Shown: one piece after another, positions 1 to 64,000 of the stretch
Numbering within the stretch: the first letter of the stretch is position 1
Layout: every line of letters begins with the position of its first letter
Source: Tubulanus polymorphus
Taxonomy: Eukaryota; Animalia; Nemertea
Assembly (NCBI RefSeq): GCF_964204645.1
Contig: NC_134030.1
Coordinates: 2,277,355 to 2,341,354, forward strand
Direction: 5' to 3'
Length of the DNA: 64,000 nt
Translations under genes and position numbers: made by a program
Notes under the pieces: model-generated
The model's input: the letters and a program-made list of their open reading frames with translations, nothing else
Database searches by the model: none
What the model was told of the DNA's origin: nothing

Positions 1-783
1 GAGTTGGTGTATGTGACATGTTAGAAGGGAGAGTTTCTTGTCCTAAAGGATTACGGTAATCTATCTTATTGCTAGTATCAGATATTGGTGATGCTTTCGA
101 GCCGATTTATTTCTAGTAGCCAATTTATTTTCATTTCATTGCAGCGAAGTGATGGAAAAATCATTCCCGGCTTACTACGAATATTACTCGTCATGTTGTC
201 ACAAAAATTCCAAGCTCAACGGACAAACAATGCAGGTATAGTAGCCTCCTAGATAAATACAGATATCAAAATGTCCTAAATCCTGGTTATCTAAATATCA
301 GAAAAACAACTGATATCCGAGTTTGATAATTGAGCGGAGTCTACTGTACCATCGAACTCAGATATTGCTCTCAAGTCAAAATATCAGACTTGAGCTGAAT
401 CTACTGCATCATCAAAATCAGTCACAAGAGGCAAAAGATCCAACTTGTCCTCTCTGTAATCATATGATTGTAGCTGCTCTGCTACAATTTATATGAAAAT
501 CTGTTTGAGATTATGATATTTCTATGGTTCGAATGTTAAAAATGAGGAATTTATGGGTTTTCCCCACTCTCACTTTCGCTTTCAGGATCCGTTCGGTGAA
601 AAACGTGGAAAATTCATATTTGACAAACTTCTCGCGCGTCTGCAAAATATTAAAACGAAAATCGTTGTCGCGAGCGACGAAGACAATGAATCGGACGCGG
701 ACAGCGATTTAGATTCGGATAACGGCAGCAATTCGGGAACGGACGCAAAAACTATAGAAACGACAACAATGGAAACGACGTGA
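1..783 (+). CDS. UBE2Z: Ubiquitin-conjugating enzyme E2 Z, 3' end (exons 1-55, 145-235, 586-783)
   Basis: Spliced translation [58 protein letters not shown]...acidic tail matches the UBE2Z C-terminus as I recall it (VAVCDMMEG..CP..LR.VMEKSF..YY..Y......[15 protein letters not shown].F). GT-AG introns keep the frame. Confidence 0.9.
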
Positions 784-1178
784 TTTCAATCTGTAACGAG
801 GAACGCGTTCGTGTTAACCCCGGTAAAAAAGGTCTTCTATAATTAAAACAGTCTCGAGATTCGAGTCAATTTAACCTGGAACACGCGTTATCATTATTAC
901 ATGTAAGGTACATGTTTAACTGTAATTTCAGTTTTCATTCAAATAATCACCAGTGTTTTATTAGTACAACTGTCAAACTGTGCTCTTCACGCGGATTAAC
1001 GTTAATTATCGGCGACAAAATCATGAACATTTTCTACGTAACTCCGTTTGTTGTGATGACGACCCATCATCGTTGCTCCAACTGCGCCTGAATTCACTTC
1101 TGGCTCCGACTGCCCTGCAGAACATTCACTCGTTAGTCTGATTGGACTCTAATTGGCGCGATGGACCTGGCCTGTAAC

Positions 1179-1396
1179 TTGGTTTAGTACGGGTCAAATT
1201 ATAGCGCGTGAAATGCCAACTGATTCTGTAAGACGGAACTCACTTGCCACAGCACCCTGGAGAACATTCATCAGTGCTGTTAGATCTGAGTTGAGTCTAT
1301 TGGCTTGTGTCAAATTTGGTTTAGTACGGGTCAAATTATCGCGCGTGAAATGCCAACTGATTCTGCAAGTGAGACTCAACTCACTTGCCACAGCAT
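1179..1396. repeat. Direct repeat, two copies of about 78 bp, period about 137
   Basis: TTGGTTTAGTACGGGTCAAATTAT.GCGCGTGAAATGCCAACTGATTCTG...AACTCACTTGCCACAGCA occurs at about 1179 and about 1316. Confidence 0.8.
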
Positions 1397-2077
1397 CCTT
1401 TTCGATAGCATTTATAAGTAAGGAGTGAATGATGTATGCGAACACAGTCTCTTATTAAACACGGGCCAAACGTGACCCGTATAAAATAATCTGTATGTGT
1501 GTGTGTGTGTGTGATCGGGGCTTTTACTGTATAATCTATGCTTGGGTAAGTAATAAGTAATAGTCATTCTGTGTAATATAATATTATTATTATTATCGTG
1601 TATGAGGAATATATATCATATATAAATGTATTTTTAAACGGTGTATTATATAATTCTGATGAGAATTGATTAAAGTTTTGTTAAAGAGATCGATTTTTTT
1701 CAAGACTTTCTTCGACGACTTCGGAAACCATTCGTGAAATATGTAACTGTACTGATCGTTGGGGAGGAGAGGAACACTTCACTGTGAACAGCCCAGTCTG
1801 AATCAGTCTCAGATCTCTTACTGTTTAGGGATGCCCTGATATATGTTATTTTTATGAGATATCCTCAGTGGTGGCTGTTTCTTTTCGCACAGTTCCTTGT
1901 GCCACTTGTTAACAGCAACAAAAATTCCAGCAACATTTTTGCCAACCTCACCAGAGATAGTCGTCATCCAAATAATAACTCAAACTCAAAACTATCAAAC
2001 AAGCAAAATATCTATATTGATATCTAATTAATGAATTATTGAGGATTATTATTACAAAAAGTCTTGTTAATCATATT

Positions 2078-4479
<2,402 letters not shown>

Positions 4480-4848
4480 TATCATCGACTCGCAATAACT
4501 TTGGTTTAAAAGAAAAATAGAAAACGAAATAAAATGTCAATTGAAATTGCCGAGCTGTCAGATTTTTACCGTCAAGTGCTGCCCCTATATTAATCGATAG
4601 CGGCGAAAGCGTGAACTAAACAAATCGCCGTAAAATTGAAGATATATCTACTGTGGCATGCGAGTAACAGAATAGTTCACACTTTTATCGCTATTGATTA
4701 ACATAGGGGCAGCACTTGACGGCTTGCGACCTGACACAGATCTATAGTCATACTGTGGCATGCGAGTGATATTTGTTTACTTCCGTGTTTTTTTGACAGT
4801 TCTCGGAGGTGTTTTGACAGGTTTCTCTGTTTTGGACGCAGTTTAACG
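4480..4848. promoter_or_regulatory. Bidirectional promoter region shared by PECR and caspase copy 1
   Basis: Start codons diverge about 370 bp apart. Contains a 50-bp-arm inverted repeat (4569-4618 / 4673-4722) and TACTGTGGCATGCGAGT twice. Confidence 0.6.
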
Positions 4849-7800
4849 ATGGAGCAATCAGATGCTGGAGAGAATAGATACAAATATAATGACGTTTGGA
4901 TGCTTTTGAATGATCAAATCACGAATGATGATTTTGAAAAATTGAAAGATTCATTTCGGGCTGAATCCGGAGCTGAATCTGGGCTAACCGAGAAAGAAAT
5001 CGACAAATGTGGGAATGTTTTCAAGCTAAGAGGAAACCTCGTCAAAAAAGGCATCGTTTCAAAAGCTAATAACGAGGTACTGATCGAGCATTTAAACAAG
5101 TGCGGTTTGGCTGGGCACGCAGAGAGTGTGATAGACTACCAGAAACAAGTTGAACTTAATGAAAAACAAGTGCCTAATTCCAGCACCAGCAGCAGCAGCA
5201 GTATCATCAACAGTACTACGAAAACAGCAGGTAAGGACAATTGCCTAAATTATCAATTTGCAACCAATTTTTTTCATTTCTTTTTTACAACTGAGTACGT
5301 GTATGTTGAGGGAAATTGATGAAATTGTACAGTTTGAGGTGAGAGTTGAATTGGAAACAATGTTTGATTGCATTGCCACGGCATATTTACTTCAATTTCG
5401 CCAAAAATGATGGTATTCAAAGAAAAAACCGTCATTCATACGATGCTTTCACCGCTGCAGTCTCCACGCTCCTCTAATGACGTAACTCACTTTAATATGG
5501 TTTTAATAGAGAATGATTTGGAGAGGCATCACTATCTGCACTGTCAGCTACTGGAAGAGCTCAGTCAAGATTTACCTGATGAAGATTTTCAAGCTCTACG
5601 CAATGTGGTCGAGCCGATCAGACTGAGACATAGATACACTGAAGAACCCCAAACCATTCGCGGTCTGTTAGACATGCTTCAAAATTTGGGAGTTGTCAAA
5701 ATTGGCAATTACGATGTGTTGCACGATTTGTTTAAAAAAGCGAATATTCCCGGTAAATCAGATCTGATCAGATCACTACAGGATCAAATTGAAACCAGTA
5801 AATATCTAACAGGTTAGACATTACATATATAACCATTGGATGACACACTCCTGACTCTGTATTTCATTGATAGTATATAATCAAGTCTGAAATGTTTCTT
5901 AATCTTTGAGCTTATTGTTTATAACATCAAATAAACTAGACAATGAACTAATGTCTATTTCAACCTGACTTGAGAGCATTCCGGGTGGCCTAGCTCAGTC
6001 AGTTTTGGTAGTACATACCTGATAAAGGTCTGAATAGGACCAGAAAGGACTGGCAGTCGACCTTAAACATCATTTTCTAATCCATTTCAAACTGTATTGA
6101 AGGATATCCAAAAAGTCTTCACTGAAAGGGGTTAAATTAAAGAAATAGACTCCATGATTTGAAAGTTTAACAATATGTTTCCATGCCTACATACCAAACT
6201 TCAGTTGGCAGGCATGGAGACATATTGTTAATCTTTCAAGTCATGGAGTCACTTCTCTTCATTTAACCCCTTTCAGTGAAGACTTTTTGGATATCCTTCA
6301 ATACAGTTTCAAATGGATTAAAAAATGATGATTTAGGTCGACTGCCAGTCCTTTCTGGTCCTAATAAGACCTTTATCAGGTATGTACTATCAAAAATGAG
6401 CGAGCTAGGCCACTCGGAATGATCAGATCACTACAGGATCAAATTGAAACCAGTAAATATCTAACAGGTTAGACATTACATATATAACCATTGGATGACA
6501 CACTCCTGACTCTGTATTTCATTGATAGTATATAATCAAGTCTGAAATGTTTCTTAATCTTTGAGCTTATTGTTTATAACATCAAATAAACTAGACAATG
6601 AACTAATGTCTATTTCAACCTGACTTGAGAGCATTCCGGGTGGCCTAGCTCAGTCAGTTTTGGTAGTACATACCTGATAAAGGTCTGAATAGGACCAGAA
6701 AGGACTGGCAGTCGACCTTAAACATCATTTTCTAATCCATTTCAAACTGTATTGAAGGATATCCAAAAAGTCTTCACTGAAAGGGGTTAAATTAAAGAAA
6801 TAGACTCCATGATTTGAAAGTTTAACAATATGTTTCCATGCCTACATACCAAACTTCAGTTGGCAGGCATGGAGACATATTGTTAATCTTTCAAGTCATG
6901 GAGTCACTTCTCTTCATTTAACCCCTTTCAGTGAAGACTTTTTGGATATCCTTCAATACAGTTTCAAATGGATTAAAAAATGATGATTTAGGTCGACTGC
7001 CAGTCCTTTCTGGTCCTAATAAGACCTTTATCAGGTATGTACTATCAAAAATGAGCGAGCTAGGCCACTCGGAATGCTCTCAAGTCAGGTTGAAATAGAC
7101 ATTAGTAACAGTAGCTTTTCAATGCGGGGTCCATGGCAATTTGGTGGGACTCTAAAATGTTTCACGGCGCCCTTTGCTAAATGAACTCTTGTGAACTTGT
7201 TCTAACTGTTCTCTCATATGGAATCTGGTAGAATGATGAGGAAAAGTTCATACGTGGAAACGCTGTAATTTATGCATCTTTAAAACCAAATCCACACATT
7301 TTCGTTTTCATCTGTTGTGAAATTGTTGCATCTGATTAAAAAATCTCCTGGCGCGAGTATTCCCAGGATCAGACATTTGCGTGGGTATCTTACAAAGAAA
7401 AATGTTGAATGAACCACTTTTTTATTCGACTCATTGTTGGATGATCTATTGTCTGAAAACAACATAATCAGTTCAGGTTTTTCCACTCGTGATATGAGAG
7501 AATTAGGATGAATCATCGTTTCACTGCATAGAAACTTTTATTCTTTTTCAGGTCAAAAACGTAATAAATCATTCGAAGTACCAAGTTCTGAATCCTTTGA
7601 AGCAAAACGATCTAAATCTAGCAGTGAGTGCATTTTTCAGTTTAAACTCATGATATTTTCAAGAACGCTTTTTTTCTGCTTTAGAAATAATGAATATTTT
7701 TCGTAGATTCTGGTGAAACTATATCGGACTGTCGACGACATCGAACTCACGTCTGTTACAAGCGTACAAGATCTAAACCCGGTTTAGTTTTAATTATCAA

Positions 7801-9454
7801 CCAGTTTACACAAGATCGACTCGGTAAAATTAATATTCATAGTGATAGTGATAATGATTATGATAATGATATCTTTCTACATAATGATAATAAGATCATG
7901 ATAATTTATTCACTATATAAGCATAGAAGTATGGACTTCTATGCTTATATCGCGCAAAACAATACGAAGATAATCGCCGCGCTTTATAACATAAAAACCA
8001 AATAGATACCACATTAAAAAGGTCATTTCCTTTCGAATTAGAAATGTACACGTCTACATATCTTCATTTATTTACTTATTCTAACTTAAGAAAAGCTCAA
8101 GGCCAGACGGCGCAAACTTTTTAAAAAACCATTTTCAGTTTTCCCCTTAACTGATAACGAGAAAAATCCCACAATAAATTCAGCCAAAAATGAAAAGTTC
8201 TATAGTAAATATCATCAGTACGCCTGATGATGGCTAATAGTATTTACCCAAAACGTTGCTCGAAATATAATCATTTTACTATAGAACTTATCATTTTTGG
8301 CTGAATTTATTGTGGGATTTCGCTCGCTATTCACTGATATTGTGTATCTTCTCGTCTCCCCTTAATTGATATTTCTTTGAAAAATAAATTTTCTCCAGGT
8401 ACCGAAAAAGACGAGGACGACATAAAACAACTGTTTAAAAATGAGCTAAATTTCGATGTAATTGTGACTCGTGATTTATCGAAAGTAGATGCGGATAGAA
8501 TGATCGAGGAAGTGAAATCGAAACTAAAAACTGGATTGCATGATTCATTCGTTTTGTTCATTCTTAGTCACGGTGATAAGGTAATGTCGAAATACATGTA
8601 GGTCTTCAACATGTGCCTGTAATATGTCTGCCTTTCGTTTCTATAAACAAGTGACTTTCTAAAAGAAATGAAGAAAAACACGCAATAACGAACTGAAAAA
8701 CTGAAAACTAAGAGATCATTTAGACGTTTTGACTAAAACTCTCAAATCACTGCTGCAGAGATTTTTCATTTAAAAGGTTTGAGAATTTTTTGCAGGAAGG
8801 AATAAAGACTGTTGGCAGTGATGGCCATGAAGAACCCGATGTTAGGCTAAAAATCGATGAATTACATAAACAATTGAATTCTTCCAGTTTACCGGAGATG
8901 TCAGGTTTGAATAAAACTATATTTTCATTTTACTCCAGTCATGAATTTGTAATAATGACGATGATTGTAATTTTAGGCAAACCGAAGGTGATTCTAGTTC
9001 AAGCTTGTCGCGGTGAACAGGAGATGAGTGGAAATATTGAATCTGATGATAAATGTAAAACTAAAGAAAGTCGAACTAATGAAGAAACACAAAACCAGAA
9101 ACAATTCATTCCCAAAGAAGCCGATTTTCTGACAGCTTACTCCCAAACAAATGGTATGATACAACGATTTTTATATAATCTGTAAAATCATGTTTTCCGG
9201 TATTGAAACTTGCTCTGTTTATTTTTATACTTGTAGAATATCTGAGTTATCGTAACACGTGCGAGGGATCTTGGTTCATTCAGGAATTTCTGGATGTTTT
9301 GAATGATAATAAACATTGTCACGTATTGGACATACTGACGATGGTGAACAGCAACATCGCTGATCGTCAAACACGCATTAAACGATACAAACAGATGCCT
9401 GTGTTCGTGTCGTCTTTGAGAAAGTTTTTCTACTTCGTTGAATCGACTCTGTAA
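4849..9454 (+). CDS. Caspase-8/10-like initiator caspase with two DED-like prodomains (copy 1)
   Basis: Exons 4849-5230, 5510-~5798/5812, 7552-7623, 7707-7823, 8399-8580, 8796-8904, 8977-9153, 9237-9454. Motifs PGLVLIINQF..DRLGTEKD, FILSHGD (catalytic His), GKPKVILVQACRG (catalytic Cys), EADFLTAYS, GSWFIQ, KQMP...SSLRKFFYF. Two N-terminal six-helix-type death-fold repeats. Confidence 0.9.
5766..7075 (+). repeat. 655-bp tandem duplication (5766-6420 / 6421-7075)
   Basis: Apparently identical copies. Each contains the 3' end and splice donor of the DED2 exon and most of a foldback element. Confidence 0.9.
6602..7107. mobile_element. About 505-bp foldback/MITE (truncated second copy at 5947-6420)
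   Basis: Ends ACTAATGTCTATTTCAACCTGACTTGAGAGCATTCC / GGAATGCTCTCAAGTCAGGTTGAAATAGACATTAGT. Arms are complementary almost to the centre at about 6850. Confidence 0.85.
8157..8356 (+). mobile_element. Palindromic insertion with degenerate hammerhead motif and TSD
   Basis: Inverted arms AATCCCACAATAAATTCAGCCAAAAATGA / TCATTTTTGGCTGAATTTATTGTGGGATT. Centre CTGATGATGG...CCAAAACGTT. Direct flanks TCCCCTTAA(C/T)TGATA at 8142 and 8357. Confidence 0.7.
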
Positions 9455-9473
9455 AAAATGTACATTCCTTTAA

Positions 9474-9761
9474 CCCTTTCAGTGCGTCTACACCGCAGTG
9501 CGGTGTATAAATCAGTGATGGATTTTGCTAGTACACCGCACTGCGGTGTATTGATGTAATTAGTAATTTGTAATTATCTCTATTGAAAAATGGCAGCAAG
9601 TGTCAAACATAGTGAAATACTAGTAACTAACGATACACCGCACTGCGGTGTAGACGCACTATAGTGGTATTTCCATTGTTCAACACACTAGGGTGGAATT
9701 TTTTAGAATTTTCAAATTTTCTCCAGCACTATAGGGTATTAATTAGTCAGCACTGAAAGGG
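9474..9761. mobile_element. piggyBac-type MITE in the caspase-1 3' UTR
   Basis: TTAA|CCCTTTCAGTGC...GCACTGAAAGGG|TTAA. Three internal palindromes TACACCGCA(G/C)TGCGGTGTA. Absent from the paralogous site after caspase copy 2. Confidence 0.85.
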
Positions 9762-12497
9762 TTAATTGCATAATCCGTGTTTAAATGGTAAATAAAACCC
9801 AACACCATTAAAGAATAGAAAGATTGTGAAATGTTTCCTTGAGCTAGTGGGTTATCTAACTTGAACTATGTGTCTATTAATTTTCATCTGACATCAATCT
9901 TTTTTCTGATATTTTTCTTGATCTTTGAACACTTTTGGTATGGGTTCAAAAGAAAAATATCCGAAAAAGATCGATAACAGATGAACTAAACAGACAGATT
10001 AGTAGTTTATTCAACGTTTCCACGATAGCCTCGTATTCCTGAAGAGTTCTATTAGGATATAGTCTGGGCTCAAGGAAACTTTTCATACCTTATTTTTTCA
10101 TTCTCGGTGTCAGATTTTTATATCGTCTATAAATAGAATAAAACACTGCCATATATTACTTAGAATAGAATTTCATTCCTTCAGGTGAAATAATTAAACT
10201 TTTATATACATTTTATTAGAGATTTCAAATCTTATTCAGTTTTACAGATTCAGAAATTGTAAGAGGGATCGTGATGCTAATATGTTTAGTTTTCTAACTG
10301 TTCGTTCACTATTTCTATTGGTTTATGTATCGCCGGTTTGTGGAAACTAGGAACTAATTATTAAGAATAATTGATGATAATTGATTTCAATAATTGATGA
10401 TAAACATTTAGTTATTTTATTGTTATTTCATAGAATTAGAGTCAGAATGAACTGCTTAAAATTAATATGCTATTATGTATTGATTTTTGATACAATACGA
10501 CATGTAATATATCTATTTTCGTAAACCTTATGACTATAACATACAATATAATGAAAAATTTATAGTTTTGAAAGATGTTTTGAATACCTGCATGAAGAGT
10601 TGATGTTACACTTACAAATATGAATTCTATAATGATTATGATGTTTTAAAAATGAGATTGAATTATTGTGTTCTCTCTTGTAATGTTTGAATTCTATCGT
10701 TCAAAACGCTTTCTCCCCGTCTCTGTATGATGAACTAATCTTAGCTGGTAGATTTTTAGAATAAAAGTAATTGATACATTGTTTCTCTGACCCGCCCGGC
10801 CGCCTATCTACCCTGTACATGAATTTTTAAAATCATGATCAAGTTAACAATAACAGACCCGGCAGTTATAGAAATGAACTGATTACTTATTTTATTACAG
10901 TTTACAAAATGACCCGCTCGATCAGGAGAATGTATCATTTTTAGCATGTATCATTTATCGATGTATTATTTTTAGCCCTACTCATTTTGTTGGAGGAACT
11001 CCTCGATTCTACTGTCACGTTTTATAGCCTGTTCTTAAATCCACTGTTAAAACTATATTAATGTCTCAGAATCAGCTGCTTTCTATACATATATATATTA
11101 CGCAAAGGCGAAAGAAATCTTGGAATTGGATTCTAAATAAATTCCACGTATGTTTTCATGAATTATTCATATATGCTTATTTTGCTTACAATTTATTTAC
11201 AAAATGTGCTAATTTAGAATTTAGATTGTTTTGATAGAATTTTATAAAATGATTATTTTATTGATTTCGCGTATTGCTATTCTAGTTATGTATATCCCTT
11301 CAATAAACACACATTACAGGTCGCATTTAAACAAGAATTGTTGAGTTTGTTTTTTGATTTATTTTAGAGCCCGTTGATTTTATTGGATTTATGTTGATCA
11401 TAAAACTGGAAAAGACCAAATGAATATTGTGTCCGCGGTCGATTTCTCTTTTCGTCTCTTCTCTAGTCGATTTACGACCCCTGATGAGGAAGCTAACCAC
11501 GTTACAAAGGAAACCAAAAACCCCAGGAATAACGTGAACTGATAGATCGATGATAGAAATATATTGCATGTAAAAATTCATTTATTAAATTGGAAATCTT
11601 CCCTTCTATTTAGACCTAGTTCTAATCCCTTGTATAATTTCAAATGCAATACACAAAACATGAAACTACACGAGCAGAAAGTTTCTCCAAAATAATATCA
11701 TTTATTAGAACCTCTCATTGCATGATTAGTACGAAGCACATTTAAACAAACACTTTCATTTTTGTTGTTTATCAACAACATTCAAAATTACTGTTTATAA
11801 TTCATTCATTAATACATCAAGACTCAGCGAGTATTATTATCTCCCGTTTTTAGTTGCTCAATTCCTCCCGTTACTTTCAAGTAGTTTAGACTTCTCGCCT
11901 GATCCAGGTATAGATGTTTCATATTAACTGAGGCAAAAAATGATATTTCTTTCTCATTGATTTTTTTTTAAAACCTGAAATATGGATTGGATTGACCATG
12001 TTATTCATTCATTCGGACTTTAAAACGCCGTGGTTTCCACTGGGTGGGTCAGTTATCTAAATTACCACCAAATATGTCATATTTTCATATTATCTATTGA
12101 CATTTTATGTGTATTTCAAGCACGTGATGACGTAAGATATGCCATGAGGTCATTTGACCGTTTTTCAAGTTTTATTTTCGAACATTACGTTATTCAAACT
12201 TTATCTATGTTTTGTTTGTTTGTTGAAAAAAACACGGAAATGCCTTCGTTCAGACCGATAAGGGTTTCATATAAGTCAAATATTTACCCACAAACTTTAT
12301 TTGCCGACAATGAACGATAAGACTCGTGGTTTCCACCGGGTTTTTGCCAGTTATCTAAATTACCAAATATGTCCCATTTTCATATTATTTATTGGCATTT
12401 TATGTTACGTTGTTTATGTTTTTTGATGTTTGAAAACACGGAAATTCGTTTAGAGCGAGAATTAGTGACGCATAAGTCAAATATTTACAGACTTGAT

Positions 12498-12702
12498 AGA
12501 ACGATAACCACACTCAAACGTGGTGAACGGATAATAAGATAAAATCCCACTATTTACAGATTAAAAGAACTTAAAAACCAGAAATTTATTTATTCAATCT
12601 AAAATATGTAAAAGACACGTCGTGTCTTTTATACATTTTAGATTGAATAAATAAATTCTGGTTTTTAAATTCTTTTAATCTGTAAATAGTGGGATTTTAT
12701 CT
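12498..12702. mobile_element. Palindromic family-B insertion with the hammerhead centre deleted
   Basis: Same arms and tail as 33834-34158. TSD TATTTACAGACTTGAT at 12482 and 12703. Confidence 0.8.
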
Positions 12703-13199
12703 TATTTACAGACTTGATTTGCCGATAATGATTTCGAGATGTTCTTCAAAGAGAAAGGGTAAAAGAAACCCATGTATACATTTTCTTCAAAAATATTCAC
12801 CACAGGGGTTCTTATCTGAGTCTTTGGTACTGCAAAATAAAATAAGAATAAGATAAAAAGTACCAACATTGCACAAGTTCATGACACATGTACATGTACC
12901 ATTTTAGGAAAATAATGTGTATAAATTTGTTTTGGAGGACAAATTTTGGTCTCAACACCATTGTACATATGATACGATACGATAGATATGAATTTAGCTT
13001 CATCCGATTGATGATTATTGATGATAACTTCTGTTATATATTAACGTCCGTTCTATGTTATACAGTTCTTCTATGGATATTTGGATTACTTGAACTCCTA
13101 CGTAGGTACACTTATTGCTAAGCAGTGGCATGCGAGTAATAACTTAGTTCAGACTGTCACCGCTATCGATTAACCAAGGGGCAGCACATGGCGGTTTAA

Positions 13200-13400
13200 G
13201 AGATTTACTTCTTAGACTGGTTGCCAGTCTCTATGTTCATGACTTGTGACACTTCACCCGTCAAGGGATTCGAACCCACTACGCTAAAGCTGTTCCCCGA
13301 ACAGCTGGTGGAAGCGAGTTCGGGAGTGATACCCCTGGCAAGCGAGGATGGACTTGTGACTGCGAAAGCAATAATTTCAACAGGCAACCAGTCTAGCTTT
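13200..13400 (-). mobile_element. Probable tRNA-derived SINE-like insertion upstream of caspase copy 2
   Basis: B-box GGGTTCGAATCCC on the minus strand at about 13266-13279. The segment is not present in the copy-1 promoter. Confidence 0.4.
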
Positions 13401-13496
13401 CCGTTTAGCGTTTGAATATAAAAGCGCAGTTTACTTGGTTTCTTGACAGTTCGACTCCGAGAGGCGTTCCATGTCAGATTGTAGTTAATCTTAACG

Positions 13497-16400
13497 ATGC
13501 GAAAATACAACGAGCTTTGGAGAGATTTGCATAATGCAGCTACTGATGATGATTTTAAAAAATTGAGAGATTCATTTCGAGCTGGGCCCGGAGAAGTTCA
13601 ATTAGGGCTAACCGTGCACGATATCGACACATGTCCGAATATGTCTGAGCTGCGAAAAATACTTGCTGACAAAGGCATCATTTCAGAAGAACGCAACGAC
13701 TTCGAAACCCTGAAGACACACATGAAAGAATGCGGTTTGGTTAAGTTAGCACAGATTGTGGATAGTCACCTGCAAAAACATAGAAATAGTGAAGAGGGAG
13801 TGTCTACTGATGGCGACCGCAGCGGCATTACCAGAACAACAGGTGAGAACAATAGCCTTAATTTTTCAGACAAATTTTCTTACAACTAAATATGGTATTT
13901 ACATGAATACGTTCGTACAGTGAAAGACCGGTTTGTAAACGTATAACGAATCGGCAGAAAGTTTATTTCTGCAGTCATTAAAATGGAAAATAATTCAATC
14001 AAAACGCCCTGTTATTTCACGTCATCTCGGTTCCTCCCGGAAATCTCCAATGGTCCGTTTAGAAATATCTCCAACGGAAAAGAAAAAAATACTTTTTTGA
14101 TAGACGATCACAACTTTTTGTAAGCAGCCATGATATATTTGGTATCGTTAAAAAAGATCAACGGGAGCCTAAAATATGTCTTTTCGAATTTCTGATTTTA
14201 ATTTTTGATAGATAAATTTCGTTTTTGAATTATCATTATTAGGTTTAAGTACATTCTAATCTTATATGGTGAGGGGAGATCTGAATCCCAAACCATTCGC
14301 GATCTGTTAGACATGCTTCAAAATTGTCAGAATTAGCAAATATGACGCGTTGCACGTTTAAAAACAACTTGTAATAATTACAAGTTGTTTTTAAACGTGC
14401 AACGCGAAATAGCGTAGTTAATAAAACGTTTTGGCGATAGAATTCAATAATTCCACGAGATATTTCCCGGTTTGGATACGAAAGCACTGCAGAGATATGG
14501 ATGTCCTGCGTTGGGGAGCTACCCATTATTGCCTAGATTCGTGCCTGATAGTTGAAAAGTTAGCGCCATAGTTCATCCTTGCTTTTTTAATCCATGTTAT
14601 AAACAATCAGTTCGAAGAAAAATCTCAGAGTTGATTCGATTTATAATAATAATCATTAAAACACAGTGGTTATATATGTAATGTCTAACCTGTTAAATGT
14701 TTACTGGTTTGACGACGCGGTCATCGTCGCATTATAGGTATGTAATTATACATATAAAAAACTAGATCTATCATACTGGTGTTCATTCACCAAAAAATCA
14801 AATATTTCAGATATTCTGTCAAAAACTGTTAATTTCCCTTATCCTAAATCATGTTCGCAAAAATATAAAGCTCTTAAATATTACTAACTTCCCTATCATA
14901 AATCATCTCACAAAAATTTAGTTCTCTCAAAAATTGTAAATTTACTCTCAGGTTTTTCCTGGAAGGTAGAGTTGTCTATCAAACATAATTGTTCTGGTTT
15001 TCCGCATCGAAGTTTTCTATGAAAAGTAATTGTTTTCTGGGAACTACTTAATCATAATTTTGACACCAGAAAGATAGATTTGTTTAAATGGGCCCAAACT
15101 TTGAACATTAGATAGAGTTGTAAACAAGCTTTCTAATGGAGAAAAGAGAGTTCTGAACAAGCTCTCTAATGGAGAAAAGATAGTTCTAAAAGATAGTTCT
15201 AAACAAGCTCTCTAATGGGAGAGTTCTAAACAAGCTTTCTAATGGAGAAAAGAGAGTTCTAAACAAGCTCTCTAATGGAGAAAAGATAGTTCTAAACAAG
15301 CTCTCTAATGGAGAAAAGATAGTTCTAAACAAGCTTTCTAATGGAGAAAAGAGAGTTCTGAACAAGCTCTCTAATGGAGAAAAGATAGTTCTAAAAGATA
15401 GTTCTAAACAAGCTCTCTAATGGGAGAGTTCTAAACAAGCTTTCTAATGGAGAAAAGAGAGTTCTAAACAAGCTCTCTAATGGAGAAAAGATAGTTCTAA
15501 ACAAGCTCTCTAATGGAGAAAAGATAGTTCTAAACAAGCTCTCTAATGGAGAAAAGAGAGTTCTAAACAAGCTCTCTAATGGAGAAAAGATAGTTCTAAA
15601 CAAGCTCTCTAATGGAGAAAAGATAGTTCTAAACAAGCTTTCTAATGGCGAAAAGAGAGTTCTGAACAAGCTCTCTAATGGAGAAAAGATAGTTCTAAAA
15701 GAGAGTTCTGAACAAGCTCTCTAATGGAGAAAAGATAGTTCTAAAAGAGAGTTCTAAACAAGCTCTCTAATGGAGAAAAGAGATTTCTAAAAGAGAGTTC
15801 TAAACAAGCTCTCTAATGGGAGAGTTCTAAACAAGCTTTCTAATGGAGAAAAGAGAGTTCTAAACAAGCTCTCTAATGGAGAAAAGATAGTTCTAAACAA
15901 GCTCTCTAATGGAGAAAAGAGAGTTCTAAACAAGCTCTCTAATGGGAGAGTTCTAAACAAGCTTTCTAATGGAGAAAAGATAGTTCTAAACAAGCTCTCT
16001 AATGGAGAAAAGATAGTTCTAAACAAGCTCTCTAATGGAGAAAAGAGAGTTCTAAACAAGCTCTCTAATGGAGAAAAGAAAATATTGTGTAAGCTGCAGT
16101 AGAGGAAAAAATGCTGTACATTAAAAACAATGTATTATGAATGCTTATAATTTTTATTTGATTTGATCTGATCCGGAAAGAACATCGAAACGAATGATGT
16201 TACAACTGGTTTCAATTTGATGCTGTAGCGATCTGATCATGTCTGATTTACCGGGAATATTTGCTTTTTTAACATCGAATAAATAAATAAAGAATAACAT
16301 AAAATAAACCTTGGAAAAATCATTCCACATTCGAAGTTGTCAAATGATTACTCCAAGAATAAACTAGTAAAATGCATCAAACCCGTCCACGAATTTTCAA

Positions 16401-16999
16401 AACCAATGATATTTGCTTCAAAATACGCCTTTATGATGACAAAAATGTCCTAATTCGTCACAACACTTCAGAAGAGTCCTTTGATCCACCCCTGACCTAA
16501 AGATGACTACTAAGATATGGTCGAAATGTTGAATAAACTACACTAGCTCAAGACGTTTTGTTTCATTCTTGGTGTGAGATTCTATTTTTAGAAACCACAA
16601 TAGGTTTCGGTTTTTTTCACTTGTGATAGGGTAAGCTGTGAATCATCATAGAAGTTATCTCTTCTTTTTTCAGGTCAAACAGGTAATGAACCATTGATGG
16701 GTTTGAATGATTCCAAATCTGTAGGACCAAAACGTGAGTTCAACATTTGAGCTTGAATATAATTTGGATGATCATTTGTTAACGTTTTTATGTTTGAAAA
16801 TAACTAATATTTGTCTTAGGATTTGATATCGAATGCCATCGCCACCGAGATCAAAATCAGGAGTGTTACAAGTTTAATGAAGGATCTAAACGCGGTTTAG
16901 TTTTGATTATCAACCAGTTTACCGTAAATCGTACAGGTAAATATTTATCATTATAACAGTGATTTTATCATAAAAATGATGATGATAATTATAATATAA

Positions 17000-17031
<32 letters not shown>

Positions 17032-20000
17032 AAAAATAATAATGGATTCTCTATTCTTGATTACATTTATATATTTTCAGTTAAATCTAGTCTCACACTC
17101 GAATGTTCTTAATCAAATCTTAAAACATATCTTTTTAAACGCACCTATTTCCCATGATCTCATTATAAATTGTGCCTTTCTTACTGTTCATTTTTTTCTA
17201 TATTGTCCTCATTCTATGGTAAACATTGTACAGTGCTTATTTTCATAGTACTGCCCTATAAAAGAAAAAATTATTATTATTATCATTATCATTATATATG
17301 ATAATGATGAGCACACAGAACACATGTGTATGTTTACTTTTTTATTTCCGCTTTATTTTGGAAAATACATATTTGAGCCTAAGGACTGTACCAGTAGGCG
17401 ATATGCTCTTGCGCAAAACGTCTCAAAACCGACAGCATTTTATAGAAAATCGATTTACAACAGGTACCGAAAAAGATGAAAGTGATATAGTAGACCTGTT
17501 TGAGAATGAATTGAAGTACGAAGTAATAAAAGCACAGGATCAATCAAGAGATGCAGCGCTTAAAAAGATCGATGAAATGAAAACAAAACTCGAAGAAGGA
17601 TCGTATGATTCATTTATTTTGTTCATTCTTAGTCATGGTGATGAGGTAAGTACATGTAATTCTAATAAGGTAAATACATGTAGTTTTTATACATGTGTCT
17701 GTAACATGTCTGTCTATTTTGGTTCCCATAAACAAGTGACTGTCTTGACTAATACAAATGTAAACAAGAAAATTAATCTTAATAAATTATTTGACGCCTG
17801 CGAAAAAATGTAGAATTTCTGGGAATAGCTAATGTGGAATTGCAAATTTGAAATTCGAAGTTTTAAGAAATTTGGGGAATTATGAGGTTTGGCGATTGGG
17901 TAGATGATACAGGTCTTCGACTCTAGTAGTGGTTTAATTTTTTGTCAATAATTGATAACTTGCGACCAACTTCATTTACTTATGCCTCTAAGCTGGTCTG
18001 CTACTTCATTGCATCCATGGTTGAGGAAAGAGCATTCTGATGTCTGCTTCATCATGACTTCGAGCATATCGTGTGGCCTAGCCAGCCGGCCCGGTCCCCG
18101 GGTTTGGCTGTCACTCGATCGACCCTAGTCTTGAGTCTGGGTTGAAGTATACATTGTCATTTAAAATAACTTGTTTATGTTATTCTGTATGAATTACCCG
18201 TGTGTCTTGTACGTTTTATTTTCTTGTTTAAAATTGTATTTATTGAATTTGGGAATTTTATCCCAGAATTTCAATGTAATAAGGATCAATAAAAAATTGA
18301 ATTGAATTTTCACCTACACAGGCCTTTTTATGAACACTCGATTAGTATATTCGAGTATGCAAAACGTTTTTATGAGCATGGATTATGTCATAATCCGTCA
18401 TTTTTATGAACATTGGTTATCATAATCGATTAGCATACTCAGCATACTCGCTCGGCGAGCAAGTATGCCGATTATCTAATCCGACCGATATGGTGTTCTC
18501 GGTAGAAGTCGCTGCTGAGTAGGCCATAATTGAATAATTTCTACCTGGCGTTTTTATCAACCAACATACCCGGTTATGCTAATTGACACTAATCGGCTAT
18601 ATAATCTATATAGCTAATCTATTTCGATTTTGCTGGTTCATAAAAAGGCCTGCCATCAGAGGATGCGGAGCCGTATATGACAGCTATGCTATCATAAATT
18701 GCTAATCTCTGAAACCTGCATACGCCTAATATCGAACATATTTTCTAAAACATTTGAATTTTGAAATTATATGTTTACACATTTTCATATTTACCACTTG
18801 TAGCCGCTGATGAAATTCACGCCGGCCCTACACACATCATATATAGCTTCGTCATTCCGCCAGTTTCCCCATGTCAGGGTCTGACTTTTATATCAGACTC
18901 CCGCATCGTGTATACATCCGCCATTTAACCGAATAATCTGATTTACTTATCATTTCATTTCTATTCATGTCTGCCGCTTCTGATATAATCATACATCCTT
19001 TACTATAACAATACGTCTTCTAATGATATTCAATGCAATATAACATTTCGACGTTCAAATATAGGTCATCATATAATCACAGGAAGCCATTCTACATCTC
19101 TGTCAATAATATTTTGCCAGATAGCTTGTTTGTGTACACATAAACCTGTGACGTTTTGCACATCGATTTACGGTTGTCGTTTGTAAAATGACGCTGAATG
19201 GTTAACATTGTTCAGGTTTCATAATGGTAACGTTTTATAAGGCGTCAAAAAAACCCGCAATAGTGAAGTTTCCAGTTTTAAAGCAAAAACCAATGATTTT
19301 GACGTTTTCACATAAATTCTAAAATCATTGCTGCAGATATTCTTATTATAAAAAGGTTTGATAATTTTTGCAGGAAGGAATAATGACGGTTGAAAAAACC
19401 CCCGTAGATGGTAAAAAAGAAGAAACGGTCTGTGCTAGACTTACCATTGCTGAATTAGAAGAAAAATTGACATGTTCCAAATTAAGAAGCATGACAGGTC
19501 AGAATAAAATCTTTGCTGCCAATTTCTGGTTGAAAATTTTATAATTTCCACATTAGACGCTGCTACACAACAGTAACCAAATGCTATTGAATCAAATAGA
19601 TCCTTCTCATATCTAATTGGGTTTCAAAAATGCGTGTATATCAAAAGTATATAGGTTCATACAATTATTAAGTATCTAATTACTTTTATGAATAGTAAAT
19701 ACACTATATTATTATTAACTAAGGTTTTTTTTTCATTTTACTCAGCTCATGGGAGTGATGATGATGATGATTGTAATTTTAGGCAAACCGAAGATGATTC
19801 TAGTTCAAGCTTGTCGCGGTAGAAAGGATATGCTTGAAGCCACTGAAAAAGATAGTGAATGCGCAACTGATGAAATTCATGATGAAATGCCGCTATCCAT
19901 TCCCGATGAAGCTGATTTTCTGACTGCTTACTCCCAGAGAATTAGTAAATACATAAGTCAATCCCCTATATACAGCCCTCCCATTTACCGCCAGTCCCGC

Positions 20001-20631
20001 CCACCGCTAGGTATTCTCAATGTACATCTCAATATAAATATAAATACATACCGCCAAAATCGTTCAGCACCAAAGTGGGCGGTATATTGGAGGTAGACAG
20101 TATACATTATGGAAGCGTCCTGGGGATATCAAGAAAAATTTTTGTTCAAAGAGTTTGTAACTCATAATAAACTAGTTTTCTTAGTTAAATGCGATTTTCG
20201 AGGTTAATTCCGAGTTTGTAACTAGGAATAAACCTCCAACCTCGAAAATCACATTTAACTGAGAAAACTAGTTTATTCCTAGTTACAAACTCGGAATTAA
20301 CCTCGAAAATCTTTTTGAAATAGATATCCCCGGGACGCTTCCGTACACAAGAATGATTATAATAATTTCAGGAAATTAATTTTTTCGGAATTGAGAGTTG
20401 CTTTGTTTATTTCTAGATTATTATAGTCTTCGAGACAGAAACCAGGGAACTTGGTTCATTCAGAAGTTTGTGGAAGTTTTGAAGGAAAATAAACATCGTC
20501 ATGTATCGGACATACTGACAACAGTGAACAGGAGGGTCGCCGAGCATAGAACAGCTAAAGGAGACAAACAGATGCCTGTGTTTATGTCATCTTTGAGAAA
20601 GCTTTTCTACTTTGTTAAACCGACTGAGTAG
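13497..20631 (+). CDS. Caspase-8-like paralog (copy 2), predicted single DED
   Basis: Exons 13497-13842, 16674-16733, 16820-16936, 17464-17645, 19374-19497, 19783-19944, 20417-20631 join in frame. Motifs KRGLVLIINQF..NRTGTEKD, SHGD, QACRG, GTWFIQ. The DED2 exon survives only as broken fragments. Confidence 0.85.
14281..16272. pseudogene. Disrupted, partly inverted DED2 exon relics of caspase copy 2
   Basis: 14281-14365 (+) matches copy-1 5641-5738 with deletions. 16205-16272 and 14668-14711 match copy-1 5731-5799 and about 5793-5835 in reverse complement. Confidence 0.8.
15112..16078. repeat. 33-bp minisatellite (with 27- and 13-bp variant units)
   Basis: Unit GTTCTAAACAAGCTCTCTAATGGAGAAAAGA(T/G)A, about 30 copies. 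Confidence 0.95.
18319..18652. mobile_element. MITE in a caspase-2 intron
   Basis: 17-bp TIR CAGGCCTTTTTATGAAC / GTTCATAAAAAGGCCTG with internal TTTTATGA(A/G)CA repeats. Confidence 0.7.
20111..20343. mobile_element. MITE with TA flanks (Tc1/mariner-like)
   Basis: TIR GGAAGCGTCC(T/C)GGGGATATC at both ends, internal inverted sub-repeats. Absent from the homologous short intron of caspase copy 1. Confidence 0.75.
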
Positions 20632-21920
20632 CAAATTTTATATTCCTTAAATTCAATTTCGTAGTCCGTGTTGAAATGACAACATAAATTCAAACTAAGA
20701 AAAACTAGGTTCGGAATTATTTCCTTGAGCTAGCAGGTTATTCAAGATTTTGACTATCTTGTATTCTTGAAGATGACTATTGGGATTAAGTGAACTACAT
20801 CTATTCATCTTATTTCAACAACTACTTCGCATTTTATTTACGTTCTTGGTGTGGGATTTTTAAATCGTCTTTAATAAAACGCCGCTGCATTTTACTAAGG
20901 GTAGAATTTCTCCTGTAAGTGAAATGATTAGACTTGTTTGTACATTTCATTCGAAATTTTAGATTTAAATTTATGTAAATGATGTTTTAAAAATGATATT
21001 GACTTATTGTGTTCGCTCTCGTAATGTTTGAATTCTATCGTTCAAAACGCTGTCTCTGTACGGAGAACCTGGCTGGTAGATATTTACCCGTCTTGTTCGA
21101 GAAGGGCCTCGAGTCTACTGTCGTATTTCAATACGCAAAGGCGAAAAGATATAGAAATTGGATTCTAATTAAGTTTCACATATGTATCCATGAATTATCG
21201 ATATTTGCTTATTTTGCTTGCAATGTATTTACTTGATTTACTAGTTCAGAAATTATAATGTTTTGCTGAAATCATATAAAATGATTATTGTTTTGATTAA
21301 CGTGTATACGTATTGCATCCCACAGAATAAACACACATAACATTTAAACAAATTGAGTTTGTTTTGATTTATTTTAGAATCTGTTCATTGTATTGGATAT
21401 ATGTTGATCGAAAAAGGAAACCAAATGAATAGGAAAAAATACAGGCCCAATAAAAGCTGCATCTTCACTTCAAGCAGTGATATACGTATAACCGGATAAA
21501 ATGATCCTGTTACCCTTCTTCCAGTTCTCGACAATATCTCGTCTCTGACCAGGCAAGCATGAAATGGACCATTCTGTCGGGATCACTACTAGTCTAGCAG
21601 GACATTCTCTTATAGCAAGAACTCTAAAAAACGATTAGTTGAATTCATTTTACAGTTCATATTTAAACGAAGCGATCAGGATTCCTTACACTCTTATCCA
21701 CCCAATATTGAAAACTGGCTTTTTACCGACTGTATAAACTAGAGAGTCATAACTCACATCTCGGTTAAAACTATCAATGATTATCAGATTATGAGCACAC
21801 TGAGACTAAGACTGCAGAACAATTCAAGTCAAACATCTAACTTTCTTTATCTGAAAATATGAACTGTCCATGTACTTGTCCATGCAATTGTTCAATTAAT
21901 TTTGATTTGATTTGAATGCT

Positions 21921-22100
21921 GTGTCCCTTACAAACCTACCACACCTGCCGGGAGCGAAACAACGAGTTCGTATTCAACTTTTTCTAAATCTTAAAATAGG
22001 GATTGACCCTTCTATTTATTTAATTGGTAGATTTCGTTTGATGTTTTGATTTGGTGTCCCTTACAAACCTACCACACCTGCCGGGAGCGAAACAGGGAGT
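21921..22100. repeat. Dispersed repeat family (also 42413-42525 and, inverted, about 53068-53205)
   Basis: Shared GTGTCCCTTACAAACC.AC.ACACCTGCCGGGAGCGAAACA and TCTTAAAATAGGGATTGACCCT blocks. Confidence 0.75.
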
Positions 22101-22832
22101 TGATATCCAACTTTGTTAACCTATATACCTTCCCGAACAGATCCCATGTTTCATTAACTGAAACTAAGAACTTTACTTAAGTGTCCTGTTTTCCTATTAC
22201 ACGTTAATTAAACCAAAAAATATAATCTAATCTACAATACACATACAGAGAACAGTCTATAAATCCCCGGAGCGGTGACGGAGAGCTGAAACAGAACAGA
22301 CGTGGATTTCAACGTCAACGCAAATGGTAGATGCGTTAGTGCAGAATATGAGTTATTCAATTTAATTGGTTGCTGAATTGACGCTAATGTGTGTTTACAT
22401 GCAAAATATTATAGATATTTATTGATACCGGGACAGCATCTGATAATGGCTTTATTTTATTATACACATCCCTTATGAATATTGTGAATTAGTAAATGTT
22501 TTATGGAAAAAATCGTTCTTTCAGCCGATACAGTTTCATGGCTACCAGTTGTTGATATCGCGTGTTACAGCAGACTCACGGGGTTTGAACGTTTGTGCGC
22601 CTGCAGTTTGGATTGATTAAAATTGCATCATTGTGTCACAGTCCTTTTTAAACCATCGCGATCAGTCGTCATAAATCGGGAATAGTTTTTATTAAGGAGG
22701 ATTTAGTTGATATTATAACCGCTCCGTTCTGCGGACTTCGCATGAGTTTTCGGGGGTAAATCTTAAAAGGAAAAGTGAGTTTGAATCGTTAAAACAACTT
22801 TTATTCTCAACTATTTTCAATAACTTGAAATA

Positions 22833-25800
22833 ATGGCTGAAAAACAAGACGCGAAAGAGAAAGAGAGTTTAAAAACGGCGGCTCTTGATTTCGCTAATGA
22901 AACAAACTTCCACGGAGTGAAATACATCGCGCATTCGCCAACCTACTTCACTAGGTAAGTAGCTCATTCTCCAACCTACTTCAGCGCTAGGTAAGTGATC
23001 TTAAATTAGGTGTATATTTTTTATTAACTGGTTCGATGTTAATGAACGAAACTGCTGGGCCAATAAAAGAAGACGCTATACCCAAACTTAGATGCGAGCA
23101 ATGGAATCTTATGAATGGCATATTTATCGGACTTGGATTGTATATCGATGCCGTCATTTTTCTAGATTCATGTACTTTGTATTTCTAAATCACTTATAAA
23201 TATTTGTGATGCGATAAGAAAACGTGAAATCCAAGTCATTCGTCTGATAATTAGTAATTAGGTTATTAAAAGTAGAAATATTCGGACGCTCGCTACCATA
23301 TTTCTTCGATGTAAAATGAAATAAAAATTAACCCGAAATTCATAATTCTGTTCCGCTTCACATTTCATTTTAGACTGACGCGGATAGAAACCACTCGAAA
23401 TATTCATAATTTTGGGATTCGATGATTTGTATTTTAGTTATGAGGATAATATTCTACAACAATATTTTGTACAGCGTTGAATTCGGGTTTAGAAGGAACT
23501 GTCATAGAAATAGTAATCATTCCTGAAAAGTTCAATATTTAAACAAGTAAAACTTATAACACTATATAATTAAGATTTCGCGCCCTCTATTATCCTATTG
23601 TTGATACTGCAACCCCTGAGCTGCTGCTGGCAATCAACAGCTCAATAATAACCGACTCAAAAGGAAATTTATAAGGTGCTCCACGGACGATCGGTCTTAT
23701 ATCTTACATATAGACACATTCCCATTGAGGCTTTTATAATATGATTCCTTGTTTCTGCGCTCTGCTGAGTTTAAAACTTGACGCGGCAGGCCACCTATCT
23801 ACCCTGTACATACATTACCTTTTTTGAAATTGTGATCAATTCTACCAACAGACCCGGAAGCTAGAATTGAACTGGACCCAGTTCCACAGTTGTGAGTTAA
23901 AGTTAACTCTGAGTTAAGGTTAGTTCATTTTCAATGTTTTAACCCAGAGTCAAATCTTAACTCAGAACTGTGGAACTGGACCCTGATTACTAATTCTATC
24001 ATATTTACAAAAATGACCCGGCCGCTGCGGAGAAAAAAGGCATCATTTTTGATTTCTACTCGGGCACAGACGGCTTTTCTATTTCTGAGGGACTTGGTCC
24101 TTAGTGAGAATAAAGACGCATGAATTACATCAGAGTTCATTGTTTATGACCGTATCTAGAAAACCCTGTCCATATTTCGGGTTGGTTTAATATCAAATCA
24201 ATTAACTTTAACCTTTGAACCTTTGAACCACTGATTCCGGGTATTCAAATCTTCACGAACCATGAATTGTAGAACTGCGACATGTTGTTCGGATGATTGT
24301 AAAGTATCTATTCTAATTGTAATATATTTCAGGTTGATTTGGTTGATTTTATTTTTGGGTATGACTGGCGTGCTTTGTTATCAGATATATGACCGTACCA
24401 CGTATTATCTGTCGTGGCCTGTAACTTCTGATATAACAGTGGGAAAACCAGAAACAGGAGAACTCTCATTCCCTGCTGTTACTATCTGTAACACTAACAC
24501 TTTCAGGTAGCCACTTTATTTCTTTTACGAATGTTGAATTAGGTAAAATAATTAGTAAAATGTAGAACTGTAGACTCAGAACGTTAGCGAACAGGAAATA
24601 TCTATCAACGATATTAGTGTCAGAAATCTTTTTGAATTTTCATCGGCGAATAATTCATTGACTTTATCAAAACGATACAATTCAAAACATTGATTCGATT
24701 TGTTACAAGTAGATTTTATGATAAAATTGTAAATAAAATAGACTATGATTTTCCTCACGATTTTTTAAGAATTAAAACCTATAAAACTGTCTTCGTTTAA
24801 AGGTTATCTGATGTAGAGGCGGCCGGGTTTTATGAACAGATATCAGGATTTTACAGCGATGAAACCTACAACTCTTCATCATCGACTGTCGTACAAATGG
24901 ATTTACGTTATTTGATGTTAAACATGAGCCACAGAATGAAAGATTCAATCAAAGAAGCGTCGTTTCAATCTGAATATTTAGATACGAATAATTTCACAGC
25001 AATATTCACTGATTACGGCTTGTGTTACAGTTTTAACATCGACCAATCACGAAACGTTTCCTCATACGGAACGGGTAGGTTTTAGAAATTTGAATATCAA
25101 GAACAAAAATGTTTATTTCGAAAGGGAATCACAGGTGAAAAATCAATATTGATATAACCAAAAATACACAAAGAGGATCTTCTTTGTGTATTCTTATAGA
25201 ACGTATACCCGTAAAACTGTGTCAGAATTCGCCAAGTCAAAGCTAGAAAAAATATTTACTATACGTGGGATTCGAACCCGATGTGATGCGATGACAACAA
25301 TCCTAACCCTCAACAACGTCCGATGAGGGCTTCTAAAAAACGAGGAATATTATCTCATTTAGAATCAATTACGGATAAAATGAGAGTAAAGATAAAAAGG
25401 TGGCAAAATAGGAAGTACATGGAATTGATAGATTTTTATAAAATTCGCACATGCAAGGAAGGACGAGTCTAGCGCGCTGACCATTCGGCCACAGCCCATC
25501 AGCACTTTACTAACGATAGAGGGTAGCCATAATAGAAAGAACAAATGATAAAACACTAATCTATCTAATAGATATGCAAATAGAAAAATGCTAAATGAAG
25601 TTTAATGAATATTCATTAGGTATCGCATTCGGATTGAGATTATTGATAAATATGGAAACGTATCAGACAATGAGCGGTGAACACAAGTCATCAGGATTAC
25701 GAGTTCTTGTTCACGATAAAAACGAAGTTCCTCGAGTCAAAAACCTGGGACTTTTTGTGCCGGCAAAAATGATGGCCGTTATTGGTATCAATACACTACA

Positions 25801-28800
25801 GGTAAGGATGAACTTAACATTGTTATTGAAAGTGATTTGTTTTTAAAAACTTGAAGAATGAAATCGTCATTTGTTTTGAGAATTCCTTTAGAAGTGCTGT
25901 CTATCATCTGGGGCCAGTTGCACAATCGCGCAAAGTTGTGCAATCTCTTAAAGCGGATCTTAAGTTGTTAGATTGGCTATAGAACTTAGATAGTCTTAGA
26001 CTGGTCTTAAATCTAGTTTAGAATACTTAAACGTGTGATGGGAAGTCAAAACAAGAAAAACATAAATTGATTTTTCAGACGACTGAACTGCCATATCCTC
26101 ACGGTACTTGTAAACATGGCGTCGCTCCGTTGGAAACGTGTTTAAGACAATGTCACATTAGAAAAGCTGCCGATGTTTGTCAGTGTTTGCCTTATTACGC
26201 GGAACAAAATCTATTCGATGGATTGCCTTATTGTAGCATGATCAAAAACCGTGACTGTATGCAACTAGAACTGTGTACGCTTTATTCATTCAAACATTTA
26301 TTCATATTTCTATCTGTTCAACTATGTAAAGCTACACTTGAACCTCCGTAACGTATCTCCATGAATCGCTGAATAACCATCAGATCAGATTTATAAATCG
26401 CGTGCAAAGTGAAACTAAACGATTTGTGTTATGTACTTAGCAACGACACAGTAAAAATAGAACGATTTTAGTAGAATACACAAAATCAATATTCTGTCAG
26501 TCTGTTAAACTTCTTTTGAATCTCCATAACAATTTCACCATGAATCACTAATTGTAATCATCGCTATGTTTTACTATCAGAACAGATACATTTGTACACG
26601 GAACTTCGGACATAGTTACTATATGATTTGCATTAACATCACTGTGTTCAAAGTTACAGTAAAATAGAAAAAGTTTGGTAGATTAACAAGTTTTAGATTT
26701 AATTTCATTAAATGTTTTTTTTGTTATTCATTTCAGCCGAAGTAAAACGGAATTCATCAATTTGTAATTCACAATGTTCAATTCCTTGTCAGAAAATCTC
26801 ATACGAATCGCAAATCAGTTATTCGTCGCTATCGTCTTATATGGCTAAAACAATATCGGCTAAATACAGTCATGAAGAAACTCTGGTCTCCGACTATCAG
26901 ACTTCAATGGACGCCATTCATCGGGTCGACCCGAAAATAAAAACCCAAGACCTTGAGATAATCTCACAATTCAATAACGATTTGGTCTGCGTTAAATCAC
27001 AGATAAATGATTTGGTAACATTTTTGAAAGGTAAATATGATAGAGTCGTTGATGCGTCAATTGATGTTTATGACGCGTTATGGACCATAGTCGACGAATT
27101 GGAAACAACCAAGAAAAACTATATGAAAGTATCAGCGGTTGATCGAGTTGAACCGATGATTCTAACTCCGTTAGCCGAATTCAGACAAGCCTTAAAGTTA
27201 GAAGTTCCAGTGCTGTTAGATGTGATGCGAGATTATTTGCTATCACAAACAGGAACGAGAGATGAATATCTGGAGAGCTCCGAAAATGTATTCGATATTT
27301 TTGAACGAGTTTCCGACGTTCAACTCCGAGTTTATAATGAATTCAATGACGTCTATTTGAATTTGGTGGAAGAAAACGGAAAATCAGAAGACGCCGACCC
27401 CATGAGGCGTTTTCCTGCTCAGTTATTATCTGACGAACTTGGAAAGATTAAAGAAACTCTGGACCAACTATCGGATAGGACTGACGCTATGGCCGCGGGT
27501 TCAAAGACAACTACTGAGAAAATCCAGGCTTTCGACTCTCAACCACCGACCGCGTACGAATGGACAGAGTTTGAAAATTCGATTCAAAACTACACGAAAT
27601 ACGCGAGCGATATCGGCGAAACAGCTTTAAACCTTTACGATCAACTCGGGAATATTCTTACCAAAGTGCAAAACATGGTGGCTAAAACTAACACTCATCA
27701 GTTAGCTATAGACTTCGCCTACACTAAATTGCTGAATGCTCTAGAAGAGATTCAACCAAGTCAACCCGATCTACCCATTGATATTGATATCGATCTGAAA
27801 ATAACGATGGACAAAGCGGACAAAAACTTCATGCGACCTTTTCAAGATGTTACCAACAACGGTGACGTCATAGGTAGAATGACAGACGTTCTAGAAGCGT
27901 GTGAGAATATGTATTATATTGATGACTTGCTGTGGGATCTGAACGCATTCTTAACGAATGACTTTCCTAAAATCACCTCGGCCTATCAGGAACTTAAAAA
28001 GTAACGTATATTAAAATTTGTATTCACTTGAGTTTCATTTTTCCCATGTAACAATGCTGTTTTCTGGCTTTCGGCAATTTTGAATTAAAAAATCCTAAGG
28101 TTAGAAAATCAAGATCATTATTCTTTCATTTAACGTTTATCAGCTACTGAATCTTTGATACAGGGCTTTTCAATCCGCTGATGTATACTTGAATGATAAA
28201 GTACTTTCGACATTTCCATCAACAAGTGAAATAGTAACTCGAATCATGCCGACAATAGAAAGCCACGTTAGCAAAACCAAAGCCCAATCTAAACGCGTTA
28301 TCGAAATGGCTCGTGAGCTGAAGTCAAAGCACAGAAAAGTAACTGAATCAAGAATTAAACTGATTGAACACATGGCAGAATTCAACGAATCGATACAAAT
28401 CGATGACTCCTTCATCCAGTAAGCGAGAGTTGGGGATATTTCAAAAAGCAACAAAATTAAAATCTACTAGTTTTCTCTTGATTAAGACCTGTCTCATTTC
28501 TTCCTCAATTCAACTTTCAGGAACAATTTTGTTTATGTGAACGTATTCTTAAGAACGATGGAAATTCAGAAATTGTCGAAATCGAAAGCGTACTCTTGGT
28601 TCTCATTGGTTTGTAAGTAACAAGAACAAATAAACATTTCTTTCTTTTCTATTAGGTTTAGTAAATATACACCAATCAGTGATTGATATCATCTCTACGT
28701 TGTTATCTATATATGAAATGCATGACCAATCAGTGATTGAAGTTAACTTCCGATTGTTGAATACATATTTGATTCATGTTTCATGGTTTATTGAAATTAA

Positions 28801-29276
28801 TCTATTTTACGATTCAATTCAGTTTTCATTAGAACTATATTCGAGTAATAAACCATTGGATAAAGAGAATCCCAAACTCAAAAAAGGAAAACGAGACCAA
28901 AAAGGTTTTGTTAAGTTAATGATTCATTTTCCACCTTTTGATTATATCAGATATTTTCATGAATATTGAGATGAATATTGAAAAGTATCCGATATATAAC
29001 CATTAACTAAAATAAACCATTTCTTTCTTGTTTTACTTTGCTGAGTTTGTGATTTTCTATGTTATATTTGAGTAATATTTGATGTTGTATTGAACAGGTG
29101 ATATTGGTGGAACTGCCGGATTGTATCTCGGTGCGTCTTTACTGGCGCTCGTTGAGGTTTTATTTTTCGTCGGGAATCAAGTGATCAATTCATTCACGCG
29201 AGCCGGAAACAAACCGAACGAAGTTAACCAACATCCGGACTATGTTGTGAGAAAGACCCAGGTGATCGCCATGTAA
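22833..29276 (+). CDS. DEG/ENaC (ASIC-like) ion channel with a large extracellular insertion, copy 1, about 911 aa
   Basis: Exons 22833-22954, 24333-24506, 24803-25074, 25620-25801, 26079-26274, 26737-28000, 28164-28418, 28521-28612, 29098-29276 sum to 2736 nt in frame. Motifs FANETNFHG, TM1, FPAVTICNTN, TDYGLCYSFN, GLRVLVHD, Cys-rich thumb, TM2 CDIGGTAGLYLGASLLALVE. Confidence 0.92.
23875..23981. mobile_element. Short MITE (CCAGTTCCACAG family) with CTG TSD, nested in another repeat
   Basis: TIR CCAGTTCCACAGTT / AACTGTGGAACTGG. The host repeat at about 10795-10930 shows the empty site GAACTGATTAC. Related ends at about 46100, 48255 and 54750. Confidence 0.7.
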
Positions 29277-32200
29277 AACTCAAACTGATAAATATATTTA
29301 CGATAATAAGTTATATGCGAACCATCAGTAGATTGCGCCTTTCCTGCCCTCTGCGCCACTAGGACCGCTGTAAATATTTCACCGAGATGACAATCAAGGA
29401 AGTAACGATGAGACCGCTGTAAATATTTCACCGAGTTGAGAATCAATGAACTCGCTGGGACTCGAGCTGTTGGGACTGATGAAAATGTTTCACCCCGGTT
29501 GACAATGGAATAGACTGAAAGTTGTTTCTACTAGATTCTAGTAAAATTCACTGACTTGTGAACGAAGAATAGGACCCGCTTTCAGAAATAAAAACGTCAC
29601 GATTAATTGACGGCCAATATGACGTGTATTAACAATTCGTGAAGCATCCTGTGGGTAATGTAACGTGGATTGTGACGATATACTTGAAATTATTATATCT
29701 TATCATGGTTTTTGTCGCTTTGTAGTCTAAACCGACCATGTATTTCATTTTCATATTTTTCTAGTTTTAATCGCTCGAATAAAGAATATGATAATAGAAA
29801 TATAAACATGTATTTTGTACATATGTCTTTCCTATAGTCTGGACAGTTACCGTATTATCTGTTGGGGTTTCGGTGTCTCGAAATTTCGAGACATTGGGAT
29901 TTGATAGAATACTAAATTTTGTTAATTATGTATTTGTCATAAAAGTATTCTTCTTTGGCAATAAAGTTTACGCGTGGCGGTGCCTGAGTTAAAGCTTAAG
30001 ATAATTTAGTGAAATTCAACTGAAGGTTTAATGAGATAGGAAACGAAGAAACTTAGGCGGGCCTATCCAGGATTTGGGACCAGAGATGTGGGGCTAATCG
30101 TAGAGCGGAATCCTTCCGTCTGACGTAATGAAAAACAAATCTAATTAGGAATTTATTTACACTCCAACCATTTCCATAGAAAAATAATATTTACACAATT
30201 ACAAAAAAAACCATTATGAGTTTTCCGGTTTGCTCGGCTACCCGTACTGGCGGGGTAGTCTAGAGAGGCTAATGAAAACCCCGGTTTGCTGAACCACCCC
30301 TCTTTGCGGGGATGCGGTATGATGTTTGATCTGGCAGTTTCAAGTGGTTAATGGCTGGTGCTTACAACGATGCTTATTACTTCGTGGTACTAATACGCTC
30401 ACCGCGTGGGCTTCGTAGAAAGACCACTACCTGTGGTGGCCTTCCCAAATTTTAATTGTCCTGTCCGATTTGGTTTCATCCAATTGAGAGACTGCCTTTT
30501 CCAGTTAGGGCATTTTTGGATCACGTCACTCCAGGAAATGACTTAACGCTTTTGGGCCCCTTCGTCGGTTCCACATGTTTCATTTGAGCTATAGACCACA
30601 ATGGTGACACCATGATGGTCAGTAACTGACCAATTGAGATATCCCCGAGTCTGAACACTTGACTTCGAATTTCGGAAATTTATCATGTAATGTTTGTTTT
30701 CAAACTACTAAGGAATCATCATTGCAAATTCATCACTGACCACCAATGACCAATTCAAACTTCTCGAATATGAAAACGATATACCGCGTTATGGTGTCAA
30801 ACTAGAAAGGATTCGCCATTGAAAATTCATAAATTGACCATCACTGACCACCACTGACCAATTGAAACTTCTTGAAAGAACGATATACCGGTACCGCTTT
30901 TGGTGTGAAACTAGAAAGGATTCGCCATTAAAATTCATAAATTGACCATCACTGACCACCAGTGAAACTTCTCAAATATCGTGGTCGAATTCGAAAGTGC
31001 TTGTCGTCGTATTGCTATTTCTAGAAACCAGCAGAAAGTTTTGCTACTGGTTTTGAATGGCGTTGATATGATGGAAATTTATTACCCATAAATGGGTTAC
31101 ACGTCTGGATCACAGCACCTCACTTGCCGCAGTGCGTTATTTTCACTGCATAGTAATGCTAATACATAAACTTTTTTACTACTTGACTCGAATCATCTGA
31201 ACAGTACTGCGTTTGAAAACTCAACGAATAGAAAATGTTTGCGGGATGCGCCTACAAATAAGTTATAATAAGATTAATTAATCGATGCATGAAAAACAAT
31301 TAAATCACAAGGTGACTAACACCCGTCTTTCACACCGTACTGTATCTTTGTACTGTATCTTTTTATTTTCACTACTACCGTAATTGACTATGATGTTTTC
31401 AAGTGGTCGAGGAGTATGGATGCTAGTTAACCGGGTGGCAAACACTTGAGATCGGCCGTCCCACTTTTACAGTATCTTGTTTAAAATGTTTTGAGTGAGC
31501 GAGGTTGGCTCACAACAGAAAAGCAGGTCACACACAGTAAAATTTGACAAATTCATAAAAGTTTTCATATCAAGTTCTAAACTAATTTTAAATAATCTAG
31601 TCATAGTGGGAATGAAAAACTGATGCTAGCGATCTTTTTTTGTAGAGATAGGGCCAAGATTAAAAATTTTAGAGACATTTCAAATTTTTTGAAAATCGTC
31701 AATTTTTATCCGATTTCGATGAAATTAGGACACAACATTGATGGTAGATAGCTAAACAAGTGTACGAAATTTCAGACTGATCCATTGACCATAGAAAAAG
31801 TTTTGATGTTGCCTTGGTACAATGAATGAGGCTATGTTTTGTTTATGTATACTGATGACTATAGGTATCAAATTACTGTTAATGTGCTCTGTGAGCTACA
31901 CTAATTCACTGGATAACTCCTCCCTCTATGTCATTCAAAGATTCAAATTTTGAAGGAAATACCAACTAAAAAGCTTAATTTCTCGTAGAGGAGGGCCTAA
32001 AACATATTTTTGACTGCAGAAATGAATATATTACACATTAATACATATGTCTCACAAAAAGGAGGGTCCATATCGGATAACTGACAGAGAAAATAGGAGA
32101 ATTCCAGTTTCAGCCGTTGGAGCTCTCCACTGCACTATTGCTTCATGGGTACTGCCATCTTTGACATTGATTGGGCTTTTATACCGCTAATAGCCGAAAG

Positions 32201-32402
32201 TCGTTGATTTATGTGAAATTTACATACAGCGCCACCCGTTGATAGTAAAACTAACCCGAGCAATACGGGTGTTAAGTAGATACGCTAGCAAACCGGCATT
32301 CTCATAATGCAGGAAATTATAGTATTTTAAAACACAACAAACGTTATTTACACCATACTATTTATTATATACATACTATTGGAGGTATATGGGTAAATCA
32401 TT

Positions 32403-32796
32403 ACCGTAAGGTGCTGCCGCTATGCTCATCGTTTGCGGATTTTTCATACACTAACATAAGTCGACCCTGGCAAGTTCAACTCACTGCCCACTGCACCGTA
32501 CAGTGCTGCCACTACGTTCATCTTTAGCGGATTTTTCATACACTAATGTGAACAGATTCATCGCTTATCCTTGATTTTCATGATAGCAAGGTTGTTCACC
32601 AATTTAAGCTTTTCTTATCAGAAATACATAAATCATCCAGATCTTTCGTTATAAAGCGCGAAAGAATGTCACTACAGTCGGTTCTTGATATAGTTACATC
32701 AAAGGCAGTGAAGCAGCACACATTGACTGCCAGGGTATGTTCCTGTTAGTGTATGAAAACTCCGCTATCGATAAACATAGCGGCAGCACCTCACGG
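32403..32796. mobile_element. Inverted-repeat element related to the PECR/caspase promoter repeat
   Basis: CCGTAAGGTGCTGCCGCTATG...TTTTCATACACTAACA / TGTTAGTGTATGAAAA...CATAGCGGCAGCACCTCACGG. Confidence 0.6.
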
Positions 32797-33833
32797 TGTA
32801 ATAAATATTCGTATTTGTATTCGTATTCGTATTCGCATGGTCTCGCGGCCGGTGCCTAGTCGGGATTCGGATCGGAGTTTTTTGGGGTTTTGTACATTTT
32901 GTTAATTTCTTAATTACAACCCTGGTCACTCAATATTCTCTTATTACTGCCCCACTCTCTAAATTTCTTTTATCCTTTATTTCCACGATAACCAAAAGGC
33001 CAGAAAACTAATATGAATGGAATTGGAGAAATATATTTTGCTTAGAAATGTTCTTTAAAAATCTGTAAAAGTGGGGATGAAGTCGACGGAAATATCAGAA
33101 CAAAAGACTGAAAATTGTCGTCGAATTTCTCTATACAGCAAACTAATTCTTAATGAATTTAAGTTTGCGATCAAATTCTTGTAATACATGTATAGCAAAG
33201 AATATGCGACCTCCCTCGAGGGGTTAGATAAATAAACGACTGTATTTTAACGAGTTGTAATTGCTCGTTGTTGATTTTTCGTGCGGTTGTCTTGAAGCCA
33301 AGTTAAATATGTATATACTCTAAAAGCAAGATGTCTAACGCGTTTTTCTCTATTTCGGAGAAAATACTGAGATATTTTATTCAAGGTCCGCTATGAAGAG
33401 TGTGAACCATGTTTTCGAAGTTATTAGAAATAGTTGTAAAGGAATTCTCAATGTCCGGCCACCAGTGAGAGTTGAGTTTTGATAGGATTGGTGTAATCAT
33501 GACTACATGGGATAACAGCGACAAGGAACGAAAAGTTCTGCTATTTGTAAGTGACGATCTCTTCTCCGCACAATAGAGTAATAAAGTAAGTAACCAAGTC
33601 ATGTGTAGAAAAATTTAAGGAAAAATATATCAAGATTGACAGTTTTCAATAGTTTATACTGTCATGGAAAGATGGCATCTTTATGCATTGAGAGACGACT
33701 CGTTTCTTTTCAGTTCTAAACTAAAAACAATTTTGTGTCGATCTAATGTTGATATTTAGGAACATTTCATGAAAAACCCCAGTTTTCGTAATGGAAAAAC
33801 AAACAAAAAAATTATAGAATTAGAACTTTTAGT

Positions 33834-34158
33834 AGAACGATGACCACACTCAAACGTGGTGAACGGATAATAAGATAAAATCCCACTATTTACAGATTAA
33901 AAGAATTTAAAAACCAGAATTTATTTATTAAATCTAAAATATTTAAAAGTACTAAACACTAATTATTTACTCACTCACCAATTTACTCAATTAACCTGTC
34001 CTCCTCTGTATATATACCCCTGTTTTTAGTCTATTTCTCACACTGACGATGATCTCTAGGGTGAGATCGAAACGTCGTGTCTTTTAAATATTTTAGATTT
34101 AATAAATAAATTCTGGTTTTTAAATTCTTTTAATCTGTAAATAGTGGGATTTTATCTT
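33834..34158 (+). mobile_element. Family-B palindromic retro-insertion with hammerhead motif (Penelope pLTR-like)
   Basis: About 80-bp inverted arms plus an unpaired tail. TATATATA at about 34008, HHR core 34043-34076, AATAAA at about 34101. TSD ATTAGAACTTTTAGT at 33819 and 34159. Confidence 0.85.
34043..34076 (+). ncRNA. Minimal type I hammerhead ribozyme motif
   Basis: CUGACGA-U-[GAUCUC uagggu GAGAUC]-GAAA-C-GUC: conserved core, 6-bp stem II, palindromic ACGU in place of stem III. Confidence 0.75.
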
Positions 34159-37100
34159 ATTAGAACTTTTAGTTTTGCAAGTTCAGTTGTTTATTGCAGT
34201 TTGAGTTGGAGTCTCGTAACTTTTTGATATCGTCAATCACATACAAGAAAATTGAAAGGAATTTTATGATCGTGAATTATCTGACATTTTCACCCAATAA
34301 TCAATAAATTCCAGCTCACAAATTCTCGGCGCCCGGTAAATTGAGGCTAAATAAGCGTTAAATATCAGACGCCATTCGATCAGATATTGTATTGTATTCG
34401 TAGACATTGAAGAATCCACAAATGACAAGAAACAATGAAATGATTTCTGCGAGTTCAGTCTATACTGATTAATTAACGAGGAATTAATATAATAAATCAA
34501 TTAACATATTATCAGATTTATAACTCGAGGTATCGAATCTTGTGTTCATCCGGTTACGTAATTTCAAACATTATTCATATTGTTCTTTAACTATTTGTGT
34601 ATAGGGTTCATTGTTCGGATTGTTTACATTATCATAAAACGGCTGAAGTTATCTTCATAAAACGTCTGTCGTTTGGATTACGAGGATTAAGATTGATATT
34701 AGTTTTGTAAGCCGGAGCCTGGTACATTATATATTTACTGGGAAAGCATTTCTCAATCCAGAGCTCGGATATAACCGCGTGAGATAGATAGACAGTTTGA
34801 ACTCACAGCTTTTACCAAGCAAATAAATACGAGGTAGGTTGAGTAATAATCTGATGTATTCTCGAATATTTTGATGATATTTCAGAGTTTATTTATCTGA
34901 ATGTTTTCTCAGAGAGAAACAGTAATGAATGTTAGAATTTATATCGATATCATCATTGACTCGAGTCAACTCGAGACCATCAATGGCACTTCCATCGTTT
35001 TATCAAGTCGATGATCTATGAGAAATTATCTTCAGGATCTGGCGTGAACTCTACCCTGATAAATAGTTAATATCCAATACACTCAGACGTGAAAAACGGA
35101 TAATGATACGATTTAAACCAATTATATACAAATTTGAAATTCAAATTTGAAAATGCTGATAAATGAATTGTTTTCTTTTGAATTCGTGTATATATATATT
35201 CTATAGGTTTTAATGACAATGATGAATTTTCACCATGAACACATTTTATCTATCGTTGGTATTCATTCACAAATCTTTCTTCCGTTCTATTCCATCATTG
35301 GCATTTATTGTTACCGGTATTTTTCACTCACGAGATGGTGTTTTTTGTCGATGCATTTGGCAAATGAAATTTCTTTTATTAATGTATAAGCTACGGCTGT
35401 TGTCAAGGTGCTATATCCGATAAACTCTAAACTGCGGTTTATTTCCTCCGAATTGCAATTGTTCTAGCATCATACAGTTTTTACGTATAAACAACCAACA
35501 TTGACTAATTGACTCAATTTACCCCTGAAGGCTCGAGATAAACCGATCTATGATAAAGCGACGAGTTGTATTCGAATGTAATCTCCCACAGAAATCGTAG
35601 TAAATTACTGAGCCAGAAAAACTAGACACGGATCCAAATATACAGTAATTTGATAAAATAAAATTCCACAATAGAAATGAGGAATGAACTTCCAAATGTT
35701 TCCCTGAGCGAATTTTAGTTTATTTCATTGCTCTGAATATGAGTTACCTTTAGGAGCACTGGTGATATAACAAAATGATGAGCTATCCAATCAAGGAAAC
35801 ATTTTTGACTCTGAGTCTAATTGTGTTTAGCCAAAACGTTGCTCAAATTATATACACTTCTATTCAAGAATTTTTCATCTTCGACTGAATCATTGTGGGA
35901 TTTCTCTCGTCATTTTGGACTCTATTTTTCATTCTGTTTGTGGGGTTTTGTATTATATTTTCAACTCGGACTCAGTGTTTCATCAATGGTTAATACGCCT
36001 GTAAATTGCCATTATAACCGGCTATGCCACCATCTCTTACAGAACTAATAAATAACCAGGTCAAATATTAAACTTTGGTAAATATTGCGAAGGATGTGAC
36101 GTGTTTGACTTTCTTTGTAAAGGTCGATTGGGTGGAGAGAGGTTGTTTTAGTTGAAAGGTTCGCCACGGAAAGGTTTGTTTAGTTTTAATGTCGGTTGTA
36201 TGGGTGCTCGTGTGCCCGCGTTAAGGTGACCTCGGAGTTCATTGTCCCCGTTACAAAATTGTTTAGATTGGGTGCAGTGTCGGGGACAATCCGAGGCTGA
36301 TTCTTGTTGATAGAGTTCCCGCGATAATTCGACTGATGTAGAACTCAATTTGAATTCTACACATGATTTACTAAAAGAATAGTCTGGATTATAATAATCA
36401 ATAACAAGTCATTAGTACAATGCTCCACTAATGACTTAAAATTTTTCTTAAAATCCATGAAAATAAGCAGTTTTCCAGGTTATCATGAATATCTGAAGGA
36501 AGAGAATGTGTTAGGTTGACCCAGGATGATGTCAGCACATAAATGATCATACGGATGAAATTCACACTATGATGATATTGTTTGACGTGTGCGGTGAACA
36601 CGGAAATGGGAATCTAACCACAGTTCGGGTCGCTGCGAAACTGTCACATCGCAATCAGTGACAATTTAATAAACATCAAACAGATCTCAGATAACGAGTG
36701 GACGTAGATTTAATGAGACTATTGTCTCGACGATTAGAAATGTTATAATAAGACTTCCTTAGCCGCTGGTGGTGAGCAGCTGAGGGATATGGATGACAAG
36801 TAAAAGTCAAAGATTCTGTTACAATAGCCGCACCAGGCCTGGGGTTAGATTTAATAATATTTGTTGTATTTAGAGGATTGTATAGATTGACTGTAAGCCC
36901 ACGGGCTGTGGCATTCTATGACGTGCGCAGATATTTAACAACTAATCTTTTCAATGCGGTTGTGAATTAACGTTTATATGAGAATTTTTGTGACATCTTG
37001 TTAGCAGTATTTGCCGATAGTCAACTTCTCTGTATCGCGAATTCACGCCACTTCGTCCCCTTACTGTTCGTCAATTAGGTCTATAGAGCCGTTAATTCAC

Positions 37101-38184
37101 TTCAATCCACAAATATAAAAAGACTTCGCAATACACCGAAAATTATAGATATTTTCAGCAGTCTGGCTCGATACTCCAGAGTCTTTCCCTTTAAACAAGT
37201 CACATGTTACATGTTAAACAAACAAAGATTGACAAAATTCATTTTCGTACCGAATATAATCTATATTTACACGATTTGTATATTTCTAGTACCATAGATA
37301 GACACTTCATGCCCTAGTAAAGTGTTAAGGTTAGGTATTTAAAGACCGGGCGTACCCTCACTCGTGATTACACCAGTTAATATTTGATGTACTGTAGTTG
37401 TTTAATGATTTTCTGGTGTTATACAAAAAGTACACTTAATAGTGTCAACTACTGGTGCTTAGCGTCATAAAGTCACTACACACGGCGAATTACTTCGTAA
37501 TCAACTTTAACGAATGCATAGAGTGCCCAATAGAGTGACATTCGGTAAAGTTTTGATGGATTTGGTTCATTTTCGGTTAAATCATTTAATAAGCGTCATT
37601 AAGATATGTTGGGAGTTGTAGAGAGGTTGCAATATTCAGTAAACGTGAAGACTGATTTTTGTGTGAAATGACAAGCTTTCGCTGCTAGTGCTAAGATAGT
37701 TTCATCAGGTAAATGAGTAAACAGGTACCGTGTAGATGTTATTAGGTATTACTCGTTTCACTACCAGTGTATAGAAGCTTCATCGGATAAATTAATGCCA
37801 ATTATGAATGATACAATAGTTTAGGCAAATTGAGATTCCGTAAACACTGAACAACCCTGTTTTAGATAGTTTTAAAATTCAGACCACCTGTTCAACTGTT
37901 CTACGCATAACAGAATTGACATAAATCCGAAATTGATGATTTATTAGCTTGTATATTGTTACGTAATCAGTTATCACACAGAACGATCTGTTATCTTGCG
38001 TTTTAAACGACGGGATTAGAATTAGGTGAATTTCTGTATAGAGTCGACGGATTATCTCTACAGGTATTTGTTAGGCGTCCCGTGGATTAAGATTCCCTAT
38101 AATCCGCAGCGCAATCTGCTCTAAGAGTTTGATGACACCGCGTCAGACAATCTTCGTTCCCGAAAAAATAATCTTCAAAACGCC

Positions 38185-38361
38185 TGACGCATGCGCAGTG
38201 AATACGCGGTGTCGGTACGACGCATGCGCAGTTTGAGTGAAACTCGGTGCAGACGACAGACGATCGAAGGAACTATCGTCACTTGTTCATCAGAAACACG
38301 ACAGGATTTTATCATAAGTCTTTCATTGCATTCTGTTCTGAACATCGAAATATTGAAGCCG
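38185..38361 (+). promoter_or_regulatory. Probable promoter and non-coding first exon
   Basis: GACGCATGCGCAGT twice (NRF1-like GCGCATGCGC), local CpG enrichment, then donor CCG|GTAAGT at 38361/2. Confidence 0.55.
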
Positions 38362-40566
38362 GTAAGTTTTAAAATTATGAATGATTATGATTCATCATTT
38401 CTAAATTATTGTAAACAAGAAACCTTTTATGGTTTTGTGACTCTCGGTATTAGGGCTTTAGGGTAAACGTCATATCCATCACGGTGACAAGATTTTTAAC
38501 GGCACGAAACATGCATCGACTAAACATAACAGCAATTTGTGACTGAGTAATAATTATCATAGTTGTACCATTTTCAATTTTTTTTTCAAAGAATTGAATT
38601 TTAGCACTACTCTCTAAGTTTTTTTTCAAATGGCTCATTGAATTGAGTCTAAACATCACGACTCTCTTAGTTTAAAATGGCTTACAGATTGGTGTCTAAA
38701 CGTCAAATACCGTGCTCATTTTTTCTTTACAATCGTGGTTTTCTTTAATCGTATTATATGGACAGCTTTTATCCATGGAAACTAAAATGTTTGTTGAATT
38801 TCGATTCCACACTAGAAGCATTTTAGGAACGCGTCAAATGTGTCTTGTTATGTGGGTTATGTGACACATGTGCGAAGTATTTCCCGCTATTACCAGTTAT
38901 TGTGTGGGGCCTTATCGAGTCAAGGGCTATCAAAATGTTAAATCGCATTCTTCGGACGTCGTTGACTGTAGAGGGCAAATATTATACTTGTCAAAACGAT
39001 TAGGGCACCCTTGATAAGAGCTTAGAATAATAGAAATCGGAAAACAAATCGTGATTAACAGTTGTACTACATGGGAAATAGGCAATAAGTCGTCAACATC
39101 GGTGAATTCCAAATATCTATCATATCTACAAGTTTTGAATATTCCAATAGCTCCACGATGACCGTGACCTAATTACTCCGCTGTCACAGCTGTCGTTTGG
39201 ACAGCGGTTAGGGGTTCGGCTGTGAAACAATAGGTGCGTTTTTCCCACGGTCTCAAAACGCTGTAATAATCTCTCAGAGAATTAGTGGCTGAATAAATTG
39301 TAGTATATTTATAATCCTGTTATTATTAGGATCCTGTGATCACAACGAGCTTTAACATGATTTTAAAGCTGTGTTTTGAAAGGTACTTTACTCGAGTATT
39401 AGACATTTACGCATCATTTGTTTTTATATGTTTGACAGATGAACTGATGTCAGTTCTCATTGTAGAATACAATGAACATTTGATACGACAATTGATGATA
39501 TTTCGTTAATCAAAATTTATTTGTCTGTTAGTTTCGAGATCTTCAAAGAAACAGTAAAATGAATGTTGATTTGGAGATTATATTTTAGAAAAATCTTGAA
39601 ACTGTCAGAAAAATTGAAATTTCTTTATTAAAAACTTCAATTGTTCAAAATCTTATATCTTCGTTTCGGATGTGAAACATTTTTCTAAAACGAAAATCTA
39701 TATCGATAGCGAAAATATCCAAGTATTCATAGTCCATAGTAACACTGGTTCTACTTTCTAACGATCGATTTTAAAATCTCTAAATTTGAAATATCGACGA
39801 TAATTCGATAATTGAACGATTCGATAATTTGATAATTTGAATTGATCGTTGTTTTCGCGAAACCGGACGCGATGTTAACGGTCTCCTAGTGCGCATGACA
39901 ACGACTCGCTCACCGGGGAAGGCGTTCAACATCGACACAATTAACCGACAATAATTGGAAGACTTTTTATTGTATAATTAACGGATTAAACGAGTCAATC
40001 TCGACGCTATTAAACCGCCCTATAGTTCAATTACATCACCTATATGTGTAAACTTGTTCGTGCTAAATGAGTGCGGGTATATTATTAGGATTCTTTGTGC
40101 GGGGCTTCGCTCAATGGGTGTATTGCCCACTTATGACCCGCTCGGCAACTCCGGCACCATCCCGTTATCTCCGAGGGCCTATTTCATACATCACATCAAT
40201 CGAACAGATTATCATCGTTTCAAGTGTTTTTCGATGATTCAATTGAAAGTTCACGAATCAGAACTCTGCCTTGGACACGTATTTTAAGAAGTCAATTAAG
40301 TACGTTGCATTTATGGGCTCTCATTAATTTCGATAAAGCACGTTAGAATGTGTATTTTCGGGCGGTAACCGACACTTTAGCGATAGTTAATGTAATCTTG
40401 CATGTTTTTACGTGCAATTATCAAGATTTCAAACTTTCTGTAGATCGGCGTTCAAGAATACGTACTTGGCGTGACGTCAGTCAACGGACCTCGGTACTAC
40501 TGAGTAAGATCTCAGTTCCACAGTTCGGGATCTAAGATTAGTAAACTGTGGAACAATAACACGAAA

Positions 40567-40794
40567 TAGAACGATGACCACACTCAAACGTGGTGAACGG
40601 ATAATAAGATAAAATCCCACTATTTACAGATTAAAAGAATTTCAAAACAAGAATTTATTTATTAAATCTAAAATATTTAAAAGACACGACGTTTCGATCT
40701 CACCCTAGAGATCATCGTCAGGTGACACCTAAAATAAATAAATAAATTCTGGTTTTTAAATTCTTTTAATGTGTAAATAGTGGGATTTTATCTT
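40567..40794 (-). mobile_element. Family-B palindromic insertion with an intact hammerhead motif
   Basis: Minus strand CAC-CUGACGA-U-GAUCUC..GAGAUC-GAAAC-GUC-GUG at about 40686-40724. TSD AATAACACGAAA at 40555 and 40795. Confidence 0.85.
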
Positions 40795-41510
40795 AATAAC
40801 ACGAAAGTGTCATTAAGGAGACTAGAAATTGTATATTCTAAACAAATACTCCCAAACGAGTCGAAATGTAGGTATTAACCATCATCTTTGTTAGTGTAAC
40901 GTTAAAAATAGATTTGTCAAGGAGAATTTTGTGGTTCAATTATTCTTTTACCCCGAAGCCGATTCAAACCTCGAACTTTGTAACTCGACCCAAGACTATA
41001 TAACGATATGCGATGAAATGGCTTTAATGGCTTCCTTTGTATTACGTAAACCAGTAACAGCAGAACCCCGCCCTTTAAACATATTGTCACCTTTGAGATA
41101 ACTCATAAATGTTTAATACAGATCGTTGAGGCGCGCTATCCGCCGCTAATTACATCCATAATCCGCAACATGGCGCGGAATTAGTAGAAATATAACTATT
41201 TGGGGTTTACGTGTACGGAATACCCTCGGGGGGATGAAAGCACTAATTCACTAGGGATAATTATCACTAAAACTCCGTGTGTCGTATTCACGATGGAATC
41301 AGTGGGTGTGTATGTAATACGTGTTAATTAGGCACGTGTATCTACAGTAAACAGTATTCATATAGACAAGAGAGCGCGCGGATATTAGTTGTTACAAGAA
41401 CGTGACTTATTCGTTCCTGAAGAGGTAGGAAATTATACAGTTATAAATCCGTGAAACTCAGACAACGAGATGTAGGTCTATATATCTAATGAATATTAAT
41501 ACAACTACTT

Positions 41511-41747
41511 AAAAGATTAAAAAAAACCCCCACTACTTACACATTAAAAGAAATCTAAAATCGAGAATTTATTTATTGAAACAATCTAAAATGTAAAAAC
41601 ACGACGTTTCGATCTCACCCTAGAGATCATCGTCAGGTTTAGATTGTTTCAATAAATAAATTCTCGATTTTAGATTTCTTTTAATTTGTAAATAGTGGGT
41701 TTTTTATCTTATCATCTGTTCACCACGTTTGAGTGCGGTTATCGTAC
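41511..41747 (-). mobile_element. Family-B variant palindromic insertion with hammerhead motif
   Basis: Identical HHR core at about 41600-41637, diverged arms, tail on the right. TSD TACAACTACTT at 41500 and 41748. Confidence 0.8.
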
Positions 41748-42570
41748 TACAACTACTTCAATTTGGAGACTGTCAGAAATCTTGAATCTGATTAGACAGA
41801 CAGTTGTCTAATCGAAACCAATAGAAAGGACTCGTTCAGAACATGGACGCATAAACTAGGGCATGTTCAAGGCATGAGGCTGTAATGCTGAACAGAGTGG
41901 TCGATTAGTCCTGATCACTGTGAAATGAACAAATTCAAATTCAAATTCAAAATAACTTTATTGATCCTTAATGTTCAACATATACATCATTGGATTGAAA
42001 TTTTCAATAAAGTGGACAGGACAAACAAGAGACATGGAGAATAGAAAAAAAAACCAAAAATAATGATGGAGCAGTTTAGAAGGGAATTTTAACATAATTA
42101 ATGTAACAGAGAATAGGCGATGTATCATGATACAAGAAAAAAATCATCCTTTGTGTATTGAGAATTCATAATCATTCAAGCCGTGTTTTATAGGTTTATT
42201 TTTTTTAAGTTCGTATCTTGTTTCGATTTCACATCATAAGTCCACTTATGTGTGAGTAAATACGATGAAGTATATTAGTATGTTAACGGATATCAGATTC
42301 TATCGATCAATCGACTCTCATACTCGATCAACCCGATTCTTATATATTAATCATTATTTCATACAATATCGGCTTCAAACGCATACAGAAAATCGTTATA
42401 CAGAGGTTTTTGATCTTAAAATAGGGATTGACCCTGTTATTTATTTGATTGGTAGATTTCGTTTGATTTTCTGTTTTGGTGTCCCTTACAAACCCACGAC
42501 ACCTGCCGGGAGCGAAACAGGGGGTTTGATTTGGAAATCGGAAATCGAAGTACGTAAATTTAACGTTAAT

Positions 42571-42606
42571 CGTCCGCGACAGGACTCGAACCTGCAATCT
42601 TCTGAT
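42571..42606 (-). pseudogene. tRNA-Arg-derived fragment (3' half), possible SINE head
   Basis: Reverse complement ATCAGAAGATTGCAGGTTCGAGTCCTGTCGCGGACG resembles the metazoan tRNA-Arg(TCG) 3' half. The 5' half and anticodon are not intact. Confidence 0.6.
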
Positions 42607-42999
42607 TCTATACAGAGGTTTTAGCCAACGCGTATAAGCCATCCTCGCTTGCCGGGGTTTGCACGCCTCTCATAAGCTTGGAAACCGCCACTTTGGAACT
42701 GCGTTTATTTCTATCGATTGAAATGATAAGAAAAAAATGATAATCCGCTCTGAACATCAGAGTGTCATTAAGTGATAAGTAATATTGTGAATAACGTCGT
42801 TATTCGGTTACACCGACTATATTATCATCTCCGAGACGGGGATAATTATCTCATATAAAAGAAGATGGAGAATACGAGATTAGACTGACGTATCTTTGAT
42901 AGATTTTATTCACCAGCGACGGGGAATGAGTGACGTCATTAGACATTCATTCAGGGTTAACCATTACTGAAACATCCTGAGTCCTGTAAAGATACTATG

Positions 43000-43250
43000 C
43001 AATCGCTCCACACTAAGAATAAAAAGTTACTGAAATGTTTCCTTGAGCGGGTGTAGTTTGATCAACATTTCGACTTTATCCTAATAGCCATATTCAGGAA
43101 TATACTGATGTTGTCCTCATTATAACCATTGACGAATTATTCTGCGTCAGTGTTGTAAAGATGAAATGAAATCCTTGCACACTAAGAATAAAGAGTTTAA
43201 AACCATAACTCGACATTTCTACCATTTCCATATAATAGTCTTCAGGAATA
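43000..43250 (-). repeat. Degenerate tandem hammerhead-bearing repeat (family A)
   Basis: Two decayed CTGAAGA..GACTATTAGGATA.AGTCGAAA.GTTG motifs about 150 bp apart, and CACACTAAGAATAAA twice. Confidence 0.6.
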
Positions 43251-46200
43251 TGCTGCATAAAGATAACATTTCCTTTATTTCTTTGTGTGCGAGTTCACAT
43301 CGGTTTCTAAGTAAAATCTAACATTAAATAGATCGGAATACTCGAGTTAAAGTGTACGTACATGAATACATACACGATGAGTAGTGTTTGTTAACCTGGA
43401 ACTAATAACCAGATTTTATTGGCTATACACCTCTGTTGTAATAGAACAGAGTTTAATTACCGCATTGAAGAGTAATAAAATCTTCTCTACTACGCGCGCT
43501 GTTCCAAATGACGTCATATCCGGTGAGACCGGTATAGTGCGGACTGTACTCTTCAGAGACGTTGTTCGCGTCTCGAACGTCACTCGGGAGATTGCCACAG
43601 GTTGTGTTGACGTTCGGATTCAGTGCTGTCGCTGGCGGCTGCGATCGTGGAAATCTATCCGCTTCAAGTCACTGACAATTCAGGATATCATATTTCATGC
43701 GGTAATATATGTTAAGATATCAGGTAGGAATAATTCTCTGCGAAAAGTGATGAAATTGAACATGATATAAGTGACGCAGCGTAGATATCCCATGATGATA
43801 TTGATTATGTTTGTTTATCAGCTCATTCTTTCTGATGATGAACAAACAGTGATGTTTTATTCCCAGTGGAAATTTAATATATATGTTATATTCATTATTC
43901 TATCAGTTTCGTGAACGATCTTTGATGATATCTTAAATTCATCAAGGAAATAGGAATGAAAGAAAAAATAATCAACATTATTTATTATCAAGTTATTAAT
44001 TATCAAATTATCAAAAAGTTATCAGTATATATATATATATTCTGTTCTTTTAATGCCGTGTTATTTCTAAATACACAATTTCACATTCTAATAACGTAGC
44101 TATGAATGCATATATGTACATGTATTTCGCTGTGTTTTTTTTGGTAGGAAACTTAAGGTTTTTAAATGTCGCAAAATCATCATGTTTTGGGTTGAGACCA
44201 TTTTGTGTAAGGTTTTTTGAATGTCGCAATATTGTGCTTAGGTTTATGCATTTTTTTTCGCAGACTAAAGCGGGTTAAGTATCTAAGTTACTAGTTTATA
44301 GATAGAAACTCCAATTGAGTTATGTTATAAACGTAACTACCAGTAATAGTCGTTATATGAAGATAAACAGATGTTACTTCATATATTTCAGACATTTACA
44401 GACATATGAAAGTAAATATAGATTTATCAGGTGACACTTCGTATATGGAATATAACTGAGCTGGTTATGTGTGTACTTTCAATATGTCAGTCTTCACTAA
44501 GGCATAAGAGATCAACGTGGAATTTGAATTTCTATTTCGTTTGGCGTTTTCATAGGAATCGAATTTGTTTATAAATTACCGGGAAAGATGGATTATTAAT
44601 CCGAATTATTCAACCCTTTGAATATTTCCATTCGATATTTGTCCTAGGCGGATGTAATGAATTTCATTTTTCATCGTTCAACTCAAAGACTGTGAGAAAT
44701 GTTCGCCCAGGTTTTAACGTATTTCATGATAGTTCAACTCGTCAACTGTTCACCCCAAAGACTGTGAGATACATGTGTGTTTCGTCATCTCCTAATATAG
44801 TGGGCTTGCAAGGAATATAAAAAATCTAAGACGATCAATCAAAGAGGAAGATTTCCTATTTCAAAGATGCTTATTATGGTTTTTATGTTGATGTATTTTC
44901 CTTGTGATCGCTTGCTGCGTCTTGCTGCGGCAGGCGAGTGAGACGGACTCAATGACCTTTATGAAATAGTCGCACGCATGCAACTCCGTCGAGAAATAAC
45001 AATTCAATTATGATTATTATTATTATTCCGACATGTGGCACTCTATACGGGGTCGCTATATGTGATATTTCTGGACGAGTATCGACATTCTATCATTGTT
45101 TACAGTGTAAATCAGTGCATAATATGATCCTATACCATCGAACTTGAGACACGAACAAAGCAATTTGAACTCTAAGGACACTTTCAGGCAACGAGTCGAG
45201 ATTTCAGTTTTATTGAAAGTCTGGATTCGGGTTCACATCATCGCCTCTGAATCGTGAAACGGACCTCAATGGGTGAAACCGTATCCAAATTCTAGGCGAC
45301 TCGCTAGATTTTCGTCTGTAGATTGTTTTTACTTGTGTAAACCGTTATTTTGAACCGATGAAATCAGGAACCATCTATGACTGGGGCTGGCCCTGCCTTT
45401 CTTGTCGCTCGTGTTCAAACTGCCGAATGTTTACTTCTCCAGATTGTTTGAATTTCATATATACAGCGAATGAACTCCGAAATAAGGGTTTAAAAAGCAA
45501 TCGTCAAAATGAAATGTTAAGATTATAAGCACAGCCATAAAAACCATTGAAATAAAGGAATTTTATCGCATTAGAATATTTCCGCAGTATTTACATGTGG
45601 ACAAATACAAAGATTAGGTTTCATTCTGTTCTGAAGAAATGGAATACGTGATTGCGGTTGTGCGCCGTATATATTCAGGTCAGTCGAGTGGATATTTCTA
45701 TTCGAATTAAGTGGAAATTTTAGCAAACAGTTTTGTCCGGTTCGAACGACATAAATTCGCTGAAATATGTCTCCCCGAAAACGGGTATTAATGATATTCG
45801 ATGGAATGGATGTTCTCAGTTGCTATGTGAACTTCATGAAACTGTATACGTCTGACGTTATGAGACTTCACATGAACTATTCAGTTTGTACCAGTTTTAT
45901 CGTCTCTACCAGTCATATCTACCTAAATACATATATCTGATATATCTGATTATCATCAGGCATTAATAAGTTTAAAACCTACTATATAAAGTTGATTTTT
46001 AGTGGTATACAATGGGTTTTAAACTTAGTATCGATTCTCCACTTCCGAGTGGACGGGCCATTCTACAAACATCATCAAACTTTCTTTGATTCAGGGTCCT
46101 CCAGTTCCGCGTTTTAAAGTCAGGGTAAACTCTGAACTCAGGATCTAGTTCCACACTTGTGAGTTGGAGTTAATTGATTGATTGATTTGGATGATCGCTT

Positions 46201-49113
46201 GGCCTGCTGACAACATATTCAACATTTCCTGACTCCAATTTATGTGACGATAAACGATCTTCGCTCCAACTGACTCGGGTGCACTAGATTCTTTGACTAG
46301 GATCAATTTTTTGGGAAATATTGCGCTCCATCTTTTGACCACATTATACACATCTAATCGGTCTTAATACGACCAGTGAAACTGTGACAGACATGCTGCC
46401 TCGCAGAGTGAAATCATTGCTCCCACGAGATTATTCACATGTCCACTGCATTCCCTCCCCCCTCATTTTTAATTTACGCTGAATGAAAATAGTTTCGGAC
46501 CTTGGAAATCAGCCATAACCTTAAAATGCTCGATCGATAGAACGGTATCCATTGTTCTCGAATTAGAAATATATAATCGTTGAAGGCAAAGAATCGTTGA
46601 ACATATGTTTAAATGTGTCAAATACATTTTGTGTCGTTAATTCTTACTAAGAAATGTACAGATACAATCAGAACATACGTCTATGTATATGTATTCACGC
46701 GCATTTTAATGACTTTGTTTTTAGGATCAGTAAACATTAAGTGTCAAAACGCTTTTTCCGTTATTAAACCCGTTTAAAGTATCGTGGGAATTAAATGTCG
46801 TTGACAATTTGTGCGCTGTTATGTAATAATAGATATGACAGGCTGCGCGCATATCATCCCGTTATACAAATAATAAATATATAAGGCGGATTGTTTTCGT
46901 GTCAGGGACCGACCGGACTGTTCCGTCCACAATCCACATTTACGATCCTAATTCAAAGGTGCCGACAGTAATTAATGGCGGCGGTTCTCGGTAGGCGTTC
47001 AGCTGTGTGTGAACAGCACATGGACGTCCACCGCGAGATAAAAGTGACCGCCACACAGCGCGCGCGGCGTGGGCTCCCGCGTAACGGTAGCCCTACTCGT
47101 CGTCACACTCGGTACTGCTGTCATTGCAATGCTCGACGCGCTCGACGCAGTCGAATACGGAGACAAGAGACGGAGACATGTTTGCGAGGAGCCAGTAGTC
47201 GAATAAAGCACTCTATCCCGTGTAAGCTGTAGATAAATTAAGAATTCCCACAATACGATATCATACGATAGAATTTGCTAAAATGAAACCTCAATATTTC
47301 GGCTGTTGACACTAACACAGCCATCATTATTGCAAACGTTGACGTTTTTTTAAATAAATCTTCTCATGATTGTATCATTTATCATATTTTCTCTGTTGTC
47401 GTGTTTTCAATTTAGTTTTTAACCTTTCAAAGCAGTATTTAATCATATTATCAATTCTCCACGTTTGAGGGATGGGCTATTCTACTGTCACAGTCACTCT
47501 CTCGTGTCCGCATAGAACCTCCACTTCAGTGGACACACGGTGCGACGGTACCTTTGGTATAAAACATTAATTATTCGGATTTCTTTACGACCGTCGGTTT
47601 TTCTAAATACACGACAGTCATTTCCCGAGAGTGATCGGCGGTGTTATTGATGACGGAATGTTGTGGTTTAGTTAATGACACTTGTAGAACCAGTCGAACG
47701 CTCGGGTGCCGCCGATTTGAACGCGCTCTCTTTCGGCGGCGACTGTTAGAAATCAGTTTATTAGAAGTCATTAAGTCTCGATTCAATATAAAATTCCATC
47801 GGGTAATTGAGAGAAATAACTCGTCGTGGAATTGTATCACGACTGGTATTTTTACGTGGGTTGAATAGATGAATTAACGTGTGATAGGATTTCGGATTTC
47901 GGATATAGGGTATGCGCGGGATTAACATGGGATATCGGAATTAGGATTTAGGACATAGGATATGTGTGGGATTAACGTGGGATATAGGTTATAAGTTATA
48001 GGGTTCAAGTGAACTTTGTGTCTAAGTTTGAAAATGTGGAATATACATTGGGGATACAGAAACCCTAGCCTAATTCGGACACAAAAGATTAGTCCGAGGT
48101 GATCGACGTTTGAGTTGAGGATAGTAAAAATATGTATAAGTGGTACGAAAATAATTACATTTCAAATTTGTCGGAGTTGGTTTTATTGTATAAAGCTTTC
48201 AAATTTGGCAAATAGGTCGTCAATAAAGTTGAATTTCCTAAATAAGGACCCTGGATCCAGTTCCACTGTTGTAGGTTAACTCTTAGTCAAATCCTAACTC
48301 ACAACTGTGGAACCTGGCTCCAGTTCCCCAGTTGTGGATTCATATTATTTGATTCCAGAATGAACTAGTTTTACCTATGAGAGTTAACTCAGAACCCGGT
48401 TGCACGGTTCCCGCCCAATTTCACGAGTTCAATTAAGTCAATTCGATATTGTTATTGTGTGTAAAACAGCTATCAAATTGATCTCGAGTCGTATAACGAT
48501 GACGTAGATTGATCGATTAATTGAATAAAAAAAAAAACTACTCCGCGCAAACAATATTCACTATTTCCACATGTTGAAGCACTCTGTACGTTGTACCTCA
48601 CTTCTAAGAATTATTGAGAGTACTTATAAACATTATACATTCTAGAAGAGAGCCTACAACTCATTACGTATTCTTCGCGTTTATGAATTAATCGAATATT
48701 TTCAGGTTCTCTGTAAATCTACTGAGTGTTGAAATATGTCGATATATACAACATAGATCCTTCCGATATATACATAAACACGCCCTTACCTCTGACATCA
48801 CTCGACTGTTTAAAAACAATAAGTGCGTCAGTTGATATCAGATCAGATAATCTCATAATTTTATTTATCCCCGGCTTATTGCAATATATAACCCTCTTGT
48901 GGGTCATTGATATTACCCCTCAAACACGCAGCGCCCTGTGGGTCGTTTATATTCATAACCTTTACCTCCGTAAGATTTGTAACTCCGTACACAGCAGTTT
49001 TCCACTTTACTTCCAATTTACCAGATGCTCTTTCATATATACACATAAAGCATTGCTTGTACCAACGTTGACCGAAGTAATAACTGAACATATATGTTTG
49101 TATCATTCTAGTT

Positions 49114-50682
49114 TTGACGAAAATGACGACGATGAACAACGTTATAAAATGGTTCAAAGAAAAAACGAAAAAACCGCCGAAAATCGTACGGCAGTTACCG
49201 GCACTGCCACCAGGCGGAGCTAGCGACGAATACGGATTTCGTATGAAAGAACACCACATTTACGAAGAGATACTGCCCGAGGACGTCGAAGACCCCGCGG
49301 AGGTTTTTCTCGAGAATGCGGACGTTTCTCAAGCGGCCGCGGTCGGGCCTTACCTCGTAGTACCAATCGCCGGAAGCGGACGTAGAAATTCACTTCCGGA
49401 AGAGGAAGATGACGATTCTGTATTTTTAGCGGACGCGTCCGATAGCGGGATCAGTAGTAATACCGCTGGCGCCACCTATGATCAGTGCAATAGTTTATAT
49501 AACGCGATTCCGTCGTGGATGCGACAGAATATGAAACAATCGAACAGAAAGCGTCACGGGATCGCCGTCACTGCTTCTAAACAACGGGACAATCAGAGTC
49601 CAATCGAAAACCGGAAACCAGCTCGCCGGAAGTCAACCGACGCCATTCTCAATCCCGCGTCCGGTCGTCTACGATGCGGCGTTCGGTCGCATTCGGCGAG
49701 TTCCGTCAAGGCGGCGACTACAGCGCCTACTTGCGGACACGCGGGTAACTGCACCGACGCGGTCTGCAACGAAGAACTTCAAATCGACGATATTTATCAA
49801 CGATCCAACGAGTTACTACGCGGGGTTAATGAGTGCAATACGAATAAAACTTCGATGCGTCGCGGGAGGGGCTCGGAAAGCGATTTCTCGTTCAGCGAAT
49901 ACGATCTCAGCGATGCCGAAATGCACAATATTCTCAGCGAGAAGGAATACGAGTATTATCTGATAAAAGCCGAGAAAAACTTCCAACTCGAGCGCGAACT
50001 GAAGCGTTCGATCGACGGAGGCGGTTCGAGCTGTAGCGAGTACCCGGATGAATACGGGTCAGTCGACAGCGACGCGCAGGAATACTGTCAAAACTGCAAC
50101 GATAAACGAAGCCGACAAAATGATAATTACAAATGTTGCAAAGGTTGTAACGTAACTTTAAAAGGGGATCAGCGCCGTCGGTCTCAGAGAGGAATGAACA
50201 TTTCACAGGCGATGATCCTCGTGCCAAAAAATGCGAGTCGCCGTCCTCCTGTTCATCACGTGAACGGCGCGTGTCATCGACATAAAAAGACGGTCAGTTG
50301 GTGCTCATTGGAGAGTTTAAATTCTAGTAACTATAGCAGCGCGTCGTCGTCCAGTAACCGCAGTGATTGTTATAACGCTGTAAATATGGACGCTTATTAC
50401 AGCAGAGACGTGACCAACCGGATTTCCTCCCGAAATCAATCTGCCACGGAAAAACCCGAAATCAGCCGAAATCAGCGCCAACGCTCGGGTGGTGACCGGG
50501 CACCTGCGGGGTTCTCACGTTCTGTTTCAGATCGGCTGTCGTGTCGGGCTTCGGCGTCACCTAGTGGCCTAGATTCGGACAATATGTACGGTAGTATATA
50601 CGAATCGTCTAATTTTCGGCAGAATCGAATGTTGGCTGACGTCATGAAACGTAACCACGACCGACAACTGATGATGCTCTGA
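49114..50682 (+). CDS. Uncharacterised 522-aa low-complexity/disordered protein, single coding exon
   Basis: 1569-nt ORF with raised GC/CpG in an AT-rich background, Ser/Arg/Asp/Asn-rich. The true start is probably an ATG at 49123 or 49132. Upstream acceptor TTTTCAG| at 48706. No domain recognised. Confidence 0.8.
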   Translation: MTKMTTMNNVIKWFKEKTKKPPKIVRQLPALPPGGASDEYGFRMKEHHIYEEILPEDVEDPAEVFLENADVSQAAAVGPYLVVPIAGSGRRNSLPEEEDDDSVFLADASDSGISSNTAGATYDQCNSLYNAIPSWMRQNMKQSNRKRHGIAVTASKQRDNQSPIENRKPARRKSTDAILNPASGRLRCGVRSHSASSVKAATTAPTCGHAGNCTDAVCNEELQIDDIYQRSNELLRGVNECNTNKTSMRRGRGSESDFSFSEYDLSDAEMHNILSEKEYEYYLIKAEKNFQLERELKRSIDGGGSSCSEYPDEYGSVDSDAQEYCQNCNDKRSRQNDNYKCCKGCNVTLKGDQRRRSQRGMNISQAMILVPKNASRRPPVHHVNGACHRHKKTVSWCSLESLNSSNYSSASSSSNRSDCYNAVNMDAYYSRDVTNRISSRNQSATEKPEISRNQRQRSGGDRAPAGFSRSVSDRLSCRASASPSGLDSDNMYGSIYESSNFRQNRMLADVMKRNHDRQLMML

Positions 50683-52119
50683 GGAAATAGAGACAATAAT
50701 CAGTTCGTTCTGTGAAACAGAATTATTTCATTTCAACTATAAATCGTTTAATGTTAAAACGTGAATTTTGTTCTTTACAAAATTTGTAAAGTTTGTGCCA
50801 TCTCAAAGTATTGTAAAGTTAGAGTTATAAATGCTAGATCCCTGAAGATGTTCTATGGTGCTTATGTCCATCGAAAATCTGCTATCAATCTAGATCTGTT
50901 TTTAAAAAAATGTTCCTGAGTCTATTTTTGTCATCTAAAATTTAAAAAAAAACTGCTGCCTCCATCGTGACCGAGGCATCGTCATGTAAATTAGTTCAAC
51001 TATCTTTCGACATGTTGTGAATATTGTCCACATTCACATGAAACAATCTCGTTTACATCGAGCCCAGATGAATCAATCTGGAATATAGAATCTCAGTAGT
51101 CTAACTGAACTCTGCTACACCTCATAAATAGCAGGTTATCCTACTATATCAACGACGGAACCTTAGGACGTTCTCTCTCAAAACGTGGGTGCAATTCACC
51201 CTAAGATAGTCTCCTATCAATTTCTGGTCTTTTTAGTTCATGATAATCGAGTTCATGTTGAATTCGAATTAATTTTAGACGCAGGTCGAGGTCAATGTAT
51301 TGACAATCATTAAAAGCTACACGTCTCGTTTCTTTTTAGGCCTCTTGTTTTTTAAACGAATAATTATATCTAATTTTCATGTTAATCAACTTAAGACACA
51401 TGTCGAACTGACATATGACAATCTGTTTTTGTTGACAATCATTAGCTGAAGCAACTGACAATCGTTTCTTTTAGGTCTCTACATTAACTTTCATACTATA
51501 GTAAACTTAAGAAATGATTAAATCTCATTTAAAAATCTATCAAACTTTAGACACACGCCAAAGTGACGTATGATAAATCTTTCGACAAACATTCATAGCA
51601 ACAGTTGTTTCTTTGTTGGTCTTTATAAAATGGTTCAGTTTTATTAACTTTCAAATTTCTGGTATTCAAACATGATAGCGTAATCTCTCACTAAATCGAC
51701 TTCAGACACAAGTCAAATTGACAATCTTATCCATCATTGACAATCATTTTGGAGCAATAGTCATTTATTTTTAGGTTTCAATTGTGTTTAATTAAAAAAT
51801 ATTCCCGTGTCACCACCCCATCTTCTAAACTAATCTACATATCATATGTTTAGATGATTTTGAAAAAAGAGTAATTTGTAAGAGACTATTATTAGAGTAA
51901 TTTATTGAGACTATTTGCAAACGCATAATTTTGTATTTATGGGAAATACGAACGGTGTAAGTGGTTGTTTTTATGGATGAATGGATAAATGAATGAATGT
52001 TGGCTTATAGAAATAAATCCTTATACGAAAACAATTAAAGTGTTTTTTGTTATTGCGCGGTCAATGAGAATTTTGCAGTGGATGCTATAAGATTCCACAC
52101 AACGCACCCGACAGGAATA

Positions 52120-52360
52120 CTGTATTCCCGAAGAGGACTTAAAGGATACAGTCTAAATGTCGAAGAATGATCAACTCAAGGAAACATTTCGAACTTTTTT
52201 CAATTCTTCTTCATGTGCAGGGATTTTATATCATCTTTACAGCACAGGCTCAGCGTGTTTCATCAATGGTTATAATGAGGACAACAATAGTATTCCTGAA
52301 GATGACTATTAAGATATAGTTGAAAAGCTTAATAAACTATTAGCTCAACGAAACATTTCG
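52120..52360 (+). repeat. Degenerate tandem hammerhead-bearing repeat (family A), period about 167 bp
   Basis: ATTCCCGAAGAGGACTTAAAGGATACAGTCTAAATGTCG and ATTCCTGAAGATGACTATTAAGATATAGTTGAAAAGCTT, each followed by CTCAA(G/C)GAAACATTTC. Confidence 0.6.
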
Positions 52361-53280
52361 GAATGTGCAGAGACTTTGTATAAACTTTGCAACAATACAG
52401 AATCTTAGAGTGTGTCATCAATGGCTTGATCAGTGGATGACGTTGATGTCATTATTCGCAAACGCGTAATAATTCGAACAACAAAAAAGTCTGAAACAAC
52501 CGTTTATTAAAGAACATATGAAATATAAATACATGAATATGTTTTAATGTTTCGAGACTCGACAGAAAATTCATAAACTTTTCAGAGTTACAAAAATATA
52601 GAAAAATAAGATGTACTCAGATGGTCAACATTTAAGGTTTTATGTTATCGCTTTACGTCATAGTCGAAATAAAGTATTATCTAAAAAACATCTATTGAAT
52701 TATATTTGGTTTTCATGTATATGAATATGAAAAAGTGTGAGTTAACAAATTATAGTGATATTGTAAAAGGAAGCCAAAACAAAGAGAATCATCTGAAAGA
52801 TCACGATATCCATGATAACACAATGAATATAAAATTTCACAATTTTTGAGACTTAAACAAGTTTATTTAAAATACTAGAAACACATATGATTAAGAATAA
52901 AGAAGGGCGGTAGGAACCACCCGAAATGTTTCTAGCATTCTAATTAAAAGGACCGATCACACAACTATATCTGCATTTTGCTTTACGATTTCAAAATCAA
53001 ACCCTCTGTTTTGTTTCCGGCCGGTGTACCAAGCAAATCAGCAAATAGATAAGAAGGACAATGGTCCCTATTTCGAAATCAAACCCGCTGTTCCGCTCCC
53101 GACAGGAGAGACCGATTACGGGTTAATAAGGGATACAACATTTCAAATCGAATCTGAAACGATCAATCAATAAAAATAATAAGAATGAACAATTCCCTAT
53201 TTCAAGATTTATAAAAGCCGGACTCAGGCGTACGGAGTGTGAAACAGTGGAAGGCAGCGACGTGTGTCAGACAGTCGTTC

Positions 53281-54116
53281 AGAGTACGGGCTACTACTGT
53301 TCCCACTATCAGCGGTTAGAGTACGGGCTACTACTGTTCCTATCAGCAGTTAGAGTACGGGCTACTACTGTTCCTATCAGCGGTTAGAGTACGGGCTACT
53401 ACTGTTCCTATCAGCGGTTAGAGTACGGGCTACTACTGTTCCTATCAGCGGTTAGAGTACGGGCTACTACTGTTCCTATCAGCGGTCAGAGTACGGGCTA
53501 CTACTGTTCCTATCAGCGGTTAGAGTACGGGCTACTACTGTTCCTATCAGCGGTTAGAGTACGGGCTACTACTGTTCCTATCAGCGGTTAGAGTACGGGC
53601 TACTACTGTTCCTATCAGCGGTCAGAGTACGGGCTACTACTGTTCCCACTATCAGCGGTTAGAGTACGGGCTACTACTGTTCCTATCAGCGGTTAGAGTA
53701 CGGGCTACTGCTGTTCCTATCAGCGGTTAGAGTACGGGCTACTGCTGTTCCTATCAGCAGTTAGAGTACGGGCTACTACTGTTACTATCGGCGGTCAGAG
53801 TACGGGCTACTACTGTTACTATCAGCGGTCAGAGTACGGGCTACTACTGTTACTATCAGCGGTCAGAGTACGGGCTACTACTGTTCCTATCAGCGGTCAG
53901 AGTACGGGCTACTGCTGTTACTATCGGCGGTCAGAGTACGGGCTACTACTGTTCCTATCGGCGGTCAGAGTACGGGCTACAACTGTTACTATCGGCGGTC
54001 AGAGTACGGGCTACTACTGTTCCTACTATCAGCGGTCAGAGTACGGGCTACTACTGTTCCTACTATCGGCGGTCAGAGTACGGGCTACTACTGTTCCTAT
54101 CAGCGGTCAGAGTACG
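53281..54116. repeat. 34-bp minisatellite (37-bp variants)
   Basis: Unit AGAGTACGGGCTACTACTGTTCCTATCAGCGGT(T/C), about 24 copies with no spacers. Confidence 0.95.
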
Positions 54117-54915
54117 ACCTGTTACTATTTATACTTTCAGCGGATTGTGACATTTTAATCATTGATAATGTTCCTGATATGATGGATTTCAATCGAGTCG
54201 AAGTTCAATTGAACCCGAATGATAATGGACTAGGGGTTGTTATAAATCATTTATTGTCATCACGGTAAAATCATTATCAAATCGCTTAGTATCTGAATAA
54301 GATCCATCCCTTGATTAGGGAGTGGTCATAATTTCGAGTCTATAGATGAACGGGAGACTAATCATTCGGAATACTGAATAATTGATCCATGATGTTAATG
54401 ATATTACAATATTTGAATTCTTTGAAATGAACGTATATAACATCCGTACAGACCTCGATTAGACAGACACATTGAGTTACATTCATATCCTAAAATTGAA
54501 ATCATTATGAATAGCCAGGGACAGATTTAATCTCAAATAAACGTAAGATTAACATTTAAATACATCAGCACTGATGCCAGGACGGAATTTAAGGGTTGAA
54601 CAGGAACCAGTCAGTTCCGCAAATCTGAGAAATTTTAATTCATTTTTAGATAGTTAGAATAGTCATGATTTTGACCCACAGGACTCAGTTCCACGAAGCT
54701 AGGTTTGGTTTGATTCTCATTGACTGTTAAAATGTGTATCCAACGTGATTCCAGTTCCATAGTTCTGATCCCATAGTTTGACCAGATACCGTTAGCTCAT
54801 TGCCAGTGCTTTAAATGAAATACCAAACCTTAACTGCATTCAGAACTGTGGAGCTGATGCCTGGCCTCTTGAACGGAGTCCTGAACCGGGAGGAAGTTCA
54901 CCATTTCCGCTATTG

Positions 54916-57900
54916 TTAAGTTTTGAATGCGACTACCGGTGTTTTACTGATGACGTCATCCTCCGGATGTTGGTTAACTTCGTTCTGTTTGTTTCCGGTT
55001 CGCGTGAATGAATTGATCACTTGATTCCCGACGAAAAATAAAACTTCTACGAGCGCCAGTAAAGACGCACCGAGATACAATCCGGCAGTTCCACCAATAT
55101 CACCTGTACAATACAACATCAAACATTACACAAATATAACATTTTGACGTTTTTACTTTATCATAGTTATCTTCAGGAATATCGGATACTTTCCTATCTC
55201 AATATTCATGAAAATATCTAATATAATCAAAAGATGGAAAATGAATCATTAACTAAACAAAACCTTTTAGGTCTCGTTTTCCTTTTCTGAGTTTGGGATT
55301 CTCTTTATCCAATGGTTTATTACTCGAATATAGTTCTAATGAAAACTGAATTGAATCGTAAAATAAATTCATTTCAATAATCCATGAAACATGAACCAAA
55401 TATAGATTTAACAATCTCGAGTTGGTATAAATCACTGATTGGTCATGTATTTCATATATGGATAACAACCTTGAGATGATATCAATCACTGATTGGTGAT
55501 GTATTAACTAAACCTAATTTAGATTAAGAAAGAAATGTTTATTTGTTCTTGTTACTTACAAACCAATGAGAACCAAGAGTACGCTTCCGATTTCGACAAT
55601 TTCTGAATTTCCATCGTTCTAAAGAATACGTTCACATAAACAAAGTTGTTCCTGAAAGTTGAATTTAGGAAAAAATCAGACAGGTCTTAATCTGCTATAA
55701 AGAGTTCATGATAGAACTAGAAAATGAATCTGTGGGGGATGAAAGAGGCGCAACCGGCTGCACCCCTCAGACAGGCTGTAGCCCACCTCCTTATGAAATG
55801 TGTAGCCTGTACGCGTGCCCACCCTCAGATGAACCACTCTCAGTAACCCGTCTCCTCCCCCTGAGAAAATCTACAGGCCCGTTGCTACCGCGAAGAAGAA
55901 GAATGACAAAAATATACAAAACATGACGATGACGACGACGATGATGATATCGAAGATGATGATGATGAAGATGACGAAGACGTTATGAAACTAAAAATGA
56001 GCATGAAGTGTATAAGATGAAAATAAAGATACAAACTATTGCTTACTGAATGAAAGTGTCATCAATTTGTATCGAGTTTTCAAACTTTAGCATGTGTTCC
56101 ATCAGTTTGTTTTTCGATTCGACACTTTTTCTGTGGTATTCTTTCAGTTCCAGGTCGATCTTCAAAGCATCTTCGGTTTGTTGCCGCAACGTGATCATGT
56201 TAGTCGTTATCGTCGGTATAATCTTCGTCACTGGGTCACTCGTCGACGGAAATGTTGATTGAACATTCTGAGCCACATACTCGAACGCCGATTGAAAAGT
56301 TCTGTAGAGAAAAATAATAAATTAATTTGAAAAAATTTCTTTATTAGAAATTATAAATTCATTTGTTCACGCAAACGGGAGACACACCACGTGCGATTCT
56401 ATGATAAACATTTTTACAATTAAAAAACGCTCATATTATCATATTATATATATATATTGATAACTAATAATTTATATTTTATGAAATTGTATACGTTATG
56501 AGGAGAGAATCCCACAATGATAATAAAAAGTCCGAAAATGAAACTTCGAGATAGTAGTTTATTTCAACGTTTCGACTATATCCTAATAGTCATCTTCAGG
56601 AATAATAGTCATCTTCATTATTCCTGAAGATGACTATTAGGATATAGTCGAAACGTTGAAATAAACTACTATCTCGAAGTTTCATTTTCGGACTTTTTAT
56701 TATCATTGTGGGATTCTCTCCTCATCGCGTCAACACGGATATAGTGTTCTACCAATCGTGTATACGTTACTTTTCTAGTTCCACGAATGCCGACGAGATT
56801 TTCGGGAAATCGTTAGATGAAAATTCACCCAAAATCCACAGCAGGTCATCGACGTAAAACATACTATGATTGCAAACTTTTAGAACGTCTGTCATTCTCC
56901 CTATGACGTGACCGTTATTGGTTACATTTTGAAAAGGTCGTAAGAAGTTTTTGTCCGCGTCGTCCATCATCTTTTTCAGATCGATATCACTCGATTGATC
57001 GGGTTGAATTTCTTCTAGAGCATTTGTCAATTTAGTGTAGGCGAAGTCTATAGACAATTGATGAGTGTTAGTTTTAGCCACCATGTTTTGCACTTTGGTA
57101 AGAATATTCCCGAGTTGATCGTAAAGGTTTAAAGCGGTTTCGCCGATATCGCTCGCGTATTTCGTGTAGTTTTGAATCGAATTTTCAAACTCTGTCCATT
57201 CGTACGCGGTCGGTGGTTTAGAGTCGAAATTCTGGATTTGTTGAATTGTATTGTCTGCCGCCCAAGCGATATCGTCGCTCCTTAACAAAAGTTGGTCTAA
57301 AGTGTCTTTTATCTTTCCGAGTTCGTCGGATAGAATCGTCGCTGGAAAACGTCTCAGAGGATCTTCGGTATCGTCGTCTGGTTTCTCGTTCTCTTCTTTC
57401 AAACTCAAATAGACGTCGAAGAATTCGTAATAAACTCGATATTGAACGTCGGAAACTCGATCGAAAATTTCGTAAACTTCACCGGCGCTCGCAATGTAGT
57501 CATCTTTCGGTTTTGACCTCGACAACAGGTAATCTCGCATTATATCTAAATGCGGACGAACTTCTAACTTTAAGGCTTGTCTGAATTCGGCTAACGGAGT
57601 TAGAATCATCGGTTCAATTCGATCAACCGCTGATACTTTCAAATAGTTTTTCTTGGTTTTTTCCAATTCTTCCACAATGGTGTAAAATGCATTGTATACA
57701 TCTATTGACGCATTGTCGACCACATCAATATTAGCTTTCAGAAACGTCGACAAAGCATTTATATGTGATTTGGTATCAACCAAATCGTTGTTGAATTTTG
57801 CGATTATCTTTAGGTCTTGGGTTTTTATTTTCGGGTCGACCCGATGAATGGCGTCCATTGAAGTCTGATAGTCGGAGACCAGAGTTTCTTCATGACTGTA

Positions 57901-60634
57901 TCTAGCCGATATGGTTTTAGCCATATAAGACGATAGCGACGAATAACTAATTTGCGATTCGTATGAGATTTTCTGACAAGGAATTGAACATTGTGAATTA
58001 CAAATTGATGAATTCCTTTTTACTTTGGCTGAAATGAATAACAAAAAAACATTTAATGAAATTAAATCTAAAACTTGTTAATCTACCAAACTTTTTCTAT
58101 TTTACTGTAACTTTGAACACAGTAATGTTAATGCAAATCATATAGTAACTATGTCCGAAGTTCCGTGTACAAATGTAACTGATAGTAAAACATAGCAATG
58201 ATAAAAATAGTGATTCAGAGCGATAGTGTTATGAAGATTCAAAAGCTGTTTTACACACGTAGTTTAACAGACAGACAGAATTTTGATTTTTTGTATTCTA
58301 CTTAAATCGTTCCATTTTACTGTGTCATTGTTTAGTTCAGTACGCAACTTGTTTAGTTTTACTTTGCACGCGATTTGTAAATCTGATCTGCAAGTTATTC
58401 AGCGATTCATGGAGATACGTTATGGAGGTTCAAGTGTAGCTTTACATAGTTGAACAGATAGAAATATGAATAAATGTTTGACTGAATAAAACGTACACAG
58501 TTCTAGTTGCATACAGTCACGGTTTTTGATCATGCTACAATAAGGCAATCCATCGAATTGATTTTGTTCCGCGTAGTAAGGCAAACACTGACAAACATCG
58601 GCAGCTTTTCTAATGTGACATTGTCTTAAACACGTTTCCAACGGAGCGACGCCATGTTTACAAGTACCGTGAGGATATGGCAGTTCAGTCGTCTGAAAAA
58701 TCAATTTATGTTTTTCTTGTTTTGACTTCCCATCACACGTTTAAGTATTCTAAACTAGATTTAAGACCAGTCTAAGACTATCTAAGTTCTATAGCCAATC
58801 TAAAAATTTAAGATCAGTTTTAAGAGATTGTGCAACTTTGCACGATTGTGCAACTGGCTCCAGATGCATTGACAACACTTATAAACGAGTTACCAAAAAA
58901 CTGTCGATTTGGTTTTTTAACAAATTATTTTCTACAAGTCAAGTTCATCCCTACCTGTAGTGTATTGATACCAATAACGGCCATCATTTTTGCCGGCACA
59001 AAAATTCCCAGGTTTTTGACTCGAGGAACTTCGTTTTTATCGTGAACAAGAACTCGTAATCCTGATGACTTGTGTTCACCGCTCATTGTCTGATACGTTT
59101 CCATATTTATCAATAATCTCAATCCGAATGCGATACCTAATGAATATTCATTAAACGTCATTAGCATATTTATTTGCATAACTATTAGATTGATTATTGT
59201 TCAGTCATTTTTTTTGTACTGCATTTTGACTAACTTTTGTCACCACACGTGTTGATGTATAATGGTCCAGTGTTAATCAAACATTTACTTTTTATTGTGC
59301 CTTAGAAATACTTTAAACCACTTCAATTTTATCCGTAATTAGTTTGGGGAAAAAGTTGATATTTGTTATCGTGATTTAGAGGCCCTCATTGGACGATGTT
59401 GAGTGCTTGGATTCTTGTCATCACATCACATCGGGTTCGAATCCCAGATATAGAAAATATTTACGAAAATCTGAATCTAACAGAATTCCGATACAGCTTT
59501 ACAGCAATATAAAACATTCACATTCATTTCAGTTTTTTTTTAGAGTACTAGATGTTTTTACGTCTTGAATTTCAATTTCTAAAACCTACCCGTTCCTTGT
59601 GAGGAAACGTTTCGTGATTGGTCGATGTTAAAACTGTAACACAAGCCGTAATCAGTGAATATTGCCGTGAAATTATTCGTATCCAGATTTTCAGATTGAA
59701 ACGACGCTTTTTTGATTGAATCTTTCATTCTGTGGCTCATGTTTAACATCAAATAACGTAAATCCATTTGAACGACAGACGATGATGAAGAGTTATAAGT
59801 TTTATCACTGTAAAATCCTGATACCTGTTCATGAAACCCGGCCGCCTCTACATCAGATAACCTTTAAACGAAGACAGTTTTATAGGTTTTAATTCTTTAT
59901 GAATTAGAAAAATTAGATTTTATTTCATTTACGATTTTATCATAAAATCCACTTGTAACAAAACTTTTGAATTGTATCGTTTTGAACAAGTCAATGAATT
60001 CGCCGATGACAGTTCAAAAAGATTTCTGACACTAATATCGTTGATAGATATTTCCTGTTCGCTAACGTTCTGAGTCTACAGTTCTACATATTTTACCTAA
60101 TTCAACATTCGTAAATGAAATAAAGTGGCTACCTGAAAGTGTTAGTGTTACAGATAGTAACAGCAGGGAATGATAGTTCTCCTGTTTCTGGTTTTCCCAC
60201 TGTTATATCAGAAGTTACAGGCCACGACAGATAATACGTGGTACGGTCATATATCTGATAACACAATACGCCAGTCATACCCACAAATAAAATCAACCAA
60301 ATCAACCTGAAATATATTACAATCAGAATAGATACTTTACAATCATCGCAGTTCTACAATTCATGGGTAGATTTGGAAGTTGTGCATGAATTAATAATCT
60401 TTAAATCGAATAAAGACTAAATTTGAAATAACTCTATCAATTCAAAGATCTATATGATCAAATATTACTTTCCCTGTGCTGGAGTATAGGTTGAAGAATA
60501 AGCTATACTCACCTAGCGTAGAAGTTAGGCGAATGTGCGATGTATTTCACTCCGTGGAAGTTTGTTTCATTAGCGAAATCAAGAGCCGCCGTTTTAAAAC
60601 TCTCTTTCTCTTTCGCGTCTTGTTTTTCAGCCAT
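54916..60634 (-). CDS. DEG/ENaC channel with a large extracellular insertion, copy 2 (inverted paralog)
   Basis: Same nine-exon structure and motifs as copy 1 (MAEKQDAKEKES..TAALDFANETNFHG; FPAVTICN; giant exon about 56771-58029; DIGGTAGLYLGAS). Ends SKTPVVAFKT*. Confidence 0.92.
56499..56758. mobile_element. Family-A palindrome with two back-to-back hammerhead motifs
   Basis: About 108-bp inverted arms (56498-56725) with no mismatch seen. CUGAAGA-U-[GACUAU uaggau AUAGUC]-GAAA-C-GUU at 56624-56657 (+) and about 56566-56599 (-). 33-nt tail. TSD TGTATACGTTA at 56488 and 56759. Confidence 0.88.
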
Positions 60635-61318
60635 TGTTTCAAGCAATTGAAAATAGTTGAGAATAAAAGTAGTTTTAACGATTCAAACTCAATTGACGAA
60701 TTACCCCCGAAAACTTATGCGAAATCTGCAGAACGGAGCGGTTATAATATCAACTGAATCCTCCTTGTGTAAGAAAAACTCCTGACTATTCCCGATTTTG
60801 TTGTTAAGAGGGCGGTGAGGTCACAATCCAAGCTACAGACGCACAAACGTTCAAACCCCGTGAGTCTGCTGTAACACGCGATATCAACAACTGGTAGCCA
60901 TGAAACTGTATCGGCTGAAAGAATGATTTTTTGAAATAAAGCCCGGAATAGAACAATCGATATTTGTTACATTTTAACCTGAACACACGTCATTAGCGTC
61001 AATTCAGGAACAAATTAAAAATGCAAAATTGAATGAGAGAAGTACCTTAAACAATTGGATCCACCGGTGAAACGAAAATATCTGCCGTGGCACATCACGC
61101 AGCTCGTATTGACTGATCCTGCGGGAGGTCTACAGCCTTTTAATTGCCAGTAATATTTCAGATGTGTAATGGCTTCATTGAACATTATCAAACATGCATG
61201 AGTATGTGAATTATAATCGATTAATTGGATTGTTTTCGTAGCGATCAAACCAGTTTACAGTCGTTTCTATTGTTTCATAAATGTTATTGACGCAGGTGTT
61301 CTTCTGCTGCTAGGAGCG

Positions 61319-61555
61319 TGCATCCCTCTCAGCCTGGACTTTGCCCCCTCCAGTCTGGACCCTGGCTGCACCCCATCAACCTGGACCTTGCACCCCTCTC
61401 AGCCTGGACTTTGCCCCCTCCAGTCTGGACCCTGGCTGCACCCCATCAACCTGGACCTTGCACCCCTCTCAGCCTGGACTTTGCCCCCTCCAGTCTGGAC
61501 CCTGGCTGCACCCCATCAACCTGGACCTTGCACCCCTCTCAGCCTGGAACCTGCA
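61319..61555. repeat. 70-bp GC-rich tandem repeat, about 3.4 copies
   Basis: Unit TGCACCCCTCTCAGCCTGGACTTTGCCCCCTCCAGTCTGGACCCTGGCTGCACCCCATCAACCTGGACCT, itself made of three roughly 23-bp subunits. Confidence 0.95.
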
Positions 61556-62084
61556 CAGACACACTTCACATGTATTCAGAACTTCACTCGAGAGACATTT
61601 TTGATTAAGAATATTCTACAAACATTAGATATTGGAGATTTTATCAGCACCCTGTCAGAAACTAATCGCCCACAGAGCACGCAGTTGACTAAGGTGGATG
61701 CCCGAGGAGCTGGCCTCAGCGTACTAGACCTATATAATGGAATTGAAGATATATAATATCATTATCAGTCGAGGGCAGATTATTTAACCTTGTCACGACT
61801 AAGCCATATATATCGTAATCCTTATTGAGTAGAGACGATGATCAAAGTAATTTCCCTAATGTCACAATTATTTCTATATCAGCTTCATCATGACGGATAT
61901 CGTATGACGTATATTCTGCAGCCGTGTAACGGTTAGTTAACAGTAAGCCGCTAACAGCGCTCTGTAGATTTCGCTGTAATTATCCCGTCATTTTCACCTC
62001 GAATCGAGAAAGAGTTGTAAGAGTTTTTAGTTTTCCGTCGCGCACACGCACGATTTTCATTCATAATTCCATCGCTGAACGATA

Positions 62085-63413
62085 ATGACGAACGGATCTC
62101 AAATTCAGCCCTTAAAACTCTCGTCGACTACGTATTTCATCACCGGATTTTTCCTCACTTCGATTTGTAAGTTAATTCCGTGTTTTGTTTTTTTTTAAAG
62201 TGAACCATTTGCGACCAAAACTTCAAACTATTCGAATATACGTATTAGGTTATTTTTCTGTCACCCGTTGCTTATGTGTCTTACCTATCTTTTAACCAAT
62301 GTTTGAAATATCACGATACAGGGGGCAGTTACAGAAAGGTTGTTTGATGTTAACCAGTTTTTGAATACATCAGTAGCGGGTCAGAAAGGTTTTGTAATGT
62401 TATCTAGTGTTTAAATACCGCAGTGCACGATCCAAAAGGTTTTATCTACTGTGAATCTGTGTTGGTTAAAGCAAGGAGGTGAGTTAAAGGCTCCCTTGTT
62501 AACGGCTTTATTTTTAATATCAACTGAGAGGTGGACCCTTCTGATATCAGGTACCGCGGTAGAGAGATCAGTCATTTGTTAAGTGATGTTATCAAATAAC
62601 ATTGTAAAAATTATGTCTTGTTTTTTTCTCTAGTAATGACTTAAGACGTGGTTCATTGCATTTTGTATTAAAGGTGTTGTGGCGACGGTTGGAAATACAT
62701 TTCTACTATTACTTCTCACCAAATTCAAGCTATTTCATCGACCTATTAATCTCTTATTGATTAACCTGTCCGTAGCCGATCTCATCGAAGCTTTCATCGC
62801 CTACATATTTGCCGTGATTTCCACTTTCCAGCAAAGGTAAGCTTTTTCTTTTGTAATGTACCCAGACTTGGAAATTTCAGAAAAAGAAAAAAGGAAAAAG
62901 CGAAAACTTGGAAAATTATGGATAAATGTTCAATCATGTATAGAAAATATTACTTTTTCGGCCTCAACCCGTTTGGTGTCACTCAGGGCAACATTAGCCC
63001 CTCAAACAACTGTGTGTAACTTATGATTCGAAGTTTCGTCTTTTCCAATCAGGGGAAGTTAGGCCAGAGAACACTCTGCAGCCACCAGGGCTTAGCTACC
63101 GAGTCGTGAAGTCCAAGAGTGGACTCTAGTGTAGATTTGGTCTGATGCTAGATTGGCTATACCATGTTTGTACAACTGGGCCATGTATTCGAACCTATGA
63201 CTACTAGATTGACCATTCTGTCGAATCGTAGTTCTTTAAACGTATTGGATATAAAGTCATGCTCTTCGTGTATATTTTACAGATGGCTGTTTGGATATAC
63301 GGGCTGTGCGCTGTACGGTTTTGTATGTTTTGCTACTGCCCTCAGTAATATTTTCACCCATGTCGCACTGGCCGTCTACAGATACAGATGCGTTTGTAAA
63401 CCAAAATTTTTGG
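62085..63413 (+). CDS. Opsin-like class A GPCR (peropsin/Group 4-like), first three exons; continues beyond the window
   Basis: Exons 62085-62166, 62674-62836, 63283-63413: TM1 ...VATVGN, TM2 PINLLLINLSVADL, ECL1/TM3 RWLFGYTGCALYGFVCF...LAVYRYRCVCKP. The retinal-binding Lys in TM7 is not within the window. Confidence 0.75.
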
Positions 63414-64000
63414 GTAAGTAAAAATCAAACGATTTCGCAGCCATCTTGGATTTTGAATAATGGACGCGAGACTAGCGGGCTGAAATGGTTGATTGTTTGC
63501 CAATTGGAATTTCGCCTACAAGTCATACGTGATTACCACCAAATCATATATCATGAGGTGTGATCCAAAATGGCCGCCTCGCTAATAGGGGGTGCAGTAG
63601 TTTGTCATAGGCAGAGGAAGAGGAAGAAGTCCTCGACTGCCGCAGTTGCTTTGTTTAGTCAACATATTCTACTAAATGAAATTGCAAAACTGCCCAACGA
63701 GTGGCAAATATCTTTCCCCGTGAGACTGATCAAATTGAATCTAAAATTTAAAAAAAACAACATCAAATTGAAAAAATGTATAGCCTACCACGTTTATTTC
63801 CATCATCAAAACAGTTCAATTCTAACAATCATTTGGTGACCTTTTATTAAACTTCATTAAATTAGATACATTTAATGTACTTAAGATAATGTTTTTTTTT
63901 TAAGTCAAACTTCTTCATTTTTACGAATCCTAGACACACCATACATGGTTCAGTCTCTGTAAGCCATTAGTCAGTGTTACGTATTCCGTAACCCATCGTA

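Follow-up and report, generated by a model that had tools for sequence, protein, structure and literature searches.

A domain-sized, predicted helical insertion in the knuckle loop of DEG/ENaC channels of the nemertean Tubulanus polymorphus

Introduction

Gating diversity among DEG/ENaC channels is conventionally assigned to the finger, and the knuckle is viewed as a small static cap. Proton gating of ASICs is associated with His73 and Lys211 (PMC9949801, PMC10507113), and these channels have an extracellular domain of about 300 residues with a two-helix knuckle (PMC9949801). Short insertions in the knuckle loop, between helices a6 and a7, have been described for TadNaCs (PMC6827283). FaNaC and WaNaC are ligand-gated spiralian DEG/ENaCs in which the ligand is bound at the finger-knuckle corner; the pocket of FaNaC1 includes a6 of the adjacent knuckle, and its gating path runs through finger, thumb and wrist (PMC11026163). 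DEL-10 of Caenorhabditis elegans is an orphan whose stimulus is unknown (PMC9822975). In oocytes, DEL-10 homomers gave no pH response and carried an amiloride-blockable current at pH 7.4 (PMC10424705). Lingula comp140230 and Platynereis comp419518 were placed in one collapsed, uncharacterized lophotrochozoan group of clade A with a support of 0.92 (Elkhatib et al. 2023, PMC10507113); this group is mainly Platynereis and also includes Owenia, Lingula, Octopus and Aplysia. Outside this superfamily, stacked four-helix modules act as ligand sensors in bacterial HBM domains (PMC11804620).

Results

Two intact paralogs in the window

The window, a 64-kb stretch of T. polymorphus DNA that was analysed as a whole, contains two intact nine-exon DEG/ENaC paralogs, A and B, which are mutually inverted. 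Gene A (plus strand, 22833-29276) has nine GT-AG exons and a stop-free frame of 911 aa. Paralog B (minus strand, 60634-54916) also has nine GT-AG exons and encodes 912 aa in a frame that is likewise open and free of stops.

22833..22954, plus strand: gene A exon 1, N-terminus and HG motif (22911-22916); conserved in B and P0002
24333..24506, plus strand: gene A exon 2, TM1, b1 and FPAVTICN; gene model, splice contigs, BASIC alignment
24803..25074, plus strand: gene A exon 3, short finger and palm/beta-ball; gene model, splice contigs, BASIC alignment
25620..25801, plus strand: gene A exon 4, beta-ball and palm b9; gene model, splice contigs, BASIC alignment
26079..26274, plus strand: gene A exon 5, Cys-rich thumb; gene model, splice contigs, BASIC alignment
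26737..28000, plus strand: gene A exon 6 (1264 nt), thumb end, b10, knuckle a6 (26835-26864) and most of the insert
26865..28404, plus strand: knuckle insert, residues 359-817, spanning intron 6, predicted all-helical bundle
28164..28418, plus strand: gene A exon 7 (255 nt), insert end and knuckle a7; gene model, splice contigs
28521..28612, plus strand: gene A exon 8, b11-b12 and start of TM2; gene model, splice contigs, BASIC alignment
29098..29276, plus strand: gene A exon 9, TM2 with Cys at the DEG site (C853), GAS filter (29130-29138) and C-terminus
56771-58028 and 56047-56301, minus strand: paralog B insert exons; gene structure

By all sequence criteria examined, gene A is assigned to DEG/ENaC and not to ASIC. 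Two TM helices flank a large Cys-rich extracellular domain (PF00858), and the motifs HG (H27-G28), FPAVTICN (87-94) and GAS (G864-A865-S866) are present together with ten thumb Cys (261-333). The original prediction had described the HG motif, the GAS filter and the thumb Cys as intact, the two insert exons as 1264 and 255 nt, the product as about 911 aa and the insert as open in both paralogs, and the gene model agrees on each count. The closest solved cores are those of BASIC/ASIC5 and ASIC1-3 (9mkz, 9mky, 6l6p, 7rnn; E 1e-28 to 1e-24), BASIC being the best match by E-value only, within tenfold of ASIC2. The BASIC/ASIC core shares the short finger, the thumb Cys pattern and the TM2 motif with gene A, but its knuckle loop has 4 residues and its extracellular domain about 300-370, whereas the extracellular domain of gene A has about 790. 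No His equivalent to ASIC H73 (b1) was found in gene A residues 59-80, and no Lys equivalent to K211 (b5-b6 loop) in residues 180-195. In phmmer comparisons gene A was closer to ASIC/BASIC than to the clade B peptide-gated channels; FaNaC and WaNaC, which belong to clade B and have no giant knuckle, matched far more weakly (E 6e-19 and 6e-7).

The RefSeq protein XP_074652827.1 of T. polymorphus ("degenerin-like protein del-10") is identical to gene A from M51 onward. It lacks exon 1, including the HG motif and part of TM1, and this exon is common to A, B and P0002. The start at M51 is either a mis-annotation or a second 5' end. Within 22833-24506, an RNA-type contig begins 59 nt inside intron 1 of gene A.

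Other features of the window include two diverged caspase-like paralogs (4849-9185 and 13497-20096) with Peptidase_C14 matches, a QACRG motif and matching exon pieces, and an open frame of 522 aa (49114-50682, plus strand) that has no Pfam match. A near-perfect palindrome at 56498-56725 (arms of about 110 nt, -199 kcal/mol, z -30) begins about 45 nt past the donor of the giant exon of B and is absent from A. A search of Rfam over the window, this palindrome included, returned nothing at gathering score. Self-comparison detected palindromic repeat families and tandem arrays at 5765-7108, 12497-12710, 15114-16079, 33833-34162, 40566-41749, 53276-54143 and 61313-61548.

Splicing of the giant exon

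Contigs of run X4 over 24200-29400 (5201 letters) skip introns 2 to 8 at the predicted ends. None of the exon 2-9 joints was present in X1-X3, two of which come from the same sample as X4, indicating that X4 behaves as RNA. Contig 25 (27143-29400) differs from gene A at 3 letters, while A and B differ at 163; it joins 858 nt of exon 6 to exons 7, 8 and 9 with A-specific letters. Contig 24, which bears the exon 5-6 joint, is an A/B mosaic. No joint skipping exon 6 or 7 is listed in the X4 contigs, which derive from one study and drop rare isoforms. Inclusion of the giant exon, on which the original prediction depended, is thus seen in spliced contigs that retain both insert exons.

Position and composition of the insert

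Relative to solved BASIC, residue 358 of gene A aligned by phmmer with BASIC 367 and residue 818 with BASIC 372 (the query was P0001, and gene A numbering equals P0001 + 50). About 455-460 residues (459 in gene A) therefore stand in for the 4-residue BASIC loop between knuckle helices a6 (349-358) and a7 (818-823). The insert had been predicted to lie in the knuckle region and to start directly after b10; the region was right, and the start is later, since a6 precedes it. The insert has 2 Cys and a net charge of -30, and its hydrophobic moment at helical periodicity reaches z = 7-8 against shuffles, with none at beta periodicity. A Cys-poor, amphipathic stretch of roughly 450 residues, as first described from the letters, is what these values indicate.

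Searches of the insert against Pfam, PDB sequences, Foldseek and the Atlas returned nothing more specific than generic rows of coiled-coil or helical-bundle type. Rows for spike, nucleoporin and toxin proteins were discarded as heptad-composition matches. A phmmer search of the insert against 1.84 billion representatives matched four proteins of Tubulanus and, spuriously, one bacterial repeat protein, and nothing else, and the matches in three word-indexed homologue searches were limited to Tubulanus and one oyster protein. These searches were queried with individual exons or database proteins, the joined 911-aa model being used in scripts only. The empty homologue searches reflect fast divergence and not an absence of relatives.

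Distribution of long knuckles

The A-type insert is found at 22 loci in the Tubulanus genome, including a tandem cluster of nine, and an oyster-type insert at five further loci. Insert-bearing loci thus number at least 27 of about 45 ASC loci, the latter being a hand count and a lower bound. Across the Tubulanus paralogs and oyster, insert length is 438-498 aa. At most of these loci the insert lies within a single exon of about 1.5 kb; intron 6, which lies inside the insert, is confined to A, B and the two paralogs close to them. Two insert-bearing loci on separate contigs, L003 (C4:8.83 Mb) and L004 (C6:9.87 Mb), share 97-100% identity with their introns counted in and represent either a very recent duplication or an assembly duplicate. 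At L039:1375-3067, a 58-nt gap and a frame change split the insert, which is either a small gained intron or a broken copy.

Oyster XP_061183628.1 carries an insert at the same site in one large exon. It shares 21% identity over 379 aa with Tubulanus L044 (36-38 bits, decoys at most 6). An A-type profile matched L044 weakly, at 15.3 bits across some 50 residues of the base (decoys up to 7.7), and direct comparison of A-type and oyster inserts gave no significant score. By these scores, insert homology appears clear among A-type loci and for the pair of L044 and oyster, and weak between the two groups. The exon ends shared by Tubulanus and oyster were not taken as proof of insert homology because the introns may predate the insert.

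C. elegans DEL-10 (T28D9.7, NP_495302.3, 1069 aa) has about 350 extra residues at the a6-a7 site (FASTA of PMC9822975). From the last thumb Cys to the knuckle end there are 381 residues in DEL-10, 33 in BASIC and 487 in gene A; the knuckle of DEL-9 is of normal size (FASTA of PMC9822975). DEL-10 resembles gene A in the site of the extra residues and, by eye, at both ends of the insert, but its insert is about 100 residues shorter with an acidic stretch, its C-terminal tail is long and it is a single gene. In an Atlas feature search, a cluster of nematode "del-10" proteins (973 aa) also scored 0.95. By eye in the published FASTA, Lingula comp140230 and Platynereis comp419518 are expanded there too, by about 500 residues; taken together with the oyster protein, the excess at this site is about 430-500 residues, which look helical. 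Gene A thus probably belongs to a long-knuckle protostome group with 350-500 extra residues between a6 and a7. The uniqueness implied by the original prediction does not hold: an insertion confined to one gene or species is ruled out by the 27 or more loci, oyster, DEL-10, Lingula and Platynereis. That the insert might be a described feature of a characterised subfamily had also been considered; DEL-10 is itself an orphan channel, and searches of the open literature turned up no account of a knuckle insertion of domain size. One published trimmed alignment had removed the extra region from DEL-10 (PMC9822975).

Sequence evolution of core and insert

Between A and B, dS in the core is 0.07-0.10 and introns 2, 4, 5 and 8 are 87-93% identical, whereas dS in the insert is 0.61 and exon 7 is 61% identical. 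This indicates that the core has been homogenised and the module has not, a contrast that, on these alignments, has the pattern of gene conversion acting on the channel and sparing the insert. Within the insert, a 140-nt patch (27571-27710) is 97% identical to B with flanks at 77-79%, and represents a short tract of conversion across the central part of helix H4. Exon 7 of gene A is 77% identical to the distant pair L003/L004, compared with 61% to B.

The A/B dN/dS ratio is about 0.3 in the core and about 0.3 in the insert, indicating that purifying selection acts on the insert. Within the cluster of nine genes, the insert has a dN/dS of 0.33-0.67 and core dN is much lower; hydrophobic insert columns are protected, with non-hydrophobic ones exceeding them 1.4- to 3.8-fold in frequency of change. 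Comparison of site models M8 and M8a on this cluster, in our own implementation, placed about 10% of codons at omega near 2; the 2dlnL was 14.6 on a single tree and shrank to 6.2 once segment-wise trees allowed for recombination. This is a hint, not proof, of diversifying selection on the insert. The densest conserved polar cluster of the insert lies at its base, adjoining a6, and the column analysis detected no such cluster in the distal module.

Predicted fold

AlphaFold2, given gene A residues 329-850 with 23 homologues, modelled the insert with a best pLDDT of 84.5 (80.8-84.5 over five models; pTM 0.69); P0001 as a single sequence gave a pLDDT of 35. The monomer model of the insert is an all-helical bundle within one subunit, so the helical nature foreseen in the original prediction is modelled with confidence at the level of the monomer. 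A basal helix (363-379; DSSP on the model) is followed by these helices:

26931..27245, plus strand: H1, residues 381-485 (about 105 residues, one 1-residue break), spanning both modules; DSSP on the model
27258..27749, plus strand: H2, H3 and H4 (490-530, 543-583, 588-653); DSSP on the model
27792..28392, plus strand: H5/6, H7 and H8 (668-706, 708-753, 755-813), spanning intron 6; DSSP

H5/6 is short. Rows of the VIA fold search align to model positions 111-299, or to 62-479 and 85-454, and from these aligned ranges the insert is apparently two stacked four-helix modules. The distal module may be read as outer H1, H2, H3 and H4 (or its first half), and the proximal one as inner H1, the rest of H4, H5/6, H7 and H8, returning to the knuckle. 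A continuous second helix of 105 residues was dropped in favour of a hairpin at Pro755 on the basis of the same ranges. At 1.5 A per residue, H1 would be about 16 nm long if straight, from which we infer the height of the rod.

Fold libraries contained no real match to the model. The McpZ chemoreceptor sensor aligned over 308 residues (Z 10.5, rmsd 9.8), and de novo bundles scored higher, so that this likeness is within the noise level for helical bundles. McpS HBM, McpZ 8f7n, PilJ 8wdf and PcaY 6s18 resemble the model in having stacked four-helix modules on long helices, but these bacterial sensors scored Z 10-10.6, in the range of unrelated helical bundles, and have no sequence relation to it. 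The likeness is an analogy for how the insert might work, not homology.

Discussion

We tentatively favour, at somewhat under an even chance, a receptor reading, in which the insert would be a diversifying module that recognises an extracellular ligand or partner and acts on the gate via the knuckle. This reading is based on the repertoire of 27 loci, the A/B contrast of core and insert, the selection hint, the basal polar cluster and the absence of the ASIC His and Lys. It also draws, by analogy, on the a6 ligand pocket of FaNaC1 (PMC11026163) and the HBM sensors (PMC11804620). The channel would be a trimer of non-voltage-gated cation channel subunits of DEG/ENaC clade A, on the ASIC/BASIC side, whose knuckle loop may have grown in a protostome lineage into a helical domain of 440-500 residues. 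Each subunit would project a rod, built of two four-helix modules in a stack, that reaches at most about 16 nm past the channel apex. The rod would bind an extracellular ligand or partner protein, and binding would tilt or twist it against the conserved basal helix (369-380) and a6. Through the contact that a6 makes in DEG/ENaCs with the finger of the neighbouring subunit, finger, thumb and wrist would then move and the pore would open. Among paralogs, a constant core with a varied module could provide a repertoire of specificities.

Several observations weigh against a receptor. The likeness to chemoreceptor sensors does not rise above noise, the distal module has no conserved polar cluster, and the FaNaC1 knuckle stays static during gating. 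The dN/dS ratio is below 1 overall and equal in the A/B core and insert; the positive-selection signal comes from other paralogs and our own implementation, and is smaller with recombination. Gene conversion can also spare divergent tracts without selection, and the near-constant insert length fits a ruler or tether equally well.

A mechanical tether, in which the rod links the apex at a fixed distance to the ECM, cuticle or mucus, or an apposed cell and transmits tension to the gate, is consistent with that length and with the long rigid helices of the model. The inserts of most paralogs have 4-10 N-glycosylation sequons. In ENaC, glycans of the knuckle and palm tether the channel to the ECM when it senses shear, and a tether is the standard model for degenerins (PMC10148893). 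The gene A insert, however, has one sequon only, and net charge among paralogs ranges from about -30 to +18, which is odd for a common anchor. Pfam, PDB and Foldseek searches found no known ECM-binding motif in the insert, the mechanosensory degenerins known so far are of clade B, and 27 paralogs with diverging surfaces exceed the needs of a tether. A tether is unlikely, though it keeps a real share of the probability. Between tether and ligand capture, both of which had been proposed for the helical bundle, sequence evolution leans to a diversifying binding module.

We also consider it doubtful, to the same degree, that the bundles form an assembly or modulatory cap that sets co-assembly, clustering or targeting, or shields the upper vestibule (perhaps until cleaved), with gating by an ordinary clade A stimulus such as protons, Ca2+ removal or amphiphiles. 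The apex is where the three knuckles come together, and in ENaC the knuckle influences self-inhibition (PMC6827283). Divergence of co-resident paralogs is compatible with partner choice, and BASIC is the nearest solved core. The amiloride-blockable current of pH-insensitive DEL-10 homomers at pH 7.4 (PMC10424705) also fits such a cap. The hydrophobic stripes, however, are buried within one subunit in the confident monomer fold and leave no obvious face for a trimer coiled coil, and retaining 460 residues since the mollusc-nemertean split would be a heavy cost. An artefact or neutral passenger (a retained intron, a mobile-element ORF or junk tolerated in a permissive loop) is largely refuted and very improbable: the TadNaC a6-a7 loop tolerates short insertions (PMC6827283) and the insert matches nothing in Pfam, the PDB or the Atlas, but it is included in spliced contigs, its frame is open at 27 loci, its dN/dS is 0.3-0.6, its fold is confident and a related insert exists in oyster.

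If the receptor reading is extended to the family, an ancient protostome subfamily including DEL-10 would consist of receptor-channels whose helical ectodomain is variable and 16 nm long; extracellular proteins or a partner cell would gate them, and nemerteans and annelids would have expanded them to dozens; we regard this extension as speculative and rather unlikely. To our knowledge, such gating is unknown in the DEG/ENaC superfamily.

In Tubulanus, more than half of the detected DEG/ENaC loci carry a knuckle-loop domain that exceeds the remaining ectodomain, and the same site is enlarged in nematode, mollusc, annelid and brachiopod channels that are still orphans. Alignment trimming deletes the region, as seen for DEL-10, which may explain why it has drawn no notice. 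The hypothesis can be tested, since a del-10 deletion strain and an oocyte clone exist and A and B form a natural chimera pair with near-identical cores. With the insert there is also a concrete hypothesis to explain the lack of a known stimulus for DEL-10 and for a large lophotrochozoan clade.
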